This document shows positions 1 through 64,000 of a DNA stretch of 64,000 nucleotides, one piece after another. The position numbers and the translations under genes are program-made. Within the stretch, counting starts at the first letter, position 1. Every line of letters starts with the position of its first letter. Location of the stretch: the NCBI GenBank assembly GCA_965267575.1, contig OZ254086.1, forward strand, positions 832,001 to 896,000, given 5' to 3'. The DNA comes from Calditrichales bacterium. Its GTDB lineage: Bacteria; Calditrichota; Calditrichia; Calditrichales; J004. The notes beneath the pieces are model-generated. The model was not told the origin of the DNA, ran no database searches, and saw only the letters and a program-made list of their open reading frames with translations.

Positions 1-7
1 TGAACCG

Positions 8-718
8 GTGCTCGAACCGAATGACAGCATGAATTCAAACGCCGCGTTGTTTAAAAGCAATTTGCCCAACAACGAATATATAAAGGTTTTTCATACAACA
101 CGCACCATCGAAATTGATGGTACGGACAAAGAGTGGGTGAACGCTCCCAAGCATGTCATGCGCGTTTATTATAATCTGCCCGATCCCATTGACGATAAAT
201 CCGATTTATACTCCTATTTCAGGATGGCCTGGGACGACCAGAATGTTTACGTGTTTGTAAACGTGCAGGATAACGTGATCAGCGTGGATGCTGTGGATGA
301 TTTTAATAAAGACAGTTTTGAGCTGTTTTTAGATGGTGACAACAGCAAAAACGGTCCAGCCGATGCCAATATACCTCATCCCTACCCGGGTTCTTATGAC
401 TTTAATGACGAACAAATGCGCTTTATCTGGCAGCAGGCGCCTACGCGTTTCCCCTGGTTTTATGATCCAAGCCCGATTGATTACGCCTATCTTGAGACCG
501 AAAAAGGCTGGAATGTGGAAATAAAGATTCCTTTTAGTACCCTGAATGATTTTCCGGCTGAACCGGGCCATGTGTTTGGTGTTGAGTTCCACGTGAACGA
601 TAACGACGGCACGGGAAGAGAGAATTTTGTGAAATGGAATTCTGAGAGTGATTTTACCTTTTTGTATCCGAGCCTGTTTGGATCGGCCTACCTGTTTAAA
701 AGCAACGGCAATAATTGA
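8..718 (+). CDS. CBM9/DOMON-like sugar-binding domain protein, probably the C-terminal part of a gene starting left of the window
   Basis: IEIDG..EW, MAWDDQNVYVFVNVQD, DSFELFLD, GWNVEIKIPF and VNDND motifs typical of CBM9-like domains; the frame is open back to the window edge. Confidence 0.7.
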   Translation: MLEPNDSMNSNAALFKSNLPNNEYIKVFHTTRTIEIDGTDKEWVNAPKHVMRVYYNLPDPIDDKSDLYSYFRMAWDDQNVYVFVNVQDNVISVDAVDDFNKDSFELFLDGDNSKNGPADANIPHPYPGSYDFNDEQMRFIWQQAPTRFPWFYDPSPIDYAYLETEKGWNVEIKIPFSTLNDFPAEPGHVFGVEFHVNDNDGTGRENFVKWNSESDFTFLYPSLFGSAYLFKSNGNN

Positions 719-724
719 TCTAAC

Positions 725-754
725 AAGGCGCGTCCTTCAGGCCGCGCCTTTTTT
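725..754 (+). terminator. Rho-independent terminator between convergent genes
   Basis: AAGGCGCG...CGCGCCTT hairpin followed by a T-run. Confidence 0.75.
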
Positions 755-762
755 ATTTCTTT

Positions 763-1506
763 TTACTTAATAATAAATGCTAACGAATTAATCGGCCGGC
801 CGGCATTGTCTCCGGGGCAACGTGCTTTGACGTCCGTAAAAAGATAGATATCTCCCGGTTTGGCCTGGTTGACAAGACGCCTGGCAACATCGTTGTAGCG
901 GGCACCCGCGTTTTGAACCGTAATAGCGTCCTGGCGCCTGGGGATGTAGGTCAGTGTAAATCCCTGGATGGCACATGCGGCATCAAAATCAAAATTATCA
1001 AGAAAAGCGCCCAACCCACCCTGTGCTTTGAATTCGCCATTGCCCATTTCGTCGCCACTGCTGCTGGAAAGCCGCGCAACCGGGTCGGGGATGCGTTTTG
1101 CCCGGAACGTAAAACTTGTCCTGACTTCCGCGCCCGAAACATTGATGCGTACTTCTCCCGGCGATGAGACCGTCACATTGTAAGAGTTCGCGCCCGTTTT
1201 GCGGATTTGGGCACCGCCACCCGTTACGGAAACATTCAAATCGTTGGGATCTACTCCGTTGGCCTGTATCCGTACGGGATTGTCCACACCTATGTAGAAT
1301 ACGTTCATTTTCTCCGCGTTTACCGAAACATGCGGTCGCGTAGTGCCCGGCCCTTCAGGAACATAGACAGTGTCCCGCACGGTGATCGTATCGTGTACAA
1401 CTACCGTATCGACAGTGCCGTCGCCGCCGGTTTTGTCTTTGGAATTACAGTGAAAAAGAAGCAGACTCAAGCCAAACAGCATCAGGATGGGGAACACGCG
1501 TTTCAT
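763..1506 (-). CDS. GldM/PorM C-terminal-domain protein, probable lipoprotein
   Basis: VSVNAEKMNVFYIGVDNPV and FRAKRIPDP match the GldM C-terminal region; signal peptide ending LLFHC; AAGGAG RBS before the ATG at 1506. Confidence 0.7.
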   Translation of the reverse strand: MKRVFPILMLFGLSLLLFHCNSKDKTGGDGTVDTVVVHDTITVRDTVYVPEGPGTTRPHVSVNAEKMNVFYIGVDNPVRIQANGVDPNDLNVSVTGGGAQIRKTGANSYNVTVSSPGEVRINVSGAEVRTSFTFRAKRIPDPVARLSSSSGDEMGNGEFKAQGGLGAFLDNFDFDAACAIQGFTLTYIPRRQDAITVQNAGARYNDVARRLVNQAKPGDIYLFTDVKARCPGDNAGRPINSLAFIIK

Positions 1507-1655
1507 AGCGATCTCCTTTAGATTGTAACAGCGCCACACCATTGCACTGAGCTAAGCCGGAAACGCGGAGGGGAAAGCAGCAGTGCGCCGCAAACATAAC
1601 TATTTTGGGTAGATAAAGCGAATTACACATTTCTGCTGACTTTCAAAAAATACAG

Positions 1656-1685
1656 CCATTCATCCCACCCAAACGACCACCCGTC
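1656..1685 (+). promoter_or_regulatory. Candidate LytTR-binding direct repeat
   Basis: CCATTCATC-N12-CCACCCGTC (21-bp period) upstream of an operon encoding a LytTR regulator. Confidence 0.45.
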
Positions 1686-1760
1686 GGAAACTGCTTCGCT
1701 ATATATAAAAGAGTGGCGATCTTGCCTGCAACAAAAAAAACTAACCGATGGAGGTAAGCA

Positions 1761-2891
1761 ATGAGAATTCTTTATTTGATAACTGCCATGGTTCTGTTAG
1801 CTGCCGGTACCCTGCCCGCATCCGAGTACCGTGCCCAGGAGACCGTCCACATCATCGAGGGCGATACACTGTCAAACAACCTGTTTGCCACCGGCAACCG
1901 CATTGATGTGGAGGGTGTCGTAAAGGGCAGTCTTTTTTCTGCCGGCGAACGCAGTGAGATGCAGGGCCGCGTAATGGGCAACATGTTCAGCGGCAGCCGC
2001 GATGTCATGGTGCGCGGAACCGTTGAAGGCCTGGTGGCTGTTGCCGGGGAGAATATCACCATCGACGGCGTTGTGCTGGACGATGTGCTGGCTTTTGGCG
2101 GGCGCGTTATTGTGACGGAGCGTGCAGATATCCGCGGCAACCTTTTCGCCGGCACAGGAAACATCATCCTGGAAGAAGGCAGCCGCGTGGGCGGTAACTT
2201 GCGTGGCGGCGCGGGATGGGCTACGCTGAACGGCAGTATCGCAGGTGAAGTTGAGTTCCAGGCCGACTTCATTGCTTTTGGCGATGACTTTGCCGCAAGC
2301 GGACCTGTGGCGCTAAAACTGCACAAAAGATGGATGGAGCGCGAGATCGAAAATCTACCCGATAACGCGACAATTGCCTACACGGAAACAGAGCGCTTTT
2401 TCCTATCCGGTTTTTTCTACTGGTCCCTTTTATCCATGTTTGTGTTGGGCATTATTTACCTACTTCTCTTTAAAAACGCCTCGCGTGATCAGCTTGTCTA
2501 CGCAAAAGAAAATCCGGGCATGAGCCTGCTAAGCGGTCTCGGTGTGCTTGTGGGTATACCTGTGGCAGTTGTTATTCTTGCCGTAATGGTAATTACCATA
2601 CCGGTTGCGTTGATCCTGCTGCTGCTGTACGGCATTGCGGTGTATGTCAGCACCATTTTTGCATCATTGTATGTGGGCCGTCTTATTCTCGCCCGCAACA
2701 ACGGCCTGCGGTCGGCCGGCAGCTACATAGGCGCACTGGCGCTGGGTCTGCTTATCATTTTCCTGGTAACGGAGATTCCGTTCCTTGGCGGATTGATTCA
2801 ACTGGCGGTTATCTGTTTTGGCCTGGGTGGATTTGTATCCTATTTGTGGTATCATTATAAAAGCAACAGGGAACAAGCGGCAGGCGCGTGA
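1761..2891 (+). CDS. Membrane protein with N-terminal beta-helix (bactofilin/polymer-forming-like) repeats
   Basis: Signal peptide, repeated (V/I)xGxVxGx(L/V)FxxG units, several C-terminal TM helices; GGAGG RBS. Confidence 0.7.
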   Translation: MRILYLITAMVLLAAGTLPASEYRAQETVHIIEGDTLSNNLFATGNRIDVEGVVKGSLFSAGERSEMQGRVMGNMFSGSRDVMVRGTVEGLVAVAGENITIDGVVLDDVLAFGGRVIVTERADIRGNLFAGTGNIILEEGSRVGGNLRGGAGWATLNGSIAGEVEFQADFIAFGDDFAASGPVALKLHKRWMEREIENLPDNATIAYTETERFFLSGFFYWSLLSMFVLGIIYLLLFKNASRDQLVYAKENPGMSLLSGLGVLVGIPVAVVILAVMVITIPVALILLLLYGIAVYVSTIFASLYVGRLILARNNGLRSAGSYIGALALGLLIIFLVTEIPFLGGLIQLAVICFGLGGFVSYLWYHYKSNREQAAGA

Positions 2892-3994
2892 ACACATTTC
2901 TTAAATCAACAATAATTATAAGCGCCATCGGTTTAGGTGGCGCTTTTTTAAGTTATTTTTTCTGGAACGATAACGGGAAGCTTGCAGCATCCGTTTTGCT
3001 GGGTTTTTATTACCCCGTCGCCTTGCTGGCGCTTTTTGCGTTTTTGAATAAACTGCTGGCTAACCGGCTCAGCGTTTTTTCCGGTGGCCAACAGTGGCTG
3101 TTGCGGGCCGTGCTCTACCTGATGGTTTTTACCCTGGTTTACCTCGCCGGACTGATGCTGCAAATCGTGCTGCTGTATCCCGTTTCGGTGGAGGATTTGC
3201 GCCTGGCCACCTGGAGCATGCTGGCCGACGTGATAACCGCCACCGCCGAAGAAAAGGATCTGCGTCAACTGCTTTCGCCGGAATTCCGCAGTTTTATTTT
3301 TAGCTTTATTGCGCTGATTGTTTTGGTGGGCCTGGCCAGCGTGGTGGGCAGCTGGATCGAGATTCGCTGGAAGGAAAACCGCAACCGCGCGGCCCTGCAG
3401 CGCGCCGAACTGAACGCATTGCGCTCGCAGATTGAACCGCACTTTCTGTTCAACGCGCTTAACACCATCACCAGCCTGATACAAAGCGAGCCCGCCAAAG
3501 CTGAAAAACTGCTTATTGATCTGAGCGACCTGCTGCGCTACGTCTTTCGCAATTCCAATGAAGAGCGCGTGCCGCTGTCCCGTGAGCTGGAGTTTGCGCG
3601 GCGTTACCTGGCGCTGCTACAGGAACGTTTTGGCGATGCCCTTTCCGTTAACTGGCACATTTCCGCGGATGTGGAGCAGATCGAAGTGCCTGTATTTTTG
3701 CTGCAGCCGCTCATCGAAAATGCTATCAACCACGGCTGGAGCGACAAGACAAAAACACTGCAACTGCAGATAAGCCTGGCCAGGGAAAAGAACGCGCTCA
3801 AAATCAAGATCAGTGACAATGGTGCCGGTATAAGGCAAAGCCGTCTCAGCCGTTTGCCGCAATCGGGCCACGCTTTGGGCAACATTGCCGAACGCCTGTT
3901 TTTATACTATCACCGTAATGATTTGCTCGCGATCGTTTCGCAGCACGGGCAGGGCACACAGGTAACCATAACCATTCCCGTGGATAAAAAATGA
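2888..3994 (+). CDS. LytS/YehU-family sensor histidine kinase
   Basis: SQIEPHFLFNALNTI H-box, LQPLIENAINHG, DNGAG; N-terminal TM helices. Confidence 0.9.
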   Translation: MNTFLKSTIIISAIGLGGAFLSYFFWNDNGKLAASVLLGFYYPVALLALFAFLNKLLANRLSVFSGGQQWLLRAVLYLMVFTLVYLAGLMLQIVLLYPVSVEDLRLATWSMLADVITATAEEKDLRQLLSPEFRSFIFSFIALIVLVGLASVVGSWIEIRWKENRNRAALQRAELNALRSQIEPHFLFNALNTITSLIQSEPAKAEKLLIDLSDLLRYVFRNSNEERVPLSRELEFARRYLALLQERFGDALSVNWHISADVEQIEVPVFLLQPLIENAINHGWSDKTKTLQLQISLAREKNALKIKISDNGAGIRQSRLSRLPQSGHALGNIAERLFLYYHRNDLLAIVSQHGQGTQVTITIPVDKK

Positions 3995-4743
3995 TGATAC
4001 AAACCTACATCGTAGAAGACGAAAAACCGGCATTAAAGCGGCTGCGCGAAATGCTCGAGGAGCTGGAAGACATCGAGATCATCGGCCACAGCGCCAGCGG
4101 CAAACAGGCTGTCGCGGAAATCGACGCCCTGAAACCGCAACTGCTTTTCCTGGACATCCACCTGCCCGACATCTCCGGCATTGACGTGCTGCATGTCTGC
4201 GAACACACCCCGGCGATTATTTTTACCACCGCCTATGACCAATACGCCATCGAAGCGTTCGAACTGCGGGCGCTGGATTACCTGCTGAAGCCTTTCTCCA
4301 AAGAACGTCTGCATGAAGCCGTGGAACGGGCGCGGGAGTCGATTACCAAACCGGCTCCCGATGCGTCGCTGCAGCAGTTGTTGGCGCAATGGCAGCCGCC
4401 GGCTCACCGCCTCAAACGCATCGCTTCCAAAATCGGCGACCGCATCTATGTGTTTAACGATGATGATGTGGTTTATTTTGCCAGCGATAACAAGCTGGTT
4501 TTCGCCCACCTGCAAAATGAAAAACACCTGATCAACTACACGCTGGATCAACTGGAAACACGGCTGGACCACCAGAAGTTTTTCCGCATCCACCGCTCCA
4601 CCATTGTCAACCTCAACTATGTCGATAAAATCGAAGCCTGGTTCAGCGGTGGTTATAAAATGACTGTCCGCGATAAAGAGAAAACCGAGCTTAATATCAG
4701 TCGCAACGCCGGCAGAGCGCTGCGCGAAAAACTGGGCTGGTGA
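3991..4743 (+). CDS. LytTR-family response regulator
   Basis: Receiver domain (EDE, FLDIHLP, FTTAY, DYLLKP) plus LytTR FFRIHRSTIVN. Confidence 0.92.
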   Translation: MMIQTYIVEDEKPALKRLREMLEELEDIEIIGHSASGKQAVAEIDALKPQLLFLDIHLPDISGIDVLHVCEHTPAIIFTTAYDQYAIEAFELRALDYLLKPFSKERLHEAVERARESITKPAPDASLQQLLAQWQPPAHRLKRIASKIGDRIYVFNDDDVVYFASDNKLVFAHLQNEKHLINYTLDQLETRLDHQKFFRIHRSTIVNLNYVDKIEAWFSGGYKMTVRDKEKTELNISRNAGRALREKLGW

Positions 4744-4753
4744 AAGAGTGTAC

Positions 4754-4777
4754 TAAGGTGTTAAGGTGTTAAGGTGC
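4754..4777 (+). repeat. Tandem octamer repeat (TAAGGTGT)x3
   Basis: taaggtgt taaggtgt taaggtgc. Confidence 0.7.
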
Positions 4778-4798
4778 GGGAATGTGTCCCGGGAAAAG

Positions 4799-4827
4799 GC
4801 AGAGACGCAAGATTCTTGCGCCTCTGC
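4799..4827. repeat. REP-like palindrome, probably also acting as terminator between convergent genes
   Basis: GCAGAGACGCAAGA-T-TCTTGCGCCTCTGC, 14-bp arms with one mismatch, followed by an A-run. Confidence 0.55.
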
Positions 4828-4836
4828 ATAAAAAAA

Positions 4837-5364
4837 TTACCATTTCTGCGCGGCTCGTTCGGATGCTTCTTTTTGTTTGGCCAGTTGCTTGTCGCTTTCA
4901 GCGATAACCTGTGCCAGTATGATGCGTCTTTCGTCGGGTGTCTTATTTTCAAAATTGTAATACTGGTCGGCATTAAGACCGCTGGCCGTGGCCGCGCCCA
5001 CTATGCCGCCGGCAATGGCTCCAAGTAATGTTCCATACATTTGGCCCGGCGCGTAAAAAAATCCGCCACCGCCGGAACCTTTCGCAAGCTGATTGCCGAT
5101 AATGCCGCCGCCAATGGCACCGGCAACCGCCCCTACACCGGCGTACGATTTTTGCTCATGACGCATATATTTTATGGAATCTATAGCAACAGGATAGTTC
5201 TGGCCCAGTGTTTTTACAAAAAGCGTATCTCCATTTATGGCCTTTAAAACAACATCCTTATAGGGCTGGTTATCCTTTGTAACAATTTCCCAGATGGGTG
5301 TCTGACAAAAGGCGAGGTTTGTAATGGACATCATGAAAATAATAGCAGCAAAACTCTTTTTCAT
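4837..5364 (-). CDS. Exported hypothetical protein with glycine-zipper segments
   Basis: Signal peptide; GAVAGAIGGGIIG and GTLLGAIAGGIVGA; GGAGG RBS. Confidence 0.7.
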   Translation of the reverse strand: MKKSFAAIIFMMSITNLAFCQTPIWEIVTKDNQPYKDVVLKAINGDTLFVKTLGQNYPVAIDSIKYMRHEQKSYAGVGAVAGAIGGGIIGNQLAKGSGGGGFFYAPGQMYGTLLGAIAGGIVGAATASGLNADQYYNFENKTPDERRIILAQVIAESDKQLAKQKEASERAAQKW

Positions 5365-5628
5365 CTTTACTTCCTCCGCAAAGAGAACCCGTAGAGAATA
5401 TACTTTTTATGTTAGCAGGCTACAAGTTTCCTTATTGCAATAATTTTGGCAATACACAATTACTATCTCAAACTAACGTCGCCGCCTTTTGATCGTTTTA
5501 TGTTGCTTTTGCCTTTAACCATAAATAATATTGAATCATAACAGTAAGGCCCCGCACTAAAACTTATTGTCCGGAAAAACGTTCTTTTTAACAGGCCCCG
5601 CCCAATACCATAAATGGGGAATACCGTT

Positions 5629-5787
5629 ATGCGCACCCTACTGCCTGTTTTTATCGCTATTATTACTGTGCTAATCGTCCTTTTCTTTGTCAAAACCAAA
5701 CCTTGGCCGGAGATGTCTACCACCGAAAAAGTGCTTGTAGTACTGATCCTGATCGTAGGTATTGTGTTGTTCATTTTAATGATCTGA
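5629..5787 (+). CDS. Small two-TM membrane protein (52 aa), absent from the ORF track
   Basis: MRTLLPVFIAIITVLIVLFFVKTKPWPEMSTTEKVLVVLILIVGIVLFILMI; GGGGA upstream; alternative in-frame ATG at 5614. Confidence 0.5.
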   Translation: MRTLLPVFIAIITVLIVLFFVKTKPWPEMSTTEKVLVVLILIVGIVLFILMI

Positions 5788-5928
5788 CAAGTATCGCATA
5801 ACGCGGCAGAGTCATGGCACGATGTCCTTTTTTACTGTTTAAAATAGAGCAAAGATTTTTTTTGATTTTGCGATTTGCTAAGTTTGCAGCATCGCAGATT
5901 TTGCTATCGATTATAAAACCGGAAGGAC

Positions 5929-7059
5929 ATGATGAAAAGAGGATATATTTTGCTGTTTTTGGCCGTGTGGTTTTTTTTGAGTTCGTTGTCGTTCGGCGCA
6001 GAAGATTATTATTTCATCATCCGCGTCGATGACATTCAATCACGCATAAACTGGGAGCCGCGGCGCATTATTGATTTTGAAGAGGCGCTTGAAGCACGCG
6101 GCGCAAAAATATCCTGGGCGGTCATCCCGCACCGGCTAATTGAATCACAAAACGCCGATGGCGTCCTGGCGGAAGATCTGCGCCAATCCATTGCTGACGG
6201 GCATGAAATTGTTCTGCACGGTTATGTCCATATCTGCCCGCTGTGCAGCCAATCCAGCCACGAGATGTATTGCACCTTTTACAACACGGCGCATTCGTAC
6301 GAAACCCAGTCCGGCATGATCCGGGATGGCCTGCAGCTTTTGACGGACAGCGTTGGTTATACGCCGCTTGCCTTTGTACCGCCCGGCCACCACGCCGACA
6401 CGACCACCTATCAGGTGCTGCTGGACAGCGAATTCAAGTGGATCTCAACCACGGGAGCAACCAAAGATACAATCTACAAAAACCTGTTTAACCTGGCGCC
6501 GCACAATGAGTACACCTGGTATCTGACCGACGCCGACTACGACAACAAGCTTAACCAGGCGCTGGCCGATATCGATTCCAAATTCGAAAGCCAGGGTTAC
6601 TACTGCTTGCTGTTGCACGATCCCTTTACCCGTTCCGGCTACGAAGAGGGTCTGGTGATCGACTGGACGGCAGAGCTGCTGGATTCGCTGAATGCGCGTT
6701 ATGGTGAGAAGCTGAAGTATAAGACGCTAAGTGAAACGGCCGCGATCTTTGCAGACAGCGTGGCTACTTTTGTAAATGCGCCGCAAACCGTGCCGCAATC
6801 GGCGCAGCTATTCCAGAATTATCCCAACCCGTTTAACCCGCAAACCACCATTCGCTACGCGCTTCACCAAGCGGCGAATGTTGAACTGGCCGTATATAAC
6901 CTGTTGGGCCAGAAAGTGGCTGTATTGGTATCGGGCAGGCAACCGGCGGGAGTCTACACGGCTGTTTTTGACGGCGCGTCCTTGTCGAGCGGGGTCTACA
7001 TTTATGAATTGAAGACCGCTGAATCGATATCTCGAAAACGGATGCTTTTGTTAAGGTAG
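5929..7059 (+). CDS. Polysaccharide deacetylase-like (DUF2334/NodB-type) secreted protein with T9SS/Por-type C-terminal sorting domain
   Basis: IIRVDD, GHEIVLHGYVH and FVPPG motifs; C-terminal QNYPNPFNPQTTIRY...LSSGVYIYEL...KRMLLLR. Confidence 0.75.
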   Translation: MMKRGYILLFLAVWFFLSSLSFGAEDYYFIIRVDDIQSRINWEPRRIIDFEEALEARGAKISWAVIPHRLIESQNADGVLAEDLRQSIADGHEIVLHGYVHICPLCSQSSHEMYCTFYNTAHSYETQSGMIRDGLQLLTDSVGYTPLAFVPPGHHADTTTYQVLLDSEFKWISTTGATKDTIYKNLFNLAPHNEYTWYLTDADYDNKLNQALADIDSKFESQGYYCLLLHDPFTRSGYEEGLVIDWTAELLDSLNARYGEKLKYKTLSETAAIFADSVATFVNAPQTVPQSAQLFQNYPNPFNPQTTIRYALHQAANVELAVYNLLGQKVAVLVSGRQPAGVYTAVFDGASLSSGVYIYELKTAESISRKRMLLLR

Positions 7060-7062
7060 AAC

Positions 7063-7099
7063 AAAAAAAGCCCGTTATCATTTATGCGGCCGGGCTTTT
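7063..7099. terminator. Bidirectional terminator
   Basis: AAAAGCCCG...CGGGCTTTT between convergent genes. Confidence 0.65.
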
Positions 7100-7118
7100 A
7101 ATTTTTTGGCGGATATTT

Positions 7119-8861
7119 TCAAGCTTCCAAAGCAGCTTTCCTTTTCTTCAACCAGTCTTTGATGTATTTAATCCAGGCAAAACTAAACACATAGGCATAG
7201 ACATAGGTACCTATAATAATTATCACAAAGGTTTTAGCGATATCCCAAACATCGCCCTGCAGCGTAAAGCCCGGCACATAGCCAAAAAGGAACGGTCCGA
7301 GGTACAGGAACTTGCCAAACTTGAAAGCCGAAAAGGCCGTTCGCCACATATTGGCCTTGGCGATCGTAGCACCGGCAAAAGCGGCGATACAGACCGGCGG
7401 GGAGATGTTGGAATCCTGAGAGAGCCAGTAAACGATCATATGCGCGGCCAGCTCATTGACACCCAGGTGCGTGAGCGCGGGAACAGCCACGACAGCGGTG
7501 ATAAGGTAAGCCGCCGTTACGGGGACGCCCATTCCCAAAATAAGAGAAGCCAGCGCGATAAAGAGAATCGTTAACACAAGATTGCCCGAAGCCAGCTCAA
7601 TTACGATGTCGGCAAAGGTCAGGATCAGACCGCTGAAGGTGAGCATGGAGATGATGATACCGATGATACCGACCGTGGCGCCGATTTTTAGGCTGGCTTC
7701 GGTGCCCATGCGCGCCGCTTCCACGAAACGCATCGGGGTCATCCGTGTATCTTTTTTAAAGTAGCTCACCGCGATACTGCTAACAATACCCATCACAGCC
7801 GCAAAGCCCGCGGAATAACCGAAAAGCATCAGTACGGTGATTATCACCAGCGGCGCTATGTAATACCACTCTTTCTTTAAAATTTCCCAGGCCGTGAATT
7901 TCGATTTTTCACCTTTGATATTATGCACCTTGGCCTCGTAATGCACCATCACAAACACGCTGAAGAAGTACATTAAAGCGGGGAAAATGGCCACAAGCAT
8001 GATGTACGAATAGGGTAATCCGGTAAGCTCAGCCATGATAAAGCCACCGGCACCCATGATAGGCGGCATAAACATACCGCCAATGGAAGCCGCCGGTTCA
8101 ACAGCCCCGGCTATATGCGGACGGAAGCCCACTTTTTTCATCAGGGGAATTGTGAATGCGCCGGTCGATACCGTGTTGGCAATGGCGCTGCCTGAAATGG
8201 AACCGAACAATCCGGACGCGATAACAGCCACTTTAGCCGGTCCACCGGTTTTATGGCCCACGGCGGCAATGGGGAAATCTATAAAAAACTTTTGCGCCCC
8301 GGAGCGTTCCAGGAAGGCGCCAAATAACACGAACAGCAGAACATAGGTAGCCAGAACGTTGGCCATAATGCCGAAGACACCGTCTTCTTTGAAAAAAATT
8401 GTCGTACATATCCCGAAAAAAGAATCGCCGAAATGCGCGATCATGCCGGGAAAATGCTGACCGTATACGCCGTAAAAAAGCATAAACGCGCCAATCAGCA
8501 CAAAGACCGTTCCCACAGCGCGTCGCGCCACTTCAATTCCAATAAGCACACCGATGACGGAAACCCATTGATCAAGCAATGTTTCGGCGCCCGCACGGTA
8601 GTTGATATCCTCAAAATTCAGCATCCAGTAAACTACCGTTACTGCAGAGGCGGTCATCAGTACATAGTCCAGAATACGCAGGTATTTGTTTTCCGATTTG
8701 TAGAGCATAAAAACCAGGATGTACGTGATAAAAACGTAAACCCCACGATGGTATTGCGTCGCTGCCGGAATCCATACAGCGGAGAGCGAATAAAAAAGAA
8801 CCAGAAATACCGACAATGCACTGAAGACTATTTTTTCATATTTATTTAATCTGTCAAACAC
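7119..8861 (-). CDS. TRAP transporter fused permease (4TM/12TM, TAXI-associated)
   Basis: GGPAKVAVIASGLFGSISGSAIAN, TIPLMKKVG, MPPIMGAGGFIMAE, LGMGVPVTAAY; GTG start. Confidence 0.92.
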   Translation of the reverse strand: MFDRLNKYEKIVFSALSVFLVLFYSLSAVWIPAATQYHRGVYVFITYILVFMLYKSENKYLRILDYVLMTASAVTVVYWMLNFEDINYRAGAETLLDQWVSVIGVLIGIEVARRAVGTVFVLIGAFMLFYGVYGQHFPGMIAHFGDSFFGICTTIFFKEDGVFGIMANVLATYVLLFVLFGAFLERSGAQKFFIDFPIAAVGHKTGGPAKVAVIASGLFGSISGSAIANTVSTGAFTIPLMKKVGFRPHIAGAVEPAASIGGMFMPPIMGAGGFIMAELTGLPYSYIMLVAIFPALMYFFSVFVMVHYEAKVHNIKGEKSKFTAWEILKKEWYYIAPLVIITVLMLFGYSAGFAAVMGIVSSIAVSYFKKDTRMTPMRFVEAARMGTEASLKIGATVGIIGIIISMLTFSGLILTFADIVIELASGNLVLTILFIALASLILGMGVPVTAAYLITAVVAVPALTHLGVNELAAHMIVYWLSQDSNISPPVCIAAFAGATIAKANMWRTAFSAFKFGKFLYLGPFLFGYVPGFTLQGDVWDIAKTFVIIIIGTYVYAYVFSFAWIKYIKDWLKKRKAALEA

Positions 8862-8927
8862 GAACGCCTCCGTTCTGCGCTAAATAAGCCGGACCCGACA
8901 GAGACGGGCCCGGCGGGAAATGGGGCT

Positions 8928-9878
8928 TTACTTAATTACACCCTTTTCTTTCCAGAATTTTACAGCACCCGGATGCATTTCCGTTACAATGCCTTTCGTG
9001 CCGTTTTCAATGCTCATGGCCTTGGCCGATTTATGCACCTCAACCATGTACTTTAAACCCTCTTCGCTATATACGGTTTGTAAGAGCTTATACACATCGT
9101 CTTCGGAAACCTTGCTACTGGCAACCCACAACGCCGCGTCCTGAAATGTGTTGACGGGTTCGGTCTGGCCGGAGTATGTGTTGGCAGGAATGGTCACCTT
9201 GTTAAAGTAAGGATAGTCATTGAACAAGCCCGCTTCTTCGCCGGCTTTATAGGTGTCCAGTAAACGGATGTCCGTCTGCAAGGCTGCTTCAATAACCGAA
9301 GCATTGGGATAGCCTACGAATACCCAAAAGGCATCCAGTTGGTTGTTCTTGAAAGCGTCGGCGGCCTGGCGATAGCCCAGGTTTTCACGGGACATTTGTT
9401 CCCAAATGCCCAGTTGACGGAAGAACAGTTCGGCATTGGCCGCTGCACCGGAACCGGCGTTACCCACACCCACGCGCTTATCGGCAAGCTCCTTGGGATG
9501 CGTAATGCCTGATTTTTCTTTTACAACGAGCTGGGCAGGCGCGCCATAGAGATAGGCCACGGCCAGAACATTATCATATTTCTTGCCATCGTTGCGTAGT
9601 TTACCGTTGGAAGCTGCCCATACGTGTCCGGAATAGGTAACGGCGAAAGACGATTTGTTGTTGTCTATAAGACGAATGTTTTCGATGGCGCCACCGGAAG
9701 AGCTGGCCAATACTTTCATGCCGGCTTTTTTGGATAAGGTGGAAATGGCGCTGGCGTAGTATTGGAATGTACCGCCGGACGGGCCGCCGGAAAATTTATA
9801 AACCTGCGCGGAAAGTCCGCTAAATGCGCAGAAAAGCGCGCTTGCCAGTAAAATGATAAATAGTCTGCTTTTTAACAT
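8928..9878 (-). CDS. TAXI-family TRAP solute-binding protein
   Basis: GGPSGGTFQYY, SSGGAIENIRL, VGVGNAGSG, HPGAVKFWKE. Confidence 0.92.
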   Translation of the reverse strand: MLKSRLFIILLASALFCAFSGLSAQVYKFSGGPSGGTFQYYASAISTLSKKAGMKVLASSSGGAIENIRLIDNNKSSFAVTYSGHVWAASNGKLRNDGKKYDNVLAVAYLYGAPAQLVVKEKSGITHPKELADKRVGVGNAGSGAAANAELFFRQLGIWEQMSRENLGYRQAADAFKNNQLDAFWVFVGYPNASVIEAALQTDIRLLDTYKAGEEAGLFNDYPYFNKVTIPANTYSGQTEPVNTFQDAALWVASSKVSEDDVYKLLQTVYSEEGLKYMVEVHKSAKAMSIENGTKGIVTEMHPGAVKFWKEKGVIK

Positions 9879-9917
9879 GATATTACTCCTCGTTTTGAGT
9901 TTAAAAAACCCGAAAGA

Positions 9918-10391
9918 CTAGTCCCGGTCCGTCACTTTTCTGACTACCAGGACATTGCACGTGGCGCGGCGTACCACTTTTTCGGTGGTGCTTCCGTAAA
10001 AGAAGTCCTGTAATCCGCTTAAACCGCGGGTAGCAATGGAGATCAGGTCAACCCCGGATTCTTTTTCCTGCTTTAAAATTTCATCATAAGGTACGCCTTC
10101 GCGGATCTTCACCTGGTATTTAACCCGGCGCTCGCCAATATATTTTTTAGCGAATTCCTGCAGCTCAGATATGGCCTGTTCGCGCATTTTCTTTTTCAAC
10201 TCATCCATCTTGACATCGTCAAGAAAGAAGAGCGGCTTTTTGTATACATCTTCCGTGATCACATGCAGAAATATGAGCTGGGAATTATTCTGCTCGGCAA
10301 GCAATACGGCCTGCTTCACAGCGATCCGCGAGCTTTGTGCGCCCAGTTCGGAAAAGTCGGTCGGGACTAAGATCTTTTCGGGTTTAAACAT
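9918..10391 (-). CDS. Universal stress protein (Usp)
   Basis: KILVPTDFS and ATRGLSGLQDFFYGSTTEKVVRRATCNVLVV. Confidence 0.92.
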   Translation of the reverse strand: MFKPEKILVPTDFSELGAQSSRIAVKQAVLLAEQNNSQLIFLHVITEDVYKKPLFFLDDVKMDELKKKMREQAISELQEFAKKYIGERRVKYQVKIREGVPYDEILKQEKESGVDLISIATRGLSGLQDFFYGSTTEKVVRRATCNVLVVRKVTDRD

Positions 10392-10403
10392 AGTGCGGCC
10401 TCA

Positions 10404-11522
10404 CTATTTGAATTTGATATCGAAACGGAATTCGATTTTGTGGCGTGTTTCAACCGTTTCACCTTCAAACGTTTTCTGAATCATACGCCACTCCGGCGAA
10501 ACCGAAAAATCGCCATACTCGCCTTTATGCAGCGTAATGGTGTAGCTCAGCCAGTGGTAGTAGAAATCCCACACAACGTCGGCAGCCAGTTCATCAGTGC
10601 GCGAGCCATAATCAATCCAGAACAGCAAGCTTCCCGGACCCAGTTTTCCTTTAACCTTTCCGCGAGCCAGCCAGCCGCTGTATTTATTGTTGGGCATGCC
10701 AGGGATTTTATCACCACCCATAGCAATATTTTCTTCACCCTGCATCGTGTAACCAAAAAACAGGCTTGGGCTCAGCGTGGAAATATTTGGCAGCGAAGCT
10801 TCAGCACCAAAGGTTATCGGCGCGGCCGAAGAATCATCGGCAATAACGGACGCCAGAACCATCGGCGCAACGCTGATGTTTTCCGATAACGGCAGGTTAT
10901 AATGCAGATACAAGGTATAGTTATCGTTGGAGTCGGACAGTTCGTTGCCATCCACATCTTCCCTGTAGATTCCGGCATTGTCATCTATAAGTAACGCGCC
11001 TGTGAGTTTGCCCGGGCCAAACTTATGATAGCCCCAAAAGCCGTAAGCGCCGTCGGTATTAAATATGAAATAGGGTATATCAATCATACCGGCCGGATAA
11101 AAGTGCAAATCAAATATGGGATTGTTATATGCCCCCATGAGAAACAAACCGATCTTAAAGCCACTGTTTTCCCCCAGCTGGCCCATATACATTTCCATAA
11201 AGTAAAGCGCTGTGCGGCCGGCACTTAAGTTAGAACTGCCGCTGGGCTTCGCTTCATTTGAGGAAATCGAATAATAGCCAAGCTCATTGCCGGAAACCAT
11301 CGTCTGGAACAGCCAGCCTTCACCTATATCTGCTTTCATGCGCAGGCGGGCACGATATTGGTGATACAGAGTTTGTGTAAGTTCACCACCACCGCCGGTG
11401 CGGTCGCGTACATCATAGCGCGGCCGGAAACGGGCATCGCCGGAAAACGAAACCTGGCTATAGGCTTCGCCGATTCCGCTAACCAGTAAAACGAGAAACA
11501 GTAAACGTATGTACTTGAACAT
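10404..11522 (-). CDS. Outer-membrane beta-barrel/porin-like protein
   Basis: Signal peptide from MFKYIR (11522), FSGDARFRPRY and YRARLR strands, C-terminal FRFDIKFK; the ORF-track start at 11681 would overlap the promoter. Confidence 0.65.
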   Translation of the reverse strand: MFKYIRLLFLVLLVSGIGEAYSQVSFSGDARFRPRYDVRDRTGGGGELTQTLYHQYRARLRMKADIGEGWLFQTMVSGNELGYYSISSNEAKPSGSSNLSAGRTALYFMEMYMGQLGENSGFKIGLFLMGAYNNPIFDLHFYPAGMIDIPYFIFNTDGAYGFWGYHKFGPGKLTGALLIDDNAGIYREDVDGNELSDSNDNYTLYLHYNLPLSENISVAPMVLASVIADDSSAAPITFGAEASLPNISTLSPSLFFGYTMQGEENIAMGGDKIPGMPNNKYSGWLARGKVKGKLGPGSLLFWIDYGSRTDELAADVVWDFYYHWLSYTITLHKGEYGDFSVSPEWRMIQKTFEGETVETRHKIEFRFDIKFK

Positions 11523-11573
11523 ACAGCCCCCTTTTGTGAGAGTTATGAGTGAATGAAGCTTCGTGAAGTATTT

Positions 11574-11590
11574 AGCAAGGGCTGTGCCAG
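11574..11590 (-). promoter_or_regulatory. Sigma54 (-24/-12) promoter
   Basis: Minus strand reads CTGGCACAGCCCTTGCT, matching TGGCAC-N5-TTGC, about 52 nt upstream of the porin start. Confidence 0.85.
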
Positions 11591-11664
11591 CCGGTTTTCC
11601 GGCACTCAGGCCGCAGAAAAGGGGTATTATACAGAAAACAATTATTTTTATAAGGAAAGCAATT

Positions 11665-11700
11665 CGGCCAAAATTCACCAAAAGCGGTCAATTTTCACCA
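11665..11700. promoter_or_regulatory. Candidate enhancer (UAS) pair for the adjacent sigma54 activator
   Basis: CGGCCAAAATTCACCA and CGGTCAATTTTCACCA, 20-bp period, each an imperfect palindrome, 75-110 bp upstream of the -24 box. Confidence 0.55.
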
Positions 11701-13073
11701 TCATTGAAGCCCATCTTGGAGAGTTTATAACGCAGGGTTTCACGAGGAATTTTCAGCAGGCGCGCGGTTTGGCTGACGTTGTAGTTGGCTATGGTGCGGG
11801 CTTTTTTAATCAATTCCAATTCGACGTTGAACATAATTTCATCAAGCGGCATCTGGCCCAGGTTTTTGTCGGGACTGTCAGGCATCATGGCAGCTGACGG
11901 ATTAAGGATTTCACCGGGCAGGTTTTCAACCGAAACCATGCTGCCTTTTTGTAAAATGCAAATCCGCTCAACCACGTTTTTGAGTTCACGAATATTGCCG
12001 GGCCAGCTATACATCATTAATTGCCCGGAGGCCTCTTTGGAGAAGCCTTCTATCTTTTTATTAAACTTTTTATTAAACAACTCCAGAAAGTGCCTGGCCA
12101 GTATCAGGATGTCCTGCCCGCGTTCCCGCAGGGGCGGCATTTCCACGCGCAATACATTCAAACGGTAATAGAGGTCTTCGCGAAACTGTTTTTCGCGGAT
12201 AGCGTCCTGCAGGTCTCTGTTGGTCGCGGCCACGATGCGAAGGTCCACCTGGATATCCTGTGTGCCACCCAGGCGCCGGAATTTCTTGTTTTCCAGTACA
12301 CGCAAAAGCTTGGCCTGCAAACCGGCGGACATCTCGCCAATTTCATCCAAAAAAAGCGTGCCCCCGTTGGCTTTTTCAAACAGACCCTTCTTGCGCTGCT
12401 TCGCGTCTGTAAAGGCTCCCTTCTCGTAACCGAACAACTCACTTTCCAGTAGACTTTCCGGTATTGAGGCGCAGTTGATTTCAATAAATTCGTTACTGCG
12501 GCGCCGGCTGAGTTCATGCAGGGCCAGGGCGGCCAATTCCTTACCGGAGCCACTTTCGCCGGTAACAAGCACAGTTTCGGAATCGTGCTTGGCGAATTCT
12601 TCAATCTGGTGTTTCACTTTGTGGATGGCATCGCTTTCGCCCAGCATGGTCCTGGCGCCTGCATTGCTTTGGGAATCTTTAAGTTCCTTTACCCTTTCTT
12701 TAAGAGATTGTGTTTCCAGGGCCAGTCGCACGATCAGCTTTATGGCGTCCGCCTTAAAGGGTTTCCGCATGTAATCGTATGCCCCGAGCTTTAACGCTTC
12801 AACCGCCGATTCCACGGAGGCGTAGCCGGTAATTATAATCACCAGCAAGTCAGGCTGCATCACCTTTAGCTCTTTCAGCACCTTAATCCCGTTGGTGTCG
12901 GGAAGATTCAAATCCAGCAGAGCCAGATCGATTTGTTCCTTCTTAACGATCTCGCGGGCCTGTCTGCCGTTTTCGGCCAGATACAGCTTATAGCTTTCAC
13001 CGGAAAAGATGTTTTTAAGGTTCATGCGGATGAACTCTTCATCATCCACAGCCAGGATATTATAAATCGCCAT
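11688..13073 (-). CDS. Sigma54-dependent response regulator (NtrC/AtoC family)
   Basis: Receiver domain, GESGSGKE, ESELFGYEKGAFTDA, FLDEIGE, WPGNIREL, Fis-type HTH. Confidence 0.95.
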   Translation of the reverse strand: MAIYNILAVDDEEFIRMNLKNIFSGESYKLYLAENGRQAREIVKKEQIDLALLDLNLPDTNGIKVLKELKVMQPDLLVIIITGYASVESAVEALKLGAYDYMRKPFKADAIKLIVRLALETQSLKERVKELKDSQSNAGARTMLGESDAIHKVKHQIEEFAKHDSETVLVTGESGSGKELAALALHELSRRRSNEFIEINCASIPESLLESELFGYEKGAFTDAKQRKKGLFEKANGGTLFLDEIGEMSAGLQAKLLRVLENKKFRRLGGTQDIQVDLRIVAATNRDLQDAIREKQFREDLYYRLNVLRVEMPPLRERGQDILILARHFLELFNKKFNKKIEGFSKEASGQLMMYSWPGNIRELKNVVERICILQKGSMVSVENLPGEILNPSAAMMPDSPDKNLGQMPLDEIMFNVELELIKKARTIANYNVSQTARLLKIPRETLRYKLSKMGFNDGEN

Positions 13074-16000
13074 ATAAACTCTCTCTTTTCGCCAATTCTG
13101 CTTTTTTACCCGGCCGCGTCCTGGGCAGCAACACGGTAATCAGCGTGCCGCGCTTACGCATGGAATCCACGCGAATGATGCCTTTGTGATCGGAAATGAT
13201 ATTATACGTTGTGGAAAGCCCCAGCCCGGTGCCCTTCTTTTTAGATGAATAGAAAGGTTCGAATATCTTGCCCAGTTCCGCCGTCTTGATACCTATGCCC
13301 GTGTCACGGACGTCTATACGTATCCATTCTCCTTTTTCCTTTTCTTGCAATTTACTGCTTACCGATAACATCCCGCCTTCCGGCATAGCCTCGACGGCGT
13401 TAAGCATAATGTTTAGCAGCGCCTGCTTCATGCGATCCGGATTAAAAAGCGATTCTCCGATATTTTCATCAAGGTCCATTTCGATTTGAACATGTGCTTT
13501 CTTGCACTGTATGGACAGAAAATCCATTATGGTTTTTATTACTTCGTTTATATCACCGGCGTGGTGACCGCCACTGGCCGGATGCGTAAATACAAGGATC
13601 TCGTGGGTCAGCTTTTCCAGACGCTCTATTTCCTTTTGCGCCTTTTCCAGCAGCGGCAGAATATCAGGCTTATCGTTCAGATGATTAACCAGGTCATCAA
13701 TAAAAAGGCTGATCCCCGTAAGAGGATTGCGTATTTCGTGGGCCACCTTCGCCGCGAACCGGCCCAACGAAGCGAGCTTTTCCAACTGCTGTACCTGTTC
13801 GTCCAGTTGCTTTTTGTCGGTAACATCTTCCAGGATAATCACACTGTCCGGATTTGCCCCCTGCTCTGATTTGAACTGGGATGCATGTACGTTTAAAAAT
13901 TTTGTTTTGCCCGCAATGGAAAACTCCAGGTTATAACCGCTAAAAAAGCCGCGGTGCAGAATCTGCTGCCGGATGCGTTCAACCATCTGGCTGTTATCCC
14001 GGAACAATTCGGTAATATTTTGATATGGTCGAAAATCTTTTATCTCCAGCACCTCCATAGCCGCCTTGTTCATGCTGGTAATCTGCCCCTCGCTGCTTAC
14101 CGTGATCAGGCCATTGAGCATATATTTGAAAACGTTTTCAACAAAATTGCGCTGGTCAATGATCTCTCCGTAAAGACGCGTATTTTCGATAACGCGTGAC
14201 GCCTGGTTGGCCAGGATTTGCAGTGAATTGATGTCGGCGCTGCTGATATCCTTTTGCGAACGGATCTTATCGGCGCCCATGATGCCGATAATCTTTTCCT
14301 GTACACGCAGGGGCACAAATACAAAAGAGTTGCTCTTGGTATATTCCCGTATTTTTTTATCAAGTTTGGTTTGCTGGCTATAGCTGTTAAAGTCTTCCAC
14401 GAAAATTATACGACCTTCTTTAACAACCCGGGTTTCAATGCAATCGAAACGTTGCAGATGGTACCTGGAACGTCGCGCAACGCGTTCATTTTCGGCGGAG
14501 AAGCCGTACGTTTCGCGGCATGCTAAATATTTTTGGCGGTCATCTATGAGGTAAAGAATAGCGCGATCAAAACCGATGCTTTTTACGCATTTTTCCAGAA
14601 TCAGGCGGATAACCGTATTTACATCAAAAGTAGAGCCAAGAATATTGCTGATGCTTTGAATGCTTTTAAAAATCTCGATCTGATATTCCAGTTCACGGGC
14701 GTACTCTTCGGCTTTGCCTTTACTGGTCTTTAGCTCGTCTATGGTGCTTAGCAGGCGCGAGCGGTTCTTCTTCAGTTCCCCGGCCATTGAGTTAAAAACG
14801 CGGGCCAGCGTCCCGATTTCATCACTGCGATTGACGTTGATCTCCTTGCCAAGATCACCACGGGCGATTTTGCCGGCACCTTCCGTTAAGCTCACAATCG
14901 GCTTGGTAAGCTGGCGGGAAAAAAACCAAGCCGTCATCATTGCTGTCAAAAGGGCCAGCAGCATAAACAGAAAATAGTCGCTCTTCACCTGGGCGATCAG
15001 GCTTTCGATTTCGCGGCTTACAAACGCCGCTGATGTATTGAAGCCTATCAACTCCGCGCCAACGGTTACGCCCCCAAAAACGCCATGTTCGGCATACACT
15101 CCGCCGGAATATAAAACGGGTGCGTAAGCCATGATTTTAGTGATACCGCCGACATTTGTTGTAATGAGCGTGCCGGTATGTTTTTGGCGAACCTTTTGCG
15201 CTACGATCGGATAGTTGGGATGTACGAATCCGGTGCTGTCCAGATTAAACGGAATATAGCCCCGGTCTATCTGCTCCTGCGTGCTTGTTTCCGTGTAGGC
15301 GGGTATCCAGTTTCCCTGCCGATCAACACCTTTAATATCCCACAACTTGGGATGCGTGATAATCCAGCCCTGGTCATCAAACAAAAAGGCGTAGTTGCCG
15401 GAATTGTAACTTGGGAAGAGCACTTTTTCTTTGCTAAGCGGAAGCAGGTGTTGCGTAAACCCCATCAGATGGCGCTGATCCAGGGCCAGGGTAACCATGC
15501 CCGCAAGCTTATTGCCTTCATACACAGGAGCACAAAAACGAATGACGCCGTCATAGTAGACGCCGCCGGGCGCGTCATCCAGATTTTGCGCCCCTTGAAG
15601 CTGCTCTTTCTTATCTACAAAAAACCCAACCAAACGGCTGACATAAATTTCACCGGGTTGCAATGATTTTGTGCGTGCAAAATATTCTTCCACGCCGTAG
15701 CGCGTTTGCCGGGGATCAGAAACATTCTTTAGCCTTTCTCCCCGGGCCACGGTACCATCCTCAACCTTTATCAGCTCCCGGCCTGAAGGCGCAATAAATG
15801 CAATTTCTTTATATAAAGGAAGATCGACGGTTTGGTGATGGTGGCCTCGTTCCCAAACGGGTGCGGTTTGGTTTTGCAGAAAGGTGAGGTAAAAACCGGC
15901 TGATGGTTGGGCCTCTTTGATCGTCTGCAGGTCCGCTTCTATGTTTTTTAAAAAAACACCTATTTGCGTGGCCGTCTCGCTGGCCTGCAACTCCAGCATA

Positions 16001-16203
16001 TCGATGGTTTTTTCGTTCAGGCTGACAGTGGTCTTTTCATTGATCTCATCACCCACGTCGTGGATGGTTGACACCATATAAACGGTAATCAGCAGAACAG
16101 GCACCAGTACAAAAACTATCAACAGAACAAATACGCGCTGGAAAATTCCAAAGCGCGGGCCGGACAAAGGGACGGTTGTTTTTTCTACGGCATCAGCCAT
16201 CAC
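13060..16203 (-). CDS. Sensor histidine kinase (periplasmic Cache-like, HAMP, GAF, PAS-like, HisKA, HATPase)
   Basis: Two TM helices, DEIGTLARVFNSM HAMP, GAF-like VPLRVQEKIIG, VAHEIRNPL, NAVEAM, DTGIG, GTGLGL. Confidence 0.92.
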   Translation of the reverse strand: MMADAVEKTTVPLSGPRFGIFQRVFVLLIVFVLVPVLLITVYMVSTIHDVGDEINEKTTVSLNEKTIDMLELQASETATQIGVFLKNIEADLQTIKEAQPSAGFYLTFLQNQTAPVWERGHHHQTVDLPLYKEIAFIAPSGRELIKVEDGTVARGERLKNVSDPRQTRYGVEEYFARTKSLQPGEIYVSRLVGFFVDKKEQLQGAQNLDDAPGGVYYDGVIRFCAPVYEGNKLAGMVTLALDQRHLMGFTQHLLPLSKEKVLFPSYNSGNYAFLFDDQGWIITHPKLWDIKGVDRQGNWIPAYTETSTQEQIDRGYIPFNLDSTGFVHPNYPIVAQKVRQKHTGTLITTNVGGITKIMAYAPVLYSGGVYAEHGVFGGVTVGAELIGFNTSAAFVSREIESLIAQVKSDYFLFMLLALLTAMMTAWFFSRQLTKPIVSLTEGAGKIARGDLGKEINVNRSDEIGTLARVFNSMAGELKKNRSRLLSTIDELKTSKGKAEEYARELEYQIEIFKSIQSISNILGSTFDVNTVIRLILEKCVKSIGFDRAILYLIDDRQKYLACRETYGFSAENERVARRSRYHLQRFDCIETRVVKEGRIIFVEDFNSYSQQTKLDKKIREYTKSNSFVFVPLRVQEKIIGIMGADKIRSQKDISSADINSLQILANQASRVIENTRLYGEIIDQRNFVENVFKYMLNGLITVSSEGQITSMNKAAMEVLEIKDFRPYQNITELFRDNSQMVERIRQQILHRGFFSGYNLEFSIAGKTKFLNVHASQFKSEQGANPDSVIILEDVTDKKQLDEQVQQLEKLASLGRFAAKVAHEIRNPLTGISLFIDDLVNHLNDKPDILPLLEKAQKEIERLEKLTHEILVFTHPASGGHHAGDINEVIKTIMDFLSIQCKKAHVQIEMDLDENIGESLFNPDRMKQALLNIMLNAVEAMPEGGMLSVSSKLQEKEKGEWIRIDVRDTGIGIKTAELGKIFEPFYSSKKKGTGLGLSTTYNIISDHKGIIRVDSMRKRGTLITVLLPRTRPGKKAELAKRESLYGDL

Positions 16204-16281
16204 GAATTGCCTTGATAGTAAATCGGGATAACCTATTATGAATAAATAAGCGGCCTACTGCAAATTTAAATGCGCGATGTG

Positions 16282-18963
16282 TCAGTTGGCGTCTTTTCTG
16301 GTAATTAAAACCACATCGTCGTCATATTGGCCACGGGAAAGCAGCAAATCGCCATTGGCGGCCCAATCAAAAGCCATAATATAGTGGTTGCTTTCACCCA
16401 CTTTAAAAAATGTAATTTGTCTGGGAGCGCTTCCGTCCATCGGGTAATTCCAAAGGTTAGAAATATCCTGATCGTCAATGATCAGGGTGATAGCTTTGCC
16501 ATCGCTTGTCCAGCGCAGATAGCGCGAATAAACACCCTCCGGCAGGTCTTCAAGAAACACGACGGGTTCTCCCCCTTCAAGCGGTGCCAATATAAGGCTT
16601 GATTTACCATCCACGCGCTGGAAAAAAGCGACCGTTTTCCCATCGGGAGAGACGGCCGGAGCGAAGCCCTCCCCGGTGCTCAGTATTTCATAATCACCAC
16701 CTGTAACAGGTATTTTAGCTACATGGGAAAACGCGTTGGAAGTCATCTCACACACAACCCAGTCATTTGCAGGAGAAATCTGAGGATTGCGCATATCGAA
16801 TGGCGCGTTATCGTTTATTGGGGTTGCTTTTCCACCGCTCAGGTTCAGCCGGTAAATCATAGTCTTTTTTTCATTACGCCAGGATTCAAAAATGATATAT
16901 TTTCCATCGGAAGACACATCGGGCCAGCGGTTTGTTTTGTTGTCGCCGGTAAGAAGACGTCCGTTGGTGCCGTCCTTATTTATTAACCAGATACTCCAAT
17001 CCCTGGTGCCGTGAACGATATGTCCGTCGGGTGTCCAGGCCAATCCGGCAAAGCCATCAAATTTGCCTTTGCTGACCTGTTCCAGTTTTTTGAAATCCCC
17101 GCCGGGCGCAACCCAAATGTTTGATGTCCAGTCTGATTTTACGGTAATAAAACTTTTGTCGCTGCCGGTAATACTGATGCCATTGTAGTTATTGGGATCG
17201 TTTGTGACGCGCCGCTCTTTTCCGCCGGGATAAGAAACATACCAGATTTGATAAAAATAGTCCGTTTCCCTGTGTGCGGCGGAAATCAGCAAACCGCGTC
17301 CGTCATTGGTCCAGGCCAATTGGTCAATCGCCCCCCAGAAGACGTCGTTTAGCATACTTTGCTCTCCCGATTGGGAATCAACCAAAATAATGCCTTCTTT
17401 TAAACTATCCAGCACCCCGTGGTAAGCGATGTGCACTCCATCCGGTGACCAGGCGATAACATCATTTGTCCAGGGCTGTTTCTCCCTTTTCAGGAGTACG
17501 CGTTCACTTCCACTCAAATCAGAAATGATCAGCTCTGTCGCGCTGTTGCCTGGGTCAAAACGGAAAAAAGCAAACTCTTTTCCTGTCGGTGAAAAAGAGA
17601 CAGGGCCGCTAACGTCTTCGGCTATTTTCTCGGGCTCGCCGCCCAAAACCGGCACTCTAAAAAGTCTGCTCCTCCTCCAATCCCCGCCATGATAATCCCT
17701 AAAAAAAATATGATTTCCGTCAGATGAAAAAATTATATTTCTGATGCTCTTTCGCGGCGGAATTATCTGGACGTTGCTGCGCGTAGCTATCGAATTAAGC
17801 CACAGGCTGCGTTTCCCGCGATCTTCCAGAACATAGGCGATGTACTTACCATCCGGTGAAATGGCCGCGCTGCCCGTACGCCCGTGTGTCGTAAAATGGG
17901 TAATGCTCATATTCTGAAAAGGTGAACTGTCCGTATTGTCATTTGTAAGCACAAACCAGGCGGCTATCGTCAAAGCAGCGAAAGCCGCGGCAATCCAGAG
18001 TGTTGGCTTCTTAATGCTAATAATATTGCCGTTTCGGTTACCTTTGTTCTCTTTATTCTTTTTATCAGACCGTTGAGGATTTTCGGGCAGAATCTCGCTA
18101 CTCACAGAAGGTTTGGCCTTTGAAGACCCTGTAATTGAGGCAGGCTCGGCTTTCTCAGAAGACGACTGATTTAAAGAATGTATAATTTCACGGATAGTTT
18201 GAATGCGCTGAGATATCTCTTTTTTTAAGCAGCGTTCACAGATATCCTTCAATCGTTCCGGTACATCCGGGCGCAGCGCAGAAAGCGATTGTGCCTCTTC
18301 ATTGACTATAGCGTAGACAACGGCTTGCTCATACTCACCCGGAAAAGGGAGTTGGCCGGCAAGCATTTCAAACAATAAAACGCCAAATGACCAGATGTCT
18401 GAACGACTGTCCACCTCTTCCCCGCGCACCTGTTCAGGTGACATGTAGGGAGCCGTGCCGAGGGTTGATTGCTCTTTTGTAAGCTGTATGCCCGCGCCCA
18501 CTTTGGCCAATCCAAAATCCATAATCTTGACCATGCCGCTCTTGGTAATCATAATATTTGAAGACTTTATATCACGATGAACAATCTCTTTTTGGTGCGC
18601 AGCCTCCAGACCTTGCGCTATCTGCAGCGCAATATCTTCCACTTCTTCAAATCGCAGCGCACCGTCTTTTAGGCTGGCGGCCAGTTCCTGCCCCTCGACA
18701 TATTCCATGACCAGGAAAACGTCATCATCGGTCTCTTCGATGGCGTGGATAGTGGCAATATTCGGATGGTTTAAAGCTGCAGCCGCCCTGGCTTCGATCT
18801 CAAAGCGTTTGCGCTCATCGGAATTAGCCGCAATGTGGCGCGGTAAAAATTTTATGGCGACCTGCCGCTCCAGTTTGGTGTCTTCGGCCAGGTAGACCAC
18901 ACCCATGCCGCCTTCGCCCAGCTTCTGTTTTATTTTATAATGAAGGATAGTTTTACCAATCAC
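16282..18963 (-). CDS. Hanks-type Ser/Thr protein kinase with TM helix and TolB/PD40 beta-propeller
   Basis: LGEGGMGVVY, VAIK, HRDIKSSN, DFGLAK, YMSPEQ; repeated SPDG/WSPDG blades. Confidence 0.93.
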   Translation of the reverse strand: MIGKTILHYKIKQKLGEGGMGVVYLAEDTKLERQVAIKFLPRHIAANSDERKRFEIEARAAAALNHPNIATIHAIEETDDDVFLVMEYVEGQELAASLKDGALRFEEVEDIALQIAQGLEAAHQKEIVHRDIKSSNIMITKSGMVKIMDFGLAKVGAGIQLTKEQSTLGTAPYMSPEQVRGEEVDSRSDIWSFGVLLFEMLAGQLPFPGEYEQAVVYAIVNEEAQSLSALRPDVPERLKDICERCLKKEISQRIQTIREIIHSLNQSSSEKAEPASITGSSKAKPSVSSEILPENPQRSDKKNKENKGNRNGNIISIKKPTLWIAAAFAALTIAAWFVLTNDNTDSSPFQNMSITHFTTHGRTGSAAISPDGKYIAYVLEDRGKRSLWLNSIATRSNVQIIPPRKSIRNIIFSSDGNHIFFRDYHGGDWRRSRLFRVPVLGGEPEKIAEDVSGPVSFSPTGKEFAFFRFDPGNSATELIISDLSGSERVLLKREKQPWTNDVIAWSPDGVHIAYHGVLDSLKEGIILVDSQSGEQSMLNDVFWGAIDQLAWTNDGRGLLISAAHRETDYFYQIWYVSYPGGKERRVTNDPNNYNGISITGSDKSFITVKSDWTSNIWVAPGGDFKKLEQVSKGKFDGFAGLAWTPDGHIVHGTRDWSIWLINKDGTNGRLLTGDNKTNRWPDVSSDGKYIIFESWRNEKKTMIYRLNLSGGKATPINDNAPFDMRNPQISPANDWVVCEMTSNAFSHVAKIPVTGGDYEILSTGEGFAPAVSPDGKTVAFFQRVDGKSSLILAPLEGGEPVVFLEDLPEGVYSRYLRWTSDGKAITLIIDDQDISNLWNYPMDGSAPRQITFFKVGESNHYIMAFDWAANGDLLLSRGQYDDDVVLITRKDAN

Positions 18964-21716
18964 GTGACCAAGCCTTTATCTATTTTGGCTTTTAAATCTA
19001 TTAATTTGCGATAAAAGGCTGAATCCTTATCTCCGTTTTTCCAGGCCTCCAGCAAGTCGTTGCAAATCTCAAGTGCCTTTTTTTTGTTTCCCATAAGGCG
19101 GTATACATCTGCAATTTCATACATAAAATAGGGATAAAAGACACGGTAAAAGGTTACATCTGTCATGGGCGATTCATTTATGGCAATAGCATCTTCGTAT
19201 CTTCCCGCTTTTTTGTAAGCCATAACAAGCGGTAGCTGGTATTTATAACCCCATGATGATTGTTCCAGCAATTTAATGGCCCGTGTATACTCTTTTTCTG
19301 CCAGAGCAATGTACCCGGCGGGGTGATAGTAATAACGGTTGGGTTTATTGTTTAGCTTTTCCAGCAATTCTTCCGTTAATGATTTTGCCTTTTCCAAAGT
19401 GCCGAATTGAGCATGCCAGGCCGCTATATCCCGCAAAACGCGCAGATGTCCGGAGCTTTCATATACCGCGTTGTACTCGTCCAGGGCTTTGTCATGCTCT
19501 CCGCTTAATTCATACATAAAGGCCAGGCCCAGGCGAATCATGTCATAAACAAACCGATCGTGATCTGTTTCCATCGGGAGCGTTTTAAGATAGTTGCGCC
19601 AACCTCTTTTTGCGCGCTCTTTCTGCCCGATTTGGAAAAGCAGGCTGTACTTGCTGGTATGGGGGTTCTCCATATAATCTATTTTGTCGTAATGGGCAAT
19701 GGAAGAATCATAATAAGCCAGGGCTTGATTGTAGTTCTTGGTTAGCATGGCGAGATTGCCCACGTTCAGATAGTTCCGGAAATTACCGGGTTCAAGTTTA
19801 ATCTGTTGCAGTGCCTGCGCCCGCGCTTTTTCATATTGACGGGCATTGAAATAGGCATCAAACAGGTGCGCCATTCCCAATCTAAAATCAGGGTCAAGCT
19901 CCAGTAAAGATTCCATGACTGTAATGGCTTCATTATACTTTCCGCTGTGAAAATAGCTTTCGCTAAGCTGGTACAGGGCCTCTTTATCGTTTGGATAATC
20001 TTCAACGACCTTTTTAAAAAGAGGAATGGTCTCCGCAAACCCCTTTTCTTCTCTTTCGATGATAGCCTCAGTCAGCCGGTAATTTACCTTGCTGAGCTGA
20101 TCACCGTATTTAAGCGCCTTTTTGTAGAATGCTGCAAGCTCTGCCGTGTTATCCCTCTCCCAGCCAATAGCCGTTGCATATTTGTAGTAAGCCAGAGCGA
20201 AGGTGGAATCCAGCGTAAAGGCCTTTTCGAATTGTTCTGCCGCCGCAATCCAATTGTACTTATTCAGCAGTTTATCGCCTTCAAATATGTACCTGTAGGC
20301 TTCAAGGTTGTCAGTTGCTTTACCGGATTTGGAAGCTTTCGGGGCTATCGTTATAAAGTTGGTTACGATTTCAGAACTCAACCGATCAACCAGTTGAAGC
20401 ACTTCTTCTCCGCTGACATGGTTAGCCAGGACAATCTTTTTGTCTTTGAGATCTTCCAGTTGAAAATCAATACGCACCTGCGTACCGATTTTAAAAATGC
20501 TGCCATACAGAATATTCCTAACCCCGGCTTTTCCGGCCACCTCCGATGCCGTTGAGCGATCGATATTTTCAATATTTTCCAGGTTCATCTTTTTTAAGAT
20601 ATCATACATGCGCTGGTAACCGAGCACATCAATCCCGTCTACTCTTTCCAGGTCGGTTATGAGCATATGCGGCAACCCGCGGCTGAACCATTTCATCTCT
20701 TCGTCGGCGGAGTTGTTCTCAAAATACATTACGGCGATACTGTTTTTATTGGTGGAGCTGCTTAATGCTGCTTCCTGTTCGCTGCCCCAAAAGCTATTGG
20801 TAATTATGACAAGAGCTGTAAGCAGCAATACCACAGCACCTGCAATGATAAAGGGTTTTTTGGATCGTTTTGACAAAGCTGCTTTATTGCCGGTTACTGT
20901 TTTATCACCATCATTTTTGTGTGCCAGGTCGCTCAAAATTTCCGACATATCCTGGTAACGATTATCAGGCTCTTTTTCCAGGCATTTGTTCACAATGGAT
21001 ATTACTTCCCCCGGTACGTCCGGATTTACCGAGGAAATATTTTCCGGCGCTTCGTTTAAAACCGAATAAATAATCGCTTGCTCATAATCGCCTTTAAAGG
21101 GCAATTTCCCGGTTAATAACTCGTAAAGAACAATCCCGAAACTCCAGATATCCGTGCGCTGGTCTACGTCAGCTCCTCGGGCCTGCTCCGGGGACATAAA
21201 AGCGGCAGTACCGACGGTGGTGCCCACTTGTGTAAGCTGCGCCGAGCCCCGGAATTTAGCCAGGCCAAAATCCATAATCTTCACCTCACCATCCGGGCTG
21301 CTCATAATATTAGCCGATTTTATATCGCGGTGAACGATGCCTTTCTGGTGCGCCGCCCAAAGTCCTTTGGCAACTTGCCGCGCAATGTCAACCGCCTCTT
21401 CAACCGGCAACGCTTTGCCCTGAATGTGGTCCTTCAGGTGCTTGCCGGGAATATACTCCATAACCAAAAAAAGCTCATCGTCGGCCTCTTCAATAGCATG
21501 GATGGTGGCAATGTTGGGATGATTTAAGGCGGCTGCCGCTTTGGCTTCAATCTCAAAACGCTTGCGCTCATCGGAATTGGCGGTAATGTGGCGCGGTAAA
21601 AACTTGATGGCTACCTGGCGCTCCAGCTTCGTATCCTCGGCAAGATATACCACGCCCATACCGCCTTCGCCCAGCTTTTCAATAATATTATAGTGTAATA
21701 TATGTTTTCCGATCAT
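18960..21716 (-). CDS. Hanks-type Ser/Thr protein kinase with TM helix, TolB-N-like domain and TPRs
   Basis: Intact kinase motifs; SIAVMYFEN; TPR-like LDSTFALAYY and LELDPDF. Confidence 0.93.
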   Translation of the reverse strand: MIGKHILHYNIIEKLGEGGMGVVYLAEDTKLERQVAIKFLPRHITANSDERKRFEIEAKAAAALNHPNIATIHAIEEADDELFLVMEYIPGKHLKDHIQGKALPVEEAVDIARQVAKGLWAAHQKGIVHRDIKSANIMSSPDGEVKIMDFGLAKFRGSAQLTQVGTTVGTAAFMSPEQARGADVDQRTDIWSFGIVLYELLTGKLPFKGDYEQAIIYSVLNEAPENISSVNPDVPGEVISIVNKCLEKEPDNRYQDMSEILSDLAHKNDGDKTVTGNKAALSKRSKKPFIIAGAVVLLLTALVIITNSFWGSEQEAALSSSTNKNSIAVMYFENNSADEEMKWFSRGLPHMLITDLERVDGIDVLGYQRMYDILKKMNLENIENIDRSTASEVAGKAGVRNILYGSIFKIGTQVRIDFQLEDLKDKKIVLANHVSGEEVLQLVDRLSSEIVTNFITIAPKASKSGKATDNLEAYRYIFEGDKLLNKYNWIAAAEQFEKAFTLDSTFALAYYKYATAIGWERDNTAELAAFYKKALKYGDQLSKVNYRLTEAIIEREEKGFAETIPLFKKVVEDYPNDKEALYQLSESYFHSGKYNEAITVMESLLELDPDFRLGMAHLFDAYFNARQYEKARAQALQQIKLEPGNFRNYLNVGNLAMLTKNYNQALAYYDSSIAHYDKIDYMENPHTSKYSLLFQIGQKERAKRGWRNYLKTLPMETDHDRFVYDMIRLGLAFMYELSGEHDKALDEYNAVYESSGHLRVLRDIAAWHAQFGTLEKAKSLTEELLEKLNNKPNRYYYHPAGYIALAEKEYTRAIKLLEQSSWGYKYQLPLVMAYKKAGRYEDAIAINESPMTDVTFYRVFYPYFMYEIADVYRLMGNKKKALEICNDLLEAWKNGDKDSAFYRKLIDLKAKIDKGLVT

Positions 21717-24343
21717 TTGTCTTTTTCTGCGTGTTTTTCGATAAGCTTCTTATATCCCTGTTCGCCGCGTATAGGGTCCCAAACCGGGTCAAGTTTTAGC
21801 GGCCAAATTCCCAACGCATCGGTAGGGAGAGAAAGCAGTTTATCAATGGCTTGTAAGGCAGGCTTGTGCTCTCCCACCATCACATAAATCTGGGCCAAAT
21901 CCAGCAAACGGAAAGTCCCTCTCCAGGCTTCCTTTTCAATGGGCAAAAGAGCAACGCCCCTTTTTCCATTGCTTAAGGCTTTTTCTTTTTGCCCAAGGCC
22001 CGCATAGGCAAGTCCCAGGGATGTATACAGGCGTGAGTCGTCCGGGTATTGTCTAATTTTTTCCTGCAGGTTTTCCACAGCGGAAGAAAAACTTCTTCTA
22101 GCCTGTTGCTTGTTGTCCAGATATAGGTATACAAAACCCCGCAGTAAATCACCGGGCTTATAGTTAAATTGAGCGTCAAGGTCTCCGAATCCTTCGAGCT
22201 TTGTCAACGCCTCCGCGAAGTTTCGTTCGTAAAGATCCAGGTTCACCAGCTGTAAATTACTCGGCCCATAGTCTAACCCAATATTGTTTGCATGGGCGTT
22301 TTGCAACAATTCCCGGGCAGTGGATATATCGCCATTATCAAGAATCTTACCCTTTGCTTTTGTGAAAATGGGCGCGCCAGCGTTGGGGGCAAGGGAAATA
22401 GCCTTGTTTAAAAACTCTGTCCCCTTATCATATTCTCTCAGCAGATTATAGGTTTCGCCCACGGAAAAGACGGTTGTGTAATTTCGCGGATCCAGCTTAA
22501 ACGTTTTCACAAAATAGCCAATGGCTTCCCTCATTTTTCCTTGTCTGCGGTATACGAAACCGATGCCATTATTAGCAGCCACATTATCCGGCTGCAATTT
22601 TAACGCCTGGTTGTACTGCTCTAAAGCAGATTCATAATTAAGTTTTCCATGATAATAATAGTGTGCCAGGGCCACATGGGCCATTGGAAGATCGGGGTCA
22701 ATTTCCAATGCTTTTAGAGCATTAGTTTTGGAATTGTCTAAATTTTCCCTGGTGCGTTCGGCATATTCCCAATACAGGTTGGATTGCATAATGGATAGAC
22801 CGGCGTATGCCGCGGCGAAATTATTATCGAGGCCAACCGCCTCAAGAAAAAGCTTTTCGGCAAGTCGGGTATTCTGCACGTTTGTTATATCTTCGCCCAG
22901 CAAGACCGCCCGCAAATAAAGATCATATGCGGCGGGATTGTCGGTTATTTTTTGTTCCAGGGTTTTCTTTTCCGATTTCAGCAGCTTTAAGTTAAGGGCT
23001 TCGGCCACGGTTGAAGCAATTTTTGCCTGCAGCTCAAAGACGTTGGAAAAATCAGCTTCGTATGGTTTAGACCAAATCTGTGTTGCATTATTGATTTCAA
23101 TAAGCTCAGGATTTACACGCACGCGTTTTGAGCCGTCCGCGATTTGTTCCCATTGCACCGTACCTTCAAGTATGTAGTCAACGCCGAGTTCGCCGGCTAT
23201 TTGCTGTAGGTCTTTTTCGCTATTTTTATACTGCATGGCGCTGGATCTGGCGATGACTCCCAGGCCGGAGAGCCCCGATAGCTTGCTGGTAATCTCTCCT
23301 GTTATTCCATCCGCAAAATATTCATCCTCGGTATTGCCCAGGTTTTCGAAGGGTAGTATGGCCAGCATTTTTTTTGTGGTTCGCGCGTTTTCCGCTCCCG
23401 GTTTGAGGATATACCAACCGGCGAATATCAAAACCAACAGGGCAGCCAAAATAGCCGGCCATTTTATGTTAAAGCTTTTTTCTTGCTTCAGGCTGCCGCC
23501 GCTCTTTGCCTCGGAACTATAAACCGGTGTTTTTGAATCCGAACCGCTTTTAAGCTCAGATAAAACTTCGTCCATGGACCGGTAACGGTCGTGCCTCTCT
23601 TTTTGCAGGCACTTCTCAACAATGGCGCATATTTCTCCGGGAATGGCGGGATTTGTATCCTTAAGCGGGGGTGCTTCTTCATTTAGCAGGTTGTAGATCA
23701 ACGCCTGTTCGTATTCGCCTTTAAAAGGCGGCTGGCCTGTCAGCATCTCGTAAAAAACGATGCCGAAACTCCAGATATCGGAGCGCTGGTCTGCCTCTTC
23801 ACCACGCGCCTGCTCCGGGCTCATATAAGCGGCCGTTCCAAGAGTTGTCCCCACCTGCGTAAGCTGCGCAGAGCCGCGAAATTTAGCCAGGCCGAAATCC
23901 ATAATGCGTACATGGCCATCGTCCGTGCTCATGATATTGGCAGATTTAATATCGCGGTGCACGATGCCCTTTTTGTGTGCCGCCTGCAGGCCCTTGGCAA
24001 TCTGTATCGCTATATCAACGGCCTCTTCCACGGGCAAAGGTTTGTTGTTTATATGATCTTTCAAATGCTTGCCGAAGATATATTCCATGACCAGAAAAAG
24101 TTCGTTATCTGCTTCTTCAATGGCATGGATGGTGGCAATGTTGGGGTGGTTCAGCGCGGCGGCCGCTTTGGCTTCAATTTCAAAGCGTTTGCGCTCATCG
24201 GAATTGGCAGCAATATGGCGCGGTAAAAACTTTATCGCGACCTGCCGTTCCAGCTTCGTGTCTTCGGCCAGGTAGACCACGCCCATACCGCCCTCGCCAA
24301 GCTTCTCGATGATTTTATAATGAAGGATTTTTTGACCTGTCAT
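21713..24343 (-). CDS. Hanks-type Ser/Thr protein kinase with TM helix, TolB-N-like domain and TPRs
   Basis: Intact kinase motifs; LAILPFENLG..DEYFADGIT; ALEIDPDL TPRs; LKLDPVWDPIR tail. Confidence 0.93.
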   Translation of the reverse strand: MTGQKILHYKIIEKLGEGGMGVVYLAEDTKLERQVAIKFLPRHIAANSDERKRFEIEAKAAAALNHPNIATIHAIEEADNELFLVMEYIFGKHLKDHINNKPLPVEEAVDIAIQIAKGLQAAHKKGIVHRDIKSANIMSTDDGHVRIMDFGLAKFRGSAQLTQVGTTLGTAAYMSPEQARGEEADQRSDIWSFGIVFYEMLTGQPPFKGEYEQALIYNLLNEEAPPLKDTNPAIPGEICAIVEKCLQKERHDRYRSMDEVLSELKSGSDSKTPVYSSEAKSGGSLKQEKSFNIKWPAILAALLVLIFAGWYILKPGAENARTTKKMLAILPFENLGNTEDEYFADGITGEITSKLSGLSGLGVIARSSAMQYKNSEKDLQQIAGELGVDYILEGTVQWEQIADGSKRVRVNPELIEINNATQIWSKPYEADFSNVFELQAKIASTVAEALNLKLLKSEKKTLEQKITDNPAAYDLYLRAVLLGEDITNVQNTRLAEKLFLEAVGLDNNFAAAYAGLSIMQSNLYWEYAERTRENLDNSKTNALKALEIDPDLPMAHVALAHYYYHGKLNYESALEQYNQALKLQPDNVAANNGIGFVYRRQGKMREAIGYFVKTFKLDPRNYTTVFSVGETYNLLREYDKGTEFLNKAISLAPNAGAPIFTKAKGKILDNGDISTARELLQNAHANNIGLDYGPSNLQLVNLDLYERNFAEALTKLEGFGDLDAQFNYKPGDLLRGFVYLYLDNKQQARRSFSSAVENLQEKIRQYPDDSRLYTSLGLAYAGLGQKEKALSNGKRGVALLPIEKEAWRGTFRLLDLAQIYVMVGEHKPALQAIDKLLSLPTDALGIWPLKLDPVWDPIRGEQGYKKLIEKHAEKDK

Positions 24344-24402
24344 TTTGATAGTCGGAATAAGTTAGGTGTGGTTTTATTTGCCAAGCTGCAAATGAAGCAA
24401 AG

Positions 24403-24436
24403 AAAAAGGGCATCCGCAAGTTTTTCGCGAATGCCC
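24403..24436 (-). terminator. Terminator after the lipoprotein gene
   Basis: GGGCAT...ATGCCC stem with an A5 run on the plus strand (U-tract on minus). Confidence 0.55.
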
Positions 24437-24444
24437 GGAAAACG

Positions 24445-25146
24445 TTAAGGTTTAATGGCCGACGTGGCTGTTGGCCTCAACTCATAATCATAAGATGAAC
24501 GCTTTGGGAAGTCCTGTATCTTTTCGGAGGTACCGTCACTATCGTGAAAAACACGACCATCCCCGTTAGCTATAAAATAGCCGCTGGGGTTGCCCAGGTT
24601 GTCCAGCATAAAGAGGGCGATATGCATACCGGCTATCGCCTGCTGCTGCATTTTCCCGGAAAAGACAACAAGAATGTACGCACTGTCCGTACCTACGGTG
24701 ACCGTCAGCCGTGAAAAAACGGAAAAACTATCGGCTTTTCCAACTACAAAGCTGCCCAGACCATTGCCCATTTCGCTTGCATTCTGGTAATCGATATTAA
24801 CCGTGAGCTGAGAATTGTTTTGATCATAAAAGTGAACATAGTAATCCGCAAATTGCGCTCCGGGAGAGTCACCGGTGCGATTGCTGCTTAACAAAATAAA
24901 GGGCGCTGCATGATAGTATCCGCCGATAGCCGGAGGTGAATCCCCACCATTGATCGGCATGCCAAGCGAATCCATAATACGTAACAATGAATCGGGAACA
25001 ATATCATTAATGTCACGGGAAAGACCATTATCTTCAACGCGCGCCTTCTTTTCTCCATCATCTGTGGGAGAACTGCACGCCACAAAAATTGCCAGGGACA
25101 GAATAAAAAACATTAGTGGCACTAAATGCCGGATCTTGTTACGCAT
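24445..25146 (-). CDS. Hypothetical lipoprotein
   Basis: Lipobox IFVAC, beta-rich body, AGGAG RBS. Confidence 0.7.
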   Translation of the reverse strand: MRNKIRHLVPLMFFILSLAIFVACSSPTDDGEKKARVEDNGLSRDINDIVPDSLLRIMDSLGMPINGGDSPPAIGGYYHAAPFILLSSNRTGDSPGAQFADYYVHFYDQNNSQLTVNIDYQNASEMGNGLGSFVVGKADSFSVFSRLTVTVGTDSAYILVVFSGKMQQQAIAGMHIALFMLDNLGNPSGYFIANGDGRVFHDSDGTSEKIQDFPKRSSYDYELRPTATSAIKP

Positions 25147-25306
25147 AATTCGACTCCTGTTATAGGTTTACTATTATACCACCAACGTAATGATGGTAGT
25201 GGCTAAAAAGACCGGCTATATATTATTTATCAATTAAAGACCCGTCTGTGACCACCAACCCAAAAAAGCAGCTTGGACAAAAAAAACCACAGCTACAAAC
25301 GTACTT

Positions 25307-25648
25307 TCAGGATTGTAATGCTTCCAAAGCTTCCTTTGCGCTGGAATAAGTTTTAAATACTTTGTTAAGCTGCATCAACACCAGCACACTGCTGACCTTG
25401 CCCGTGATTGAGGAAAGCACAAATTGCCCTTCCTGATTTTTTACCGTGGCATAGCTACGCATGATGGCGCCCACACCGACACTGTTAACCCAATCCACGC
25501 CTTCCATGTCCAAGACTATTTTTTTAACCTTCTGCCCCAGCATGGCGCGCACTTCATCGTGCAGCGTTTCCGTATCCGGCATGCCCATTAATTTTCCCTT
25601 AAGCGTAATAACGCCTACGTCACCGTGGATTTTGTCCTTGAACTTCAT
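25307..25648 (-). CDS. STAS-domain anti-sigma factor antagonist
   Basis: KIVLDMEGVDWVNSVGVG (SpoIIAA-like phosphoacceptor region); GGAGG RBS. Confidence 0.88.
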   Translation of the reverse strand: MKFKDKIHGDVGVITLKGKLMGMPDTETLHDEVRAMLGQKVKKIVLDMEGVDWVNSVGVGAIMRSYATVKNQEGQFVLSSITGKVSSVLVLMQLNKVFKTYSSAKEALEALQS

Positions 25649-25870
25649 TGCGACCTCCGAAAAAAAAGATTCTGAACCAAATGTGTTAATTTTTTCCTAA
25701 CCATACAGCAGCGGGCGTCATCAGCAAACCCCGATCTGCCTGTGGACAAATTACTCCGGACTGTGATTTATAAAGTGAGTTAAAAAGCAAAAACGCGCTA
25801 TACGATACGACAAAGGAAGTCAAAAAGAAAGTGCAATTTGTCGCAAATATGATTGAAAAAAACAGACCCT

Positions 25871-26749
25871 TTAAGCCGATTTTAGGGGTGCCCTCAGCGA
25901 ACCGGTTTGCTTCCTGATTACGGCCATCGCGACACCGCCCAGTATCAGGATGCTGGCAACGATGAGTCTTGCGGAAACTACCTCCGCCAGTAAAAGAACG
26001 CCGCCGAAAGCAGCGATAACGGGTACCAGCAGCTGGACAATCGCCGCCAACGTTGTACTAAGCCCCTTAAGCGCTTTGTACCACAGTACGTATCCCAGCC
26101 CGGATGTAACCGAACCGGAGATGACAGCCAGTAAAATACCGCCCGCGTGGATTTGATCGATTTGAATAAACGGAAAGGCGATGATAATGGCGAGCAATGC
26201 CAGCGGCAGGGTGCCTGTGAAGTTTGCCGCGGTGGCTGCTACGGGGGCATACGCCTTTCTGCCACGCACAGAATAAATGCCCCAGGCTATCCCGGAAACA
26301 ACCATCAGCAGCGCGCCGAGAGGATCGGGAGCAGTTAATCCCGGAAAGACCAGAAAAATGAGTCCGCCCAGGGCAAGGGACAAACCCAGCCATTGCAGCG
26401 GATGTGGCCGTTCACCGGAGATCAGCCCGCTGCCTATCATGGTAGCCTGTACGGCGCCGAACAATATCAGGGCGCCAACGCCCGTATCCAGCGTTACATA
26501 GGCCAGCGAAAAGGCCGCGGCATAAACAAAGAGGGCCAGGGCAGAGGCGGCGATTCTTTTTTTGGGTATAGTCTTTATGGGTCCGGCCCTGAAACGTGCT
26601 ATCGGTATGAGGATAAGCGCGCCGCTGAGCAGTCGCAGCGTTGTGAAGGAAACGGGATCGATAAGGGCGCCACCCAGGGCCATGCGGCACAAAAGCGAAT
26701 TGGCGGCAAAAGCAATCAACGTAAATAACGTGAGAACGAATATCAGCAT
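25871..26749 (-). CDS. DMT/EamA-family transporter
   Basis: About 10 TM helices in two repeats; AFAANSLLCR, SGLGYVLWY, QLLVPVIAA; start chosen after the GGGGG RBS (ORF-track start 26791). Confidence 0.88.
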   Translation of the reverse strand: MLIFVLTLFTLIAFAANSLLCRMALGGALIDPVSFTTLRLLSGALILIPIARFRAGPIKTIPKKRIAASALALFVYAAAFSLAYVTLDTGVGALILFGAVQATMIGSGLISGERPHPLQWLGLSLALGGLIFLVFPGLTAPDPLGALLMVVSGIAWGIYSVRGRKAYAPVAATAANFTGTLPLALLAIIIAFPFIQIDQIHAGGILLAVISGSVTSGLGYVLWYKALKGLSTTLAAIVQLLVPVIAAFGGVLLLAEVVSARLIVASILILGGVAMAVIRKQTGSLRAPLKSA

Positions 26750-27037
26750 AACACCCCCGGTGCGGGAAACGGAAAACTCATATTGAATCAATGGCGAAAA
26801 AGATAGATTGCTACGATTTCCGGGGCAATTAAATCAACAGGGCCGCTCTTTATGGCACAGCGTTGAATTGGTAGATAATTATTCATTTAATAATAATACC
26901 CAGATTGTAGTTTGGCGTCAACTTACAATAATGAGTCCCTTTGCAAGACGTATTAAATAACCTTATAAAACAGTTTATTCATATCTTCTGAATGCCTATC
27001 TTTTCTTTAAAGCACTATTACCTTGCTCGGACGACCT

Positions 27038-28612
27038 ATGAAAAAGGCTATTTTCTGTTTACTGCTAACGATGCTAACGATTTCATGCGGCCCTGTTATA
27101 ACCAGGATTGGCTATGAAAGACCTGCCGTCATGGACAAAAAGGAGTATTCCGTACCCATTATCGCCGCAAAGCCGACACGACTTCACGGGTTTGAGAAAA
27201 TCGCCGAAATCAGAATTAAAAATCGTAATTTCAAAATGTTTTCCGGCTGCACGGAGGATCAGATTCGTCATATTCTACAATATGACGCAGGCTTAATAAA
27301 GGCTGATCTGATCAATATCGTCTCCATTCTGTTTCCCAGACGTGACGGTGAATGCTATACCGTGAATGCTGGCTTTCTTAAGAAAACGGCTGATTGGGTT
27401 GATACCGAAGAGGTAATCGCTCAGTATCACTACGATTTTGATACTGAGGTGCTGGACGGTCGTCGCATTGAAGCAGAAGAGGATTCTCTCGTTTTTTACT
27501 CTGACCTGGTTCGAATGACAGATACAAGTGCCACCGATAGCTGCTGGAGTGCTTTCGTTATTAAAAAAGGACGCCAACGCGAGCAACGTGATAACATGTT
27601 CAGTTTTTCTAAAAACGGATTCTATCTTGCGCGCGGAATCCTGTATGAATTCGAACTTGATAACCCGCATAACGAAAGGTTTATGGGGAAACTTGTTGAC
27701 ATAAAAAAGGACACATTGGTCTTTATTAACTTCATGAACCAGTCCGTTGCTTTAAATTCTGTACTCGAATATGATACGCTGCAGCTTTCCTTTGAAGATA
27801 TTAGTAAATTCTACCTTGTCGAAGACCGGGCACTCGGCATCTACAGTAGTATGAATTTAAGTAATTACACTATCGAATATGCGAGAGATACAATATCGTG
27901 CAAAGCACAAAACATGTACGGCCCCATTTATTATAATGACAGCACGGTTTACGAAATCGCACCTTACTTTACTGGTATCGGACTTATTTGGATATATGAG
28001 GATGCCGGTAAAACATATTATTTTTCCGGTGTCCGCCCCAAGCCCGGTACCGTGCCAGTGGACACGACCTTTGACAGGAGATACCCCATTTGGTTTACGC
28101 CCTGTGGCGTTGAGGAAATCAACGGAATCGCTTTTGGACTTTTAGCGGAGAATTTAAAAAACTTCGACAATCAAGATACTTTAACCATAAACGGGCTCAA
28201 CATAGAAGTAAATCCATTCAAGATCTTTAGTGTAATCGGACCTTATACGCCCCCATACATAGACAGCCTCGCTATATACGAAAACCATCTGCGGGGCAAA
28301 GAGACAACTACGGTCAACGGACTTAATTTCAGCGTGATGGGCAATGTAGGGTTGCGTGAGTCGAACGGTATTACCTTAAACGGATTTCATTACATGATTC
28401 TAAAATCCAACTGGATTTCGGTTACAGGTATGAACTCAGCGATTTATGAGTTTAATGGCCTAGCTATTTCAGTTCTAAGAAATAAAGCAACTATCGGCAA
28501 GGGTCTGCAGATCGGGCTTTTTAATTCCTGCAAAAATCTAAAGGGTTTTCAAATAGGTTTATGGAATACGAATGGCAAACGCTCACTCCCCCTGATAAAC
28601 TGGGATTTTTAA
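27038..28612 (+). CDS. Hypothetical multidomain lipoprotein with C-terminal GxQIGLxN beta-helix repeats
   Basis: Lipobox LTISC; GLQIGLFN and GFQIGLWN repeats; terminal LPLINWDF. Confidence 0.6.
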   Translation: MKKAIFCLLLTMLTISCGPVITRIGYERPAVMDKKEYSVPIIAAKPTRLHGFEKIAEIRIKNRNFKMFSGCTEDQIRHILQYDAGLIKADLINIVSILFPRRDGECYTVNAGFLKKTADWVDTEEVIAQYHYDFDTEVLDGRRIEAEEDSLVFYSDLVRMTDTSATDSCWSAFVIKKGRQREQRDNMFSFSKNGFYLARGILYEFELDNPHNERFMGKLVDIKKDTLVFINFMNQSVALNSVLEYDTLQLSFEDISKFYLVEDRALGIYSSMNLSNYTIEYARDTISCKAQNMYGPIYYNDSTVYEIAPYFTGIGLIWIYEDAGKTYYFSGVRPKPGTVPVDTTFDRRYPIWFTPCGVEEINGIAFGLLAENLKNFDNQDTLTINGLNIEVNPFKIFSVIGPYTPPYIDSLAIYENHLRGKETTTVNGLNFSVMGNVGLRESNGITLNGFHYMILKSNWISVTGMNSAIYEFNGLAISVLRNKATIGKGLQIGLFNSCKNLKGFQIGLWNTNGKRSLPLINWDF

Positions 28613-28674
28613 GGCCAGCAGCCATGCTCTTACCTGTCAATCACTATCCAAATCAGAACATGACCCATATTCAA

Positions 28675-30762
28675 TTATTTTTCGGACCAACGCAGGCCCA
28701 ATCCGACATAGAAATTTCTTCCCGGTGCTGCTTCAAAATAGTTTCCACCAAAGGCATTCAGGCGCACATTATCTATATGCTCCGAGTCAAATAAATTATT
28801 AATACCACCGAAGAGCGTCCATTTATGGTTTCGCATTGGTAAAGTATGCTGTATACGTAAGTTGAGCTCAAAAAATGAATCTGAAAAAGCAGTGTTGGCA
28901 TCATCAGCAAATATCCGGTCAAGGTAGCGCCCTTCCAGTATGACCAGCCCTTTTTCACTATAAGTGTATGTCAATCCGCCGGTGGCCAGATGCTTTGGAA
29001 TCCCGGGCAGCCTGTTCCCCCCGTATTGATTTCCCGCAACCAGATAATCGTTGTATTTAAAATCAGAATAGGTGTAGGAAATCCTGCCCGAAAAGTAATT
29101 CGTTGCCTGCCAGTTCAAGGATGATTCGATACCCTTTCGTGTGGAAACTCCCGCATTACGATAAAAAAAACGACCCGGGTTGCTGCTTATTTCAAAAGGG
29201 ACAAGCTCATTGTTTAATTTAAGATAGAAGAATGCTGTCTGATAGCTGAGCCGGGATTTTCTGCCTTTCACGCCAACTTCGTAATTGTACGCCTCCTGAG
29301 GGTCAAGCTGATCATTAAATCCCTGTGAACCGTCCGGATTGGCGGAGAGTTCACTTAGCGCAGGTGTTTCAAAATTATAGCTGTAATTTGCATAAAGATA
29401 ATGATTTGCATTCAACGCATAGCTTATTCCCAAAGCAGGGCTCACACTCTTATAAATAGAAATGCCCGAATCATCACCGTCATTAAAAAATTTATCATCT
29501 GCGCTTAATTCGTTGTAATCATAGCGTAAAGCGCTCATTAACCAGATGTCCGGAAGCGGGGCCCATTCCTGCAGCCAATAGAATCCGGCAGATGAAAATT
29601 GCTCAATTTGCTCAAATACAAGCGGTCCCGGTGTACCCTGCAGATTATCAAAGCGTTTCCTGTGATCCGATTGCCATTCCAAATCTATACCTGCGGAGAT
29701 TATGTAGGGTTTCTTAAATAATTCACTTTTGCTTTTTATCTGAAATCCGGCACCACTAAAGTTGCGGAATAAGTTAACTGCACCACCGGATTCAAAGGGC
29801 AGACGGTTGCTAAAATCCCGGAAAAGATAAAATCCGTACGCATTAAGGCTAATATCATCAGACCATTGCTGCTGCCAGCGTAAACCGATTTTACCCTGCT
29901 CGACATTTTCGCCCGCGGAAAAGGAGAGATTGCGATTTCGTGCCTGGGCGGGATTTGCAGCAAACTCTTCTGCTGTTAAACCACCGGCATCCTCAGCCAG
30001 CGGACTGTAAACATAATTCAGAGTCCATTCAAGAAAACCCGTATCGCTGAGCACGTGCTGAACTTTGGCATTAAACAGACTGTTTTGCATACGGCTATGT
30101 TTTCTATATCCGTTCTGCTGTGTGTGAGTGGCAAAAGCAATCCATCTGAAGGAACCGATTTTACTCCCAGCTTTTAACTGGTAGCGCTGCATATCATAAC
30201 TTCCGGTCGTAATGCGGGCTTCTGTAAAGGTCCGTTTTGGTGGATTCTCTGAATTAAGCAGAATGACACCCCCGGCGGCATTGCCGAATATTCCGGAAGC
30301 AGGCCCGCTTAACATTGTAGCTCCTGTAATCAAACCGGCATCGAGATTGTCCACCTGGCCCTGTCCGTCAGGCGTCGTTTCCGGTAAGCCATCGATGTAA
30401 ATTTTAATTCCGCGTATCCCGAAAGCGGCCCTGGCACCAAAACCGCGTACCGAAAGACGCAAATCCTGGGCAAAATTATTGGCATTTAGAACGAGCAGTC
30501 CGGGGATATGCTTAAGGGGTTCGGCCAGGGAAACCTGTCTGCGCCCATTCTGCCAGTCATCCTGATTCAGTCTGTTTATTTTATAGGGCGCATGAAGCTC
30601 CTGTAAAGGGAGACGCTGTGCCTCGACGACAATTGAATCAAGCGTGCCAACAAACAGGGTATCCCGGCTCTGAGCGGAGATAAAGTTTATTTGCAGAAAG
30701 AAGCACGCTAATCCGGGATAGATTAATCTATTCCAGCCTCCTTTAAAAAATCCACAAAACAT
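28675..30762 (-). CDS. TonB-dependent receptor, YncD/PqqU-like (candidate PQQ importer)
   Basis: Plug NFAQDLRLSVRGFGARAAFGIRGIKIYIDGLPETTPDGQGQ resembles E. coli YncD/PqqU (from recall); C-terminal GINNLFD...APGRNFYVG; start uncertain. Confidence 0.8.
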   Translation of the reverse strand: MFCGFFKGGWNRLIYPGLACFFLQINFISAQSRDTLFVGTLDSIVVEAQRLPLQELHAPYKINRLNQDDWQNGRRQVSLAEPLKHIPGLLVLNANNFAQDLRLSVRGFGARAAFGIRGIKIYIDGLPETTPDGQGQVDNLDAGLITGATMLSGPASGIFGNAAGGVILLNSENPPKRTFTEARITTGSYDMQRYQLKAGSKIGSFRWIAFATHTQQNGYRKHSRMQNSLFNAKVQHVLSDTGFLEWTLNYVYSPLAEDAGGLTAEEFAANPAQARNRNLSFSAGENVEQGKIGLRWQQQWSDDISLNAYGFYLFRDFSNRLPFESGGAVNLFRNFSGAGFQIKSKSELFKKPYIISAGIDLEWQSDHRKRFDNLQGTPGPLVFEQIEQFSSAGFYWLQEWAPLPDIWLMSALRYDYNELSADDKFFNDGDDSGISIYKSVSPALGISYALNANHYLYANYSYNFETPALSELSANPDGSQGFNDQLDPQEAYNYEVGVKGRKSRLSYQTAFFYLKLNNELVPFEISSNPGRFFYRNAGVSTRKGIESSLNWQATNYFSGRISYTYSDFKYNDYLVAGNQYGGNRLPGIPKHLATGGLTYTYSEKGLVILEGRYLDRIFADDANTAFSDSFFELNLRIQHTLPMRNHKWTLFGGINNLFDSEHIDNVRLNAFGGNYFEAAPGRNFYVGLGLRWSEK

Positions 30763-30763
30763 A

Positions 30764-32206
30764 CTAAAGAATTGGAATGAGTTTATAGATCTCGCCCGGG
30801 TTCTCCACGGCGACATAAATATAATTGTCCGGTGATTCCCTAACCTGCCTGACGCGGCCGATATTCTTCAACAAAACTTCCTGTGCTGTAACTTTATTAC
30901 CATCGACCTTACAGAGATTAACATATTTATAGCGCAAAGAACCCACCAGCAGATGCCCTTTCCAGCCGGGATAGCGATCTCCTTCCACGAAATCCATTCC
31001 GCATGGTGCAATCGACGGTACCCAATACAAGAGGGGCTGGGCCATGCCTTCTTTTTCGGTCAGTTTCGTAAAAACGGTTCCATCATAGTTGATTCCATAT
31101 GAAATAACCGGCCAGCCGTAGTTAGCAGCCTTTTTTATGATGTTGATTTCGTCACCGCCGCGAGGTCCGTGTTCATGGGTCCAGATTTCGCCGCTCGTTG
31201 GATTCTTTACCATGCCCTGTTGATTACGGTGGCCATACGAATAGATGCTTTTTACGGCATCCGCCCGATTGACAAACGGATTATCATCTGGTATCCGGCC
31301 GTCATCGTAAATACGATGCACTTTTCCGGGATAAACAGAGAGATCCTGGGGATAGACATTTCTTGAGCCGCGGTCACCTACGGTGATAAACAGATAGCCA
31401 TTATTGTCAAACTCCAGCCGTGAACCGTAATGGTGCCTTTTTGTCGAATAGGGTAACGCTTCCAGCAATAATTTGCCTTCCGTAAGCTGGTTTCCCTCGA
31501 GCGTGTAGCGCGAAACGGCCGTAGTTGATAAAATTTCGCCACCCTCTTTTTTGAAGATAGAATAAGAAAGGTAGAGCCAGTTGTTTTCAGGAAAATCGGG
31601 ATGCAATTCAATATCCAGCAGACCGCCCTGGCCCTTGTATAAAACTTCCGGCACACCGCTTATTTGGATCTTGCTTTTGTCTTCTTTACAGCGCCACAAT
31701 TCGCCGGATTTATCTGTAACGAGCATATCACCGTTTGGAAGAAAAGCCATACCCCAGGGACTCTCCAGCCCATCAACCACTTTCTCCAGGCGGAAGCTGA
31801 ATTTTTCCGCCTCAAAAATATTATCCGTAACGGATTCCTTTTTAAAATCATATTTGTCCAGATTTTGAATACCATAGCGGATATAACTTACAAGCTCATC
31901 CAATTGCTGCTCATTGAAAGCTTTTCCGAAGGCCGGCATACCAGCTTCCAGATCGCCCCTGCCATCTGAAATAGATTTACGCAATTCTTCGGGAGAATTA
32001 CCATACTTCCATTTCCGGTCAACAAAAACCTGCATCAGGGCACCGTGACAACCGGAACAGTATTCGCTAAAAGTAGCCTGAGCCCGTTTCATTGATTCAT
32101 CCTGAGCAGGTGCGCTTTTCTCCTGTTTTAACTCCAGACTGCTATTAAAAACAATAAAGATTCCTGCACATACTATTGCTGTCACAAGTATTTTTAATGA
32201 TTGCAT
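30764..32206 (-). CDS. PQQ-dependent aldose sugar dehydrogenase (GSDH/YliI family) with N-terminal cytochrome c
   Basis: CSGCH heme motif and MPAF; PWGMAFLP, GQGGLLDI, SYGHRNQQG, HEHGPRGGDEIN, NYGWP. Confidence 0.9.
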   Translation of the reverse strand: MQSLKILVTAIVCAGIFIVFNSSLELKQEKSAPAQDESMKRAQATFSEYCSGCHGALMQVFVDRKWKYGNSPEELRKSISDGRGDLEAGMPAFGKAFNEQQLDELVSYIRYGIQNLDKYDFKKESVTDNIFEAEKFSFRLEKVVDGLESPWGMAFLPNGDMLVTDKSGELWRCKEDKSKIQISGVPEVLYKGQGGLLDIELHPDFPENNWLYLSYSIFKKEGGEILSTTAVSRYTLEGNQLTEGKLLLEALPYSTKRHHYGSRLEFDNNGYLFITVGDRGSRNVYPQDLSVYPGKVHRIYDDGRIPDDNPFVNRADAVKSIYSYGHRNQQGMVKNPTSGEIWTHEHGPRGGDEINIIKKAANYGWPVISYGINYDGTVFTKLTEKEGMAQPLLYWVPSIAPCGMDFVEGDRYPGWKGHLLVGSLRYKYVNLCKVDGNKVTAQEVLLKNIGRVRQVRESPDNYIYVAVENPGEIYKLIPIL

Positions 32207-32450
32207 TTAATTGTCCTTATTATTTGAAAAGATTAGTAACTGTATAAAAATCAAAATTTTTAGCATCAAACTCAAGAAACATATTATTAGTATTACCGGA
32301 AGTTTTCATTTGTTTTCCGTTTCACCTGAGTGGAATCCTCAACTATTTACAGGCAATAGCGAAAAAGTGTACGCTTATAGCATGTTTATCCAAAATGTCA
32401 CCTATATGTAACCTGAGGGATTTTTTGGGAGAAAACGCAGGAAGTGCCAC

Positions 32451-32490
32451 AAAAGAAAAGGCCTTGCAAACTCAATATTTACAAGGCCTT
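32451..32490 (-). terminator. Terminator downstream of tRNA-Phe
   Basis: AAGGCCTTG...CAAGGCCTT hairpin with A-run on the plus strand. Confidence 0.7.
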
Positions 32491-32498
32491 AAGGTATG

Positions 32499-32571
<73 letters not shown>

Positions 32572-32625
32572 AAAAATCACGAGCAGGGAATATACTTACG
32601 CGTTTTTTATCCCGCAACCCTTTAA

Positions 32626-33513
32626 TTAAAATAAATCGATATCCAGCCCTTCTTTTTTGATTTGCTGTGCCAGCGAGTCGATGCTGGCGAGGGCCTTGGT
32701 CAGATTAACATAGAGGGCCGGATCGTAAACCATCTTTCCCAGTGTACCCTGCTGGCTCTCAATTTCCTTCAGCATGTCGGCCAATGTTATGGAAATCGTA
32801 TCCAGGCGCGATGAAACTTTGCTGAAATTTTGCATGGTGCCGCCGATGGCCGCCTTGTTACTGTCAAGAATAGCATTAAACGTTGCCGAGCCCGCCTCCA
32901 GATTACCGATGGTGCGCCCCATGCGCTCGCCGTTCTCGTTTACAAAACTTTTCAGCCCGGCGCTGGTTTGCTGCAAATTGGCCAGCGTCAGGCGGATGTC
33001 CTGCTGCAAAGCGCCGCTGCCCATAAAGTCGTTTACCATCATCACCGTAGTGTCAATACGGTGGGTTAATGCAGTCATCTCTTCGGCCAGATCACCGATA
33101 GTTATTCCCACATCAACAATGCGCCCGCCATAACGCCCCTGGAAAGGCTGCCGCGCCATATTCAGCGGTTGGTTGGATTGACCGGGAAAAATTTCCACGC
33201 GCATGCCTGCCAGAAGCTCATCACTGATAACAATAAATTCCGCATCGTCATAAAGCGGCGCGTCGTCCTGGATCTCCAGGCGCGTAATTACCTGGCGCTG
33301 ATAGGGCTCCACGCTTTTCACTTTGCCGGATTTTACGCCGTTGATCGTAACCGGCTCACCGGGCTGCATGCCGCCAACGTTTTCGAAAAGCACAGTCAGC
33401 TCACGGGTATGGTCTTCAAAGCGATAATTTTTGCCCCAGATAATGCCCAAAACGAGGATGGCCGTGGCAACAATAACCGTCAATCCGACCTTGAATTCAG
33501 TTGATAATGTCAT
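32626..33513 (-). CDS. MlaD/MCE-family protein
   Basis: EFKVGL TM segment, FENVGGMQPGEPVTINGVKSGKV MCE domain, helical tail, GTLGKMVYD. Confidence 0.88.
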   Translation of the reverse strand: MTLSTEFKVGLTVIVATAILVLGIIWGKNYRFEDHTRELTVLFENVGGMQPGEPVTINGVKSGKVKSVEPYQRQVITRLEIQDDAPLYDDAEFIVISDELLAGMRVEIFPGQSNQPLNMARQPFQGRYGGRIVDVGITIGDLAEEMTALTHRIDTTVMMVNDFMGSGALQQDIRLTLANLQQTSAGLKSFVNENGERMGRTIGNLEAGSATFNAILDSNKAAIGGTMQNFSKVSSRLDTISITLADMLKEIESQQGTLGKMVYDPALYVNLTKALASIDSLAQQIKKEGLDIDLF

Positions 33514-33531
33514 CTTGTTTCCATTCGAAAT

Positions 33532-34008
33532 CTACAACAGGGTTTTAAGATCTACTTTTGTACCGGTGGGTACATCAAGACATACACAACGAATTCCATG
33601 TTGCATCAGCCGTTTAAATGCGGCGGCTTCGTCCTCATCCATGTACAGATATGGCAGATAGTTTTTGCGCCCGTCGCGATAATGCAATCCGCCTACGTTA
33701 ATTTCTTTTAGCCCCACGCCAAACGCCACCAGGTGCTCGGCCACATAGGGACTGTTTATCAGAACAATGGTGCGCGCCAGACGGGCCTCACCATCCTGCA
33801 ATTGCCTGGCCGTCATCTCTTCATTCATGATAGAGGTTTTAATGTGTTCCGGCGTGCAGGATTGGTAAAGTTCTTTTTCCCAGCTGTTGGCATACACCTC
33901 ATTATCACACAGGATGATGGCGTTGGCGTTCAGCGCGCTGGCCCAGCCCAAAACTACCTGTCCGTGTATCAAACGATCGTCTATACGTACAAAAGGAGCT
34001 TGCATCAC
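33532..34008 (-). CDS. PTS mannose/sorbose-family EIIB
   Basis: RIDDRLIHGQV and INVGGL. Confidence 0.92.
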   Translation of the reverse strand: MMQAPFVRIDDRLIHGQVVLGWASALNANAIILCDNEVYANSWEKELYQSCTPEHIKTSIMNEEMTARQLQDGEARLARTIVLINSPYVAEHLVAFGVGLKEINVGGLHYRDGRKNYLPYLYMDEDEAAAFKRLMQHGIRCVCLDVPTGTKVDLKTLL

Positions 34009-34397
34009 GAAACTACCCGGATTCCTTTTTTGGCGTCTTCTTCAAGTTTTTTTATCAGCTCCGCGTGACCCATGCGCGGGCAGTTCATGGCAAACGAGAC
34101 GATAACCGGCACATTCATGCCGCTGATGACCGAAACAAAATTAAAATCCTTCTTGATGCGCAGCGCGGCCTGCCAGCAGCTTCCACCCATCAGGTCCACA
34201 AAAATGTAAGCGTTTTCGGCCAGGCTCTCTTGCAATTTTGCCGAAACACTTGCAACAATTTCCTCCACGGAAAGATGTTCGTTGGAATAACAATAAAGCG
34301 GTTGGGCTTCCTGGAAAAATTTCTGCGCCACTTCACCCAACTCACGGGCCAGGTCACCATGCGAAATCAAAAAGCAGATACTTTTTTCTTTACTCAT
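34005..34397 (-). CDS. PTS mannose/fructose-family EIIA
   Basis: ISHGDLA, VDLMGGSC, SGMNVP; ATGA overlap with the hprK stop. Confidence 0.88.
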   Translation of the reverse strand: MSKEKSICFLISHGDLARELGEVAQKFFQEAQPLYCYSNEHLSVEEIVASVSAKLQESLAENAYIFVDLMGGSCWQAALRIKKDFNFVSVISGMNVPVIVSFAMNCPRMGHAELIKKLEEDAKKGIRVVS

Positions 34398-35380
34398 TCC
34401 CAATCTTTTTCAAGATATTGCCGGTCCTTGGCAAGAGGACTGGCATGTTTTTCCTTCATACGCTTCTTCAGGCGTTCGTTGAACTCTTTGGCGGAATGGT
34501 GGCCGAACATTTTTAATAACTGGTTCATGGCGATCGTTTCCGCGATAACGGTTACATTTTTGCCGGGGTTTATCGGCAGCGTTATCTTGGGGAGAATCAC
34601 GCCCAAAATATCCATCGTATGTTCATCCAGCCCCACCCGCTCATAATTATGGTCGGCGCGCCAGTCAACCAGATTCACCACAACTTCAACCCTTTTCTGC
34701 ATGCGCACGCCGCGGATGCCAAAAATCTGCTGGATATCCACCAGCCCGACCCCGCGGATCTCCATCATGTGCTCTTTCATTACCTTGCCATGACCAATCA
34801 GGACATCTTCCGCCTTGCGCTTAACAATCACCAGGTCATCAGCGACCAGGCGATGTCCGCGCTCGATCAGATCCAGGGCAATTTCGCTTTTGCCAATGCC
34901 ACTGCGTCCGGTAAAAAGCATCCCGATTCCATAAACGTCCACCATACTGCCATGCAGCGACGTTGTCGGCGCGAAAATCGTTTCCAGGTAATCACCAAGC
35001 AGATGGACAAACTGCGTTGTGCTGAACGGTGTTTTGATAATGGTAATGGCCCGGCGCGTGGCGGCCTGCACAAAATCATCCGGCACATCATTGTTATTGG
35101 TGATAATGACAAGGGGGATATCAAATTCGATGAAGCGCTCAATAGATTGACGCAGCTCGTCATCGTTAAGCTTCTTGAGGTAGGACATTTCGGTATTGCC
35201 CAGGATCTGGATACGGTTCCAGGTAAACAGATCGGTGAAACCGGAAAGGGCCAGCCCCGGGCGGTGCAGCTCGCTCGTGGTGATGCGCCGGTTCAGTCCG
35301 TTTTCCGAACAAACCAGCTTAAACTTTAGCCGCTCTTTGTTATCCTTGTAAAGGTCGCGGACGAATATGCTTTCTACCAT
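34394..35380 (-). CDS. hprK: HPr kinase/phosphorylase
   Basis: HRPGLALSGF, GRSGIGKSE, RGHRLVADD, MEIRGVG; start taken at MVESIF. Confidence 0.95.
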   Translation of the reverse strand: MVESIFVRDLYKDNKERLKFKLVCSENGLNRRITTSELHRPGLALSGFTDLFTWNRIQILGNTEMSYLKKLNDDELRQSIERFIEFDIPLVIITNNNDVPDDFVQAATRRAITIIKTPFSTTQFVHLLGDYLETIFAPTTSLHGSMVDVYGIGMLFTGRSGIGKSEIALDLIERGHRLVADDLVIVKRKAEDVLIGHGKVMKEHMMEIRGVGLVDIQQIFGIRGVRMQKRVEVVVNLVDWRADHNYERVGLDEHTMDILGVILPKITLPINPGKNVTVIAETIAMNQLLKMFGHHSAKEFNERLKKRMKEKHASPLAKDRQYLEKDWE

Positions 35381-35419
35381 AACGCACCAATTTATAAAAG
35401 AATAAATCCAATATAAAAG

Positions 35420-35447
35420 AAAAAAGGCATCCAAAGGATGCCTTTTT
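35420..35447 (-). terminator. Terminator after hpf
   Basis: AAAAAGGCATCC-AAA-GGATGCCTTTTT. Confidence 0.75.
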
Positions 35448-35450
35448 AGG

Positions 35451-35771
35451 TTAGCTTTCCAGCTTTTCTACTATTTTTTCCTTCTTATGATCCTTCAACT
35501 TGTTCTTGGATCTAACAATCTGCCTTTCCAGGCTGTCAATAGCCAGGTCAACGGATTTATAAAGATCTTCCGACTTCTCTTTAACCCGTATCACTGTATG
35601 CCTGAGTTTCGCCTTGAACTCGACAATCTGATCAAGCTTTTCATGCGACACAACCGCTTCCACATCCATAATGATATCCGTAAAACGATCCAGGCGTTTG
35701 AGCTTGTCGCTGATGTAAGCCTTCAACGTTTCCGGTGTCTTGTGCCCACGGGTTGTGATGGCGAAATTCAT
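35451..35771 (-). CDS. hpf: Ribosome hibernation factor (HPF/RaiA, short form)
   Basis: ITTRG...LKAYISDKL, EDLYKSVDLAIDSLERQ; position between xerC and hprK. Confidence 0.88.
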   Translation of the reverse strand: MNFAITTRGHKTPETLKAYISDKLKRLDRFTDIIMDVEAVVSHEKLDQIVEFKAKLRHTVIRVKEKSEDLYKSVDLAIDSLERQIVRSKNKLKDHKKEKIVEKLES

Positions 35772-35793
35772 AGATACCTCCTAAGGTTTAGGG

Positions 35794-36693
35794 TTATTTT
35801 TTGCGCGCCCGGGGGTGGGCGTGCAAGTACACTTTTTTAAGATGGTCCACGGACAAATGTGTGTAAACCTGGGTCGTCGAGAGGTTTTCATGACCCAGTA
35901 AATCCTTAACAACGCGGATATTGGCACCGGCATTCATCAGGTGGGTGGCATAGCTGTGGCGCAGCATGTGCGGGTGCGCCGAAACGCCGGAAACCACCTG
36001 CTCGATATATTTTTTTACCATGCGCTGTATGGCCATCGGGTACATCTTCTTGCCGTTCTTTAAAATGAAAACGTTTTCTGTGAAGCCGCTATTTCGGGAA
36101 GGCCTTAGATCAAGATAACGCAAAAGAGCCGCCTTACCCTTCCGGCCGACAGGAACAAAACGCTCTTTTTTCCCTTTTCCCATTATCCTAATCGTTTCCT
36201 GGCTTAACAATAAATCCTGCATTTGCAGGTTAATCAACTCGCTTAATCGTAATCCGCAACCATACAAAAGTTCCAGGATCGCTTTATCCCGCACGCCGTC
36301 AAAAGAATCAGCAGGGGGACAATTTACTATATCGGCAATTTCCTTCTCAGATAGAAATTGCGGCAGCTTTTGTTCAAAACGCGGCATCCGCACAACGGAA
36401 GCCAGGCTGCCGTCAATCACTTTGTTCTGTTCAAGATATTTCAGGAAAGATTTTAATGTCGCCACTTTGCGCGCTATGCTGCGTTTGCCCAGACCTTTTT
36501 CCTGCAGATGCATCAAAAAGAAGCGGATGTGTTTGCGTTCGAGAAGGTTCCAGCTGATATCGCGGCCGTCACCGAGGTCATCTAAAAACTCGCAGAACTG
36601 CACCAGATCTGTATGGTAGGATTCAACGGTATGCGCGGAATAGCGCTTTTCCAAAGTTATATAATCCAGAAACTGGCGAACCTTTATGTCCAT
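35794..36693 (-). CDS. xerC: Tyrosine recombinase XerC-like
   Basis: YSAHTVESY, GLRLSEL, GKGKKER, HPHMLRHSYATH, LLGHENLSTTQVYTH; housekeeping synteny. Confidence 0.85.
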   Translation of the reverse strand: MDIKVRQFLDYITLEKRYSAHTVESYHTDLVQFCEFLDDLGDGRDISWNLLERKHIRFFLMHLQEKGLGKRSIARKVATLKSFLKYLEQNKVIDGSLASVVRMPRFEQKLPQFLSEKEIADIVNCPPADSFDGVRDKAILELLYGCGLRLSELINLQMQDLLLSQETIRIMGKGKKERFVPVGRKGKAALLRYLDLRPSRNSGFTENVFILKNGKKMYPMAIQRMVKKYIEQVVSGVSAHPHMLRHSYATHLMNAGANIRVVKDLLGHENLSTTQVYTHLSVDHLKKVYLHAHPRARKK

Positions 36694-36896
36694 AGTAGCT
36701 CTTAATATGCGGAGACGAGATGCTTATCTTATAATCAACAGTTTTAAAGCCGTTTTCAACAGAAATCGTCACTATTTTTTATTTTTTTTATTGGAATTAT
36801 CTTTTGAAAATTGAAATTTAAGATGACTGTGTTATTTTAGCGGCTGTTAATTGGACCAAAAATTTAAATTTATCTCACTGAAAAGATCGGCTAATT

Positions 36897-39197
36897 ATGA
36901 GTAAAAATCTGGTTGTAGTGGAATCGCCGGCAAAGGCCAACACCATAAGTAAATACCTGGGAAAAGATTTCGAGGTGCTGGCCTCGTACGGCCACGTAAG
37001 AGACCTTGTCCCCAAAGAAGGTGCCGTCGATACTACTTCATTCGACATGAAATATGAGACGATAAAAAAGAACAAGAAACACCTGGACAAGATCGTAAGC
37101 GAGGCCAAAGACGCGGACGCCCTCTACCTGGCTACAGACCCCGATCGCGAAGGTGAAGCCATCTCCTGGCACGTTTTCCAGGTTTTGGAGAAAAAGAAAA
37201 TAGCAAAGGACAAGCCCGTTCACCGCATCGTTTTTCATGAGATCACGAAAAACGCTATAGATAACGCGCTGGAACATCCGCGCACGCTCTCCATGGATCT
37301 GGTAAACGCCCAGCAGGCACGGCGCGCCCTGGATTACCTTGTGGGTTTTAACCTTTCGCCATTGCTCTGGAAAAAAATCAAACGAGGCCTTTCCGCGGGC
37401 CGCGTACAAAGCCCCGCTCTGCGCATGATCGTAGAACGCGAACGGGAAATCGAAGCTTTTAACCCGCAGGAATACTGGAGCCTGCATGCCTTGTGCGCCA
37501 AAAGCACAAACACGTTCGACGCGCAGCTTAGCGTGTACGGTGGAAAAAAACTGAAGCAGTTTGACGTGGAAAACGAGCAACAGGCTTCAAAAATACAAAG
37601 CGAGATAAAGCAGGCCGCGGGGGGAAAACTGCTTGTAAAGACGGTGGACAAAAAGCAGAGAAAACGAAATCCTATGCCCCCGTTCATAACGTCTACAATG
37701 CAGCAGGATGCTTCGCGCAAGCTGGGCTTCAGCGCGCAAAAAACCATGCGCGTGGCGCAGCAGCTCTACGAAGGTATTGACATCGGCAGCGGCGAAGTGG
37801 GCCTTATTACCTACATGCGTACAGACTCCGTCAGCGTGGCCGGCGAAGCTATTCAGCAAATGCGCCGTTTTATAGCCGCAAAGATCGGGCAGGATTATCT
37901 CCCCGAAAAGGCCAATTATTATCGCACAAAATCCAAAAATGCCCAGGAAGCGCACGAAGCTATCCGGCCCACCTCAATCGACCTTAGTCCCGATCGCATT
38001 AAAGGTTCGCTGACATCGGACCAGTACCGCCTGTATGACCTGATCTGGAAACGGGCCCTGGCCAGCCAGATGGTCTCCGCAACGATCAACACTGTTTCCG
38101 TGGACCTGGAAGTGTCCGGCACAAAGCACCAATTCCGTGCCAGCGGCTCCAACATCGCCCACACCGGCTTTTTAAAAATATACATTCAGGGCAGCGATGA
38201 ACCCGATGACGAAAACGAAGAAAAGATGCTCCCTGAGCTGCGCGAAGGTGAAAACGTGGACCTGAACGATGTTAAAGCAGAACAGCATTTTACCAAGCCC
38301 CCGCCCCGCTACACGGAAGCCAGCCTGATCAAATCGCTGGAAGAGTTTGGCATCGGGCGGCCTTCCACCTACGCCTCGATTATCAGCACATTGCTGCAGC
38401 GTGATTACGTGGAGCTGGAAAGCAAGCGTTTTGTCCCAACGGATATGGGTCGCGTGGTAAATAATTTCCTAACCCAGTATTTCAGCCAGTACGTGGATTA
38501 CGAATTTACCGCCCAACTGGAAGATAAGCTGGATGCGGTCTCTCGCGGCGAGGACGAGTGGGTGCCGCTGATGAAAGATTTCTGGGAACGCTTCAGCAAG
38601 CAGGTGGATGAAGGCGAGAAGATCCCGCGCAGCGAAGCTAACCAGAGCCGCGAACTAGGCGTTGATCCGGACAGCGGCAAGCCGGTCAGCGCGCGCATGG
38701 GGCGCTACGGTCCGTTTGTGCAGCTGGGCAGCAGCGAGGACGATGAAAAGCCATCCTTTGCCAGCCTGCGTAAAGACCAGAGCCTGGAAAATATCACCCT
38801 GGAAGAAGCCCTGAAGCTGTTCGACCTGCCGCGCCATTTGGGTGAATCGGAAGATGGCGAAGAGGTGAGCACTAACATTGGCCGCTACGGGCCTTATGTG
38901 CGGGTCGGCAAAACATTTGTATCGCTGAAAGAAGACGATCCCCATACAGTAACACTGGAACGGGCCCTGGAGCTTTACAAAGAGCATAAAGAGCGCAGTG
39001 ACAACCGTACGATCAATGAATTTGATAACGGGAAAATTAAGGTGCTGAACGGCCGCTTTGGCCCCTACGTAACCAACGGCGCCAAAAACGCCAAAATACC
39101 CAAGGACAAAAAACCCGAAGAGTTAAGCCGCGAGGAGTGCGTTGAGCTGCTGGAAAAAGCACCGGAACGCAAAGGCCGCCGGCGCCGCAAAAGCTAG
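36897..39197 (+). CDS. topA: Type IA DNA topoisomerase I with C-terminal Topo_C repeats and no zinc ribbons
   Basis: VESPAKA, ATDPDREGEAI, SAGRVQS, ITYMRTDS, AQEAHEAIRPT, three GR(Y/F)GP repeats. Confidence 0.96.
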   Translation: MSKNLVVVESPAKANTISKYLGKDFEVLASYGHVRDLVPKEGAVDTTSFDMKYETIKKNKKHLDKIVSEAKDADALYLATDPDREGEAISWHVFQVLEKKKIAKDKPVHRIVFHEITKNAIDNALEHPRTLSMDLVNAQQARRALDYLVGFNLSPLLWKKIKRGLSAGRVQSPALRMIVEREREIEAFNPQEYWSLHALCAKSTNTFDAQLSVYGGKKLKQFDVENEQQASKIQSEIKQAAGGKLLVKTVDKKQRKRNPMPPFITSTMQQDASRKLGFSAQKTMRVAQQLYEGIDIGSGEVGLITYMRTDSVSVAGEAIQQMRRFIAAKIGQDYLPEKANYYRTKSKNAQEAHEAIRPTSIDLSPDRIKGSLTSDQYRLYDLIWKRALASQMVSATINTVSVDLEVSGTKHQFRASGSNIAHTGFLKIYIQGSDEPDDENEEKMLPELREGENVDLNDVKAEQHFTKPPPRYTEASLIKSLEEFGIGRPSTYASIISTLLQRDYVELESKRFVPTDMGRVVNNFLTQYFSQYVDYEFTAQLEDKLDAVSRGEDEWVPLMKDFWERFSKQVDEGEKIPRSEANQSRELGVDPDSGKPVSARMGRYGPFVQLGSSEDDEKPSFASLRKDQSLENITLEEALKLFDLPRHLGESEDGEEVSTNIGRYGPYVRVGKTFVSLKEDDPHTVTLERALELYKEHKERSDNRTINEFDNGKIKVLNGRFGPYVTNGAKNAKIPKDKKPEELSREECVELLEKAPERKGRRRRKS

Positions 39198-39658
39198 TGG
39201 ATGGTGTTGGTACCCTGGTGATAAAAGAAGCCTTCAAATGAAGGTGTGCTCTCCAGGTTGAAAAACATGCCTGCGACTATGGACTTCACATCTTCCAGGG
39301 TAATATTAGCCGTGCCAATGGAAAGCGCTTTTTCGATCACTTCTTCCATTTCCACCTCTTTTAGCAGGCCCAGTTGCCATAACTGAAGCAGATAGCCATA
39401 GCCTTCAGGGGCAATCACCAATCTTTCCAGATCGTGCAAAATGCGGATGGAGCCTTCACTATAAGTAAACTCGGCACTCTCATCCGTGTCGTCTTTTTGC
39501 AGGTGATTAAAAATCCAGGAAAAGGCGAGATTGATCTCATTTTCGGTGTAACCGCGGGAGAGCAGCTCGCGGGAAAGATCAGAATAGTTTTCTTTTTTGG
39601 GCTTGTACTTCAACCCCTCCAGCAGGTAAACAATAATATCGATAATACGTTCTTGCAT
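39194..39658 (-). CDS. smg: DUF494/Smg-family protein
   Basis: IIVYLLE, LLSRGYTENEINLAFSW, IRILHDLE, GYGYLLQL. Confidence 0.8.
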   Translation of the reverse strand: MQERIIDIIVYLLEGLKYKPKKENYSDLSRELLSRGYTENEINLAFSWIFNHLQKDDTDESAEFTYSEGSIRILHDLERLVIAPEGYGYLLQLWQLGLLKEVEMEEVIEKALSIGTANITLEDVKSIVAGMFFNLESTPSFEGFFYHQGTNTIH

Positions 39659-39754
39659 GCAGTGCGTCAGCTTATTTTTTGTTCCGAAATATTTACTACC
39701 GGAAAATGAAAAGGTTTGTTGTTTTTTCCTGTGCGCGTCGTCATTAATACAAGC

Positions 39755-41428
39755 TTAATTATTTATGCGCACGTCTTCAAGATTTAATTGCAGGCGTGAT
39801 GTGCCGCGAAAAATATTAATATTCATTTTAAAGGCAAGATCCAGCGCCGCGCCGAGCCTGATGACGTCTTTATATTCCGCGCCGCCCCACCAGACACATT
39901 CAAATAATTTATTCTCTTTTTGCACAAACAGCTTCAGGTGATTGTGTTCACGCCCCAGTGTGCGGATTTCCCGAACAACTACATCGTTTAGCAAAAGCAC
40001 CGGTTCCGGACTGGTTTCGCCGAAAGGCCCTACTTCCTGTATCTGCCGCGCCGTTACTTCGTTCACCTGACCCAGGTCAACTACCGAATCAATGATCAAT
40101 TCGGCGGTCAGGTTTTCGTTTTCAAGGAATTTATTTACGTACTCGGTAAATTCCTGCTTGAAGCGCGGATAGTTCTCCGCTGTTACCGTCAGGCCCGCGG
40201 CTTTGTGGTGTCCGCCGTAGTTGAGAAAATAATGGTTGAAACGTGTCAGCGCGTCGGTTACATGAAAGGCTTCGATGCTGCGCGCCGAACCAACAAAATT
40301 GCCCTGTTCATCACGGGTAAAAGCAATCACCGGGCGTGAGAATTTTTCCTTCAGCTTGCCGGAGACCAGCCCGATCAATCCGGCCTGCCACTCCTCGTTT
40401 TCAATAATGATCACTTTATTGGCGTCGGCTTCACCATCTATGCCCGCCAAGGCATTCTGGATGTAAGTCTCCTGCAAAGTCTGCCGTTCGCGGTTCAGCT
40501 CATCCAGCTGTGAAGCCATGGTTTCGGCGCGGTGCATGTTGCTCTCAATCAGCAAGTCAACCGACAGTCCGGCATCTTCCATGCGTCCGGCGGCGTTCAG
40601 GCGCGGCGCCAGAAAATAGCCGATGGTGATGGGCGTGATCGTATTGGTTTTGATGCCGGCCACCTGTTTTAAAGCAATCAGACCAGGCTTTTTTGTATTG
40701 GCCAGTACTTTTAAGCCAAACTTGACCAGGGCGTAATTCTCGTCACGCAACGGCATCACGTCGGCAATGGTGCCGATGGCCACCAAATCGAGATGGCTGA
40801 GCAGAAACTGCTTGTAATTGTCCTCGCTCATGAAGTGAGGGGCCAGGGCGTGCAGCAGCTTAAAAGCCACGGTAACGCCGCAGATCTGCTTAAAGGGATA
40901 TTCGGAATCGGTACGGTTGGGATTGACGACAGCCGTCGCGTTGGGCAGCTCGCCCTCCTGCAGGTGGTGGTCGGTGATAACGGTATCAATGCCCAGGCTG
41001 TTGCCGTAGTCGATCGCTTCGTTGGCGCTGATGCCGTTATCCACCGTGATGATCAGGTTGCCGCCCCAGCTGTTTACCGTGTCAATGCCGGCAACGCGCA
41101 GGCCGTAACCATCACGTTCGCGGTTGGGCACGATGTAGCGCACCGGGTAGTTGATCGCTTTGAAAAAATAGATCATCAAAGCAGTAGAGGTAACGCCATC
41201 CACGTCGTAATCGCCAAAAATAACAATTTTTTCATTTTGCTTAACGGCCCGGATAATGCGTTCGACGGCCTTGTCCATGTCCGGCAAAAGCCGCGGGTCG
41301 TGCATCCGATCGGTCAGCCGGAAAGGCTGCATATGGTCGAGGGGAAGTTTTCGGTTGTCCAGAATTACATCAATAATACTACGGTTGGTATCGCTGTTTA
41401 ATATGGTCCAGTCTTTAGAAGGTAACAC
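39755..41428 (-). CDS. recJ: ssDNA-specific exonuclease RecJ
   Basis: GDYDVDG, ITVDNG, TDHH, GTIADV, PRLNAAGR, GSARS, GGHHKAAG; GTG start. Confidence 0.95.
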   Translation of the reverse strand: MLPSKDWTILNSDTNRSIIDVILDNRKLPLDHMQPFRLTDRMHDPRLLPDMDKAVERIIRAVKQNEKIVIFGDYDVDGVTSTALMIYFFKAINYPVRYIVPNRERDGYGLRVAGIDTVNSWGGNLIITVDNGISANEAIDYGNSLGIDTVITDHHLQEGELPNATAVVNPNRTDSEYPFKQICGVTVAFKLLHALAPHFMSEDNYKQFLLSHLDLVAIGTIADVMPLRDENYALVKFGLKVLANTKKPGLIALKQVAGIKTNTITPITIGYFLAPRLNAAGRMEDAGLSVDLLIESNMHRAETMASQLDELNRERQTLQETYIQNALAGIDGEADANKVIIIENEEWQAGLIGLVSGKLKEKFSRPVIAFTRDEQGNFVGSARSIEAFHVTDALTRFNHYFLNYGGHHKAAGLTVTAENYPRFKQEFTEYVNKFLENENLTAELIIDSVVDLGQVNEVTARQIQEVGPFGETSPEPVLLLNDVVVREIRTLGREHNHLKLFVQKENKLFECVWWGGAEYKDVIRLGAALDLAFKMNINIFRGTSRLQLNLEDVRINN

Positions 41429-41466
41429 ATTTCTCCCGGTTAATAGTCATCCATGTTGATGTGAAT

Positions 41467-44460
41467 TTACGCATTCGTCCTGATAAACTTCAATATCTCG
41501 CGCAGAAAAGGGGAAGATCGATTGTCGCGGTTAAAACGGGTGCGCACGGCGCTAAACAATACTTCATCCTTGGCGCGTGTCAATCCCACGTAAAGCAGCC
41601 TCTTTTGTTCCTCCAGCTTTTTGCTCACAGGACGGTCGTCGTCATCGTCCTCTTCTTTGTAGGCCCAGAAGCTGGGCATATTTTCATCTTCCATGCCCAG
41701 GATGATCACTTTTTGAAATTCCAGCCCCTTGGCCGAGTGGAAGGTCAGCAGTGAAACGGCGTCAACGCTGTTTAAGGCATCCTGCGGATTAATCAGCGCC
41801 AGCGAGGAGAGAAATTCGGCGATGGCTTTGTCCACCGGCACTTCGGCAAACTGGGCGGCAATATCCATTACGCGCTGGCGGAATTCATCGGCGCTGTCGT
41901 GCAGAACAAGTTCGGGGTCGAGCTGGTGGGCTTTTCGCGTTAACGCTTCAATCAGTTTCTCCTTTTCAGCGGCGTAGGCGCTGGTGTGCACGTTCAGCGC
42001 TTTGGAGAACGGCGAGATAAGCTTGCGCGCGCCGGCAAGGAACATCACTTTGTCCTCAAAAGCATCGGTTTTATTGAGCAGGAAATTGGCCAGGGCCACA
42101 AACTCCAATCCCTGCAGCACGGCTGTTTTGCGCAGCTGGCTGTCCTGCGCGCGGCGCATCTTCTGAATAATATCATGCAGAACGATCACATCGTCCAGGG
42201 CGCGGTGCCGCGTGCCGGGGTCCAGCTTAAAGCGTGCCGCCAGTGCGTCGATGCTGTGGCTTTCCCCGGGGTAAATGCGCCGCGCCATCATCAGCGAATC
42301 GAAACGATTGTTGAGCAGTTTTTGGTCGCTTAATTCGCGAGCCACGCGGTCTAGGATCTTGAAATCGAAAGCATAACCGTTGTGCGCAACCAGCATATCA
42401 TTGCCGATAAATTTCAGGAAGCCGGGCCACACTTTCTTGATGACAGGCGCCTCAGCCACATCATCAGTGGAGATATGATGCACGCGTTCGGCGCCCTCCT
42501 CTATGGGCATTTGCGGGTTGATGAGCTGCGTAAAGCTGTCCGTAATCTCACCATCGCGCACCTTAACGGCGGCCAGCTCAACAATGCCGCAGGTTGCCGT
42601 ATCCGCTCCGGTCGTTTCCAGGTCGAGCACCACGTAATCGCGCAGCAGGGCATTGCCGCGATAGCTGCTGTTCTGCAGCCAGCGGAATAAGGCGCTCATT
42701 TCCGATTGTCTTTGATCTTCCGTCTGTTCAAGCAGATTAAGCAGGGTGCAGCCGGCGGGAGGCTTTTCCGGAAACTCCTCCAAGGCAAGCAGCAATGTTC
42801 CGGGCTCTAACTCCCTTTTTGCTGTGGTGACAAAATCTGTTTTGTCGGGATACTGCGTTTCCAGCATGGCCGCACCGATGCGGGCGATCTCTTCGCGTGA
42901 GTGAAAGATAACAAGATAATTAAAACCGGCGACGTTGCGCGTTGAAACGGGAAAGCTCTTAAAACGCGGAGCGCGCGATTCGTAATAGGTGCGATCCATT
43001 TCGGCCAGCCCGCTCAATATTTCGGCGACAAGCTGGTCAAAGCGGTAAAACGAGCGCAGGTTGATCAGGTTGGCCAGGTGCCCGATGAAGGTATCGGTTT
43101 TGTGCCGCTCATCGCTGCTCAACTCGGGCCGGGCGCTGTAGCCGTATAACGCCTGGCGGTAAGTCAGCCCGTTGCGCTTTTGAAGATTTTGAATTTGCTT
43201 GTGGCTGTTGTAATCAAGCTCAAGCTGTACCAGCTCCTCCAGGTGCAGATTATCCAGCGGGTTGCGGATAACCTGCAGGTATGCCAGCACGCGCTTCATG
43301 CGCGGATCGTCGGTCAGGTTAAAGCGCGCCGCCTGCTGAAAAGGAATGTGCTCATGGATAAAGCGATTCACTATTTTTTCGGCGAAACGGTGACGGGGAT
43401 ACAAAACGGCGATCTCACCATAGGGTACTCCCTGCTTCTCCCAGTCGCGGATCTTTTCCACGATAAAGCTGATTTCTTCGTCCTCGTAATCAAAAAAGAA
43501 TGACTGAATCGAGTCAGCCAGCTCGTTGTCGGCCTGCAGCACCTTGTCCGGCTCAATGCGCTCAAGCCCGCTCACCACCTGCTGCGCCGTCGAGACAATA
43601 TTTTTCCCGGAACGGTAATTCGTATCCAGGAAAATGGCTTCCTCTATCTTAAAATCTTCCATGTACTGGCGGATGTTTTCCGGGTTGGCGCCACGCCAGG
43701 CGTATATCGACTGGTCATCATCGGCCACGACAAATATGTGACGGTGCTGCTCGGCCAGCATGCGGATTATGTCATACTGCACACGGTCCGTATCCTGGAA
43801 TTCATCCACCAATATCGCCTGGTAAATATGATCATAATGATCGCGGATCTCGGGATTGTCGCGCAGCAGGTCACGGGTAAGCAGAAGGATCTGGTTAAAA
43901 TCAACCAGCTTATGCTTCTTCAAATGTTCGCTGTAGCTATCATAGATTATCTGCGAAAACGGCTTTAGCGGTTTTTCCTTCAATTGGAAATGTTCAAAAG
44001 CGGTCTTTATGCCGCGTAGCTTTTTGTCCACCTCGCTGGATGATCTTTGCTCGACCAATACACGAAGGAGGCGCTCACGGTAATCCTCATCAGCCACGCT
44101 GAAGTGCGGGCTAAGCCCGGCCTGGCGGTAGTGGCTGCGCAGAACCTGCAGGCAGAAACCATGGATGGTGCCGGTAAAAACGCGTTCCGCCTTTTTGCCA
44201 AGAGCCTCACGCAATCTTTCGCGCATCTCGCGCGCTGCCTTGTTGCTGAAAGTTAAAGCCAGTATCTGTTCGGGTGAGATACCATAGCGGTCTATGCAGT
44301 AGATGATGCGGGCGATGAGGGTGCGTGTCTTGCCGGTTCCGGGTCCGGCGAGCACAAGCTCCGGCCGGCGCGGGGCTGTTACCGCCTTTTTCTGTTTATC
44401 ATTAAGGGATTGCAGTATCGGCCTGGATAACATCGGCTCTTCCGCTTGATTAAAGGACAA
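41467..44460 (-). CDS. UvrD/PcrA-family helicase with an inserted DnaQ-like DEDDh 3'-5' exonuclease
   Basis: AGPGTGKT, DEFQD, DDDQSIYAWRGA, NYRS ... VLDLETTG, AHNGYAFD, HRALDD ... TFHSAKGLEF, RLLYVGLTRA; start may be 44433. Confidence 0.92.
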   Translation of the reverse strand: MSFNQAEEPMLSRPILQSLNDKQKKAVTAPRRPELVLAGPGTGKTRTLIARIIYCIDRYGISPEQILALTFSNKAAREMRERLREALGKKAERVFTGTIHGFCLQVLRSHYRQAGLSPHFSVADEDYRERLLRVLVEQRSSSEVDKKLRGIKTAFEHFQLKEKPLKPFSQIIYDSYSEHLKKHKLVDFNQILLLTRDLLRDNPEIRDHYDHIYQAILVDEFQDTDRVQYDIIRMLAEQHRHIFVVADDDQSIYAWRGANPENIRQYMEDFKIEEAIFLDTNYRSGKNIVSTAQQVVSGLERIEPDKVLQADNELADSIQSFFFDYEDEEISFIVEKIRDWEKQGVPYGEIAVLYPRHRFAEKIVNRFIHEHIPFQQAARFNLTDDPRMKRVLAYLQVIRNPLDNLHLEELVQLELDYNSHKQIQNLQKRNGLTYRQALYGYSARPELSSDERHKTDTFIGHLANLINLRSFYRFDQLVAEILSGLAEMDRTYYESRAPRFKSFPVSTRNVAGFNYLVIFHSREEIARIGAAMLETQYPDKTDFVTTAKRELEPGTLLLALEEFPEKPPAGCTLLNLLEQTEDQRQSEMSALFRWLQNSSYRGNALLRDYVVLDLETTGADTATCGIVELAAVKVRDGEITDSFTQLINPQMPIEEGAERVHHISTDDVAEAPVIKKVWPGFLKFIGNDMLVAHNGYAFDFKILDRVARELSDQKLLNNRFDSLMMARRIYPGESHSIDALAARFKLDPGTRHRALDDVIVLHDIIQKMRRAQDSQLRKTAVLQGLEFVALANFLLNKTDAFEDKVMFLAGARKLISPFSKALNVHTSAYAAEKEKLIEALTRKAHQLDPELVLHDSADEFRQRVMDIAAQFAEVPVDKAIAEFLSSLALINPQDALNSVDAVSLLTFHSAKGLEFQKVIILGMEDENMPSFWAYKEEDDDDDRPVSKKLEEQKRLLYVGLTRAKDEVLFSAVRTRFNRDNRSSPFLREILKFIRTNA

Positions 44461-44492
44461 AACAAAATAGGAGCAAAAACAAAAAGAGGCAA

Positions 44493-44966
44493 TCAGGAAG
44501 TCGTCAGGCGACCGGCATTGCGCAAAAAGGCGCCGCGCTTGATAAAGTGCATCTCAAAATTGCCGGATTCCATCATTTCTTTATAACGCCTGCGGCCGGC
44601 CAGCTTCTTCTCCTCGCTGTAGACCTCGGCAAAATCGAACACAAATTCAAATGATGTTAGTTCTGAAGCAGGCAGCGGATCGTAAAGTATGATCGTATCA
44701 GCATCCACGGAAGGATTGTCGCCATATACCAGAAAAACGCGCGTATCAGAATCGGCCGCTCCATTATCCAAAATTTGATGGGGCACAAAGCTGTCCGGTT
44801 TCCAGGTCCACAGGAGATTGTCCAGCTTGCGGGCGTTCTCTTTCTCCCGGCAATAAACGCAGACACGCTTGCCGGCATTGAAAACGCGCTCGGCCAGGCT
44901 GCAGACGTCACCATCTTTATGGTGAGGCATATTAAGCTCGATGAAGTAAACTTTCGCGGAAGACAT
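44493..44966 (-). CDS. holC: DNA polymerase III chi subunit
   Basis: VYFIEL, CSLAERV, LDNLLWTWKPDSFVPH, GRRRYKEM. Confidence 0.82.
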   Translation of the reverse strand: MSSAKVYFIELNMPHHKDGDVCSLAERVFNAGKRVCVYCREKENARKLDNLLWTWKPDSFVPHQILDNGAADSDTRVFLVYGDNPSVDADTIILYDPLPASELTSFEFVFDFAEVYSEEKKLAGRRRYKEMMESGNFEMHFIKRGAFLRNAGRLTTS

Positions 44967-45580
44967 TAAAAGCGCTGCCCTATCTCCAGTCTTATATCAA
45001 TCATGGAATGATTTGTGCGTTCACCCAACCGCTCGCTGAAAGGGATGATGCGGTATTGCGCGCGAAAGCCGAAGAAGTACTGGTTATCTACATCGGCATC
45101 CAGGCCAAAGCCGATCAGACCCGCGGGCGCCCACAAATATTGATCCTCGGTTTGCACATCGTTGGTGGCCTCCGGGAAGTTCATACCAAAAACCGGACCG
45201 GCGCCTGCTGTTATAAAAGGACGGAAACTGTCATCAAATTCACGCGCAAAAAGGCGCCATTTCCCGATGAACATAAGATCCAGAAGAAAAACGTTGTTTT
45301 CCTTACCGTAGGTTCGGGGAAAACCAAACTGGTCTATATAATTTATCTCGCTGCGGTCGCGGATGATCAAAGCCGTAAACTCGGCTCCCACATGTACAAA
45401 TCCAAAGGCCGGTGTTTCGTAAAAAAGCCCCAGGCCGCTGCCCGTTTCTACCAGGCTGTAGGCCAGCCCGCGGTGGTCTTTGATGGTGGGTTCAGGGTCT
45501 TCTTCCAGGTAAACATCGATCTGTGCCGACAAGGCAATCGGCAATAGTAAAAAAAGAAAAAACCATCTACTTCTCATCAC
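44966..45580 (-). CDS. Outer-membrane beta-barrel hypothetical protein
   Basis: Signal peptide, amphipathic strands, RPFITAGAG, terminal Phe. Confidence 0.65.
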   Translation of the reverse strand: MMRSRWFFLFLLLPIALSAQIDVYLEEDPEPTIKDHRGLAYSLVETGSGLGLFYETPAFGFVHVGAEFTALIIRDRSEINYIDQFGFPRTYGKENNVFLLDLMFIGKWRLFAREFDDSFRPFITAGAGPVFGMNFPEATNDVQTEDQYLWAPAGLIGFGLDADVDNQYFFGFRAQYRIIPFSERLGERTNHSMIDIRLEIGQRF

Positions 45581-46900
45581 TCAATCTCCCGTATCCTGAT
45601 CGTAGCATTGTTTTATAAAACTTACCGGATGCATGATTTTAACACCGCTTTTAAAATATTCATTTCCGTAAGCTAACTGAATTATGCAACCGGGGTTCCC
45701 GGCCAGAACAATCTTCGCCCCACTCTGCTCCACGTGCTTCATTTTTCGTTCCAGGAACACCATGGCATCATCATAGCGCGTAATGTTGTAAATGCCGGCG
45801 CTGCCGCAGCACCAGGAGGCCTCTTCCAATTCGTTGTACTTTATGCCCTCGATTGCTTTCAGGACACGGCGCGGCCCGTCGATGACCTTTTGTCCGTGAG
45901 CCAGGTGGCAGGCGTCGTGGTAGGTCACTTTTTGGTTGCCCCCGTAAGCCGGTGCGCGCCACCCTTTAACATCCAGAAACTCCATGATGTCAAATACGCG
46001 TTCGGTAAACCAGCGCGCTTTATCAGCATAAGCCTCATCCTTGCGCAACAGGTGGTCATAATGCTTCATAAACGATCCGCAGCCGGCGGCATTAATAATA
46101 ACGGCGTCGACAGCGGCATCATAAAAATCATCAATCAGTTTTTTGGCGAGCAGGCAGGCGTTTTCGTGTTCGCCGGTATGGCCCATCACGGAACCGCAGC
46201 ATTCCTGGTTTTGCGGCACCACAACATCATAACCGTTATAACGCAGCACCTCGATTGTATCGCGGTTTACGTCGCTGTAAAACACATCCTGGACGCAGCC
46301 GGTCACAACGCCCACTTTGCCGTTTTTCTCTTTGCCCAACGCCGGGTATAAAGTATTGTATCGGATTGTCTTCTTTACCGCAGGCGCCATCCGGTTAAGC
46401 TCATGCAGTTTTGTCGAAAAAAGACGCAACACCCCGGATTTCTCAATGAGGGCTTTCAGGCCGCTTTTCTGGTAAAGATTCATCAAGACCGCCGCCCGGA
46501 ACAGGTTTTTCTTTTTAAGGAAAAACAGCTTCAAGATAAGCGGTTTAAGACGCGATGCCTCCCCGCGCTGTTTTTTTTCTGCTTCGATGTGATTGCGCGC
46601 CGCCTCTACCAGCAAACCATACTCTACGCCTGCCGGACAGGCGGTAACGCAAGCCTGGCAGTCCAGGCAAAAATCCATCGATTCCATAAAGGCAGGGGAT
46701 ATCTGCAGATCTCCGTCGGCAATCGATTTCAGCATGCGTATTCGGCCGCGTGGCGAGTCTTTTTCCAGGCCGCTCACTTCGTAGGTGGGACAGGTAGGCA
46801 GGCACAACCCGCAGTGAATGCAATTAAGGATCTGGTCATAATCCGGTACAGGCAAATCGTCGTAAAAGGCGTTTCTGCTTTTTTTTAATTCGCTGATCAT
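45581..46900 (-). CDS. glcF: Glycolate/D-lactate oxidase Fe-S subunit (GlcF-like)
   Basis: CIHCGLCLPTCP, CLDCQACVTACP, CCG domains, TYHDACHL. Confidence 0.88.
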   Translation of the reverse strand: MISELKKSRNAFYDDLPVPDYDQILNCIHCGLCLPTCPTYEVSGLEKDSPRGRIRMLKSIADGDLQISPAFMESMDFCLDCQACVTACPAGVEYGLLVEAARNHIEAEKKQRGEASRLKPLILKLFFLKKKNLFRAAVLMNLYQKSGLKALIEKSGVLRLFSTKLHELNRMAPAVKKTIRYNTLYPALGKEKNGKVGVVTGCVQDVFYSDVNRDTIEVLRYNGYDVVVPQNQECCGSVMGHTGEHENACLLAKKLIDDFYDAAVDAVIINAAGCGSFMKHYDHLLRKDEAYADKARWFTERVFDIMEFLDVKGWRAPAYGGNQKVTYHDACHLAHGQKVIDGPRRVLKAIEGIKYNELEEASWCCGSAGIYNITRYDDAMVFLERKMKHVEQSGAKIVLAGNPGCIIQLAYGNEYFKSGVKIMHPVSFIKQCYDQDTGD

Positions 46901-46903
46901 ATA

Positions 46904-48283
46904 CTAAACCGTAAAAACCTTCCCGGGGTTGAGGATCATATTGGGGTCTAGCGCCTGTTTGATTTGGCGCATGGCCTCCAATCCCGGCGCATTGATCATC
47001 CGCGGAAGATATTTGCGCTTGGCCAAACCGACGCCGTGTTCGCCGGTGATCGTACCGCCCATTTCGATCGTGGCCTCATAAAGCTCATCAAAAAAACGTT
47101 CCACACGCTCGATCTCTTCTTTATCGCGCTCATCGGTCAAAACCGTAGGATGCATATTCCCGTCCCCGGCATGCCCGAACAGTCCCACCTGCAGCTTGTA
47201 GCGTTCGGTGAGCTCCTCCACCACCTTTACCAGGTCGGCAAGACGCGAGCGGGGAACGGTAGCATCTTCCAGAATGGTTGTTGGTTTCACCCGGGCCAGC
47301 GCAGAAAAAGCAGCGCGTCGGGCCGTTTTCAGTTGATCGGCATGCTGTTCATCGCGGGCCACAATCACTTCCCGGGCTTTATTTTTAGACAGGATGTTCG
47401 ACATGGCCTGCACCTCTTCTTCCACCTGGCCGGGATGGCCGTCGCTTTCCACCAGCAGCAGGGCTCCGGCTTCGGTTGGCAAACCAATAGCAGCAAACTC
47501 CTCCACGCAGCGGATCGTCGTTTTATCCAGGAACTCCATCGTGCAGGGGACAATGTGCGCCGCGATAATATCCGATACGCTTTGTGCCGCGTCGCTCATC
47601 GACTCAAAATAGGCCAGCACGGTTCTGGCACTGCGCGGCTTTGGAATTAGCTTGAGCAGTATGCGGCAAAAAATGCCCAGAGTGCCTTCGGAACCGATCA
47701 GCAGATCACGCAGGTTGTATCCGGCCACGTCCTTAACATTCTTACCGCCACAGTAAACCATGTCGCCATTGGCCAAAACCGCCTCTATGCCCATCACGTA
47801 ATCCCGCGTGACGCCGTACTTGAGCCCGCGCAGGCCGCCTGCATTTTCGGCTACGTTGCCGCCGATGGTGCAAATTTTCTGGCTGCCCGGGTCCGGCGGG
47901 TAGAAAAGGCCTTCTTTCTCCACTGCCTTATGAAAATCCTGCGTGCGCACACCGGGCTGCACCCAGGCCGTCATGTTGGCTTTATCTATTTCCAAGATTT
48001 TATTCCAGCGGTGCATCAGCAGAACGATACTGTTTTCCACGGGGATGGAGCCACCGCTCAAACCGGTTCCCGCACCGCGCACAACAACGGCAAATTTCTC
48101 TTTATTCGCAAGGCGCACGATTTCCCGGATCTGTTCCGTATTTTCAGGCATAACGGCAGCAAGCGGCTTTTGCTGCAGCATGGGCGTGCCGTCGTAGGCG
48201 TAAAGCAGCTTGTCCTCATCCGAATCAAGAACAGCTTTTGACCCTACGATTTTTCTGAGATCATCTGATATTGACATATTCAT
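46904..48283 (-). CDS. glcD: FAD-linked oxidase (GlcD-like)
   Basis: RGAGTGLSGG, YPPDPGS, GGNVAENAGG..KYGVT, HAGDGNMH, GEHGVG. Confidence 0.9.
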   Translation of the reverse strand: MNMSISDDLRKIVGSKAVLDSDEDKLLYAYDGTPMLQQKPLAAVMPENTEQIREIVRLANKEKFAVVVRGAGTGLSGGSIPVENSIVLLMHRWNKILEIDKANMTAWVQPGVRTQDFHKAVEKEGLFYPPDPGSQKICTIGGNVAENAGGLRGLKYGVTRDYVMGIEAVLANGDMVYCGGKNVKDVAGYNLRDLLIGSEGTLGIFCRILLKLIPKPRSARTVLAYFESMSDAAQSVSDIIAAHIVPCTMEFLDKTTIRCVEEFAAIGLPTEAGALLLVESDGHPGQVEEEVQAMSNILSKNKAREVIVARDEQHADQLKTARRAAFSALARVKPTTILEDATVPRSRLADLVKVVEELTERYKLQVGLFGHAGDGNMHPTVLTDERDKEEIERVERFFDELYEATIEMGGTITGEHGVGLAKRKYLPRMINAPGLEAMRQIKQALDPNMILNPGKVFTV

Positions 48284-48448
48284 AGTACGAAGGTTGACAT
48301 TTGCAACAGAGAACAAGTGGACATTTTTGCTAATACAACATTAACATTTTTTAAGTCTATTCTTTTGATTTCATATCGATCAAGGTTATAGGCTTTAAAA
48401 ATCAGTACAACTTAAAACACTCTTGAAATAAAAATATAAGAAACGGGC

Positions 48449-48485
48449 AAAAAAAATTCCCTTCTCAAAACGAAAAGGGAATTTT
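48449..48485 (-). terminator. Terminator
   Basis: AAAATTCCCTT...AAGGGAATTTT downstream of the 48516-48920 gene. Confidence 0.6.
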
Positions 48486-48515
48486 AATTTTCATATTTAA
48501 CATTTTTTATAACTA

Positions 48516-48920
48516 TCAGCGGAACATCGCTTTAATGGCTCCCCATGTTCGGAAGATACCGGAAATATTGGGATGAACGATCATAGGCTCGGAAGCCACA
48601 TTTTCCAGCTGAGCCCCATCATCATTTTTGCGGACGGCAACGATCTTGTAAAAAATGGCCCCGCTGAAATTTACCAAGACATCTTTATCTTCATATTGAT
48701 AGCGATGACCGGGTCCCTGAATATCAACTGTTGCCAGCTCCACATAATTGCTGCCATTCATGCTGCGTTGGATGGCAAAATGCTTTACGCCAATTTCGCT
48801 TTTGGTAATCCAGTTTATTACAACCTGATTGCCTTCGGGCAGGGCGCTGTATTCGGTAAAAACTTCCGAAGCGTAGAGAGAAGCAACAAGCAGAATGGAT
48901 ATGATCAGAGATTTTTTCAT
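48516..48920 (-). CDS. Small secreted FN3/Ig-like protein ending in TWGAIKAMFR
   Basis: Signal peptide; VVINWITKSE..FAIQRS..YQYED..FYKIVAV pattern; C-terminal TWGxIK motif. Confidence 0.7.
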   Translation of the reverse strand: MKKSLIISILLVASLYASEVFTEYSALPEGNQVVINWITKSEIGVKHFAIQRSMNGSNYVELATVDIQGPGHRYQYEDKDVLVNFSGAIFYKIVAVRKNDDGAQLENVASEPMIVHPNISGIFRTWGAIKAMFR

Positions 48921-48985
48921 GTATTTTTCACGTTGCAGCTAAAAAGTATTTTAATATAAGATATATGAATTACAAAGCAAGCATT

Positions 48986-49798
48986 TTATATTGCTGACGC
49001 GCCGTTACGATAAGTCACGCGCTGCGTTTTTTGCACTTCTTTGCCTATGTACAATAACGAATCCGAGCGGCCAATCCACTCCACGCTCTTAAGCGAATCG
49101 TTCATTAACAACTTAAGCGCCTGATCGGTTTTAAAATGCCGGGCGTGTATAAAACCTCCAAAGCGCGGGCCAATGTCCACATAAGCGGTAATAAAAATAT
49201 TCTCCGGCCAATAGGATCGGCCTGGATTATCAAACAGCATCTGTACATTCAGAGCTTCCCGGTTAATCTTGTTCACAACGCCTTCGTACAGATCTCCTTT
49301 CAGGCTCAGGGACGTCTTCTGGCCTTCTTCCAGGTAGCCGAGGACAGATTGCTGCTTTATCCTTGCTTCGAGCAGGAGCATTTTGTTATCGGCAATCGTA
49401 AGCAGAGGTGCCTCGCGGGGATAGATAGCCCCGGCACGGGCACGCACGCCGATCACTGTTCCGTCAAATGAGGCGTAATAATTAGCCGGCGTATACTCCC
49501 GGTCATTCCAGAGATCCCATACGCTGAGTAATAGATCCCCCTTTTTTACGTTTTGTCCTTTTTCGACGAGCACGGTAATCACCCTCAGCGAATCGAAAGC
49601 CTTCAGCGTTTCCTGGCGGTACGGGTCAAGGTAACCGGAAACGGGGACACGCACATCCAATGTATCATATACAATTGTAATCGAATCGCTGTAAGCGACG
49701 CTTTCCATCTTTATCCTTGCGGCGTTGTCATCCTTTTGACTACAGCCGTAAACGGCGAGACAGAAAAGTAAAAAAATTGTTATGAAATAGTTTTTCAT
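48986..49798 (-). CDS. Divergent periplasmic adaptor (membrane fusion protein-like) lipoprotein
   Basis: Lipobox AVYGC; VEKGQNVKKGDLL and YASFDGTV lipoyl half-motifs. Confidence 0.6.
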   Translation of the reverse strand: MKNYFITIFLLFCLAVYGCSQKDDNAARIKMESVAYSDSITIVYDTLDVRVPVSGYLDPYRQETLKAFDSLRVITVLVEKGQNVKKGDLLLSVWDLWNDREYTPANYYASFDGTVIGVRARAGAIYPREAPLLTIADNKMLLLEARIKQQSVLGYLEEGQKTSLSLKGDLYEGVVNKINREALNVQMLFDNPGRSYWPENIFITAYVDIGPRFGGFIHARHFKTDQALKLLMNDSLKSVEWIGRSDSLLYIGKEVQKTQRVTYRNGASAI

Positions 49799-49923
49799 TG
49801 CGCCTGTTTGAACCTTATTCTGGAGAAACAGAAGCCATATTAATGGCTGTGAATTTAACGATAAAATATATCCGCCAAAAATGAGATGAGTGTGATTTAT
49901 TCGTGATAACTGCCCACTAAAAT

Positions 49924-49952
49924 TTGCGTGAACGGGTTTTCGGCATTATAAT
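49924..49952 (+). promoter_or_regulatory. Sigma70-type promoter for the EGKCG-repeat gene
   Basis: TTGCGT-N17-TATAAT; AGGAGG RBS before 50007. Confidence 0.65.
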
Positions 49953-50006
49953 CGCCAACCCATTAAATTATTCAAATCCAAGTCCCTAATTAACCAGGAG
50001 GTATAA

Positions 50007-50432
50007 ATGAAGTTACTGAATAAACTGAGCGCCGGCACATTAATAATGGCTGCCATGCTCGCTTTCCTGCTCACCTCAACGGTATCAGCCGGCAGCTATA
50101 CCGTAGCAGGCGATGATGTCATCGCCCTGAAGTGTTCAGGTGAAGAAAAGGCTGAGAAGAAAGCCGAAAAGAAAGCGGAAAAAGCCGAAGGCGAAAAAGC
50201 CGCTGAACACAAGTGCGGTGAAGGCAAGTGCGGCGGAGAAGAGAAAAAAGCCGACAAGAAAGCCGAGAAAAAAGCTGAAGGCGAAAAAGCCGCTGAAGCT
50301 AAGTGTGGCGAAGGTAAATGCGGTGAAGGCAAATGTGGCGGAGAAGCGAAAAAAGCTGAAAAGAAAGCTGACAAAAAAGAGGAAAAAGCTGCCGAAGCCA
50401 AATGTGGCGAAGGCAAATGCGGCCTTTACTAA
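50007..50432 (+). CDS. HvfA-like EGKCG-repeat secreted peptide (candidate RiPP metallophore precursor)
   Basis: Signal peptide, Lys/Glu/Ala-rich spacers, 8 Cys, 7 of them in KCG (4x EGKCG, 3x E(H/A)KCG). Confidence 0.8.
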   Translation: MKLLNKLSAGTLIMAAMLAFLLTSTVSAGSYTVAGDDVIALKCSGEEKAEKKAEKKAEKAEGEKAAEHKCGEGKCGGEEKKADKKAEKKAEGEKAAEAKCGEGKCGEGKCGGEAKKAEKKADKKEEKAAEAKCGEGKCGLY

Positions 50433-50448
50433 GCCTTCATTGAATCTC

Positions 50449-50481
50449 AAAAACGCGGAGACTTTCTCCGCGTTTTTTTTT
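50449..50481 (+). terminator. Rho-independent terminator
   Basis: AAAAACGCGGAGA-CTT-TCTCCGCG followed by a long T-run. Confidence 0.85.
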
Positions 50482-50566
50482 GCCCAAAACCTGTTATGAA
50501 AGCAGTTGCTGTTAATAGTAACTTTTTCCCAAATTGGTCTGAAAAAAATTTTAGCCCGCATCTCGC

Positions 50567-52051
50567 ATGGAAACCACAAGCGCTTTCAGACTTATCTTCC
50601 TGGTTTATACGGTAATTGTTCTATATATCGGCTGGAGAAACTGGCGAAAACGAGCGGCCTACTCAGGGGACAATGACATCTTCTGGTCCGCGGGCAAAAA
50701 GCTCTCCGCATGGAGCGTCGGTTTTTCGATTAGCGCAGGTATGATGTCGATCAGCTGGTCCTGTGTTTATGGCGTGCAACTGTTTTACTGGTATGGCCCC
50801 GGTGCCGTTTGGTTGCTGATCATCCCCTGGTTAACAATCTTATTTTTGCTTTTCTTTTTGTCTCCCCTGTTCAGGAAAAACCGCGTTTTTTCTCAGCCGG
50901 CATTGCTGGCACAAAAATTCGGCCGGCGTTCACGCGTCTTTCTGGCGCCGGTTTTGTTTGTGGTATTTTTAATCTGGGGCGGTGCCGAGATATTTGCCGC
51001 AGGCCAGATTTTGGCCGCTTTTTTGGATATGCCGCAGGAAGCCGTCTATGTCATCATTTCACTGGTTGTGGCCGCTTACAGTTTTGCCGGTGGCTTTTCG
51101 GCGGTTATTTCTACCGACAAGTTGCAATTTTTCCTGGTAGCCCTGTTTATCAGCGGTATTGCCTGGATTGCATTTTCCGCCCTGCCGGAAGACACCACTT
51201 TACTAAGCGCGGCCATCGAAGCGCCTAAAGCCGTTAACAACAACCCCTGGCTCAGCCCCGGCTGGCCGCTTATCATCATGACCTTTTTTGCTTATTTGCC
51301 GGGCTGGGTTGTTGAAACCGATCTTTGGGTTCGGATACAGGCGGCCAACAGCGATAAAGCAGCTAAAGGCGGTGTGCTGATCGCCGCCCTGAATTCGCTG
51401 CTTTTCGTGGGCATTATGCCCTTCATTATTGGAGTTGCCGCTCTTATCATTTACCCGGCAGTCGACGGCAGCATACCGCCGGCGCTTCAGGATGGCGCGC
51501 TTATTTTCAATACGCTGCTGCAGGACTTTGCCGCGCCCTGGCTTTCTATAATCCTGGGGCTTGGCCTGGTGGCGGCAGCCATGTCGACAATTGACACCTG
51601 CGCTCATGTGGCTTCCCTCTCCCTTTCACACGATCTGTTGGAGCCGCTGCTGCAAAATAAAAAGGGCCCTGTAAAAAGAGACACTGTCGCCCGCTGGATA
51701 GCTGCCTTCACCGTGTTACTTTCGATGATTTATGCCTTTTTCACAGACAGCCTGTGGGATATCTTCTACCTCTCTTCCGGTATTTTAACCACAACTGTCT
51801 TTTTACCAATTGTCGCCGTCTTTTTGCCCGGCACGCATCCCCGGCAGGTTAACATTACTCTTGCATCAGGGTTTATGTCCACTATCGTGTTTTATTTTTT
51901 GGAGAAGTACGGTTTTATGACGTGGCAGCCGGCAGCTTTGGCTGAAACGGGGCTGGGTTATATATTTTGGGGATTTATTGCGGCATTTATAGTTTTTGCA
52001 GTAGTGGGAGGCCGGAATTTGCAGACTGTGATTTCTTATTCTAAGAAGTAA
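50567..52051 (+). CDS. Sodium:solute symporter (SSS) family protein
   Basis: About 13 TM helices; FWSAGKKL, YSFAGGFSAVISTDKLQF, AAAMSTIDT. Confidence 0.88.
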   Translation: METTSAFRLIFLVYTVIVLYIGWRNWRKRAAYSGDNDIFWSAGKKLSAWSVGFSISAGMMSISWSCVYGVQLFYWYGPGAVWLLIIPWLTILFLLFFLSPLFRKNRVFSQPALLAQKFGRRSRVFLAPVLFVVFLIWGGAEIFAAGQILAAFLDMPQEAVYVIISLVVAAYSFAGGFSAVISTDKLQFFLVALFISGIAWIAFSALPEDTTLLSAAIEAPKAVNNNPWLSPGWPLIIMTFFAYLPGWVVETDLWVRIQAANSDKAAKGGVLIAALNSLLFVGIMPFIIGVAALIIYPAVDGSIPPALQDGALIFNTLLQDFAAPWLSIILGLGLVAAAMSTIDTCAHVASLSLSHDLLEPLLQNKKGPVKRDTVARWIAAFTVLLSMIYAFFTDSLWDIFYLSSGILTTTVFLPIVAVFLPGTHPRQVNITLASGFMSTIVFYFLEKYGFMTWQPAALAETGLGYIFWGFIAAFIVFAVVGGRNLQTVISYSKK

Positions 52052-52099
52052 CGTTGATTAATAGTATTAGAGTATATTTCTTTACTTTATATCCACTAT

Positions 52100-52116
52100 T
52101 TTTCATATATTTGCAC
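52100..52116 (+). promoter_or_regulatory. 17-bp promoter-like motif, copy 1
   Basis: TTTTCATATATTTGCAC, identical to 52896-52912. Confidence 0.6.
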
Positions 52117-52174
52117 GTCCTTTTTAATAAACTACCTTGTGTCACATCTTAAACAATCCTAAGGAGGATTTGGT

Positions 52175-52756
52175 ATGAAGAAGGCTTTAATTGTAGTAAT
52201 TACTTTGCTTGGACTTAGCTCCTTAAGCTTTGCCCAAAGCGGGATATCTATTGGTTTGCATAGTGGTTTACTTTTATCAGCTTTTGAGGATCAAGAAAAG
52301 TCCGGAACCGCTATCCCACTTGGTGCAAATGTTGGACTTTATGTTGCTGAAAATATTCAGATTGGAGCAGAATTTAGTTTTTTAGTCTCATCGTTTGAAG
52401 CTGAATTCGAGGAGTTTCAGGGCCAACCAACAAATCCTTATGATCTTGAGGTAACGCAAACTGCTATCGGGGCATTTGGCAGATATATTCTTCCTACAAG
52501 TGGTGTAAAATCGTATATAAAAGCAGGCATAGGGATGTATATGGGCGAAGCGGAAGCGAGCGGTGGAGTAGTTGGAGAAGAAGATTTTGAAAGTGCTTTT
52601 GGATTTAATATCGGTGGCGGAATAAAAACAGCTATGGGTATTTATGCAGAATTTGTTTTTCACATTGTAAGCCGTGAACTGGATGTGGCGGGTGTTTCTT
52701 CTCAAGGTTACAACAACTGGGGCTTTTTGGTAGGATACGACATCCCTTTGAATTAA
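52175..52756 (+). CDS. Outer-membrane beta-barrel protein (OmpA/OmpW-like)
   Basis: Signal peptide, YIKAGIG, FGFNIGGG, terminal aromatic strand. Confidence 0.75.
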   Translation: MKKALIVVITLLGLSSLSFAQSGISIGLHSGLLLSAFEDQEKSGTAIPLGANVGLYVAENIQIGAEFSFLVSSFEAEFEEFQGQPTNPYDLEVTQTAIGAFGRYILPTSGVKSYIKAGIGMYMGEAEASGGVVGEEDFESAFGFNIGGGIKTAMGIYAEFVFHIVSRELDVAGVSSQGYNNWGFLVGYDIPLN

Positions 52757-52775
52757 TATTAGTGAATTCAGCTTT

Positions 52776-52803
52776 AGGGGGACAGATACGGTCCCCTTTT
52801 TTT
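52776..52803 (+). terminator. Rho-independent terminator
   Basis: GGGGAC...GTCCCC plus T-run. Confidence 0.75.
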
Positions 52804-52895
52804 TGCCAACTAATGGTATTTCTTTTTTAGGATGTTAAAAATATATGAAGGTTTTGTGGCAACGCTAACATCCCGGCACTTTACAGACATTCAAA

Positions 52896-52912
52896 TTTTC
52901 ATATATTTGCAC
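52896..52912 (+). promoter_or_regulatory. 17-bp promoter-like motif, copy 2
   Basis: TTTTCATATATTTGCAC. Confidence 0.6.
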
Positions 52913-52967
52913 AACTCAAATATTTCACTTCAACTAAACCAACAATAATGCACAGGAGGCAATTGGT

Positions 52968-53486
52968 ATGAAGAAGTCTATTGTTACGGTATTTACAGTA
53001 TTATTAATGAGCGCCTTTTCTTTCGGGCAGGGCCTGGGATTAAATTCCATTACGGCCAAGGCTGGCGTAATCATGCCGGAAGATCCGTGGGAAACGGGTT
53101 TCCATATTGGAGCTAAAGCAGATATGGGCCAGCTTACCGATAATATTAACCTGGTTCCTTTTGCTGAATACTGGTCATCAAGCTATGATTTTGGTGGCGC
53201 CTCACTTGATCTTACGAACTTCAAAATCGGTGCCGCGGGTCATTACATGATTCCCGACGTTTCCGGGCTTTATGCCGGAGCTGGCCTTTCACTTAACTTT
53301 TTAAGTTTTGACATTCCCGGTCTTGGTGCATTCGGCTCTGGGTCGAATACAGAATTTGGGCTGAATGTTTTGGGCGGATACAAATTCCCCCTCGGCGGCA
53401 TGAACGGTGTGGTCGAAGCCGAATACAACCTTATGGATCTGGGTACTTTCCAGGTTGGCGTTGGTGTTGAATTTGATATGAATTAG
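52968..53486 (+). CDS. Outer-membrane beta-barrel protein
   Basis: Signal peptide, LYAGAGL, FGLNVLGG, terminal VGVEF. Confidence 0.75.
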   Translation: MKKSIVTVFTVLLMSAFSFGQGLGLNSITAKAGVIMPEDPWETGFHIGAKADMGQLTDNINLVPFAEYWSSSYDFGGASLDLTNFKIGAAGHYMIPDVSGLYAGAGLSLNFLSFDIPGLGAFGSGSNTEFGLNVLGGYKFPLGGMNGVVEAEYNLMDLGTFQVGVGVEFDMN

Positions 53487-53505
53487 AAGCTTTAAGCTCT
53501 CGAAC

Positions 53506-53536
53506 AAAAAAAGGCGCTCAACTGAGCGCCTTTTTT
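53506..53536. terminator. Bidirectional terminator overlapping the tpx stop codon
   Basis: A7-GGCGCTCA-AC-TGAGCGCC-T6. Confidence 0.75.
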
Positions 53537-54045
53537 ATTTCTGTATCTCCCAATGCTGCTAAAGCCTTATCATAATCCGGCTCCTGTGCGATCTGCGGAA
53601 CCTGCTCCGTGTAAATCACATCACCTTCCTCATCCAGAACAACAACGGCCCGTGCGAACAGGCCGGCCATGGAGCCATCCACCATTCTGACACCGTAGTC
53701 CTCGCCAAAGGTATGGCGCCGCAATTCGCTAACATTTACAACGCCTTCAATCCCTTCGGCAGCGCAAAAGCGCTTATGGGCAAAGGGTAAGTCCATGCTC
53801 ACATTTACAACAACAACGTTTTCCATCCCCGCCGCCTTTTCGTGGAACTTGCGTACGGACATGGCGCAAATGCCGGTATCGAGACTAGGAAAAATATTTA
53901 ACAAAACCTTTTTACCGGCAAAGTCACTCTTACGAACATCCTTGAGTTCCGTGGTTGTAAGCAAAAAGTCCGGCGCCGATGATCCGACCACGGGAAGATT
54001 ACCCACGGTATTGACTTCATTGCCCTTGTGGATGATTTTGGCCAC
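53518..54045 (-). CDS. tpx: Thiol peroxidase (atypical 2-Cys peroxiredoxin)
   Basis: NIFPSLDTGICA, SMDLPFAHKRFC, EPDYD; GTG start with GGAGG RBS. Confidence 0.95.
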   Translation of the reverse strand: MAKIIHKGNEVNTVGNLPVVGSSAPDFLLTTTELKDVRKSDFAGKKVLLNIFPSLDTGICAMSVRKFHEKAAGMENVVVVNVSMDLPFAHKRFCAAEGIEGVVNVSELRRHTFGEDYGVRMVDGSMAGLFARAVVVLDEEGDVIYTEQVPQIAQEPDYDKALAALGDTEIKKALS

Positions 54046-54077
54046 CTCAGGTCCTCCTGCATAAGTGTCTGTGTGTT

Positions 54078-54836
54078 TTAACTTAAAAGATCAATCCTGA
54101 TCCTTTCTATTTTTAAGCGTAGTTCGCTTTGCAAACGTTCGAAACTTTCCTGTCCATATGTGTAAACAATAACATCCACCGGCGTCTCATTTCCGGCGGG
54201 CTCGCCCTTGTTTATCTGCGGCTGCCTGTGCGTGACATGCCATGGCGAATTCAAAATCATGCCGGCCAGGCTTTCCAGAAAGTCATGACTCACCTTTGCC
54301 GAGGGCACCTGCAATGTAAAACTCTGGCAGGTAACCTGGCTGCCCTGCTTTTTGCTGTAGTGGATCTGGCCGGTCAATTTGCTGTAGGGCAGCTTGAGCA
54401 ACGTACCGTCATCCTCTTCCAGTTCTATAGACAGATAGCCTAACTTGCGGATACGCCCTTTGTATTCCCCGACGATAATTTGCTGGCCCGGTTCGTAAAT
54501 ATCCTGTGCGCGCAGGATGATGCCGGCGATATAGTCACGCGCGGCATACCAGCCCAGCCAGCCCATGGCAATAAACGCCAGGGCAATAAAAAAAACGCTG
54601 AAATAAAAGGGTTCGTTAAAAATCTGGCGGAAGGCCCATACCAGGAACGCCAGCCATATTAACAGCTCGATGACGGGAAACAGCCGGGCAAGCCAGGCTG
54701 CGGAAGCGCGGTTGCGTATCACGGAAATATGCAGCAGGTGGCGCGAGAAACGCACAACGACAAATACGGCAATCGCCGCAAGGAATACTTTAATAATGCC
54801 CCACTGAGGCCAATCCATCATCAGGAATTGTTCCAT
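54078..54836 (-). CDS. MscS-family small mechanosensitive channel-like protein
   Basis: 3 TM helices, ARDYIAGIIL, then beta-domain YEPGQQI..GRIRKLGYLSIEL..DGTLLKLP. Confidence 0.78.
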   Translation of the reverse strand: MEQFLMMDWPQWGIIKVFLAAIAVFVVVRFSRHLLHISVIRNRASAAWLARLFPVIELLIWLAFLVWAFRQIFNEPFYFSVFFIALAFIAMGWLGWYAARDYIAGIILRAQDIYEPGQQIIVGEYKGRIRKLGYLSIELEEDDGTLLKLPYSKLTGQIHYSKKQGSQVTCQSFTLQVPSAKVSHDFLESLAGMILNSPWHVTHRQPQINKGEPAGNETPVDVIVYTYGQESFERLQSELRLKIERIRIDLLS

Positions 54837-57800
54837 AACAGCCCCATTTCGCGGAATTCTTCGATGAACAGATGTTCGAGGTATGGATTGATCTGCAAAG
54901 CGCCGCCCTCGTTTTTAATGACAAAGCCGCTGCGCATCATAACCTCCACCTGACGATTGACCTCATCGCGTTCGATGCTGAACAAGCGGGCCAGCCGTTC
55001 GCGCGTAAGCTGGCGGTGCAGGATAAACTGAATCAGCCAGACATACCATTGCGTATCGAGGCTTTCGATGACGGACATGTCCGGCTTGGAAAGCGGCCGC
55101 AAACGAATACGTTCGGCCGAGAAATGATCGATCATAACCAGCCATGTTTGCAGGGCCACGCCGATGTTGCCGGACGTATAGCTAAAAATTTTGTTAAACA
55201 GCCGTGCCAGTTTCAACTCCGATATATCTTCCTCGTTTTCGCGGTTTACCTCAAAACGCAGGCCCGTGGAGCGGTGCCGCTGCATTACCGCGGTTTCGAT
55301 CTCGCGTGCGTTAAACGGCTCGCAGCGAATGATGCCAAGGAATGTATCCTCCAGGCTAAGAACTTCATTCAGCAACCGGAAAGCGTAGCTATTACAATTG
55401 ATCAGGAAAAAGCATTTATGGCCGTAACGATCGACCAGGCCACGCACCATATCAATGACCTTGTAGCCGTTTTCGTGGCGCTCCCACCACATCTCAAGAT
55501 CGTTTATGATCATCACGCTGTTGTCGGGCAAAGCTTCCATCGCTTCGTCGATCGTCTGGCCGCCGCCGGCAAGATCTATCACCTTACGTGTAAATACATC
55601 CGTATCGATGCTGCCGCCGGGTGGCGGGTTAAAGCGGAATATGTGGCTGCGTTCAAACGTGCGGCTGGCAATCATACGGCACAGAGCGGTTTTGCCCGAT
55701 CGCGGATCACCATGCACCAAAAGTGCGCCGCGGAACCCGTTGCGGTAGCGGACAAGCACGCGCTCGGCGTAGCGAAAGGCCTCGTTCTGCGCAACCAGGA
55801 ACTGGCGCGAGATGGAGTGTTCACCGAGAAAAAGCTGGCGGTAATAGCGCGGCAATCCCTGCGTGACCGGACTGTGCGGTGAAATACTTTGTGTCAGACT
55901 GATCAGGGCATCGATGTTGCCTTTCTGCTTTTCCCCGGCACGGCTCAGGCGGCGCGCTATCAGTACGCCGATACTGCGGCTGTATTGCAAGTTAACCACC
56001 ATATCGCGCATCCGCCGCTGGAAACGATCGCGAAACGCCTCCACGCCGCTTAATACCTTACGCTGCTCATGGCTGAAAATGTACTGACGCAAATTGCTGG
56101 TGGCGTTGGTCAGCAGGTAGGGATTTATCTTGTCAAAGAAATGCCCCAGTCTTTCCTGGATTATGCGCCGGGTCTGGCTCAGGGCGGTCTTTACATTTTC
56201 GCGCTCATCCTCCAACCGCTGCAGGCCGTCGGTAGCCACTTCGCTGATGGTCTTTTGCTCGTTGCTAAAATCGTATTCGTCTGCCGCGCGCTCGCTGCCG
56301 CTTACAAGCATCAACTGGCTGATGCCGTTCAGGGCGGTCACGGTATCGCTTACGCGCGTCTGCAGTTCTTTGCCATAGGTCTGCAGGTCGGGCATAAATT
56401 CGGTCTCGGCCAGGTAGCCGATCAGCCGGCGCAGGTACACGGATACCACCTCCGCCTGGTGGAACGGATGATCTTCCAGCTCCTGGAAAGATTGCTCGCT
56501 CATCACCTGGATGATCTCCGGCAGTTCCGTAATTTGTTTCTGAACCTCAGATTCCAGCTCGGATACATCGCCGGGCAGGGTTATCTCCAGCTCTTTTTCA
56601 AATATGTCGGCCGGGGGATTCTGGCCTTCACCGGCAGCTTTCTGCAATACCGTATTGATCTTGTCTATATGTGCTTTAAGCGGACCGTTCAGACTATTTT
56701 CGTTGCGCTTTTGCCAGCCATGCAGCAAGTTGCTCAGGCGGTTCTGGAACAGGTGCAGCGTCAATTCCATTCGCGCAAAATCGATCATCAGCCCCAGGTT
56801 GCGGGTCCAGCTTCCGGCCGCATCCATAAATGTTTCGTCGCTGATATCGCCGCCGCGGAGCTGAAAACGTTTGCGGGCACCGGCCGCGCCGGAAAGGGTG
56901 CTAAGGGCGTCCAGTTTTTCCTGGTATGCCTGGCGATGTGTTTCCAGCAGGGACAGGCTGTTTTCTTTAAAAGCTTTCTTGTTTTTGTCGCGGAATTGGT
57001 GCAGGTCTTCCAGCAGCTTTTCCTTTGTTTCCTGCACAAACTTCTCGTTAAGCTGGCCCTGGTCGGCGCGCGCCATCATGCCCTGCAGCAGCGCCTGTAG
57101 CCTGCTGAAAAATTTCTGCAAATCCGAAATATGCTGATAGCCAATTACGGCGAGTTGCTCAATCTGCGCATAGAAATGAGTCCGCAATACCCCGTTGATA
57201 TGCTCGCGCATCAATTCTGTAAAGGGTACGTCAAAGATGGCCTCTTCACGCTTGGAAAGAAACAATCCTGCCTTTTTACGCAACTTTAAAAAACGCAGGC
57301 GCAGATTGTCGGAATCCTGCATGGCCAGATCATGCCGCGGATAGTTGACCCGCAGATGGATCGGGGAATCCCGGAAAACCTTGCGTAACTGGCCCAGGAA
57401 AACATCACAGCCTTGCTCCACGTTGCGCTCCAGGATGTTAAGGCTGTTTTCCTTAAAATCGTTGATCAGGCGCAGGTTGTTGTAAAGCAGGTCATTCTGG
57501 AACCGCTCAATCAGCGGAGCGCTGTCACGGCTTTTGGCGCCTCCCGAAACCCGCCGGGAAAGCGCGCCCAGGAAGCCGTCGCAAATGCGGTTTAGCTGAT
57601 CACCGAGCTGCTCAAATTCATGCACCACCTCGCTGATGTAGCCGGCATAAAATTCATTGATCGCCTTTTCCAGGTCTTCATTAACTGTTCGCAGCCGCGC
57701 GCTCAAAGCGTCATTAGCCGGATAGCGCAGTTCTGTCCCGGCCGCTTCCGGTGCGGCCCCGGCATCGGACAAACGCCTCTGGGGACTGCTCTCAATACCA

Positions 57801-59956
57801 ATAAAAATCGGGTCAAAATATGATGACGCACTGATCAGCAGGACGCTTTTTAGCGGCTCCAGAAGCTGATGCATGGAACCAAGGAATTTTTTTTGCGCAG
57901 CCGGCGTAAGTTGCGGCATGCCCAATATGGTCAGATCGCTGCCTGCGGATTCCAGTTGCAAAATATCGGAAAAAGGCCGTTGTTCTATGGCGTTGTTGAT
58001 CACTTTAATATCCGCATCCTGGCGCAGGTCCTGCAGCAAGTGTTTCATATTGCGGTGCACTTTGTTGATCAGAGAGCCATCGTCTACGATGATCAGAATA
58101 CGCAGGCGCGCCCGTTGCCAGGCGGCGGAACCGTGCAAAAAGCGCAGCAGGTACATGGCCAGAGACGCGTTGTTACTGCCTCCGCGCCACCACAGGTCAA
58201 TGCTTCTGTATTCGCCAAACTGCCTTTCGGGATCGTAGTTAAGCAGCAGGATGTTGTAATCAAGGTCCTGCAGCGTTTTCAGCATTTCCGCAAAAGGCTC
58301 AGCACGATCGCTCTTCTTGGGCCAGCCCATTAAAACGGTATTAGGCTCCACCCCGGCAAAGCCGTAAAAACGGGCCACGCTTTCTATGCCGCTGTAAACA
58401 TCCCTGCTTTCCAGGCGCCTGTAAAAAACACCCTGGCGCGCCTCGCCGGGATCACGCATAAGCTGCGCCGCCTTTGGAAAACGCACCTGGCCGTCCGGTG
58501 ATTCAATCAGCTCAAAATTGGATATGATTCCGCTGCGCCCGGTGAGCCATTTGCCAAACTGCAGCAGGTAAGGCCGTACATTCTGCATGCCGCCAAAAAG
58601 CAGGATGTTGGGCCGCCAGTTTCTTTTATGGATCACCTCTTCGTTGAGCTTGTGCAAGCCGGAGCGCACTACGGACGCCCAGAAGCTGCCCCAGGTATCA
58701 CCCGTCTCCAATGTCAGCTCTTTACGCTTGATGATCAGGTAGACCAGCGCAAGTACGATAATGGCTCCAAAAAAGGCGACGATATCCAGCTGGAACATCA
58801 CGATGCCACAAACGATGGCGCCCACCAGCCCAACCCACAAAGGCACGCGAAATGACGGACGGAAATCGGTGCTGGCCCAGCTTTCTAACACATAGCTGAG
58901 ATTAATCAAACCGTACGTGCTTATAAAAAACATTGAGACAACACGGGCAATAACGTTCAGGTCGCCAATCAGGATACCGGCTTCCGCGATAATAAAAGTG
59001 AGCAGCAGGGCGTTGCGTGGCTCGTTGGAGGCGCCGTAGCCTTTGGCAAAGAAGCGCGGGGTAACGCCATCTTTGGAAGTTGCCTGCAAAATGCGCGGCG
59101 CGCCGAGAATGCTACCCATGGCGGACGAAATCGTCGCTCCCCAGATACCGGCAATCACAAACTGCGGCACCATAGCTATTTCTACAAAAATGTTGGGGTT
59201 ATCCAGCGTATTGCGGTCTATGTAAAAGGCCGTGTAAATGGCCAGGCCCACATAAACGATAAAGCCCACGGAGATGGCAGCTATGGTTCCTAAAGGAAGT
59301 GCAGTCTTGGGGTCTTTGAGGTCGCCGGACATCTGCACGCCGGCGGTAAATCCGGTAACAGCCGGAAAAAACACGCCAAAAAGAACAAATATATCGACGC
59401 TGTTTTCGGCGGGCATAAGCGAGTATGTGCCGCCGGTAGTCGGGTTGCCGCCAAAGAAAATGGCCAGGATAGAAAGGACAACAGCCGCCAGTATAAAATA
59501 CTGCGTCTTAATGGCCAGTGACGTGCTGATAAAAATGATGATCGTGATAACGACAAGCGTTATTGTGCCGTAAAAGCGGATTGTATTGATTTCCAGCGGC
59601 AAGCCAAGTACGCCAAGCAGGCTTTCACAAAAACCGATGATGTAGAGGCTGATGCTGAAAGAAAGGCCCACAAAAAGCGCCAGACCCAGCGTGCCGCCCA
59701 CGGACAAACCCATGCTGCGCGAGATGATATAATAGTTGCCCCCTGCCTGCACTTTTTTATCTGTGGCAATGGACGCTACACTCAAACCGGTTGTTATAGA
59801 GACAATATGCGCCACCAGAATAATCGCCAGCGTGGCAATCAGGCCGCCCTGCCCCACAATCCAGGGCAGACGCAGATACATAATAACGCCAAGGATAGTG
59901 AGCACCGAAGGCGTAAAAACGCCGCCAAACGTTCCGAATTTTTTAGATCTGGCCAA
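54821..59956 (-). CDS. SLC12/cation-chloride cotransporter-family permease fused to a helical region, a P-loop ATPase and a winged-helix-like C-terminus (1711 aa)
   Basis: GVFTPSVLTILGVIMYLR, GGNYYIISRSMG, FFPAVTG, SGDLKDP, APRILQA, NWRPNILL, PNTVLMGW, IDLWW; Walker A GDPRSGKT at 55688-55711; TTG start. Confidence 0.88.
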   Translation of the reverse strand: MARSKKFGTFGGVFTPSVLTILGVIMYLRLPWIVGQGGLIATLAIILVAHIVSITTGLSVASIATDKKVQAGGNYYIISRSMGLSVGGTLGLALFVGLSFSISLYIIGFCESLLGVLGLPLEINTIRFYGTITLVVITIIIFISTSLAIKTQYFILAAVVLSILAIFFGGNPTTGGTYSLMPAENSVDIFVLFGVFFPAVTGFTAGVQMSGDLKDPKTALPLGTIAAISVGFIVYVGLAIYTAFYIDRNTLDNPNIFVEIAMVPQFVIAGIWGATISSAMGSILGAPRILQATSKDGVTPRFFAKGYGASNEPRNALLLTFIIAEAGILIGDLNVIARVVSMFFISTYGLINLSYVLESWASTDFRPSFRVPLWVGLVGAIVCGIVMFQLDIVAFFGAIIVLALVYLIIKRKELTLETGDTWGSFWASVVRSGLHKLNEEVIHKRNWRPNILLFGGMQNVRPYLLQFGKWLTGRSGIISNFELIESPDGQVRFPKAAQLMRDPGEARQGVFYRRLESRDVYSGIESVARFYGFAGVEPNTVLMGWPKKSDRAEPFAEMLKTLQDLDYNILLLNYDPERQFGEYRSIDLWWRGGSNNASLAMYLLRFLHGSAAWQRARLRILIIVDDGSLINKVHRNMKHLLQDLRQDADIKVINNAIEQRPFSDILQLESAGSDLTILGMPQLTPAAQKKFLGSMHQLLEPLKSVLLISASSYFDPIFIGIESSPQRRLSDAGAAPEAAGTELRYPANDALSARLRTVNEDLEKAINEFYAGYISEVVHEFEQLGDQLNRICDGFLGALSRRVSGGAKSRDSAPLIERFQNDLLYNNLRLINDFKENSLNILERNVEQGCDVFLGQLRKVFRDSPIHLRVNYPRHDLAMQDSDNLRLRFLKLRKKAGLFLSKREEAIFDVPFTELMREHINGVLRTHFYAQIEQLAVIGYQHISDLQKFFSRLQALLQGMMARADQGQLNEKFVQETKEKLLEDLHQFRDKNKKAFKENSLSLLETHRQAYQEKLDALSTLSGAAGARKRFQLRGGDISDETFMDAAGSWTRNLGLMIDFARMELTLHLFQNRLSNLLHGWQKRNENSLNGPLKAHIDKINTVLQKAAGEGQNPPADIFEKELEITLPGDVSELESEVQKQITELPEIIQVMSEQSFQELEDHPFHQAEVVSVYLRRLIGYLAETEFMPDLQTYGKELQTRVSDTVTALNGISQLMLVSGSERAADEYDFSNEQKTISEVATDGLQRLEDERENVKTALSQTRRIIQERLGHFFDKINPYLLTNATSNLRQYIFSHEQRKVLSGVEAFRDRFQRRMRDMVVNLQYSRSIGVLIARRLSRAGEKQKGNIDALISLTQSISPHSPVTQGLPRYYRQLFLGEHSISRQFLVAQNEAFRYAERVLVRYRNGFRGALLVHGDPRSGKTALCRMIASRTFERSHIFRFNPPPGGSIDTDVFTRKVIDLAGGGQTIDEAMEALPDNSVMIINDLEMWWERHENGYKVIDMVRGLVDRYGHKCFFLINCNSYAFRLLNEVLSLEDTFLGIIRCEPFNAREIETAVMQRHRSTGLRFEVNRENEEDISELKLARLFNKIFSYTSGNIGVALQTWLVMIDHFSAERIRLRPLSKPDMSVIESLDTQWYVWLIQFILHRQLTRERLARLFSIERDEVNRQVEVMMRSGFVIKNEGGALQINPYLEHLFIEEFREMGLLWNNS

Positions 59957-60007
59957 TAGGATTTCCCCTGCTTAAAACAAGCTCATCCGAATATGCTGTA
60001 AGCGATT

Positions 60008-61429
60008 TTAACTTTCAACAGCATTGTCCGGAATATCCAGACCAAAATAGCTGTGAATAAACGCTTTTCTTCCCCGGTCCAGCTTGGCGTATTGCATCAT
60101 TTTATAAAGCTTGTTCTGCTCACGTTTCAACTTTTTATCCAGGTATGCCTGATCCGTAAGCTTATCGGGCAATTCGCCGGTGACTTTCAGATTTTTACCT
60201 TCAATACTGCCCTCAATCAGGTTGTAGCGGTCAAAAATAGAAAGCACCGTTTCCGCGCGAAAATCCCGTCTGTTCTTGAACGTTAACTGCTCCTTGAAAT
60301 AGTCCATTCCCTCGGCATTAATGCGTTCGGTATCAGATTGTAAAAGATTGTAAGCACGGTAATAGAAATCCGCGGAAGGATTATTCCAACGTATAAATTC
60401 TAATTGTATGTTCAAATCCTGCTCATCGTATAAAAGCTGGCACAGCGAGGGTTTGCCGTCCCGCCCCGCCCGTCCGATCTCCTGGTAATAAGATTCCAGT
60501 GAGCCGGGTACCTGCGCGTGTAGCACAAAGCGAATGTCCTCCTTGTCAATACCCATGCCGAATGCATTCGTCGCCAGGATCAACGGACTCTCACCGCCCA
60601 TAAACGCGTCCTGTATGCGGCGCCGGCTGCGGTTGTCCAGATCGCCATGATAGACGCGGTGCGGGACCTTGCGGCTGTTCAGCAATTCACTCATCCGCTC
60701 AAGATCTTTAATAAGGGCAAAATAGACGATACCGCTGCCGGGATGCTCGGCGATCACCTTGAGGATAGCCTTCAGTTTTTCATCCTCGCCCCAAACGTTT
60801 TTGCGATCCAGTTTCAGGTTGGGCCGCTCAATGCCCTCGTGGAACAGGTGCATGTTGCCGCTTTCCAGCCCCAGCTGGCGCATAATATCCTGCTGCACTT
60901 CCGGCGTGGCCGTTGCCGTAAGCGCCACCGTCAACGGATTGCCCATGATCTGCCGGAATTCACGCAAACGCGTATAATCGGGCCGGAAGTCGTGCCCCCA
61001 CTCGCTGATACAGTGGGCCTCGTCAACGGCCAGCAGGTCTATCTTCCTGCCACGAAGAATTTCAATAAATTCAGCTTTGCGGAATCGCTCCGGGGTAACA
61101 TAAAGAAGCTTGTGACGACCTTTGCTAAGCGCGTTGTATCGCTGTTCCCGCTCTTTTTTGTCCAAAGATGAATTGATATAAATAGCGTCGATATTCTTGC
61201 GGCGCAAAGCATCCACCTGGTCTTTCATCAGCGCGATGAGCGGAGAGATAACCACAGTCAGGTCATTCAGCATAAGTGCCGGCACCTGGTAGAGCAGGGA
61301 CTTACCGGAGCCCGTCGGCATAATAACAAGCGAATGCTTGCCGGCCAGAATGTGGTCTATGACCTCTTTTTGAATGCCGCGAAAATCATTATAATTGAAG
61401 TGTTTGCGCAATATATCGTGAGCTATCAT
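60008..61429 (-). CDS. RecQ-family ATP-dependent DNA helicase, short form
   Basis: MPTGSGKS, VDEAHCISEWGHDFRPDY, ALTATA, ATNAFGMGIDK, YYQEIGRAGRDG. Confidence 0.93.
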   Translation of the reverse strand: MIAHDILRKHFNYNDFRGIQKEVIDHILAGKHSLVIMPTGSGKSLLYQVPALMLNDLTVVISPLIALMKDQVDALRRKNIDAIYINSSLDKKEREQRYNALSKGRHKLLYVTPERFRKAEFIEILRGRKIDLLAVDEAHCISEWGHDFRPDYTRLREFRQIMGNPLTVALTATATPEVQQDIMRQLGLESGNMHLFHEGIERPNLKLDRKNVWGEDEKLKAILKVIAEHPGSGIVYFALIKDLERMSELLNSRKVPHRVYHGDLDNRSRRRIQDAFMGGESPLILATNAFGMGIDKEDIRFVLHAQVPGSLESYYQEIGRAGRDGKPSLCQLLYDEQDLNIQLEFIRWNNPSADFYYRAYNLLQSDTERINAEGMDYFKEQLTFKNRRDFRAETVLSIFDRYNLIEGSIEGKNLKVTGELPDKLTDQAYLDKKLKREQNKLYKMMQYAKLDRGRKAFIHSYFGLDIPDNAVES

Positions 61430-61491
61430 CTGATCTGATATGAAATTATACTTATTTAATGCAACCGGACGGTTAAAATATAAATTTTTAC

Positions 61492-61520
61492 TTGACTTTC
61501 ACAGGCATATATAATATTAT
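61492..61520 (+). promoter_or_regulatory. Sigma70-type promoter for the tandem Usp gene
   Basis: TTGACT-N17-TATTAT. Confidence 0.55.
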
Positions 61521-61604
61521 TTTAGTGAAAAAAGTAACAATTTTGGTGTGATCTTTTAACCTCCGGACTTTAACGAAGAAAGGATAACTTAGGAGGACCC
61601 CCGC

Positions 61605-62501
61605 ATGAAGATCTCTAAAATATTGGTTCCGGTAGATTTTAGCCCGTTTGCAGGCTATGCCACCGACTATGCGATCTACTTCGCTGAGAAGTACGACGCT
61701 GAGATAACCCTTTTCCATGCCATCGTGCTGTACGAAACGGGTGTGGACGAAGAAAGCCACGTTCGGCAAATGGAAGAGATAATCCGGCGCAAGGAAAAGA
61801 CTTCGCACGCCATGCTGGACAAGCATGAAGGCAAGTATGCGAAGGCGGCCCTGAAATTACGCTCCGAAACGGCACGAGGTGTCTCAGCTTCCGATACGAT
61901 TCTGGAGCATCTCGCTGAAAATGATTACGATCTTATCGTAATGGGCACACACGGCAGAACAGGATTAAAAAACCTGATATATGGAAGTGTTGCCGAGAAA
62001 ATTGTTCGCCTGTCCGCTGTGCCCGTGATGACCGTACATAACGGTCCGGACAGACAAGTTGACATCAAGAAAATCCTGGTCCCGATTGATTTTTCGGAAA
62101 ATTCCCGCAAGGGAGCGGAAAGGGCATTGGACCTGGCAAAAGAGTTTGGCGCGAAAGTGGAATTCCTGCATGTGATTGAACAGCAATTGCATCCCTCATT
62201 CCACGTCGTCGGTATAGAATCTATTTTTGCCATCAATCCGGACCTGAAAAAAATATCGTCGGAGAAGTTGCGCGAATTTGTGCCAAGCGACGTGCAGGCC
62301 GATTACACCGTCATGGAAGGAAGCGCGCCGCAAACGATTGTGGAGTATGCCAAAGAGAACAAATTTGATTTGATTGTAATGTCCACGCGCGGCTTTACCG
62401 GCATCGATCATTTGCTTATAGGTTCCACAACGGAGCGCGTGGTGCGCCTGGCGGAATGCCCCGTATTAACGGTCGGCCGGCGCAAAATTGAAAAAGTTTA
62501 A
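61605..62501 (+). CDS. Tandem-domain universal stress protein
   Basis: Two KILVP(V/I)DFS domains, MGTHGRTG..GSVAEKIVR and GSTTERVVR; AGGAGG RBS. Confidence 0.93.
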   Translation: MKISKILVPVDFSPFAGYATDYAIYFAEKYDAEITLFHAIVLYETGVDEESHVRQMEEIIRRKEKTSHAMLDKHEGKYAKAALKLRSETARGVSASDTILEHLAENDYDLIVMGTHGRTGLKNLIYGSVAEKIVRLSAVPVMTVHNGPDRQVDIKKILVPIDFSENSRKGAERALDLAKEFGAKVEFLHVIEQQLHPSFHVVGIESIFAINPDLKKISSEKLREFVPSDVQADYTVMEGSAPQTIVEYAKENKFDLIVMSTRGFTGIDHLLIGSTTERVVRLAECPVLTVGRRKIEKV

Positions 62502-62566
62502 GTGTTCAGGGTGAAAGTATCCGTTAAAATTATGCGGGGAGTTTTGGCGGACCCCCTGAACACTTA
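62499..62566. repeat. 13-bp inverted repeat spanning the gap between convergent genes
   Basis: TAAGTGTTCAGGG (62499-62511) and CCCTGAACACTTA (62554-62566), followed by a T-run. Confidence 0.6.
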
Positions 62567-62572
62567 TTTTTT

Positions 62573-63415
62573 TTAAAGTTTTAGCAGGCGGGTAATTGTA
62601 AAACCCAGACGCCAATCATCGCGTGAATCGGATCCTGCCAGATACTGAGTGCTATTCAAGCGCGTGCTGTTCGAGACAAATATCTTGAAAAAATGCCCGC
62701 CTGTTTCCAGTTCCACACCGAATGAAAATGGATTAAAGCCGGCTTTATGTCCTGAAACCGTGCTGTTCCACTCCACAGCCGCGCTCCATATCATCGAAAT
62801 ATAGTATTGTGCGTAGAGGCCCGCCGTAACGGAGTTTTTTGTCTCAGCGCTGCGTATGGCGCTATTTGACACAAATGAAGGTACTACCCCAATACCCAGC
62901 TTTTCGGCAATCATTGTATTTAAAATCAGCTGCCCGTAAAACTGGTTGCCGTTTTCAACCGAATTATCGTCAACAGTGGTGAACGCGGCACCGGCCCGCA
63001 ACGCGGCTTTTAATGGCAGCATATCACTACGCACGGCCAGGAAACTCCATTTGCCATAAACATCCCAGTTATCGTCCAGGTTACTGCGTCCGCCAAATAA
63101 AAGGATCTTGTCCGTCGGCGCCCAGCCCAGAGCGATGCGCATATTAACCGGCCCGTCGAGCCCATAAAGATTATCTGCCGGGTCACCGTAGGCGGGCGTC
63201 TCGCTGAGCGGTGGCAAAAAGCGGTGGGAAATTTCAAATTGCAGATCGTTTTTCTGCAGCGTTTCCGCGGTGGGCAGCGCAATCACATGCGTTGAATGCA
63301 GCAAGGCCAACGGCGGCTCTGTGGGCGTGTCGGTACGCTCCCACTTTACCTGGCCAAAAACCGGATTCGCCAAAAACGCTATCAAAAAAAGTATTGTTAT
63401 GCTTTGCTTTAACAT
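62573..63415 (-). CDS. DUF5777-like outer-membrane beta-barrel protein
   Basis: LQFEISHRF, ELETGGHFFKIFVSNS, LGFTITR; adjacent to YceI. Confidence 0.75.
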   Translation of the reverse strand: MLKQSITILFLIAFLANPVFGQVKWERTDTPTEPPLALLHSTHVIALPTAETLQKNDLQFEISHRFLPPLSETPAYGDPADNLYGLDGPVNMRIALGWAPTDKILLFGGRSNLDDNWDVYGKWSFLAVRSDMLPLKAALRAGAAFTTVDDNSVENGNQFYGQLILNTMIAEKLGIGVVPSFVSNSAIRSAETKNSVTAGLYAQYYISMIWSAAVEWNSTVSGHKAGFNPFSFGVELETGGHFFKIFVSNSTRLNSTQYLAGSDSRDDWRLGFTITRLLKL

Positions 63416-63425
63416 CTCTTCTCCT

Positions 63426-63986
63426 TTAAGACGAAACGTTTTTTATGAAAAAATCAAGCCTCAGCCTCATCTCTTCATCTATTTTCATAAACATGATTTG
63501 CGGTATCTCGATATTGAAATCGGACAGCATAACGGAAAAGGATGTTTTAATCCTGAATCCGTTTTCGTATGGTGTAAGCGTGCCGCTTGTCTCCAGCGGT
63601 TTTTCAATCCCGTGGATAAAAATTTTGCCACTGGTTATAACCTTTTTTATACCATTGGTGCTGTCTTCAACGGAAATTATTTTTCCGCTGAAATAGGTTA
63701 TGGGGTATTTATCCGTATGCAGATAATTCTCACGCATATGGCGGTTACGCAAACCGATGCCCGTATCAATTGAATTGAGATCTACCTCGAAATAAAGCTC
63801 GCTGGCATTGGTCCATTCTTCCCCTTCATAATAGACATAACCGTCAATCTGGTCGGTGATTCCCTCAAAATCCTCAAGCGGCGCATCCGAGATAAATTTA
63901 ACCATATTATCCCGTTCTTTGTCCACATGAAATTCGGCCGCGGAAACTGTGAGTGCGGTCGCTAAAATGATTAAAAAGATTCTCAT
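63426..63986 (-). CDS. YceI-family (polyisoprenoid-binding) protein
   Basis: FISDAPLEDFEG, IDTGIGLRNRHMRENYL..KYP, IHG, DFNIEIP. Confidence 0.88.
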   Translation of the reverse strand: MRIFLIILATALTVSAAEFHVDKERDNMVKFISDAPLEDFEGITDQIDGYVYYEGEEWTNASELYFEVDLNSIDTGIGLRNRHMRENYLHTDKYPITYFSGKIISVEDSTNGIKKVITSGKIFIHGIEKPLETSGTLTPYENGFRIKTSFSVMLSDFNIEIPQIMFMKIDEEMRLRLDFFIKNVSS

Positions 63987-64000
63987 AACGTGTCCTTACC

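Follow-up and report, generated by a model that had tools for sequence, protein, structure and literature searches.

A recurrent bacterial fusion of a cation-chloride cotransporter to a predicted AAA+ module, paired with an MscS-like channel gene

We describe a conserved two-gene cassette for which we propose a role in ion homeostasis. The first gene encodes a cation-chloride cotransporter (CCC) fused to a long-helix domain and a predicted AAA+ module, and the second encodes an MscS-like channel protein. The fusion is a real and recurrent architecture. Our favored explanation, held with modest confidence, is that the cassette serves turgor and salt control, combining a CCC that carries an AAA+ nucleotide switch with a co-made MscS release valve.

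In the window (the whole 64,000-nucleotide stretch of Calditrichales DNA analyzed here), positions 54821-59956 of the minus strand form a single open reading frame of 1711 aa, uninterrupted as the preliminary description had reported. It begins with a TTG at 59956, a start that matches the conserved N terminus of the family (consensus MAxxKKFGTFGG), and ends with a TGA at 54821-54823. The CCC, SLC12, and Walker motifs quoted in that description all lie where it placed them: GVFTPSVLTILGVIMYLR starts at residue 12, APRILQA at 286, NWRPNILL at 446, PNTVLMGW at 538, IDLWW at 586, GDPRSGKT (Walker A; nt 55688-55711) at 1416, and IINDLE (Walker B; nt 55493-55510) at 1483.

A chimeric assembly or the loss of a stop codon had been named beforehand as a finding that would overturn this picture. 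Among 81 loci, however, 58 encode intact fusions of ~1700 aa, while 11 are broken, 11 are truncated by the 5' contig end, and one encodes a stand-alone protein. The intact fusions are independent of one another, span at least five phyla, and have extensions that fall to 20-25% identity. The broken loci, where a frame shift or stop leaves the gene as two or more ORFs and the CCC part sits immediately upstream in the same orientation, are what could speak for a chimera or for read-through of two genes. Yet 8 of the 11 belong to a single MAG series, whose isolates are named MFD..., and in the two that were examined the break (one in-frame stop, one frame shift) falls within the SLC12 domain, at about aa 657, and not at a domain boundary. 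GC content is also even along the gene in the window (0.51-0.57). Such an artifact, to which we give practically no credence, is refuted by the recurrent intact fusions and the uniform composition. The stand-alone locus (L077) encodes a helical and AAA+ protein; the 6.5 kb upstream contains no CCC, and the contig ends 240 nt downstream, too short a stretch to show an MscS-like neighbor.

The fusion is found by several routes. A word-index search returned 17 matches, 15 of which are 1687-1817 aa long and contain AA_permease, 10 of these also containing SLC12. At E ≤ 1e-30, exhaustive searching found 432 representative clusters, and in the full-length matches the extension lies at ~720-1710. A pattern search of 185,579 species genomes produced 260 matches, 254 of them confirmed as relatives; the species-representative genomes with the C-terminal module belong to Bacteroidota, Ignavibacteriota, Calditrichota, and Myxococcota. 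The literature searched yielded no description of a CCC-helical-AAA+ fusion, consistent with the earlier statement that the architecture is uncharacterized, and the ~1000 extra C-terminal residues are absent from the CCCs in that literature and from all solved structures.

The transporter part has the organization of eukaryotic SLC12 proteins (NKCC1, KCC1-4, and NCC): a 12-TM CCC core of the APC/LeuT fold (aa 1-451; 58604..59956, minus strand) followed by an SLC12-type cytoplasmic C-terminal domain (aa 452-715; 57812..58603, minus strand). Both regions had been recognized in the preliminary description, and Pfam now assigns AA_permease (PF00324) to aa 13-451 (E 7e-47; 160.6 bits against a cut-off of 24.6) and SLC12 (PF03522) to aa 584-661 (E 2.6e-7; 30.5 bits against a cut-off of 27). 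Human NKCC1 is the top PDB match (E 3.7e-69). In a second comparison it scores E 1.5e-78 and KCC2 and KCC4 about 1e-77. KCC chains can be aligned out to fusion aa 654-669, and the C-terminal domain of Caenorhabditis elegans KCC (6vw9_A) aligns with aa 446-654. The score against NCBIfam TIGR00930, the K-Cl cotransporter subfamily, is 394.6 bits and misses the cut-off of 953.4; by this profile, we place the fusion transporter as a relative of that subfamily, outside its membership.

The ion-binding sites are retained. The human NKCC1 paper gives Y383, T499, and P496 as K+ ligands and A610, S613, and S614 as Na+ ligands; the fusion has the identical residues at these sites (Y105, T201, P198, A274, S277, and S278, respectively), and the same positions are conserved in 57-58 of the 58 intact fusions and in all 80 of 80 short CCCs. 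With its ligand residues conserved, the fusion transporter appears to be a functional cotransporter of the Na+/K+/Cl- type. From the conserved serines we infer Na+ coupling; its substrates and direction of transport are assigned on a similarly provisional footing. The short bacterial CCCs (~727 aa), with which the fusion shares 49-57% identity, are abundant, have the same ion-site residues, and lack the extension. They function without it, which counts against our favored explanation. The C-terminal domain of one ordinary prokaryotic CCC, from Methanosarcina acetivorans, has reportedly been crystallized.

A linker (aa 716-744; 57725..57811, minus strand) modeled with low confidence (pLDDT 33-66 over extension residues 1-30) joins the transporter to a helical domain of ~545 aa (aa 745-1290; 56087..57724, minus strand). 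The AF2 model of this domain (pLDDT 89.4, pTM 0.84) comprises seven long helices (47-71 residues each), additional shorter helices, and two small beta-hairpins as inserts, giving confident form to the ~650 aa of helical-looking sequence noted earlier; the domain is predicted to be large and rigid. It is an internal tandem duplication with a unit of ~270 aa, the two halves aligning in hhalign with a probability of 95.4% and an E of 2e-8 over 104 columns. Foldseek found no PDB match for it at E ≤ 0.001 (best TM-score, 0.13-0.15), and no Pfam or NCBIfam family is significant. A second low-confidence linker (aa 1291-1346; pLDDT 36-50; 55919..56086, minus strand) is basic, with a median net charge of +7 in the family (range, +1 to +13), and contains a conserved Y-x-R-S-x-G motif in which Y1325 and S1328 are invariant among 15 sequences.

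The C-terminal module consists of an LPxYYxQLF lead-in with a predicted AAA+ alpha/beta base and lid (aa 1347-1620; 55097..55918, minus strand) and a winged-helix domain (aa 1621-1711; 54824..55096, minus strand). The pLDDT of the AAA+ region is mostly 84-96, with one 10-residue block at 70. Foldseek matches include RuvB (8efv_C; E 2.1e-8, TMt 0.50), ORC/Cdc6 (7jgr_G and 1w5t_A), the archaeal AAA+ protein SSO1545 (2fna_A), and RFC. These matches range from E 2e-8 to 2e-6, and those to RuvB, ORC/Cdc6, and 2fna have TM-scores on the target of 0.43-0.51. The three-domain RuvB/ORC/Cdc6 match extends over the winged helix. On its modeled structure, we assign the module to the AAA+ base-lid-winged-helix type of RuvB and ORC/Cdc6. 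It shares with these proteins and SSO1545 the three-domain fold, Walker A and B motifs, and possibly a sensor-1-like Asn, and it differs from them in its covalent tether to a membrane transporter and its non-basic winged helix. Sequence likeness is at the P-loop level only (best PDB profile match, E 2.8e-4): Pfam AAA_22 scores 20 bits, under its cut-off of 27, and AAA_16, AAA, and nSTAND3 give E values of only 0.05-0.15, below the gathering score. In the preliminary description this part was a P-loop ATPase with a winged-helix-like tail, and AAA/STAND-like families were suggested for comparison. The fold search bears out the tail and an AAA+ fold of RuvB/ORC/Cdc6 type; membership in STAND is not demonstrated, with nSTAND3 at E 0.05, Apaf-1 and ZAR1 among the fold matches (E ~3e-6), H1647 a candidate for the conserved WHD histidine of the STAND NBD-HD-WHD module, and the repeat-type sensor domain, a STAND feature, absent from the fusion protein.

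Motif counts over 220-222 family members indicate how the module may work. The Walker motifs, on which the earlier reading depended, are largely conserved in homologs: G1421 is present in 220/220, the Walker A lysine K1422 in 190/220, D1486 in 205/220, and E1488 in 197/220, and 86% have a canonical GK[TS]. The lysine is replaced in the other 30 of 220 (~14%), by R in 24 and by N, T, L, or V in 6, indicating that ATP hydrolysis is not essential family-wide. N1520, a sensor-1-like residue closing strand beta-4, is an Asn in 151/220. Y1372 (221/221), F1376 (220/221), W1491 (218/220), and R1560 (220/220), taken here as non-catalytic, are better conserved than the lysine; H1561 is invariant or nearly so, H1647 of the winged helix is found in 215/220, and LPxYYxQLF, D-L-E-x-W-W-E-R, and R-H-x-S-x-G are family-specific invariant motifs. 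This pattern suggests a nucleotide-binding switch or scaffold over an obligate hydrolyzing motor. The lost lysines and the stronger conservation of non-catalytic residues, together with the size and predicted rigidity of the helical domain, would also suit an extension that is mainly structural (oligomerization, localization, or spacing). Such a pseudo-ATPase or static nucleotide binder would cluster CCC dimers or tether them to another structure of the cell, and the MscS-like gene would simply be co-expressed to serve the same physiology, without direct regulation or contact. We consider this fairly unlikely, in part because conservation of Walker A, D1486, and E1488 at this level points to nucleotide chemistry.

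The winged helix invites another interpretation, a membrane-tethered regulator or "trigger transporter" that senses flux or ions and whose AAA+/winged-helix end binds DNA and controls transcription. ORC/Cdc6 and large ATP-binding regulators with an HTH domain offer parallels. The winged helix has weak matches to TrmB, MarR, and Sta1, the nearest folds (ORC/Cdc6 and RuvB) are those of DNA-handling AAA+ proteins, and the module is preceded by a basic linker. The winged helix itself, however, is near neutral in net charge (family median, +1; window, -3), and its recognition-helix position is non-basic and varies more than any other element (mean top-residue frequency, 0.35). Moreover, the only conserved nearby target gene is the MscS-like gene. 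We give DNA-binding regulation a slim chance.

The second gene of the cassette (54078..54836, minus strand) encodes an MscS-family channel protein of 252 or 247 aa, depending on the start. Its architecture is the canonical one, with three hydrophobic (TM) segments, a beta-domain, and an alpha-beta domain, in agreement with the 3-TM MscS-like gene described earlier. The Pfam MscS beta-domain (PF00924) matches it with an E of 2e-6 (28.3 bits against a cut-off of 20.2) and matches 46 of 49 members of its family, whose profile is collinear with residues 29-243 of E. coli MscS (YggB) through TM1-TM3, the beta-domain, and the alpha-beta domain (E 5.5e-15). Unlike E. coli MscS, these proteins form a distinct ~240-250-aa subfamily encoded in an overlapping pair with the CCC fusion, and their TM3 region is rich in bulky aliphatic and aromatic residues at places occupied by Gly and Ala in E. 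coli MscS.

The two genes overlap whichever start is used. The 16-nt overlap reported earlier holds for the longest ORF (252 aa, ATG 54836), whereas the database gene call (P0288; 247 aa, ATG 54821) overlaps the TGA of the fusion gene by 1 nt (TGATG). In 69 of the 81 loci the next gene downstream, on the same strand, is MscS-like (69 of 78 once the three cut by contig ends are excluded as not assessable), which makes it the conserved neighbor that the preliminary description had supposed. In 9 of the 78 no MscS-like gene is adjacent, and in 7 of these none lies within the fetched flank. No further conserved neighbor was found around the cassette: the most frequent cluster reaches 13 of 81 loci, and its orientation varies. 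Overlaps of 4 nt join the two genes in 29 loci and overlaps of 1 nt in 6, and the MscS-like gene is presumably translationally coupled to the fusion gene. The two also co-diverge (Mantel r 0.92 across 37 loci; 0 of 999 permutations as high). The 4-nt overlaps and the co-divergence suggest more than loose co-expression, which argues against a purely structural extension.

Prediction of a complex between the ATPase end and one MscS-like protomer gave an ipSAE of 0.55 (runs of 0.56, 0.55, and 0.55), a score band in which, by the tool's own guide, predictions are wrong in the majority of cases unless the pairing was already probable; the best of three controls scored 0.00. Contact agreement between runs is 81% or higher, and the partner is modeled at pLDDT 69 or above. 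In calibration, 58 of 80 solved complexes passed, as did 2 of 110 mismatched pairs; passes at ipSAE ≤ 0.60 comprised only 7 of the 80 solved complexes plus both mismatches; our own alignments were used for the contact prediction, and these counts apply only approximately. The model hints at physical contact between the ATPase end and the channel, at a level that the structural reading can accommodate. Of the single complex proposed earlier, this predicted pairing is the part that gained weak support.

A role in defense or abortive infection, in which an AAA+/STAND-like sensor would open the transporter and channel and ion gradients would collapse, appears very improbable. In favor of such a role, the cassette is spread patchily over distant phyla (254 of 185,579 species genomes), the flanks are variable, and the layout of an NTPase with membrane effectors bears a superficial likeness to some defense systems, with a weak PADLOC match to mad8 (E 0.002-0.006, P-loop only). 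PADLOC is nevertheless significant for neither protein, the MscS-like one having no match at all. The transport-ligand residues are strictly kept, as in ordinary short CCCs, and the cassette tree clusters mostly by phylum. In the window, the genes around the cassette are housekeeping genes, and no mobile or defense genes were found adjoining it.

Under our favored explanation, the cassette would act by a plausible osmotic uptake-plus-valve mechanism. The transporter would bring salt in, raising turgor. The AAA+ module, binding ATP or ADP, would work as a switch governed by nucleotide state, perhaps also as an oligomerization hub, and would set transporter activity by way of the C-terminal domain and helical arm. 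The MscS-type channel would be the corresponding valve for release and might attach to the ATPase end of the arm. Eukaryotic CCC activity is set by N- and C-terminal phosphorylation (WNK-SPAK), whereas the fusion would presumably be regulated by nucleotide state. We infer turgor control with an ATPase in place of kinase regulation, as the preliminary description did, from the known roles of the component families; that the AAA+ module regulates transport and that the cassette is tied to osmotic stress are proposals on the same footing. One study (PMC8280820) describes ATP/ADP binding by the KCC1 C-terminal domain, a precedent for nucleotide control of a CCC, and also TeaD, the USP-type regulator of the TeaABC osmolyte transporter. 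Both resemble the fusion in placing a nucleotide-binding element on or beside an osmoregulatory secondary transporter, but theirs is a small Rossmann/USP-like pocket, whereas the fusion would have a full AAA+ module at the tip of a ~545-aa helical arm.

A bolder version, which we regard as rather doubtful, is a "turgor-stat," a transporter-channel supercomplex in which an AAA+ ring of several fusions sits under the cytoplasmic vestibule of a heptameric MscS-type channel. The ring would be nucleotide dependent, with its depth fixed by the ~8-nm helical arms, and salt uptake and release would be gated reciprocally by ATP state and membrane tension. If true, this would be the first AAA+ ATPase in direct control of a mechanosensitive channel as well as a secondary transporter, and a new class of transporter-channel supercomplex, mechanical and self-contained. 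The fusion itself is an unstudied architectural variant of CCC transporters that is widespread in bacteria.

The fusion gene lies on the minus strand at 54821-59956 and is the uninterrupted ORF of 1711 amino acids claimed in the preliminary description; every sequence motif quoted there is present at the residues given, including the Walker A motif GDPRSGKT at nucleotides 55688-55711 (residues 1416 to 1423). The TTG start is consistent with the conserved family N terminus, MAxxKKFGTFGG, and GC content is uniform along the gene (0.51 to 0.57). The MscS-like gene follows on the same strand as an ORF of 252 residues (54078-54836). The 16-nt overlap reported earlier holds for this ORF, but the database gene call of an identical MscS-like protein (P0288) has 247 amino acids, placing an ATG start at 54821 that shares one base with the TGA stop of the fusion gene (TGATG); the two genes overlap under both starts. 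A promoter and terminator scan gave a number of sites not above that in shuffled sequence.

Several other genes in the window deserve mention. A thiol peroxidase (Tpx) gene (53507-54045) follows the MscS-like gene on the same strand after a 32-nt gap and may be cotranscribed with it in the window; it is not a conserved neighbor at other loci, and a strong bidirectional terminator-like hairpin (53507-53536) marks its end. Immediately upstream of the fusion gene, also on the minus strand, is a short RecQ-family helicase gene (60008-61429, 473 amino acids), in which the helicase core alone matches and the match to the RecQ zinc-binding domain is weak; the RecQ equivalog profile has 591 positions. 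A gene for a tandem universal stress protein (USP; 298 amino acids; 61605-62501, plus strand) is divergent from the fusion gene and lies ~1.6 kb upstream of it. Neighbors of ~298 amino acids, including a window member that may be this USP, cluster at 5 of the 81 loci described below. Farther away, three tandem Ser/Thr protein kinase genes (16282-24343, minus strand; 893, 918, and 876 amino acids) encode C-terminal beta-propeller (PD40) or TPR regions and adjoin a sigma-54 activator and a dCache/HAMP/GAF histidine kinase. In a UvrD-type helicase (41467-44460, minus strand, 997 amino acids), an inserted 3'-5' exonuclease domain of the RNase_T type occupies residues ~610 to 760, inside the span of the UvrD C-terminal domain profile.

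Pfam places AA_permease at residues 13 to 451 of the fusion (E = 7e-47) and SLC12 at residues 584 to 661 (E = 2.6e-7). The closest solved structures are human NKCC1 (E = 1.5e-78), KCC2/KCC4 (~1e-77), and NCC (~1e-67), with the KCC alignments extending as far as residues ~655 to 669. According to a cryo-EM preprint on the human protein (10.1101/2021.11.11.468215), NKCC1 coordinates Na+ through the carbonyls of L297, W300, and A610 and the hydroxyls of S613/S614, and K+ through the carbonyls of N298, I299, P496, and T499 and the hydroxyls of Y383/T499; NCC has His in place of Y383. Mapped through gap-free alignment blocks, the window equivalents are L19, T20, I21, and L22; Y105; P198 and T201; and A274, S277, and S278. 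These positions are nearly invariant among 58 fusions (T20, I21, and T201 in 57, and all others in 58), and every mapped ligand residue is present in 80 of 80 short cation-chloride cotransporters (CCCs). Retention of the ligand residues supports a working cotransporter of Cl- with K+, and probably with Na+ as well. The TM8 fragment matches NKCC1 (E = 3e-14) better than the KCCs (7e-10) or NCC (8e-9), and some sources term the close short homologues "Na-K-Cl cotransporter."

Searching with residues 720 to 1711 returned 17 proteins, 15 of which (23 to 96% identity) are 1687 to 1817 amino acids long and contain AA_permease, 10 of these together with SLC12. An exhaustive search of representative sequences yielded 1841 clusters with E ≤ 1e-3, of which 999 reached ≤1e-10 and 432 reached ≤1e-30; in the ~1700-residue proteins among the 150 matches listed, the extension sits at ~720 to 1710. 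When the C-terminal-module alignment was searched against 185,579 species (one genome each), 260 pattern matches were found and 254 confirmed; 80 of the confirmed loci plus the window make up the 81 loci used for locus-level counts. The 80 loci are labeled Bacteroidota (43), Ignavibacteriota (11), Calditrichota (9), Myxococcota (8), "Pseudomonadota" (3), and Latescibacterota (1), with no phylum assigned to 5. Three of these five are labeled delta-proteobacteria, and the four of six proteobacteria-labeled loci that are in our tree group with Myxococcota. The order Cytophagales contributes 17 of the 80 loci, nearly all of them MAG records. The nearest relatives of the window fusion are from Calditrichota MAGs.

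The fusion is intact at 58 of the 81 loci. A frameshift or stop breaks 11 more, in which the piece encoding the CCC lies just upstream in the same orientation; 8 of these belong to a single MAG series (isolates named MFD...). A 5' contig end cuts another 11. The recurrence of intact fusions excludes an assembly chimera or lost stop codon as the cause, leaving an artefact with a negligible probability. The remaining locus (L077, a Flavobacteriales MAG) encodes a stand-alone, soluble helical and AAA+ protein of 1120 amino acids (6579-9941, plus strand) that aligns to fusion residues 804 to 1688. No CCC is present in the 6.5 kb upstream; its neighbors, miaA and a PolyA_pol/CCA-type enzyme, are unrelated housekeeping genes, and the contig stops 240 nt downstream. 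Four database proteins of ~950 to 1020 amino acids were inspected as further stand-alone candidates. Three have no initiator Met and so look like fragments, one of them also being cut at its C terminus; the fourth (P0101) begins with M. L077 is the sole demonstrable stand-alone form.

Short CCCs of ~725 to 735 amino acids are abundant, accounting for 7105 matches among 8000 scored candidates (49 to 57% identity). We built an unrooted FastTree of the CCC domain from 58 fused rows and 45 short ones, namely a random draw of 44 out of 80 together with the short CCC of a Bacteroidales locus, L027. The fused/short label must change 12 times on this tree, at least 11 of these changes being forced by well-supported branches. 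Nested among the fusions are two clades, of 16 and 19 rows, made up of true short CCCs; we accordingly make no claim that the fusion arose once and was never lost. Nine interleaved short rows are singletons, some on short contigs or labeled partial; these may reflect truncated gene calls. Homology of the extension across the whole family leads us to favor one fusion event, which would have been followed by some losses, a tentative order given an unrooted tree made by a quick method.

Residues 716 to 1711 reach no curated cutoff in Pfam or NCBIfam, where AAA_22, AAA_16, nSTAND3, and TrmB/MarR appear only below threshold. Sequence comparison of the AAA+/winged-helix module with the PDB gave P-loop-level and wHTH-level matches only (E ≥ 2.8e-4), and in the ESM Atlas this module retrieves clusters of "hypothetical protein" alone, a minority of whose members carry an AAA_22 or AAA_16 label. 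An AlphaFold2 model of the extension (mean pLDDT 84.4), computed with an alignment of 57 sequences from intact loci, shows a flexible linker of ~30 residues, a long-helix domain, a low-confidence linker of ~56 residues, and then a P-loop alpha/beta domain followed by a helical lid and finally a winged helix. The helical domain is predicted to contain seven long helices of 47 to 71 residues each, shorter helices, and two small beta-hairpin inserts, and is modeled well by itself (pLDDT 89.4, pTM 0.84). Aligning one half with the other by hhalign shows them to be homologous (probability 95.4%, E = 2e-8, 104 columns), indicating a tandem duplication of a ~270-residue unit. Foldseek found 0 matches to it in the PDB at E ≤ 0.001 (TM-scores ≤0.15), and an ESM Atlas search returned nothing usable; the arm is thus a confidently modeled, duplicated domain without a solved analogue. 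The linker that follows (residues 1291 to 1346; 55919-56086, minus strand) is basic in all members of the family (median +7), has invariant Y1325 and S1328, and might serve as a motif for docking or for contact with the membrane.

The predicted AAA+ end most resembles RuvB in the PDB (Foldseek E = 2.1e-8, TM on target 0.50) and also ORC/Cdc6 (7jgr_G, 1w5t_A, 2qby_A), the archaeal AAA+ protein 2fna_A, and RFC, with Apaf-1 and a plant NLR as lower-scoring matches. That the cassette is a defense or abortive-infection system is highly improbable; PADLOC gives only a P-loop-level match to mad8. Conservation was counted over 220 to 222 aligned family modules, which are partly redundant between loci and database proteins. 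In the Walker A motif, G1421 is present in 220 of 220 modules, and position 1422 is Lys in 190, Arg in 24, and another residue in 6. The Walker B region retains D1486 in 205, E1488 in 197, W1490 in 215, W1491 in 218, and R1493 in 197 of 220. Beyond these motifs, R1560 (220), H1561 (214), and H1647 (215) are close to invariant among the 220 modules, as are Y1372 (221 of 221) and F1376 (220 of 221), with N1520 present in 151 of 220. These counts indicate a competent P-loop in most members and largely conserved P-loop motifs, K1422 being replaced in 30 of 220.

Loss of the catalytic lysine in about 14% of members, alongside several essentially invariant noncatalytic residues, is easier to reconcile with a switch or assembly module that binds nucleotide, as in proteins of the ORC/Cdc6 or STAND type, than with an obligate motor. 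We give a clearly smaller chance to a mainly structural scaffold or pseudo-ATPase. A transcription regulator tethered to the membrane, as a winged helix might imply, is improbable: the winged helix is near neutral in charge and its recognition-helix position is its least conserved element, which speaks against sequence-specific DNA binding.

The MscS-like gene proved to be a conserved neighbor, as the proposal in the preliminary description requires, lying immediately downstream on the same strand at 69 of 81 loci as judged with a profile built from 53 detected MscS-like neighbors. A contig edge ends three loci; of the nine lacking the gene at that position, two have one 1.3 to 2.2 kb further and seven have none in the examined flank. 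The genes overlap by 4 nt at 29 loci and by 1 nt at 6. Across 37 loci, pairwise distances of the extension and the MscS-like protein are strongly correlated (r = 0.92, a value reached in 0 of 999 permutations), indicating that the pair is inherited as a unit. Neighbor clustering revealed no third conserved gene, the best cluster covering 13 of 81 loci in mixed orientations. At L027, region 5945-21043 has a fusion gene, a very divergent short CCC of 752 amino acids (11001-13259), and an MscS-like gene (13283-13993), in that order on one strand, and a second fusion and MscS-like pair on the opposite strand (16544-21043 and 15844-16563). PF00924 is matched by 46 of 49 partner proteins, and the partner profile aligns to residues 29 to 243 of E. 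coli MscS (E = 5.5e-15). In the profile alignment, the pore-lining TM3a of this subfamily has bulky Leu, Ile, Val, and Trp where E. coli MscS has Gly and Ala; its pore packing may be unlike that of canonical MscS.

To the proposal that the ATPase and channel form one complex, structure prediction adds a qualified answer. We modeled the MscS-like protein (alignment of 49 rows) together with extension residues 430 to 996, which span the last helical hairpin, the linker, the AAA+ domain, and the winged helix (57 rows). The contact score was 0.55 (runs of 0.56, 0.55, and 0.55), against 0.00 for the best of three controls, with at least 81% of contacts in agreement between runs and partner pLDDT of at least 69. 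Of 80 solved complexes, 58 attain the pass mark, as do 2 of 110 mismatched pairs; the band at 0.60 or under holds only 7 of the 80 solved complexes and both passing mismatches, and these benchmark counts are only rough because custom alignments were used. The models lend weak support to a contact, raising its odds modestly.

On balance we lean toward the cassette being a two-gene ion-homeostasis unit, in which an NKCC-type importer under AAA+ nucleotide control is paired with an MscS-type valve. The nucleotide state of the AAA+ end would set the importer through the helical arm and SLC12 domain, and the release valve, made together with the fusion, may dock on it. A precedent comes from one report, in which the KCC1 C-terminal domain binds ATP/ADP and resembles TeaD, a USP-type regulator of an osmolyte transporter (PMC8280820). 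Domains of the USP type are regulators of TeaABC, an osmolyte transporter, and are similar to the nucleotide pocket of the KCC C-terminal domain (compare the USP gene at 61605-62501).

Full-text searches outside subscription journals and supplementary files found no paper describing a fusion between a CCC and an AAA+ ATPase, or the coupling of a CCC to MscS, in keeping with the earlier view that this architecture had not been characterized. In the portions of the CCC literature covered, prokaryotic CCCs appear only through the crystal structure of the isolated M. acetivorans C-terminal domain, with no transport or regulation data, and CCC regulation is known only from eukaryotic kinase pathways. 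All components of the cassette fall in known superfamilies; what is new is the CCC/AAA+/MscS combination, which includes a helical arm without a solved analogue. In at least five phyla, bacteria have extended a CCC by a predicted nucleotide-binding apparatus of ~1000 residues and paired it with an MscS-type channel. Intact fusions, Walker-A-degenerate members, the stand-alone helical-ATPase protein, and short CCCs provide a natural structure-function series, and the family opens testable questions about AAA+ control over a secondary transporter and whether salt uptake and emergency release may be coordinated in one unit.
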